A DNA stretch of 18,623 bases, from contig JAOUFI010000042.1 in NCBI GenBank assembly GCA_029858305.1, positions 1 through 18,623 on the forward strand, given 5' to 3'. Source of the stretch: Candidatus Thorarchaeota archaeon. GTDB taxonomy: Archaea; Asgardarchaeota; Thorarchaeia; Thorarchaeales; Thorarchaeaceae. Numbering within the stretch: the first letter of the stretch is position 1; every line of letters begins with the position of its first letter. Positions 1 to 18,623 of this stretch are shown one piece after another. Below the pieces are notes generated by a model. The model made no database searches and was not told where the DNA came from. It saw only the letters and a list, made by a program, of their open reading frames with translations. The translations under genes were made by a program, and so were the position numbers.

Positions 1-882
1 CCTCAGCAGTTCTTCTTCTGCCATGGCCTCATCTTTTACTGAGACCAACCATTTTGTTCTCCCGTTTACTTTCGTCGTGTTCACAGAGTTCACCCATGCC
101 TGCCTGGTGATCAAGTCCTCGGCTCTCTGTGGATTTCCTCTGATGGTAATTGAGTAGACAGTACCGTCTGCTCCTGCAAGGAGCTCGTTCAGAGGAGCAC
201 TTGCTACAAGATTTCCTCTGTTCAGAATTGCGACGCGGTCGCTGACTCTCTGCGCATCATCAAGAATGTGCGTGGAGTAGAAAATGGTCGCTCTACTCCT
301 GAGAGACTCCATCAGGTCAAGAACAGCCTCTCTACCATGAGGATCTAGCCCAGCCGCGGGTTCATCGAGAATGAGTAAGTCTGGATCGTTTATGAGAGCC
401 TGGGCGATTCCAAGTCGTTGTCTTTCTCCACCTGAAAAGCCCTTGACCTTTCGATCAGCGTTCTGACCAAGCTCAACTAGATGAAGCAACCTGTCGATTT
501 TACTCTCCAACTCGTTGCCACCTCCTTGATAGAAGAACTTGGCTGCAAATCTGAGGATTTGACGAGGAGTCATGTATTGCGAGTATTGTTGATTCTGAGC
601 CATGTATCCTATTCTAGAACGAATTCTCTTGTTTTCCACAGTAAGGTCATGACCAAGAATGGTTCCGCCTCCCGATGTCGGTTGAGTCAGACCCAAGAGT
701 AGCTTGATCGTTGTGGTTTTCCCCGCACCGTTCGGGCCCAGGAACGCGAAGACTGAATTCTTCGGTACCTGTAGATTAAGCCCCTTCACCGCATAGAAGT
801 CCCCAAAAGCCTTGCTTAGTCCGTGGATCTCAATCGCGGTGTGGTTTACACTTTCCTTGTTTTTTTCTTGTGATTCTGTCAT
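1..882 (-). CDS. ABC transporter ATP-binding protein (ABC-2/DrrA-like), 3' end runs off the window
   Basis: Manual translation from ATG at 882: MTESQEKNKESVNHTAIEIHGLSKAFGDFYAVKGLNLQVPKNSVFAFLGPNGAGKTT (Walker A), FSGGERQRLGIAQAL (signature), LLILDEP (Walker B), STH (H-loop). Not in the ORF track because there is no stop inside the window. Confidence 0.93.
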   Translation of the reverse strand, partial: MTESQEKNKESVNHTAIEIHGLSKAFGDFYAVKGLNLQVPKNSVFAFLGPNGAGKTTTIKLLLGLTQPTSGGGTILGHDLTVENKRIRSRIGYMAQNQQYSQYMTPRQILRFAAKFFYQGGGNELESKIDRLLHLVELGQNADRKVKGFSGGERQRLGIAQALINDPDLLILDEPAAGLDPHGREAVLDLMESLRSRATIFYSTHILDDAQRVSDRVAILNRGNLVASAPLNELLAGADGTVYSITIRGNPQRAEDLITRQAWVNSVNTTKVNGRTKWLVSVKDEAMAEEELLR

Positions 883-1021
883 AATGATTCACAATCACAA
901 TATCATCAGAAACAGGATATCTAGCTGTGTCACGTATGATGTTGATAAGAATACAAGAAAAGGCTCTAAGAATGTCATTTTGTAAAGAGAGGACGTTACA
1001 AAGTGATTGAACCGAGTCTAT

Positions 1022-1939
1022 CTATACTCCTGCAGCTTGAACGGTCTCTTCGAGCAAGAGCCTCTTGATACCCTTGTATCTATACGCTGGTCTGTAGACG
1101 AACGCTTCGGAATATATAATGCCAGGGTAAAACTTAAGCTCGGTTGTAAGAGTGTCGACTTGATTCAAGTTGTCAACAATCGCAGCACCCATCAGAATTG
1201 GCTCACTTGCAGATATGAAAAGATCCCAGAATATATCTTGGTATTTTGTCAACAGCAGATCTGTAATCTTTTCCCTAGATACCTGCTTTGGGTCCCATTC
1301 TAACTTAAGAAGAAAAGTCAGCCTATCACCCACGTTAAAACGGCATCTGAGTGAGAACCTAATTGCCTCACTCTGCTTTAGCTCTCGCAATGTCCTTCGA
1401 ACAAGACGCACTGTCAAACCTGTTTCACTAGCAATATCACTGATCAGCATCCTAGCATCTTTAAGGAGTGCCTTGAGAATCCTCAGCTGAAGATTCGTCA
1501 AGCTCGCCTTCTTTCCTCTTTGGGTGAGTATAGTATGCACCTCGGTGGATGCGATATGAGGATTGCTACTGAAAGCTTCAGTAAGAGCTGCCAGCTCTAA
1601 TGAACTTGTGTACTCAGCAAACACCAAATAGTCCCCGCCATAGATTGGAGTAATCTGTAGAATACTTCTGTTGGCAGCTATATCCGAAATGAATTGTTCC
1701 GTATCATTTATGGTGCCTGTCTTGAGCCAGATACTTATGAGTTCAGATCCAATCATAGCTGGCGACAACTCAACAGTAAAATCTATTATAGCTCCACCAG
1801 CGACCATGTCATCGACTCTACTTTTGATAGCAGTAACGGACATTCCTAGAGATTTGGCAATCTCTCTATACGGCGCTCTACAGTCAGTAGCTAGAATTCC
1901 AAGTATCTTCCTGTCAATGTGATCTAATTTGGGCATCAA
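1022..1939 (-). CDS. Lrp/AsnC family regulator with two tandem HTH+RAM units (likely start ATG at 1936)
   Basis: LDHIDRKILGILATDCRAPYREIAKSLGMS and LTNLQLRILKALLKDARMLISDIASETGLT are both AsnC-type wHTH motifs. Confidence 0.88.
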   Translation of the reverse strand: MMPKLDHIDRKILGILATDCRAPYREIAKSLGMSVTAIKSRVDDMVAGGAIIDFTVELSPAMIGSELISIWLKTGTINDTEQFISDIAANRSILQITPIYGGDYLVFAEYTSSLELAALTEAFSSNPHIASTEVHTILTQRGKKASLTNLQLRILKALLKDARMLISDIASETGLTVRLVRRTLRELKQSEAIRFSLRCRFNVGDRLTFLLKLEWDPKQVSREKITDLLLTKYQDIFWDLFISASEPILMGAAIVDNLNQVDTLTTELKFYPGIIYSEAFVYRPAYRYKGIKRLLLEETVQAAGV

Positions 1940-1945
1940 AAAGGT

Positions 1946-2062
1946 CTATCAATATGGAATACATTAAGATATTGATAGTTAAATCACTACTTGAGCAAAA
2001 CTTCGTGGACAAATAACAGGAGGGCATCACTAACAATTATTGTTGATTGCCGCAATTATTGC
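1946..2062. promoter_or_regulatory. Candidate operator palindromes in the divergent Lrp / ATC-hydrolase promoter region
   Basis: CTATCAATAT-N13-ATATTGATAG (1946-1978); AACAATTATTGTT (2032-2044); GCAATTATTGC (2052-2062). Confidence 0.45.
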
Positions 2063-2097
2063 TTTGATTATAGAGATTAAAAGCACGCATTTTCAGC

Positions 2098-2847
2098 GTG
2101 ATTTTCATGGCATCAACTGACAATCTTTATGTCCAAGAAAAAAACCATTGGCTGAAATATTATCGCAGCATTATGGAGAATAAAAGAGTTCAACGCTCTG
2201 TGCTTCAAAAATATCTCACTCCCGAAAAAATAGAAGAACTGAAATCAAGCATGCTGCAGCAATTTGAAGAGCTGCTGCCGCAACTCCCAGATTTCGGTAG
2301 AAAGCAGAGAAGTCAATTCTCAACAGACATGGTTAAGACTGCACTTTCTTTGGCGTTTTATCGAGCCTTAAAAGAGGAGGGATTTCAACTTCCTGTTATC
2401 GGGCAGATAATCTTTGAAATTAGTGAGGCTTATTATGGAAGCCTGAATCCAATAATGAAATTCATCATGCGAAGGTTTTACCTCGCTTCATCTACTCATA
2501 GGAAGGCCAAGAAGGCGATAGAACAGAGGAAACTGCCTCTTGATCCTGAGGACTATCATTGTACTTTTGTTGAAGGTGACGAAGAGAATTTGCTTTTTGG
2601 TTTGGACTACACAAACTGTGCAGGGCTCCATTTGCTAAAAAACCATAATGCATTAGAATTGGCACCATACCTTTGTTTGTGTGATTATCCAATATACAGA
2701 GCGATCAACATAGGTTTTAATCGCACTCAGAATCTTGCGATTGGTGGAACGGCATGTATGTTTCGATGGTACCGTAATTATCCGACTGAGAGAGGCTGGC
2801 CGCCCGTAGAGGTGACTGAATACAAAGACTTCAAATTCAAGGAATAA
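2098..2847 (+). CDS. L-2-amino-thiazoline-4-carboxylic acid hydrolase-like (ATC hydrolase family) protein
   Basis: C-terminal DYTNC...ELAPYLCLCDY...GFNRTQNLAIGGTACMFRW matches the family's Cys pattern. Likely start ATG at 2107. Confidence 0.8.
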   Translation: MIFMASTDNLYVQEKNHWLKYYRSIMENKRVQRSVLQKYLTPEKIEELKSSMLQQFEELLPQLPDFGRKQRSQFSTDMVKTALSLAFYRALKEEGFQLPVIGQIIFEISEAYYGSLNPIMKFIMRRFYLASSTHRKAKKAIEQRKLPLDPEDYHCTFVEGDEENLLFGLDYTNCAGLHLLKNHNALELAPYLCLCDYPIYRAINIGFNRTQNLAIGGTACMFRWYRNYPTERGWPPVEVTEYKDFKFKE

Positions 2848-2995
2848 AGCTCTATAGGAAAGCTAAACGAAATCAGTTCTAAGTCCAATTGTAAAGAGCA
2901 GATGATTCATGAAATTAATCATGCGCTCCTTCTCAGAGAATACTAATCAGGCTGGAAGAGATAGAAGATTCTCTTGGAACCTAGAAGCTATTCCA

Positions 2996-3391
2996 TTAGG
3001 TCTCATGAAATTGTTTGAATCTCCTGAGATATACCAGATCCAGAACCAATAGAAACGCTCCTTGGATAATGATTCCGTATCCATTTCCTATGAGAAATGC
3101 ATCTTGTCCCAACAAAATAAGTGGCAGACCAATGATTGGATAGATGAAGTCCAGGCTGATGCTGATAGTTAGTTCTCGTTTGATTTTCTCAAGAATGTGC
3201 TCTCTCCGTCTTAATAATATGAACGCGATAACGAGGTTGATTGAGCCCCAGAGCATGGCTTCAAGACCTATTCCTTGGAGTAATAGAGCAAAAGAGAAGA
3301 AATACAGTGCAATACCAGCTATGATACTTGCCATACTCCAAATCAGCAGAATAGTTTTTAGTGTCTTATTGAGATTTTCAATAGAGTTCAA
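2996..3391 (-). CDS. Small 4-TM membrane protein (DUF6992-like)
   Basis: Four hydrophobic segments; WGSINLVIA, LDFIY and GYGIIIQGAFLLVLD motifs. Confidence 0.65.
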   Translation of the reverse strand: MNSIENLNKTLKTILLIWSMASIIAGIALYFFSFALLLQGIGLEAMLWGSINLVIAFILLRRREHILEKIKRELTISISLDFIYPIIGLPLILLGQDAFLIGNGYGIIIQGAFLLVLDLVYLRRFKQFHET

Positions 3392-3512
3392 ATAATTTGC
3401 CTCCTAGAAGGCAACTTCGTATTCATATCTAAGTTTGTCGCAATAGTTTCCAGAAGGTGTTACTCTTGCACAGGAAAGAATCGAATTGACAACCTGAACA
3501 ATATAAAGGAGA

Positions 3513-3537
3513 GGAGTTGGCTCATGGTGCCAACTCC
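3513..3537 (-). terminator. Hairpin downstream of scar copy A
   Basis: GGAGTTGGC-tcatggt-GCCAACTCC, perfect 9-bp stem, followed by a pyrimidine/T-rich tract on the minus strand. Confidence 0.6.
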
Positions 3538-3550
3538 ACAATACTTGCGT

Positions 3551-3601
3551 TTAAACAGTGGTCGTGACACATTCGATGACAGACTGACAGAGCTCCTTGA
3601 T
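3551..3601 (-). repeat. Gene 3'-end scar copy A (most decayed): IKELCQSVIECVTTTV*
   Basis: Aligns without gaps to MKELCQPVFEWVKTMK*, with the stop at the same position. Confidence 0.75.
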
Positions 3602-3641
3602 GGAGGAATAATCTGTGTATTCCAGTCGTCACTACTATCAT

Positions 3642-6026
3642 TCAAGACATCAGTCGTTCGCGGATTACTCGGTCGATATCAATTCTTCTAAGTTTCCTTG
3701 CAGCAGGAATTACTGCGATGATAGCTGTGAAGATAGTCAGTAGTCCAATAACCAAGACCATCGCAAAATCGATTGATGGCTCATAGAAAGGTATGTAGGT
3801 CTTCATGAATTCATTCAAGAACCCAGTGAATAACTGACCGAGTGGAATCGATAGAATGATTCCGAAACAACTGACAATAAGCACTTCGACAAGTAGTAGC
3901 CGAGTCAACATATTTCTTGACCATCCTAGTGCCTCCAATTGAGCAAGTTCTGGTGTCCTCTCGCTTGTACTGATAGAAACGATATTCCAGACGACAGCTA
4001 GTAATAGAATCATAGCCATTGCAGCCATACCAACTGAAATGGCTGTCCCCTGTGTTTCGCTGAGTGTTCCGCTTGATGCCTGCAGTTTAGTCATGGAGTT
4101 CTCCACATCTGTAAGAGCGAAGACTTCATCTGCAACTGCATCAGGATCGCTGCCAGTGGTGATTCTTACAAACGCACCACTTATCATTTCTTGATGTAGA
4201 TAACTCATGGCTTCTGCAAATTCCATGTAGAATACATTCAAAGGTGAACTGACTATTCCTACAACAGTAGATACTATTGATGAGTTCCCCAAGGTAAGAT
4301 TGACTGCATCATTCGCAGAGATGCCGAGCATCTCAGCAATTGTGATGTCAACAAGAATCTCTCCAGTATTTTGGATTGTTCTTCCGGATTCAAGATTAAA
4401 ACGATGCAAAGAGCCATCGGAATTTAAGCATAACACACTCACCAGTCTTTCCTCTTCATCTACAACAGCTGTCGTTCCTAGTTTCAAATATGGCTCATAG
4501 ATATCAATACCCTCTATAGGAGCTAGAAGATTCTCAACTTGTGTTGTGTTGAGTGGTTGCTTAAAGTCTACAAGTAAATCCCATTGCTCGTATTGATACA
4601 TATACGTTGCAATGCTAGTATTATAGCCCGTAACTAATGTTGTGCCCATAAAAGCGACTGCACCACCGAGAGAGATACCAATGATAAGAAGAGCCGCACG
4701 CATCTTGTTCAAAGACATGCTCCTTACAATGTACTTGAAACCGTAACCAGAGATGCCTGCTTTTTCGCCAATTTTCTCCAGTATAGGTTCGCCTACATAC
4801 CCCTTCTCCATCATCCATCCTCGAATAGCACGAATAGGTTCATATCCAGTAATTCTACGGGTTGGAAAATATGTAGCTACGAGAACTGAACAGGGTCCAA
4901 CAATCAGGGCAACTATATAGATGATGGGAGATAGAGCAGCTGTCTGTGCCTCCATCGAGTACATTGTAAGAATCGAACTGATGAAGACTTGTCCACCTGG
5001 TTCGCCAAGTGGAATAGCGATCAATGTAGTGATTAATGCGAGAACTCCTAACCAGAGTAGGTATGCACGTTGAATAGCTGCATCCGAATAGCCAAGGGAT
5101 TTTGATATTCCGATAGACCTAGAGTTGGACTGAATTATTCTACTGACTGTGGTATAAACAACAAAGACAGCAACGACAAAGATCAATCCTGAGAAGAGAA
5201 CTACAGCTTCATCTGCAATCTCAAATCTTTGAAGTTCTGCACTTCTCAAGTCATTAGTTTCTAAGGTTGTGACGATTGGATAGGGTTCTATCTCTGAAAG
5301 AATATGGTTAAAAATTACGGTTTGATTGTATCCATTTTCAAACCGCACAAGGATTTCATTTACAACATCTTTCTCTCCAGAACCAGCATACAAAAAATCT
5401 TGCAGCACAGATATGTCAATCCAAATAGGAGCTATAGAGGAAAAGGTTGCTCTTGAAGGCGCATGGATGAGTTGCTTTGGATTTCTGTGAGGGAGCAGGT
5501 GCTCTATTGAATTCACGATTCCCACAACCTCCACTTCGAATTCAGACCCAAAGACCTTCAGGATTAGTTCAGAACCAAGAGCTAGTCCATTTGAAGATGC
5601 AAAGGATCGCTCAACAAGAATTGTGTGGTTATTCATCGGGTCCAAATATGTTCCTTCAGAGAGTATCAATTTGAATACTTCAGGAGGTGTGTTTGGGTCG
5701 ATGCCATAGATATCAGCAGGATTTTCATCATGACCTGTGAAACTCGCTTCGCCGAAAATATGATACCTACTAGTAACTCCTTCAACTCCTTCAATATCCT
5801 TAATGCCCGATATGTGTTCTCGAGGGACCGCATATGCCACTGCCATGAAGTCAGGTGATGCATAGGTCTCGTAGGTGGCATCCAAACTTACTCTCATGAC
5901 AGGAAACATTGCAGAAAAGGCAACAAAACAGAAAACTCCAATGAATACTAGGGTTAGACTGCTAATCACCTTCCCTTTCTGGCCGAAAATTTCCTTCCGC
6001 GTCTTCCGTAGAAGTGTGCCAGCCAA
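3642..6026 (-). CDS. FtsX/MacB-like ABC transporter permease (duplicated architecture)
   Basis: Two units of TM + extracytoplasmic domain + FtsX-like TMs; IGISKSLGYS and ERTPELAQLEALGWS motifs; directly downstream of the ATPase. Confidence 0.9.
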   Translation of the reverse strand: MAGTLLRKTRKEIFGQKGKVISSLTLVFIGVFCFVAFSAMFPVMRVSLDATYETYASPDFMAVAYAVPREHISGIKDIEGVEGVTSRYHIFGEASFTGHDENPADIYGIDPNTPPEVFKLILSEGTYLDPMNNHTILVERSFASSNGLALGSELILKVFGSEFEVEVVGIVNSIEHLLPHRNPKQLIHAPSRATFSSIAPIWIDISVLQDFLYAGSGEKDVVNEILVRFENGYNQTVIFNHILSEIEPYPIVTTLETNDLRSAELQRFEIADEAVVLFSGLIFVVAVFVVYTTVSRIIQSNSRSIGISKSLGYSDAAIQRAYLLWLGVLALITTLIAIPLGEPGGQVFISSILTMYSMEAQTAALSPIIYIVALIVGPCSVLVATYFPTRRITGYEPIRAIRGWMMEKGYVGEPILEKIGEKAGISGYGFKYIVRSMSLNKMRAALLIIGISLGGAVAFMGTTLVTGYNTSIATYMYQYEQWDLLVDFKQPLNTTQVENLLAPIEGIDIYEPYLKLGTTAVVDEEERLVSVLCLNSDGSLHRFNLESGRTIQNTGEILVDITIAEMLGISANDAVNLTLGNSSIVSTVVGIVSSPLNVFYMEFAEAMSYLHQEMISGAFVRITTGSDPDAVADEVFALTDVENSMTKLQASSGTLSETQGTAISVGMAAMAMILLLAVVWNIVSISTSERTPELAQLEALGWSRNMLTRLLLVEVLIVSCFGIILSIPLGQLFTGFLNEFMKTYIPFYEPSIDFAMVLVIGLLTIFTAIIAVIPAARKLRRIDIDRVIRERLMS

Positions 6027-6028
6027 AT

Positions 6029-6736
6029 CTACCCCTCCTCATTGGATTCAGAAACGCCATAGACCTTTCCGGATCGCAAGAATATTGACCTATCAGCGAC
6101 CCTTGATACTGAAATCTGATGAGTTACAGCGATGATCGTAGCTCCAGTCTTAGTATTCAGTTCTTTAAGCAATGCCCAGATAGCATCCGAGGTCTCTGCA
6201 TCTAAGTTGCCTGTAGGTTCATCAAGAATAAGAATAGGAGATTGTTTAGCTAGACCTCGTGCGATAGCAACACGTTGCTGTTCGCCGCCACTCATTTGGG
6301 ATGGATAGTTAGTTGCCTTATCTAATATTCCGACGAGTTCGAGATAATGAGAGGCTCGTCTGCGAAGTTCTTGTTTATCTTTGATATCGAGAGCGATGCC
6401 AATCTCTACATTTTCTAACGCCGTGAGAGTGGGAAATAGATTATAGAACTGGAAGACTAGCCCTACACTCGTCCGTCTGAAGTGCGTTCGCTCATCCCTA
6501 CTCATATTTGAGATATCTGTTCCAGCTACCACTACTCTTCCAGAGGTTGGAACATCTAGAGCAGAGAGCATATTCAGGAGCGTAGTCTTTCCTGATCCTG
6601 ATTGACCTAGTATTGCTAGGAACTCTCCTTCCATTATTTCAAAAGAAATACCACGAAGAGCATGAACAATGGTCTCTCCAAGGGTGTAGTCTTTCTTTAT
6701 ATCTTCAATCTGAACAAGTGATGTTGAACTTGTCAT
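6029..6736 (-). CDS. LolD/MacB-type ABC transporter ATP-binding protein
   Basis: [38 protein letters not shown]. Confidence 0.95.
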
Positions 6737-6820
6737 TGTGCGTCACCGATGTTGAAGAAGCAAAATCAAACGTATAAGAACTAGAACGCTAACGCAACTA
6801 GTAGAGTATGGGGAAATAGT

Positions 6821-6852
6821 TTCTTTACGTCGAAGTAATAATACATAAAGAA
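6821..6852. promoter_or_regulatory. Candidate ArsR operator
   Basis: TTCTTTACGT-N12-ACATAAAGAA (9/10 inverted repeat) in the divergent ABC / ArsR intergenic region. Confidence 0.35.
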
Positions 6853-6872
6853 GTGTTTACCTACTCAAACTC

Positions 6873-7472
6873 GTGAGAATACAAATGGATCTTGCCAAAG
6901 CCTCCAAGGCTCTTTCAAATCCAACAAGAGTAAGACTTCTTGAATATCTGCTTGAAAAACGGATCATGAATAAAGGAGACTTGATGTCAGAACTTGGACT
7001 TGAGAGAGCTGCACTAGATCACCATCTCAAACCCCTGATTAACGCTGGACTTGTTCAGACGATAGACGTAATTATCGATAGAGTCAGAAATTGTCTCTGT
7101 TTTCCCCTATTCTCAGTTACAATCACAAGTAAGCAGGAATTATCACCTGAAGTCGTTAGAGATGTCATCGGAGATGAGATTGAAAGTGACATAAACCATG
7201 ATGAGATTCAAGCAAAAGCTCAGAGAGAAGTAACGGCTGGGAATCTACATCAGGAAGATGCTGTCGCTATTGTGCGTACCCTCTTCGAACATAGAGGGAG
7301 AGGTACGAAGAACATGTGTTCTGTCTGTGGTAGGATAAAGAGGATGATAGACCTCTCTCTTTGTAATCAATGTTTCAGACCAGTCTGCTCAACCTGTGGT
7401 CGCAGGATTAAGAAGGATAAAGACATGATGGAATTACTTTGTGATAGGTGTGTTTCTCAATTGTTTGGATAG
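6873..7472 (+). CDS. ArsR-family wHTH regulator with a C-terminal 8-Cys zinc finger
   Basis: KALSNPTRVRLLEYL...LDHHLKPLINAGLV; C-terminal CSVC-x11-CNQC-x4-CSTC-x14-CDRC. Confidence 0.82.
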   Translation: MRIQMDLAKASKALSNPTRVRLLEYLLEKRIMNKGDLMSELGLERAALDHHLKPLINAGLVQTIDVIIDRVRNCLCFPLFSVTITSKQELSPEVVRDVIGDEIESDINHDEIQAKAQREVTAGNLHQEDAVAIVRTLFEHRGRGTKNMCSVCGRIKRMIDLSLCNQCFRPVCSTCGRRIKKDKDMMELLCDRCVSQLFG

Positions 7473-7557
7473 TCAAAAGAACGAGTACTTTACTTTTCAA
7501 TTGCTTCTTGTTCGTATTTACTGTAAAAGGTATGAATTTATCAAAAAACTCAGATTA

Positions 7558-7579
7558 TCTATTGGATTGTGCCAATAGA
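7558..7579. terminator. Hairpin between the convergent ArsR and PCD genes
   Basis: TCTATTGG-attgtg-CCAATAGA, 10 nt from the PCD stop. Confidence 0.5.
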
Positions 7580-7589
7580 ATTCCTCAAC

Positions 7590-7943
7590 TTACTTTGTTT
7601 TCATTTCATCGATTTTTGCAGCCAATATGAAATCATTTTCATGAAGACCATTGATGGCATGTGTCCAAAGCGTCAACTCAACAATATTCCATTGAATGAA
7701 TATATCCGGGTGATGACCTTGTTCTTCAGCTACTTCAGCTACTCTATTAGTAAACTCCATTGCCTTGACAAAATTCTTGAATTTGTACTCGCGTCTGATT
7801 TTATCGACTCCATCTTCCTTTATTCTCTCCCACCCTGGAACAGCCGGAAGCATTTTTTTGATTTTCAAATCAATCAGGGGAGGTATTCCACCCCTGCACG
7901 GAACACACTTCAGGTTCGCGAGTTCTCTCCTGGTTTCAGCCAT
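7590..7943 (-). CDS. phhB: Pterin-4-alpha-carbinolamine dehydratase
   Basis: CVPCRGG, FKNFVKAMEFTNRVAEVAEEQGHHPDI, LWTHAINGLHENDFILAAKID. Confidence 0.95.
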   Translation of the reverse strand: MAETRRELANLKCVPCRGGIPPLIDLKIKKMLPAVPGWERIKEDGVDKIRREYKFKNFVKAMEFTNRVAEVAEEQGHHPDIFIQWNIVELTLWTHAINGLHENDFILAAKIDEMKTK

Positions 7944-8025
7944 AAAATCAGTCTCCAGATTGAGGGTTATTGAAACTGTATCCCATTACTTATAGGATTT
8001 TAGGAATCGACTCAGTTTCTTATTG

Positions 8026-8259
8026 TCAATCCTCACTCAATTTACTTTCAGAGCGCATTTTTTCAAGCTGTTTTCGATCTTCATAGGTCTTGTATACACC
8101 GACTGCCACAGCGCAAGGACCGACAGCACGAATCCTCGATTGCTTTTTCTGATGCGTCCAGATTCTGTTTGTGCTACGAATTCTTGAGTTTCTATCGATG
8201 ATCAGGATAAAGACTATGACGACGATTCCAGTAAGAAGCAGTATCATACCTAGATCCAT
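8026..8259 (-). CDS. Small single-TM hypothetical protein
   Basis: ATG start, N-terminal hydrophobic helix, basic tail; fills an otherwise empty gap. Confidence 0.55.
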   Translation of the reverse strand: MDLGMILLLTGIVVIVFILIIDRNSRIRSTNRIWTHQKKQSRIRAVGPCAVAVGVYKTYEDRKQLEKMRSESKLSED

Positions 8260-8443
8260 GCTCAGCTCGCGTCCTGGAGAAATATAAAGAGAATGAATAA
8301 AGCATCTCTTCTTGCACCTAATCCAAGTGAGATGAAGTCCGAAGTTGGCTGAACAAGTTTCTCAGGTATAGGTGCCAGATTGCAGGGAGTTCTGAATACA
8401 AAAAGAGCCGTTTGAAAGGAAGTCGCTCATATGTATTGTTCAA

Positions 8444-8571
8444 TCATTTCTTCGTCTTTAACCATTCAAAGACAGGTTTGCAGAGCTCCTTCATACGCTA
8501 TTTCTCCGGGTTCATAGGCAAGGTTTCCATCCGTCTGCTGGCTCGAAGTGCCAGTTGGCAACATTCCTCTC
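8444..8571 (-). pseudogene. Gene 3'-end scar copy B (longest): ERNVANWHFEPADGWKP/[frameshift]PMNPEK*RMKELCKPVFEWLKTKK*
   Basis: Manual translation: internal TAG at 8498-8500 and a frameshift at 8519-8520; clearly similar to copies D and F at the nucleotide level. Confidence 0.85.
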
Positions 8572-8658
8572 GACTAATGACCCTTAAACGTTGCATGCAA
8601 GGTTTTTATCCCCTACTATCTTCGTTTATACCAACATCCCATGAGAGGAAGTTAAAGC

Positions 8659-9546
8659 TTGAAGAGAGAGAATAGCGAGATATCTATAGAAAAGAGGCCA
8701 GAAGCTGGTTTCAGTGCGACGGTAAAGGGATTCCTGATGATTCTCTTTATTGGATGCAGCTTTCTCGTCTTCAATGTAGGTGGGTATAATAATTTCATAC
8801 CGAGCAATTTGACCCTTCTGACGAGATTTGTCATTGTATGTATTTTATCTCTCTGCACTTTTATTCTTTATAAGAAAGATAGCACACAAAATGGATTCTG
8901 GCGACTGTCCTTCTCGTTTTTGATCGCATCAATTGGGCTTCTTTGCGCCTGGATTTTCGGAAGATGGTATGAACTCATCCCCGGACTCTCACTAACCACT
9001 ATTGAGGGCGTAGCACTTGCGAAGTTTGCGGAGGTTCTCCCAATAGTCATTCCGATAATAATAGGCATATGGTTAGTTGAACGAGATTTCACAATGATTT
9101 TCCTCTCCGGAGGAAACCTCAAGAGATCGGTCATACTCGGACTCGTTTTATCGCCGGTCGCACTCATCCCATTCTTCGCTCTTGGTGGGCTTGGACTCTC
9201 TGCAAGCATGGGTATGATAATTGGGTGGATACCATGGATGCTTGTCTTTGCATTTAGCAATGCATTCATGGAAGAGCTGATGATCAGAGGTCTATTTCTG
9301 AACAAGTATAATTCTCTCTTCGGCCAAACGCAATCACTGGTTCTCACGTCCGTGATATTTGCAATATTCCATCAGGCAATATTGAGTTATACAGACATTA
9401 TCATGTTCTCAGCCTTTCTAGGAATCACGTTTGTGCTCGGTCTGGTATGGGGCTATATAATGCAGAACTCGCGCAATATATGGGGAGCAGTTATAGCGCA
9501 TGCAGTCGCGGACATTCTATTGCTGCTCACTGTTTTTGGAGTCTAG
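8659..9546 (+). CDS. CPBP family intramembrane glutamic endopeptidase (CAAX/Abi)
   Basis: Multi-TM; EELMIRG, FAIFH and AH motifs. Confidence 0.9.
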   Translation: MKRENSEISIEKRPEAGFSATVKGFLMILFIGCSFLVFNVGGYNNFIPSNLTLLTRFVIVCILSLCTFILYKKDSTQNGFWRLSFSFLIASIGLLCAWIFGRWYELIPGLSLTTIEGVALAKFAEVLPIVIPIIIGIWLVERDFTMIFLSGGNLKRSVILGLVLSPVALIPFFALGGLGLSASMGMIIGWIPWMLVFAFSNAFMEELMIRGLFLNKYNSLFGQTQSLVLTSVIFAIFHQAILSYTDIIMFSAFLGITFVLGLVWGYIMQNSRNIWGAVIAHAVADILLLLTVFGV

Positions 9547-9604
9547 CATTCCAGAGAATGGAGATGAAAAACAATTTGTTTGGCCTTTAATTTGATTTCC
9601 GCTT

Positions 9605-9628
9605 CTAGGTCTTGACCCATTCATAGAC
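9605..9628 (-). repeat. Gene 3'-end scar copy C (shortest): VYEWVKT*
   Basis: GGTCTTGACCCATTCATAGAC matches copy D at 20 of 21 positions. Confidence 0.75.
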
Positions 9629-9674
9629 CTATGGAGTCCTTTCACACATTCTTTCTTAGAAATCATTCCAATAC

Positions 9675-10193
9675 TTACTTTCCAGACAATTGCACTGTGT
9701 ACAGAGCGTTAGCCGGATCTCTCATCATATCTGCAAGTTTGATACCGAGGCCATAACAAACAATTCTCTTGATAGGTGTCAATCGTAAGAAGACCGCGGT
9801 CGCCTTGTAATCTGAGTTAGCTGTAAAGCGAATCATCCTCTTCTGTGAACGAGAGCAATAAGCTTCTCGCGCACTCGAATCGTCAAATGGGAGAATCTCA
9901 ACAGTTCCCTTGAATGAAACGGTTGGTGCAGGAATGAATCTCAAAAAATGGTGTGGAAAGGGAATGACGAACGAAACCCGATGATTTTGCTCAATATTTC
10001 TTACTTTCACATACCTGCGATCAGATAGAACATATAATGCAAAATCAGCGCCCCTCGATGAAACGCCATATTGTACTCCAGAAGATTGAACCCATCCGGA
10101 TGGGTCGATTGTACTCAAGATACCGAAACTCTTCTTTTTGACTTGCTTGATGACTCCTTCTAACGTTTTTTTCATCGTGACAAACCCTCTCAA
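9675..10193 (-). CDS. Pyridoxamine 5'-phosphate oxidase-like (FMN/F420 split-barrel) protein
   Basis: GILSTIDPSG...KVRNIEQNHRVSF...VSFKGTVEI. Confidence 0.8.
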   Translation of the reverse strand: MRGFVTMKKTLEGVIKQVKKKSFGILSTIDPSGWVQSSGVQYGVSSRGADFALYVLSDRRYVKVRNIEQNHRVSFVIPFPHHFLRFIPAPTVSFKGTVEILPFDDSSAREAYCSRSQKRMIRFTANSDYKATAVFLRLTPIKRIVCYGLGIKLADMMRDPANALYTVQLSGK

Positions 10194-10395
10194 AATATAA
10201 CAAGTACTATCATCTCGAGTACTATATCATTTCTCCTCGTAGCAATTTTAATCAGCGATATTGAGAGTGATGTCATATTCTATCTTATTATTTGGATTGC
10301 CTCCTGCATTAATAATGAGAATCAAGAAAAGCACACAGGCGCGGATTCATCACTTCCAGCGCTTTGGAATGTGTGTAAACAACCTTAACAATATA

Positions 10396-11820
10396 TCACT
10401 GAGGTCCGATGAGATCTAAATATGAAAGCGCTTTATCACGGATTTGCTCCAGCTGAGAGCAAGTGATAGTAGGAGAGCCATCTTTTACATGGTAATAGCT
10501 CAATGTAATTGTTAGCACATCACTGACTCCGACAGCCCCCATAATGACTGGTACTTTTGTACCTCCAGAAGGAGCAAAATACATTGTTTTAAGAGTCAGT
10601 TGTCCATAATTCTTCGGAAACTCTAGCCTGCCAAGATTTGTGTTTATCACTTTTGGAAGCTGATCCAAGAATTTTGTTCCGAGATCGATTGCCACGTTAT
10701 TCTTGTCATTTGCAAAGGAATTGAGCTTTTTATAGCGGATTGATTCCTTTGGCACGTTCTTCGCTAAAAGTGCAAAGCTCACCAATACATCTACTAGTGT
10801 TGGATCTAGTGATTCTAGATCCATCGCGCTTGCGAACATGTCTCCTTTTTCAATCCTTGATTGGATTGACTTATGCAGATTGCCTACATTTTCCCAGAAT
10901 GATTTACTTTTATTATATTTAAAAGAAAAGTCGATACTCCCCACAAGTAGACAAAAAACATCTCCTAATGGTGGATTGATTCGATTCCTCAGGTCGTAGG
11001 GAAGAACAACTCTTCTTGGTTTATTGACTCCCTTTTCTATGATGTCATTAAATGCTGCATTGAAAGCGGTTGTAAGAGCTGAATTGACTGTGACTCCATT
11101 GGATCTACAGGTTTCAGTGAGTATACTTGTCTTTTCCTTATCAAGTTCTAATAGGACTGCATCATATTGATATTCTTGATTAAAGGCATCATGAATTGCT
11201 AGGAAGTCCTTGTCATCAAAGTAGAAAGGATTTCTTTTCCATTTATCATCTATTCTCCGAATAAAGAATGATTTTGCCCTTTGTCCCAACCTGATTGCGT
11301 CTTGCCCTTTTGATAACAATTCTGGCAGGAGTATGTTTGGCTCGATTGTAGTGAGTGGAGACTGAGGAGTCACAGTAAGAAGCAGGATATCGCGAATTAG
11401 GAAAGCTAAAGCCGTACCATCACAGATTGCATGTTGCGCAATAACCACAAGGTCTGAAACAGATTCCGAGTGAATTAGGACAAACCTGATCAATGGTCCT
11501 TCGAACTGCTTGAACGCGACGGTGAATTCACTCCTAATTACATCGATCCATTGCGTTTCGGATTCTCGTTTTATAACGACCAATGGAATTTCTATCTCCG
11601 GGTCATGAATGAAATACAGAACTCGATTTTTCTCCATGCCGACTTTACTTGATACTAGAGGGTGCTTTTGTGAAATCTCTTTTATCGCAGACCTCAGAGA
11701 ATCAATAGGCACGTTCCCTTCTATTCTTGCTACCACTGAAACATTAGCGCCAGGACTCCACAAGAATTTACGCTCATTGTTAATCAGTTTTCGAATTGCT
11801 CTGTCAGGCATTCCAGTCAC
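10396..11820 (-). CDS. Standalone condensation-domain / PapA5-like CoA-dependent acyltransferase
   Basis: HPLVSSK, GPLIRFVLI, QHAICDG (HHxxxDG variant), CRSNGVTVNSAL, DLRNRI, TNLG. Confidence 0.85.
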   Translation of the reverse strand: MTGMPDRAIRKLINNERKFLWSPGANVSVVARIEGNVPIDSLRSAIKEISQKHPLVSSKVGMEKNRVLYFIHDPEIEIPLVVIKRESETQWIDVIRSEFTVAFKQFEGPLIRFVLIHSESVSDLVVIAQHAICDGTALAFLIRDILLLTVTPQSPLTTIEPNILLPELLSKGQDAIRLGQRAKSFFIRRIDDKWKRNPFYFDDKDFLAIHDAFNQEYQYDAVLLELDKEKTSILTETCRSNGVTVNSALTTAFNAAFNDIIEKGVNKPRRVVLPYDLRNRINPPLGDVFCLLVGSIDFSFKYNKSKSFWENVGNLHKSIQSRIEKGDMFASAMDLESLDPTLVDVLVSFALLAKNVPKESIRYKKLNSFANDKNNVAIDLGTKFLDQLPKVINTNLGRLEFPKNYGQLTLKTMYFAPSGGTKVPVIMGAVGVSDVLTITLSYYHVKDGSPTITCSQLEQIRDKALSYLDLIGPQ

Positions 11821-11831
11821 GCCAAAATTGC

Positions 11832-11875
11832 AAGTAAGTCTTACTTATATATTTGGTTAAGTAAGCAATACTTAT
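11832..11875. promoter_or_regulatory. Two TetR-type operator boxes flanking a TATA-like tract
   Basis: AAGTAAG-T-CTTACTT (perfect palindrome, 11832-11846) and AAGTAAGCAATACTT (11859-11873), 27 bp apart. Confidence 0.65.
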
Positions 11876-11897
11876 CTTCTTAGTTAAAATACCAAAA

Positions 11898-12539
11898 TTG
11901 GAACTTGTATTTAGTCAAGAAAGAGGTCTTTTGATGAACTCACAATCAAGAAAGCGAAGAACAAAGAAAGAGAACATGGATATAATCAAACGAGTCGCGT
12001 TCCAGCTATTGAAGGAAAAGGGGTATGTAAATCTTTCAATAAATGATATCGCCGATATGTCAAGCATAAATATCAGTCAGGTTTATCGATATTTTCCAAA
12101 TGGAAAACCGGATATCTTCCTATCTCTTGGTGTTGATTTTTTTGAAACAAGCGCGCCAAAGCTCGAATCTATTGACTTGAATCGACCGAGAGAGTTCTTG
12201 TACTCCCTTGTCATGTCTCTTATTAATACTCATCGAGCCAATAGGCTTATTCTTCAGGTCTTGAAAATAGTCTTTCTATCATACCCGGAATTGCTTAAGG
12301 GAGACAAGGATCTATTCCGTCTGAGTTTATCTGAATTCAAGTATTTTGATACGCTAGTTGAGCAGCTTGGAGTGGTCGAACCTCAAAAACGAGTGGCAAC
12401 AACTCAATTCGTCTTCCATCTTGTTGATTCAATGATTCATAGGCATATATTGGAGACTGATGTGGCTGAAACTGATGAGGTTCTTGCTCATCTACTCTCA
12501 AATATTGTAGTAAAGCATATCGATTCAATAGCAAAGTAA
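11898..12539 (+). CDS. TetR/AcrR family transcriptional regulator
   Basis: IIKRVAFQLLKEKGYVNLSINDIADMSSINISQVYRYFPNGKPDI. Confidence 0.9.
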   Translation: MELVFSQERGLLMNSQSRKRRTKKENMDIIKRVAFQLLKEKGYVNLSINDIADMSSINISQVYRYFPNGKPDIFLSLGVDFFETSAPKLESIDLNRPREFLYSLVMSLINTHRANRLILQVLKIVFLSYPELLKGDKDLFRLSLSEFKYFDTLVEQLGVVEPQKRVATTQFVFHLVDSMIHRHILETDVAETDEVLAHLLSNIVVKHIDSIAK

Positions 12540-12736
12540 TATTGATGAACAGAATTGATTGCTTGTGATTTTCGACCTTGATTCAAAATCAAGATCGTAC
12601 CTAGTTACTAAAACCTGACATGCCTGCTTGCTTTTTCGAAACTCGAAGAAGTCTTCAAAAAGAAAGAAAATAAATTTTTTATTTTGATCTTAAGTGTAAG
12701 TTCAGGATGGGTTGTCTCTCTTCTTCTAAAATGTGA

Positions 12737-12805
12737 TTACTTCATGGTCTTGACCCATTCAAAGACAGGTTGACAGAGCTCTTTCATCTGCTCTTTCTCG
12801 GGAGT
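12737..12805 (-). repeat. Gene 3'-end scar copy D: TPEKEQMKELCQPVFEWVKTMK*
   Basis: Manual translation; intact frame, TAA stop. Confidence 0.9.
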
Positions 12806-12921
12806 CTTTGAAGTATCTGTGGACAATTATCTTACAATGATACCTGATTCAGCTTGATTTACTCTCGTACACTGTCGCTCAAATCACGAAAGCTCTCACC
12901 ATATACTATTTCTCAAGGCAT

Positions 12922-13560
12922 CTATCTCTTGACGCCATCCCACCACTCCTTTGGTTTCTCCAATTCCTCCCAACCTCCAAGAAGAGGAGGAGCTGGAATG
13001 AATTTCAACATCAGTAATCCTGTCAGGAGAAGAACGGGTATTGGTAGTGAGAACATTACTGCAAGACTCGGTGTCCCAAAGGCTAACGGAATTATAGCAA
13101 GACCAATTAAAGTGAGTTGGAATTCGCTTATTATGCCAACAATGATAACTCGATTTTTTGTTGTCATATGATAGTAATATTTGAAGAGTTGATAGATAAA
13201 GACGAATTTCATGAACAGGAAAAGAAAAGCTATGAGAAGAAACTCAGGACCAAACATGAAGATGTTAGGGGTGGAATCTGAGATCTGCCATGACATGGCA
13301 AAGATTGTGACGGACGGGTAGAAGCCAGTTCTGGGGTAGATATTCAGCGATGCGGGGCTCAGAATAGCAATCAATAGTAGTATAAAAACGATATTTGTAA
13401 TATTCATTCTCATGTTCTTTAAATCAACAGCTTTGAAGGACCTACTGCGCCTATTCATTATGATGAGAAGAGTTCCGATGATAATAAAAACAACGAAGGT
13501 CTCTGTGATGATGGAAATTATGTTGTAATATCCCACAGGTGTTGCATCTGTAATTTGCAT
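12922..13560 (-). CDS. Multi-pass membrane hypothetical protein
   Basis: 212 aa, about 5 hydrophobic segments, LPIPVLLLTGLLMLK-type C-terminus. Confidence 0.75.
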   Translation of the reverse strand: MQITDATPVGYYNIISIITETFVVFIIIGTLLIIMNRRSRSFKAVDLKNMRMNITNIVFILLLIAILSPASLNIYPRTGFYPSVTIFAMSWQISDSTPNIFMFGPEFLLIAFLFLFMKFVFIYQLFKYYYHMTTKNRVIIVGIISEFQLTLIGLAIIPLAFGTPSLAVMFSLPIPVLLLTGLLMLKFIPAPPLLGGWEELEKPKEWWDGVKR

Positions 13561-13601
13561 GATTTAGATCCTTCTTTGTTCATTAGCTTCCCAGTAATCT
13601 A

Positions 13602-13925
13602 TTGTCTTTGAATACATACTTCTCACTCTCAGCAACAATGACTCGAAAAGCAATTTCTCAGATTAAAATGAAATCACTTCTACCACGCACGCATCCCTGG
13701 AGCGTAATGTCTGATAAATATATCCCATTTTCTTGGATCTTCGAAGATGACAGAGAGATTGTCATTTGTTACAGCTTGAACCCTCTCATGACGGAGTGTG
13801 CTACAATGTTATTCCGAATGGCGTGTGATATTGTGATGAGAACATATCATTTCACATCATGTCAGGAATTACATGAATTCCTGTGGCATGGAAAAGATAC
13901 CGAATGGAAATTCACAAAAAAGTAA
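13602..13925 (+). pseudogene. Probable 3' fragment of an unknown gene ending LHEFLWHGKDTEWKFTKK*
   Basis: C-terminus is homologous to 17678-17728; N-terminus (TTG start) is unconvincing. Confidence 0.5.
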
Positions 13926-13929
13926 GATA

Positions 13930-13957
13930 GAGCTGGAAACCAACAAATATCCAGCTC
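13930..13957 (-). terminator. Hairpin downstream of scar copy E
   Basis: GAGCTGGA-N12-TCCAGCTC, lying between two convergent stop codons. Confidence 0.6.
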
Positions 13958-13971
13958 ATTTTCATTAAAGA

Positions 13972-14007
13972 CTATTTCATCGTCTTGACCCATTCGATAA
14001 CTGGTTG
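13972..14007 (-). repeat. Gene 3'-end scar copy E: QPVIEWVKTMK*
   Basis: Manual translation; TAG stop. Confidence 0.85.
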
Positions 14008-14082
14008 GAGATTATGCAAAAAAGAACGGAGTAAAGCCAGTATTCAGGTTTCATTTCAGCGCTCGATTAATTTAGCAAAATG

Positions 14083-14622
14083 CTAAGATTCAACCAGAAA
14101 TTCAAAACCAGGCGCCTTTCTCAAAGAATCCAAGTCTGAATCCTCACGAGCCAACTTTCTCAAAGATTCGTCATTCTCAAGAGCGGTCTTGAGGAGATTC
14201 AGAGCCTCGTCAATCCGCCCCATTAACGCATTGTAACGGGCGAGATTGTAGTACGCCAAGTAGAGTTCTTTCTCGTTGCTCTCAACTCTCAATGCATTCT
14301 CAGTTGCGTCAATCGCATCATCATAATCTCCGAGGGCTCTTTGGGCATGTCCAAGGTTTAACCAAGGCCAAAACTCATTTGGGTCAAGATTAGTCGCAGT
14401 CGAGAACGCTTCAGCGGCATATTCATAATCCTGTTTCCGCATCCGAATGTGGCCTAGTTCTAACCATAGTTGCCAAGAGTCCTCATAATCCTCAAGCGAA
14501 ACTATGACTAACTCTTCTGCATCTGTGATAAGATCGTTTTCTCTTAGGTACTTTACTCGATTCACAATTTTCTCAATTTCGCTCAATATGCCACCAGCAT
14601 CTATTAGTCTTTTAAGAGTCAA
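14083..14622 (-). CDS. Tetratricopeptide repeat protein
   Basis: WLELGHI...AAEAFSTATNLDP, WLNLGHAQRALGDYDDA, YYNLARYNALMGRIDEAL...AREDSDLDSLR. Confidence 0.88.
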   Translation of the reverse strand: MTLKRLIDAGGILSEIEKIVNRVKYLRENDLITDAEELVIVSLEDYEDSWQLWLELGHIRMRKQDYEYAAEAFSTATNLDPNEFWPWLNLGHAQRALGDYDDAIDATENALRVESNEKELYLAYYNLARYNALMGRIDEALNLLKTALENDESLRKLAREDSDLDSLRKAPGFEFLVES

Positions 14623-14804
14623 AATTAAGATACAATTACTTGCTTTTACAACATGCGGTGGGTGCTTTTAATAAAACAAATATCTCTAATCTTGGTTCAG
14701 CATCATTTCTTGATGACCAAGGCATTGACTTACCACAATTATACTTGAATTCAAGGCGCAGATATTTTAATTGATTCATCACTATCTTGCTAAGAAAGTG
14801 AAAA

Positions 14805-14827
14805 GAGAGTTGGTGGGTCCAACTCTC
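14805..14827 (-). terminator. Hairpin downstream of scar copy F
   Basis: GAGAGTTGG-tgggt-CCAACTCTC followed by TTTT on the minus strand. Confidence 0.65.
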
Positions 14828-14836
14828 AGGTTCATC

Positions 14837-14935
14837 CTATTTCATTGTCTTGACCCATTCAAAGACAGGTTTGCAAAGTTCCTTCATGCGTTCTTTTTCG
14901 GGAGTCATGCCAACGCTTGGTTTCCAGCCATCTGC
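14837..14935 (-). repeat. Gene 3'-end scar copy F: ADGWKPSVGMTPEKERMKELCKPVFEWVKTMK*
   Basis: Manual translation; intact frame, cut off upstream by an in-frame TAA at 14936-14938. Confidence 0.9.
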
Positions 14936-15133
14936 TTACTTATGGTTTGAGGATAGCTGAGAGAAAGAGAATTCTTGGATAAATAGAATCTGTGTAATAG
15001 TATATGCATATTTTGTTTTAGTGCCCTCCAAGATAGCATATATTCTCTGTATTCAAGATTACGCTTTTTGTTATACCTGGCTGGATTTGGTTGTTTCTAC
15101 TGTAATTCAGTAATCTTGAATTATGGATTGTTC

Positions 15134-15541
15134 CTAGATTGACGCTTCACACTTTTCGCAAGTCCGTCTACTAGCATCATTGCGGTGGCCACAGTGTGGA
15201 CAGACAACCAAAATGATTTTTTCTCTAACAATTGTTTCCTTGGGTAGGTCTTGGCTTTGCGTCGGGAGCAGAGAAATCGGAGGCCTGAATCCCTCTTCAG
15301 GACTGAAGATAAGGATGCCATTTCTTATCACCTGAGCCTTCTGAGTGAAGACAGTCCAACCAGTGATCTTGATAGCATACTGCGAATTCTGACCATCTTC
15401 AATCGCTTGGAAGCTGTGAGCCCTACCAAAGCTGTTAATCATAGTTTGACCATCATAAGTGATACGATACCTCCCTGATAAATGAGAGTAGTGAACAACA
15501 ATCTTGTGTGTCCCACTGTAGCAGCTTGCAATGATGGTCAT
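15134..15541 (-). CDS. Hypothetical protein with a C-terminal zinc ribbon
   Basis: Beta-rich N-terminal domain, Pro-rich linker, VVCPHCGHRNDASRRTCEKCEASI. Confidence 0.8.
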   Translation of the reverse strand: MTIIASCYSGTHKIVVHYSHLSGRYRITYDGQTMINSFGRAHSFQAIEDGQNSQYAIKITGWTVFTQKAQVIRNGILIFSPEEGFRPPISLLPTQSQDLPKETIVREKIILVVCPHCGHRNDASRRTCEKCEASI

Positions 15542-15792
15542 TTTTCAATCCTACCTATCCTCAACTATCGATTTATCCCCTTTAATCTTCTGTGGCGGAA
15601 TTTACTATAGTCAAAGTCCAGATATTACTCATTCAATGTCACCAAGATTCTTCTTTCCTACGGTTCAGAAATAGCTAGATACTACACAGATATCTGAAGA
15701 GATGCAAGCTCAAACCAAGATGGCGACAGACTTACTCTGTTTGTATAAGAGATATCATTTTCTATGCAGAAAGCGATATGGAAAACGGAATT

Positions 15793-15969
15793 TGGTTTCC
15801 AGACTACTTTCACCGGCATGCCAAACTCGGCATCCCATGGGTCCAGACCTCGTAATTCATTTGCAATGGCAGTCTTACAGCCGTCAACAATGACGTACGC
15901 AAGAACAAATGGTAAGCGCTTCAGACTGCTTTTTCCCGACCACCCAGCGATCGTGAAGACATGGATTCT
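15793..15969 (-). pseudogene. Internal fragment of a DUF35 (Zn-ribbon/OB-fold, ChsH2-C-like) gene
   Basis: RIHVFTIAGWSGKSSLKRLPFVLAYVIVDGCKTAIANELRGLDPWDAEFGMPVKVVWKP. The FTI / PFVLAYV / GMPVKVVW pattern is typical of the DUF35 OB-fold. No start codon; in-frame stop upstream at 15982-15984. Confidence 0.8.
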
Positions 15970-15988
15970 ATGATGCTTTAGTTAAAGA

Positions 15989-17530
15989 TTGCTATCTGAA
16001 ATCATTATATGGTCTATAACGATAAACAGACTCATGCCTACACGGAAGGAAAAAATCCTCGAATCAATCAAGAGGGCAACTGAAATTAAAGGCATAAGGA
16101 ACAATGACGAATTACACAAATTTCTATCATCACAGGATAAAACGAATGTCAACATACTGAGACTGTATTTGGAAAATGAATTCATCGATAATTTAACACT
16201 TGACTCTTTGACTGAGTTTCCGAAACTTCAAACCCTCAGAATAGTAGGAGGTAGATACGAAAATATTGAATTAAAAGTATGCAACGAAATGAAATCATTA
16301 AGTAGTTTTATCATTGTCGACAATACAAAGATAAAAGAGATTGACATCCGACCACTATTAGATAATCCACGCGTAAAGAATATCGAGCTATCAGTATTAA
16401 AACAACTCAGAAATATACTAATGGATAACATACATAGGAATGAATCACTACAAACACTCATCCTACTCAATGATAGGGAATATGAGAATGAGTTTTGTCC
16501 AGACTTGTCACTCATTAGCAAATGTAAGAGTCTACAGAAACTTGTCATCACTACAAATGAGAAACAAATCGACCTATCAATGCTTATTGACCTTAGAAAT
16601 CTTGTTCGTCTAACAATTATTCATCATGTAGAAACTCGTTGGTTGGCACCATTAGATGATCACCCTTTACTATATGATTTACCAGTCATTGATGGTACTC
16701 CGTTATTGGGAATGTCAAAACTGATAGAATTCAACTATCAGATCAGAGGAATATATTCTCATGTTCGAAATCTAGCTGGAAGAATCAAGCTTCCTGTAAT
16801 TGTATCTTCTGAAATTGGCGATGAGTGGTATCGTATGCAGAAATATCCTTGTTATATTCCACCAACTATTGTGTATGCCAATATAGATGAATCAGACTGG
16901 ACGGAAGTATATCGAAAATTACAAAGATATGCATCATTATTCTCGCCTACTTACTGGTCGAGTTTCAATAAGTACCTCTTGAAAATGTTCAATGTGGATG
17001 GAAACGTGGAAGGTATTGATATAGCAAAGTGTGTTCTTCCATCAGACCTGTTTCGTCTAGTTAAACCCGATAAGAGTAAATCCTCTAATGCAAAGTCAAT
17101 AAAAGCTGGAATCAATGAACACATCCATGAGATGATAGAAGAGTATCTTAATAGCGGGAATAGCACGGCAGGATTTGATATCGATTTTATTAGGACTAAC
17201 AATACCAGGTTCATATCACTCGTGCCTAAAATAGAAGAGATGCGAGATGAAGAGGTAAAAAGACTAACATTCTATGAACTATCACCGGATGATCATGAAT
17301 ACGAAGAATGGTTGGAAAATCCGAGATATTATGTGCACAGCCTTAGGGACACAGTCTATGGTAAGCAAGTTGTAAAGGATATCTACTCAGATTCAAAAGG
17401 TAACATTATTCCTAGATACGTAATGTCATTGAGTGAAATACTTGAAATTGAAGAGCATTTCAATGCATCGGGTATTATAACAGACTGGGAATTCATCGGA
17501 CACCCATTATGGACTACCCTGATGTACTAA
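15989..17530 (+). CDS. Leucine-rich-repeat-like protein (likely start ATG at 16034)
   Basis: Repeated units LDSLTEFPKLQTLRI, IDIRPLLDNPRVKNIEL, DLSLISKCKSLQKLVI, IDLSMLIDLRNLVRLTI. Confidence 0.75.
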   Translation: MLSEIIIWSITINRLMPTRKEKILESIKRATEIKGIRNNDELHKFLSSQDKTNVNILRLYLENEFIDNLTLDSLTEFPKLQTLRIVGGRYENIELKVCNEMKSLSSFIIVDNTKIKEIDIRPLLDNPRVKNIELSVLKQLRNILMDNIHRNESLQTLILLNDREYENEFCPDLSLISKCKSLQKLVITTNEKQIDLSMLIDLRNLVRLTIIHHVETRWLAPLDDHPLLYDLPVIDGTPLLGMSKLIEFNYQIRGIYSHVRNLAGRIKLPVIVSSEIGDEWYRMQKYPCYIPPTIVYANIDESDWTEVYRKLQRYASLFSPTYWSSFNKYLLKMFNVDGNVEGIDIAKCVLPSDLFRLVKPDKSKSSNAKSIKAGINEHIHEMIEEYLNSGNSTAGFDIDFIRTNNTRFISLVPKIEEMRDEEVKRLTFYELSPDDHEYEEWLENPRYYVHSLRDTVYGKQVVKDIYSDSKGNIIPRYVMSLSEILEIEEHFNASGIITDWEFIGHPLWTTLMY

Positions 17531-17535
17531 TAGAA

Positions 17536-17562
17536 TACTCCACCATAAATGATAGTGGAGTA
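17536..17562 (+). terminator. Hairpin after the LRR gene
   Basis: TACTCCAC-N11-GTGGAGTA, 5 nt after the stop. Confidence 0.5.
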
Positions 17563-17677
17563 CTCAATATTCAAGTCATGGCTGCAATAACTGGTACAAG
17601 TATTACCCACTGACGAGCAGTTGTTATGTGACCGAACCATCTACCATATCTTGTTGTCAAGTGAGAACTGAGTTCAG

Positions 17678-17728
17678 CTTCATGAGTTTCTCTGGTATGG
17701 AAAAGATACGAATTGGAAATTTGACTAG
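17678..17728 (+). repeat. Second 3' fragment of the HEFLW gene: LHEFLWYGKDTNWKFD*
   Basis: Homologous to 13869-13925; followed by an A-tract and a GCGGAG/CTCCGC hairpin (17743-17763). Confidence 0.75.
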
Positions 17729-17803
17729 AAAAAAAGGATTGAGCGGAGGAGTATGTGCTCCGCAATAAGAGATATGTCCTTTAAAAACAGGTAGTTGGGA
17801 GTA

Positions 17804-18586
17804 TTACCTAATATAGACAAGAGCAACGTCCTTGGTCTTGTACACGTAGATCTCTCTTCCATTCGAGGCTCTGATAACTGTTTTGCCGCCATTCTGCCAT
17901 TCCTCCATCCACTCTAGCGTGGGCCTGCCTTCGCCACTGTTTAGCCGGTCTGTGACCTCGCGCACATCAGGATCGTCAATAGCCGCTATTGCCTTGGTCA
18001 CTTTCACTCCTCTCCCGATTGTCTCAACGAGACTCTCCTGCAACCAGCGTCTGCGTTCACTGCCATCTTCTTCAACTGGGATGAGCCAGCAGCCAAAGCC
18101 ATAGAACCGATCGATCACGAACCTTGTATAGAACCTCTCGAGCTCCTGTTGATAGTGAACAATCATTTTGTAGGGCTGTCCATCTTCCATCTCGATGTCT
18201 ACTTCATGGGTATGCTTTACCTCGTCCAATGATATTTGAACGACTAGAGATATTGAACTTCGCATCTCCTTATACTCATCGCTGGTGGGATCACACTCTT
18301 TATCACTAAAAAAACGATGAATGACCCCATTCCCTATAGCCACCATGAAGTCAGCGTCTATGTTATAGGGATACCATTTCTTATACTCGAGTTCCTTGTG
18401 ACCATTCTGTGCATCATGGATCTGTTTCTCAATGAAACGTACTTTGTTGTGTATCATCTCCTCTGCAACATTGACTATATTATCTAGAGTAACTCCCCTC
18501 TCTTGAATGTACTTCAGAGCATCGCGTTCACGCGTCTTTAGCATAGTCCCAATTGAATCAGAAAGTGCTATTACTGTTTCGTACAC
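17804..18586 (-). CDS. Hypothetical soluble protein, 260 aa
   Basis: Long ORF with natural-looking composition; no family recognised. Confidence 0.7.
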   Translation of the reverse strand: MYETVIALSDSIGTMLKTRERDALKYIQERGVTLDNIVNVAEEMIHNKVRFIEKQIHDAQNGHKELEYKKWYPYNIDADFMVAIGNGVIHRFFSDKECDPTSDEYKEMRSSISLVVQISLDEVKHTHEVDIEMEDGQPYKMIVHYQQELERFYTRFVIDRFYGFGCWLIPVEEDGSERRRWLQESLVETIGRGVKVTKAIAAIDDPDVREVTDRLNSGEGRPTLEWMEEWQNGGKTVIRASNGREIYVYKTKDVALVYIR

Positions 18587-18623
18587 GTTTTGTTTTGAGG
18601 GGTACTGGAAAACAAGAGAGAGC

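Follow-up and report, generated by a model that had tools for sequence, protein, structure and literature searches.

How do unrelated gene modules come to lie between repeated copies of the 3′ end of a single protein-coding gene? The question is raised by contig JAOUFI010000042.1 of a Candidatus Thorarchaeota archaeon, all 18,623 nucleotides of which were analysed (hereafter, the window). An earlier note had reported six minus-strand copies of one C-terminus, and all six were found in place and on that strand (Table 1). A 20-nt core pattern, with up to three mismatches allowed, matched the window six times and on one strand only, compared with 0.01 matches expected by chance, and none of 200 shuffled windows reached six. 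A repeat search returned family D1 at 3549-3586, 8442-8479, 9597-9634, 12735-12772, 13970-14007 and 14835-14872. The parent gene encodes a thiolase-coupled DUF35 protein, and its partial copies are called scars here; the most distal of them, c1, is also the most decayed in the window, and an internal piece, c7, adds a seventh to the six first noticed. Such a variable island of unrelated modules, split by copies of a gene tail, suggests that new genes were stacked repeatedly.

Table 1. Scars, junction copies and modules along the window
Feature	Position	Strand	Content
Distal flank	1-3391		ABC ATPase, double-HTH Lrp/AsnC-type regulator, ATC_hydrolase-like protein, DUF6992
Scar c1	3514-3601	-	Degenerate DUF35 3′ end 3551-3601 (KELCQSVIECV...); hairpin GAGTTGG..CCAACTC 3514-3536
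Cargo module	3642-8259	-	FtsX/MacB permease, ABC ATPase, pterin-4a-carbinolamine dehydratase, 77-aa membrane protein; ArsR regulator on +
Scar c2	8442-8571	-	DUF35 aa ~183-221, frameshift and internal stop: HFEPADGWKP, frameshift, NPEK, stop, RMKELCKPVFEWLKTKK, stop
Cargo module	8659-9546	+	CPBP/Rce1-like membrane protease
Scar c3	9597-9655	-	Short, degenerate: VYEWVKT, stop
Cargo module	9675-12539		PNPOx-like protein, condensation-domain acyltransferase, TetR regulator
Scar c4	12737-12805	-	Last 22 codons intact: TPEKEQMKELCQPVFEWVKTMK, stop TAA
Cargo module	12922-13560	-	212-aa membrane protein without Pfam family
Junction copy at c5	13797-14007	-	DUF35 tail, last 10 codons, 13972-14007 (PVIEWVKTMK, stop); hairpin 13930-13957; gene X 3′ end 13797-13916 on +
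Cargo cassette	14083-14622	-	TPR protein
Scar c6	14807-14935	-	Last 32 codons intact: ADGWKPSVGMTPEKERMKELCKPVFEWVKTMK, stop TAG; then hairpin 14807-14825
Gene-proximal modules	15134-18622		Zinc-ribbon protein and two proteins of no family
Zinc-ribbon protein	15134-15541	-	
Fragment c7	15787-15966	-	Internal DUF35 piece, aa 118-177, without 3′ end
513-aa protein	15989-17530	+	No family; in low-GC stretch
Second gene X 3′ fragment	17618-17763	+	X 17618-17722, then 6-bp hairpin ~17743-17763
272-aa protein	17804-18622	-	No family; runs off contig

The repeat unit proved larger than first noticed. In a junction (J), the DUF35 3′ end is joined by a hairpin resembling a terminator, and a convergent gene, named X here, often contributes its 3′ end; in the second X-containing copy (17618-17763), no DUF35 part was recognisable. 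A hairpin of the form GAGYTGG-loop-CCARCTC follows each of c1, c5 and c6, and these three occurrences, all in the window, are the only ones in the whole 3.04-Mb assembly. Across clades, the stems covary rather than keep one sequence, which is the behaviour of a structural terminator. Retained repeats range from about 24 to 384 nt without a common 5′ boundary. The 5′ ends of the scars are spread along the DUF35 tail from aa ~95 to ~212 with no single site, and loose clusters near aa 189-192 and 197-201 may have arisen from preferred cut sites or, more simply, from the common ancestry of the scars.

The predicted intact parent gene does exist. In the source assembly, it lies at the left end of contig C158, where the contig end breaks it at ...ADGWKPGPMN, so that it has no physical link to the window in this assembly. 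In metagenome-assembled genomes (MAGs) of the same genus, the intact gene is found directly upstream of co-oriented scar arrays, with as many as eight (protein search) or nine (DNA pattern) scars in one genome. We read the window as the distal portion of a hypervariable island of accreted genes downstream of this conserved gene. Across the genus, the pattern matched 64 times, in 23 of 28 genomes, compared with three times for the reversed control pattern, and on all 14 contigs with at least two matches these were co-oriented. None of the 43 loci with a full gene had a fragment upstream (281 kb), whereas 19 HSPs were detected in the 209 kb downstream (counting only the 34 loci whose downstream sequence reaches 1 kb or more), none of them on the opposite strand. 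The hairpin motif, the pattern matches and their co-orientation thus bear out the expectation that scars are confined to this locus and not scattered genome-wide; different cargo behind the same gene in sister genomes had also been anticipated and was seen.

Internal duplication or unequal crossing-over in one genome, or chimeric metagenome assembly, would build such an array with no import of foreign DNA, but this we consider extremely improbable. J copies do recombine, as paralogous cassettes of genome G001 are 79-91% identical and partly permuted in order, and contig breaks in the probable source run fall within c4 and c6. Against this, the same architecture was present in the assemblies of 23 of the 28 genus genomes, and isolate names differ among the loci from a public collection. 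Eight Logan contig pieces from the probable source run cover positions 407-18615, except for four gaps (612-616, 802-853, 3720-3929 and 6455-6527); between 6528 and 18615, each piece overlaps the next without a break, and six of the eight have no differing letters. Cargo differs between species, GC varies from 33% to 50% along the window, and scars and resident genes differ by 20-23%, with a bias toward third codon positions.

This bias had been noted within the window, and it holds both among scars and between scars and resident genes. When c2, c4 and c6 are compared pairwise over their final 22 codons, the differences fall 6/6/26 on codon positions 1/2/3. The c7 fragment differs from the resident gene on C158 at 41 of 180 nt (7/5/29), sharing 93% of its protein sequence but only 77% of its DNA sequence, and the first scar of G001 differs from its own resident gene at 77 of 384 nt (14/11/52). 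For 14 scars and their resident genes, the sum is 34/16/110, a count from which nine truncated or decayed scars were dropped by a filter related to the outcome. As had been described, all three stop codons are used (TAG in c6 and c5, TAA in c4, TGA in c2), and the c6 allele carries an extra-residue variant, SVGM, that is also present in the intact gene of G001. Their substitutions mark the scars as diverged functional alleles and not local duplicates. Decay follows a gradient in G001, where the stop codon is retained in both gene-proximal scars, also the longest of the array at 127 and 57 aa, but in only one of the six distal scars.

The intact genes themselves are 5′/3′ mosaics. The gene of locus L054 groups with that of L055 at 76 versus 11 sites before alignment column 390, but at 20 versus 29 sites after it (Fisher, 2.9e-8), and 36 was the highest chi-square in 14,880 triplets. 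This mosaicism directly supports the notion that the gene acquires a new 3′ end from incoming DNA by recombination. The reading offered by the earlier note, in which such DNA enters one conserved gene and pushes older tails downstream, is thereby strengthened.

Polar accretion without a dedicated recombinase, anchored by homologous recombination in the conserved gene, has in our estimation about an even chance of being correct; what we infer is how the recombination proceeded, in which direction the island grew and by what route the DNA was transferred. Donor DNA from a related lineage would bring its own DUF35 3′ end together with its own downstream genes and would cross over by homologous recombination within the conserved gene body. 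The distal join might be illegitimate, inside the recipient's gene tail, leaving a new scar of arbitrary length, or a donor scar might pair with the recipient's gene tail in a homologous join, so that an existing cassette would spread by an ordinary double crossover. With either join, the gene would stay intact, the new tail and cargo would adjoin it, and older tails and cargo would shift downstream; later recombination between J copies could shuffle, duplicate or delete cassettes. No dedicated recombinase would be required. However, homologous recombination should be inefficient when the tails measure 60-380 nt and share only 72-90% identity. The lack of a physical join between the array and the intact gene in the source assembly also speaks against this reading, as do the mobile element-like genes of the youngest module of G001, which encodes a HerA/DUF87 ATPase, a NUMOD3+HNH endonuclease and three proteins of no family.

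That endonuclease brings up another route, in which a free-standing homing enzyme would cut the conserved DUF35 tail in naive genomes, and one-ended invasion of a donor plus end joining would copy the donor tail and its neighbours, the resected recipient tail becoming the scar. The 618-aa protein combines an HNH domain with five NUMOD3 motifs, shows matches to phage homing-endonuclease families and is encoded in the module adjoining the intact gene; variable resection would fit the variable scar starts, and co-conversion predicts a 5′/3′ mosaic gene, as seen. Yet homing is very unlikely, with such a gene in one array only and none in the window, no endonuclease family recurring among 297 downstream ORFs of the loci compared, and scar starts spanning about 350 nt.

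The main rival to accretion without a recombinase is the tandem accretion of site-specific integrative elements (plasmids, proviruses or IME-like) that decayed later, which we regard as rather unlikely. In such elements, attP would mimic the DUF35 3′ end plus hairpin, the integrase would be of the tyrosine, serine or an unknown type, and loss of the integration modules would leave cis-mobilisable or dead cassettes between att remnants. The intact gene, the co-oriented repeats, the conserved hairpin within the repeat and the tendency of scar starts to gather loosely around aa 190 and 200 are consistent with this, as is the youngest and largest G001 module (9.3 kb), whose unknown proteins, beside the HerA-like ATPase and HNH endonuclease, could include a novel recombinase. 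But no recombinase was found in the window, in line with the earlier note, and the nearby tyrosine or serine recombinase that it proposed looking for was detected on none of the array contigs checked. Tyrosine recombinases (PF00589) matched at 20 places in eight of the 28 genomes, the other 20 genomes yielding none, and were absent from G000, G001, G005, G014 and G006; none of the matches was on a J-holding contig, and the 12 integrase contigs examined contained no DUF35 or X fragment. Serine recombinases (PF00239), searched in five genomes, matched only on contigs without J. Among viral contigs, no J-bearing record and no relative of the G001 module was found. Furthermore, the similarity of shared cassettes ends at different points of J, with cassette boundaries falling inside it, breakpoints in intact genes are spread over the gene body, repeat length is variable, and the hairpin stems covary like terminators instead of keeping one sequence. 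Many integrase contigs are short, and all genomes are MAGs that break at the locus, so an active unit with an integrase could have escaped assembly; the arrays may likewise encode a recombinase whose family is as yet unknown.

The island architecture matches known tandem accretion at tRNA and tmRNA genes, a further point in favour of site-specific elements. For Dehalococcoides, McMurdie et al (2011; PMC3146451) describe a single-copy conserved gene, the tmRNA gene ssrA, with several tandem islands within 100 kb, each delimited by a direct repeat of the 3′ end of that gene, in the same orientation, and carrying strain-specific cargo; many units there are also devoid of integration genes and are interpreted as cis-mobilisable or fixed. 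In Dehalococcoides, however, the repeat has a constant length of 20 bp, its insertion point is mapped, and 16 islands have a serine-integrase module (dsiB) beside attL (PMC3146451), whereas the Thorarchaeota anchor is protein-coding, the host is an Asgard archaeon, the repeats of about 24 to 384 nt extend over a hairpin and the tail of a convergent gene, and the arrays yielded no integrase. Prochlorococcus tycheposons, according to Hackl et al (bioRxiv 10.1101/2020.12.28.424599), target tRNA genes with tyrosine recombinases; successive integrations at one site push older elements deeper, and partial target-gene copies and degenerate elements with fragmented integrases are scattered in islands of adaptive or accessory cargo. 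In Thorarchaeota, by contrast, the target is the tail of a protein gene, and neither an integrase nor a fragment of one was found in the arrays. In streptococci, ICEs, IMEs and CIMEs accrete at the 3′ end of conserved protein genes (e.g., fda), which stay intact, in tandem units some of which lack recombination genes; these bacterial elements have a site-specific integrase and a defined att core, neither of which was found in the Thorarchaeota arrays. Archaeal integrons were reportedly described in 2022. The present arrays resemble integrons in their ordered polarity, small and mostly unrelated cassettes, hairpin-containing separator and toxin-antitoxin cassettes (MNT/HepT, in seven loci), but lack IntI and an attI or Pc platform, use a gene tail in place of attC, and have one to five genes, of either orientation, per cassette. 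Homology-facilitated illegitimate recombination, described in transformable bacteria, likewise pairs one homologous anchor with one illegitimate join, adding foreign DNA beside a conserved gene without a dedicated recombinase; it is an experimental outcome, whereas the Thorarchaeota array is standing and lineage-wide, and we know of no demonstration of this process in archaea.

The cargo annotations given earlier agree with Pfam, and individual cassettes recur among different neighbours. Homologues of the CPBP/Rce1-like protease (59-62% aa identity) lie downstream of DUF35 in G014 and G006, and the TPR cassette (86-88% nt identity) lies between scars in L055 (G042) and L054 (G015), where its neighbours differ. 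Parts of the distal flank occur downstream of scars in L095, L055 and L043, and the flank is thus not a fixed boundary; the ATC_hydrolase gene, distal in the window, is gene-proximal in L055.

All six copies of the DUF35 3′ end that the earlier note had counted were found in the window, on a single strand, in an assembly of 205 contigs, 3.04 Mb, and 42.8% GC. A 20-nt core pattern matched six times where 0.01 matches were expected, and six or more matches occurred in 0 of 200 shuffles. Translated from the minus strand, these scars (c1 to c6) are nested C-termini of one protein (...HFEPADGWKP(G/S)..PEKERMKELC.PV.EWVKTMK*); reading frames are open in c4, c5, and c6, and stops, a frameshift, or heavy decay are present in c1, c2, and c3. 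That the copies end in differing stop codons was borne out as well, and Pfam matches agree with the contents described for the modules between them. The repeated unit (designated J) extends beyond the stop codon: a hairpin follows ∼12–20 nt downstream, then a T-rich tract, and many copies continue into the 3′ end of a convergent gene X, located on the reverse strand (∼192 aa, C-terminus ...QELHEFLWHGKDTEWKF). In the window, the hairpin (GAGCTGG/GAGTTGG-loop-CCAGCTC/CCAACTC) is present after c1, c5, and c6; the rest of the assembly has no exact match to this motif, nor did any of five 1-Mb shuffles. Further features are listed in the table; the junction copy immediately follows the stop codon of the 272-aa ORF, and tail-less DUF35 fragments resembling the seventh one (c7) were also observed at the fetched loci L043, L044, and L045.

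Features of the window and of related loci (window, all 18,623 bp of contig C17 of assembly G000; G001 and G005, same-genus genomes)
Feature	Sequence	Coordinates	Strand	Description
c7	window	15787-15966	-	seventh fragment, internal DUF35 piece, aa 118-177, without tail
X fragment	window	13797-13916		
Junction copy	window	17618-17763		X 3′ fragment (17618-17722) and 6-bp hairpin; no recognisable DUF35 part
272-aa ORF	window	17804-18622		
Low-GC stretch	window	16001-17500		33-37% GC; spans a 513-aa ORF
Degenerate tail copy	G000:C183 (5.9 kb)	609-686	+	SVRMNPEKVCLEELCEPVYE*AKTLK
Paralogous cassettes	G001:C10	L034 3606-7341; L035 491-7455		
HerA/HNH gene pair	G001:C10	L034 13061-18000		HerA/DUF87 ATPase and NUMOD3-HNH protein, in the module beside the intact gene
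MNT/HepT pair (example)	L076	11574-12480		toxin-antitoxin pair
J scar	G005:C95 (L043)	6089-7127		hairpin and X fragment, after two paralogous DUF35 genes
Second fragment	G005:C95	13105-13266		6 kb beyond the first scar

By tblastn, the gene from which the scars derive was located on the minus strand at the left end of another contig of the same assembly (C158), where the contig end cuts it at ...ADGWKPGPMN, ∼21 codons short of the stop. A thiolase-like gene lies directly upstream, and a 221-aa orthologue contains the DUF35/ChsH2 zinc ribbon and OB fold at aa 74–174 (PF12172, PF01796); a rubredoxin-like zinc ribbon, a C-terminal OB fold, and a thiolase-like neighbour identify the protein as DUF35/ChsH2-type. 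The repeated tail (aa ∼175–221) is outside both domains. An intact parent gene adjoining the array had been predicted; the gene exists, but in this assembly array and gene are on separate contigs. Breaks within c4 and c6 are likewise present in contigs from the probable source run, which fits a failure of assembly at the repeat.

In a first draw, the orthologue was detected by protein in 14 of 24 same-genus genomes, and the fetched loci present an intact gene followed by same-strand fragments of its own tail. In genome G001, a 110-kb contig carries eight fragments, spaced across more than 31 kb, that retain, from the gene outward, 127, 57, 16, 30, 32, 48, ∼20, and 16 residues; smaller arrays occur in G003, G015, G018, G020, and G024. 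Across 51 loci, drawn from contigs of one genome per species and containing the full gene in 43 cases, no fragment was found upstream of the full gene (281 kb, 43 loci) and 19 HSPs were found downstream (209 kb, counted in the 34 loci where the downstream sequence extends for 1 kb or more). No fragment at full-gene loci was on the opposite strand. Of 27 close orthologues (identity of 73% or more, downstream sequence of 1 kb or more), 13 had at least one scar, as did 1 of 7 distant ones; these counts are lower bounds, because in G006 a DNA pattern recovered a short scar overlooked by the protein search. No scars were found at loci titled Thermoplasmatota, Methanobacteriota, or Sigynarchaeum. 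Scars are also absent from 10 kb in one clade whose downstream gene order is conserved (L079, L082, L085), which makes the scar habit lineage-specific. At the DNA level, a 21-nt tail pattern (at most one mismatch) yielded 64 matches in 23 of 28 genus genomes, compared with three for the reversed control, and all 14 contigs with at least two matches carried them co-oriented. Co-oriented direct repeats of the target 3′ end downstream of an intact target gene, as expected of tandem accretion by site-specific integrative elements, are present in these arrays.

Within the assembly, the copies are confined to the window's contig, as anticipated, apart from the gene itself on C158 and one degenerate copy on C183, which probably belongs to this island as well. 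A MITE, a transposon end, or a REP element was rejected as the source of the repeats: copies are not scattered, contigs are co-oriented, and the hairpin motif is restricted to C17.

The scars were compared with resident genes by codon position. Fragment c7 and the resident gene share 93% of the protein but 77% of the DNA sequence, with 41 differences in 180 nt (7/5/29 at codon positions 1/2/3); the first scar of G001 differs from its resident gene at 77 of 384 positions (14/11/52), an identity of 80%, and c2, c4, and c6 differ from each other at 6/6/26, all three comparisons being made without a filter on nonsynonymous codons. For 14 scars compared with resident genes over the last 22 codons, the counts were 34/16/110, 9 of 23 scars having been left out by their number of nonsynonymous codons, a filter related to the outcome; for intact genes compared with each other, they were 3900/2551/10195. 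In several scars, the peptide is unchanged even though four to nine codons differ from the resident or closest intact allele, all synonymously. Scar c6 is one residue longer (KPSVGMTPEK), as is the intact gene of G001, whereas the C158 resident reads KPGPMN. So tails and scars diverged within functional genes of separate lineages, as judged from third-position divergence with unchanged peptides, and the earlier view that they stem from distinct functional alleles gains from the same bias. A recent local duplication of the resident gene was discarded, as c7 and the first G001 scar are 20–23% diverged in DNA, and internal duplication or artefact in general appears extremely improbable. The 5′ ends of the scars, while clustering loosely, spread from aa ∼95 to ∼212, and no common flanking motif was present in 35 aligned scars; neither a fixed core nor a fixed insertion point of the repeats was found.

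Intact DUF35 genes are 5′/3′ mosaics. Those of loci L054 and L055 are 87–96% identical in 90-nt windows starting in the first ∼210 alignment columns (spanning about the first 300 nt), but 71–80% identical beyond, and L054 compared with L048 has the reverse pattern along the gene. Informative sites joining L054 with L055 numbered 76 versus 11 before column 390 and 20 versus 29 after it (Fisher, 2.9e-8); as this triplet was picked after the window plots had been seen, a scan of 14,880 triplets provides the fairer figure, the strongest triplet reaching a chi-square of 36, which passes a crude Bonferroni correction. The 5′ part of the G001 gene is closest to that of L054 (86%). For its 3′ part, identity to intact genes does not exceed 75%, and the best match is the first scar of G001 itself. 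We take these patterns as direct evidence that recombination inside the DUF35 gene replaces its 3′ part. Such an anchor gene, made mosaic by homologous crossover, is what homology-facilitated illegitimate recombination would produce.

Cassettes between the scars recur with differing neighbours. Cassettes at L055 (genome G042) and L054 (G015) are 86–88% identical to the TPR cassette of the window, the match taking in the 3′ part of c6 as well as c5 in its 5′ part, and the similarity stops at differing points inside J. Beyond each J, the neighbours differ among the three loci, which agrees with the prediction that sister genomes would hold different cargo; the ATC_hydrolase gene, for example, is distal in the window but located between gene and c6-like scar at L055. 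Paralogous cassettes within G001 are 79–91% identical (methyltransferase 91%, small membrane gene with scar 89%, and NosD-like gene 79% at the nucleotide level), and one of them is circularly permuted (small gene-J-NosD compared with J-NosD-small gene-J). Logan contigs of the sequencing runs gave weak hints of J-mediated variants, which we do not count as evidence: a joint in X2 and X3 exchanges 8387-8516, that is, most of c2, for three letters (sides 45 and 24), one record of X3 joins 14860 back to 9235, and a low-depth joint in X1 connects 13694 to 17697 with a side of 27, below the threshold. Runs X2 to X4 hold 0.21–0.32 of the window stretch. At the right end (18615 onward), a contig of the probable source run X1 continues for 1,462 nt past the window.

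An integron would be expected to have attC-like sites and a tyrosine recombinase of the IntI type next to the array. Of 79 J units, 46 have a perfect stem of 7 bp or more after the stop codon (intact genes, 28 of 44; scars, 18 of 35), compared with 5.8% of shuffles, but the repeat is a coding tail with a T-tract stem. Stem sequences vary between clades while the structure is kept, and we read the hairpin as a putative terminator, acting in both directions and moving together with the tail, rather than as a proven site of recombination. A sequence-specific recombination site was considered and found unsupported, as the stems covary across clades like those of a structural terminator.

No IntI-type recombinase adjoins the array, and the recombinase that the earlier note had suggested looking for nearby was not found on J-bearing contigs (PF00589, PF00239). 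PF00589 had no match in the window's own assembly or in G001, G005, G006, and G014; in the genus, it matched at 20 places in 8 of 28 genomes, never on a J-bearing contig, and 12 fetched integrase contigs contained no DUF35 or X fragment. PF00239 matches in G001 and G015 were on other contigs only. As an observation on the genus, 20 of the 28 genomes, one of them 97% complete, had no PF00589 match (E ≤ 0.001), and all 14 control genomes had one. Gene X as the recombinase found no support, having no Pfam or PHROG family and only unnamed clusters as atlas matches; full-length X adjoins the DUF35 gene in 2 of 28 genomes. An integrase-bearing unit next to an att site was not seen either, in MAGs that are fragmented here and with searches for known recombinase families. 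That the array is composed of decayed site-specific integrative elements, the main rival reading, is rather unlikely in our estimation. The youngest module of G001, next to the intact gene, looks mobile: besides proteins of no family, it has a HerA/DUF87 ATPase (1028 aa) adjoining a protein of 618 aa in which an HNH domain is combined with five NUMOD3 motifs, a pair that could be a defence system or the core of a mobile element. A variant in which a homing endonuclease acts at the gene, for which the same HNH protein would be the candidate, seems improbable. Scans of viral contigs found no relatives of the HerA-like protein, of a 613-aa protein, or of the aligned tail.

Polar accretion with the DUF35 gene as its anchor agrees with the data, and homologous recombination, without a dedicated recombinase, is the mechanism we favour, at about even odds. 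A crossover in the conserved gene body would be accompanied by a distal join, which could take two forms. In the first, illegitimate joining into the recipient tail would leave a new scar, whose length is arbitrary; in the second, donor scar and recipient tail would join by homology, in an ordinary double crossover inserting new tail, cargo, and scar. Recombination between J copies would then shuffle the cassettes. Such a homology-driven process would account for mosaic genes, for scars of differing length, for cassette similarity that ends at differing points, for the absence of integrases, and for the polarity. What speaks against it is that the tails are short and divergent, that scar starts are loosely clustered, that one module is mobile-like, and that the assemblies are fragmented. 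Of the interpretation initially proposed, the architecture is supported, and its enzymology may be integrase- or homology-driven. Somewhat more tentatively, Thorarchaeota may possess an integron-like, recombinase-free capture platform, in which the selectively conserved tail and terminator of a housekeeping DUF35 gene serve as universal homology anchor, and cassettes are imported from other species, stacked by order of arrival, and shuffled by host homologous recombination.

Tandem accretion at tmRNA and tRNA genes has the same architecture; in the tycheposon islands of Prochlorococcus, as outlined for that system, successive integrations push older elements inward and leave partial tRNAs. In contrast to these islands, the anchor here is a protein-gene tail with terminator and convergent gene end, repeat length is not fixed, no integrase was found, and the host is an Asgard archaeon. 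For Asgard mobile elements, passages of PMC11529989, PMC8813620, and a preprint report tyrosine integrases, insertion next to tRNA genes, and a motif of 11 bp, the two former treating elements with integrases, viruses, and transposons, located at tRNA genes or at short motifs; these passages do not mention DUF35 or such arrays, and the supplementary files may list integration sites. A search of the literature, supplements being outside its scope, returned no description of this DUF35-anchored array. Gene acquisition by Asgard archaea is poorly known. If accretion is recombinase-free, a conserved gene tail would be a standing landing pad for gene flow between species, explaining part of the flexible genome of Thorarchaeota as well as the breaks of MAGs at this site; if the modules are ordinary decayed elements, this would be the first Asgard protein-gene target described, within the literature searched. 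The locus is an ordered natural record of past acquisitions, readable in long-read metagenomes.

Recurring cargo comprises methyltransferases, NosD-like proteins, ABC ATPases, TetR regulators, and LRR and TPR proteins, and MNT (Polbeta nucleotidyltransferase)/HepT toxin-antitoxin pairs lie downstream of DUF35 at seven loci. GC content along the window varies from 33% to 50%; the low-GC stretch (compared with 42.8% for the genome) is the most gene-proximal large module of the window, and its ORF has no Pfam or PHROG family. In G005, an 87%-complete genome in which the orthologous DUF35 gene was not found, the J scar follows two DUF35 paralogues with ∼30% identity to the parent.
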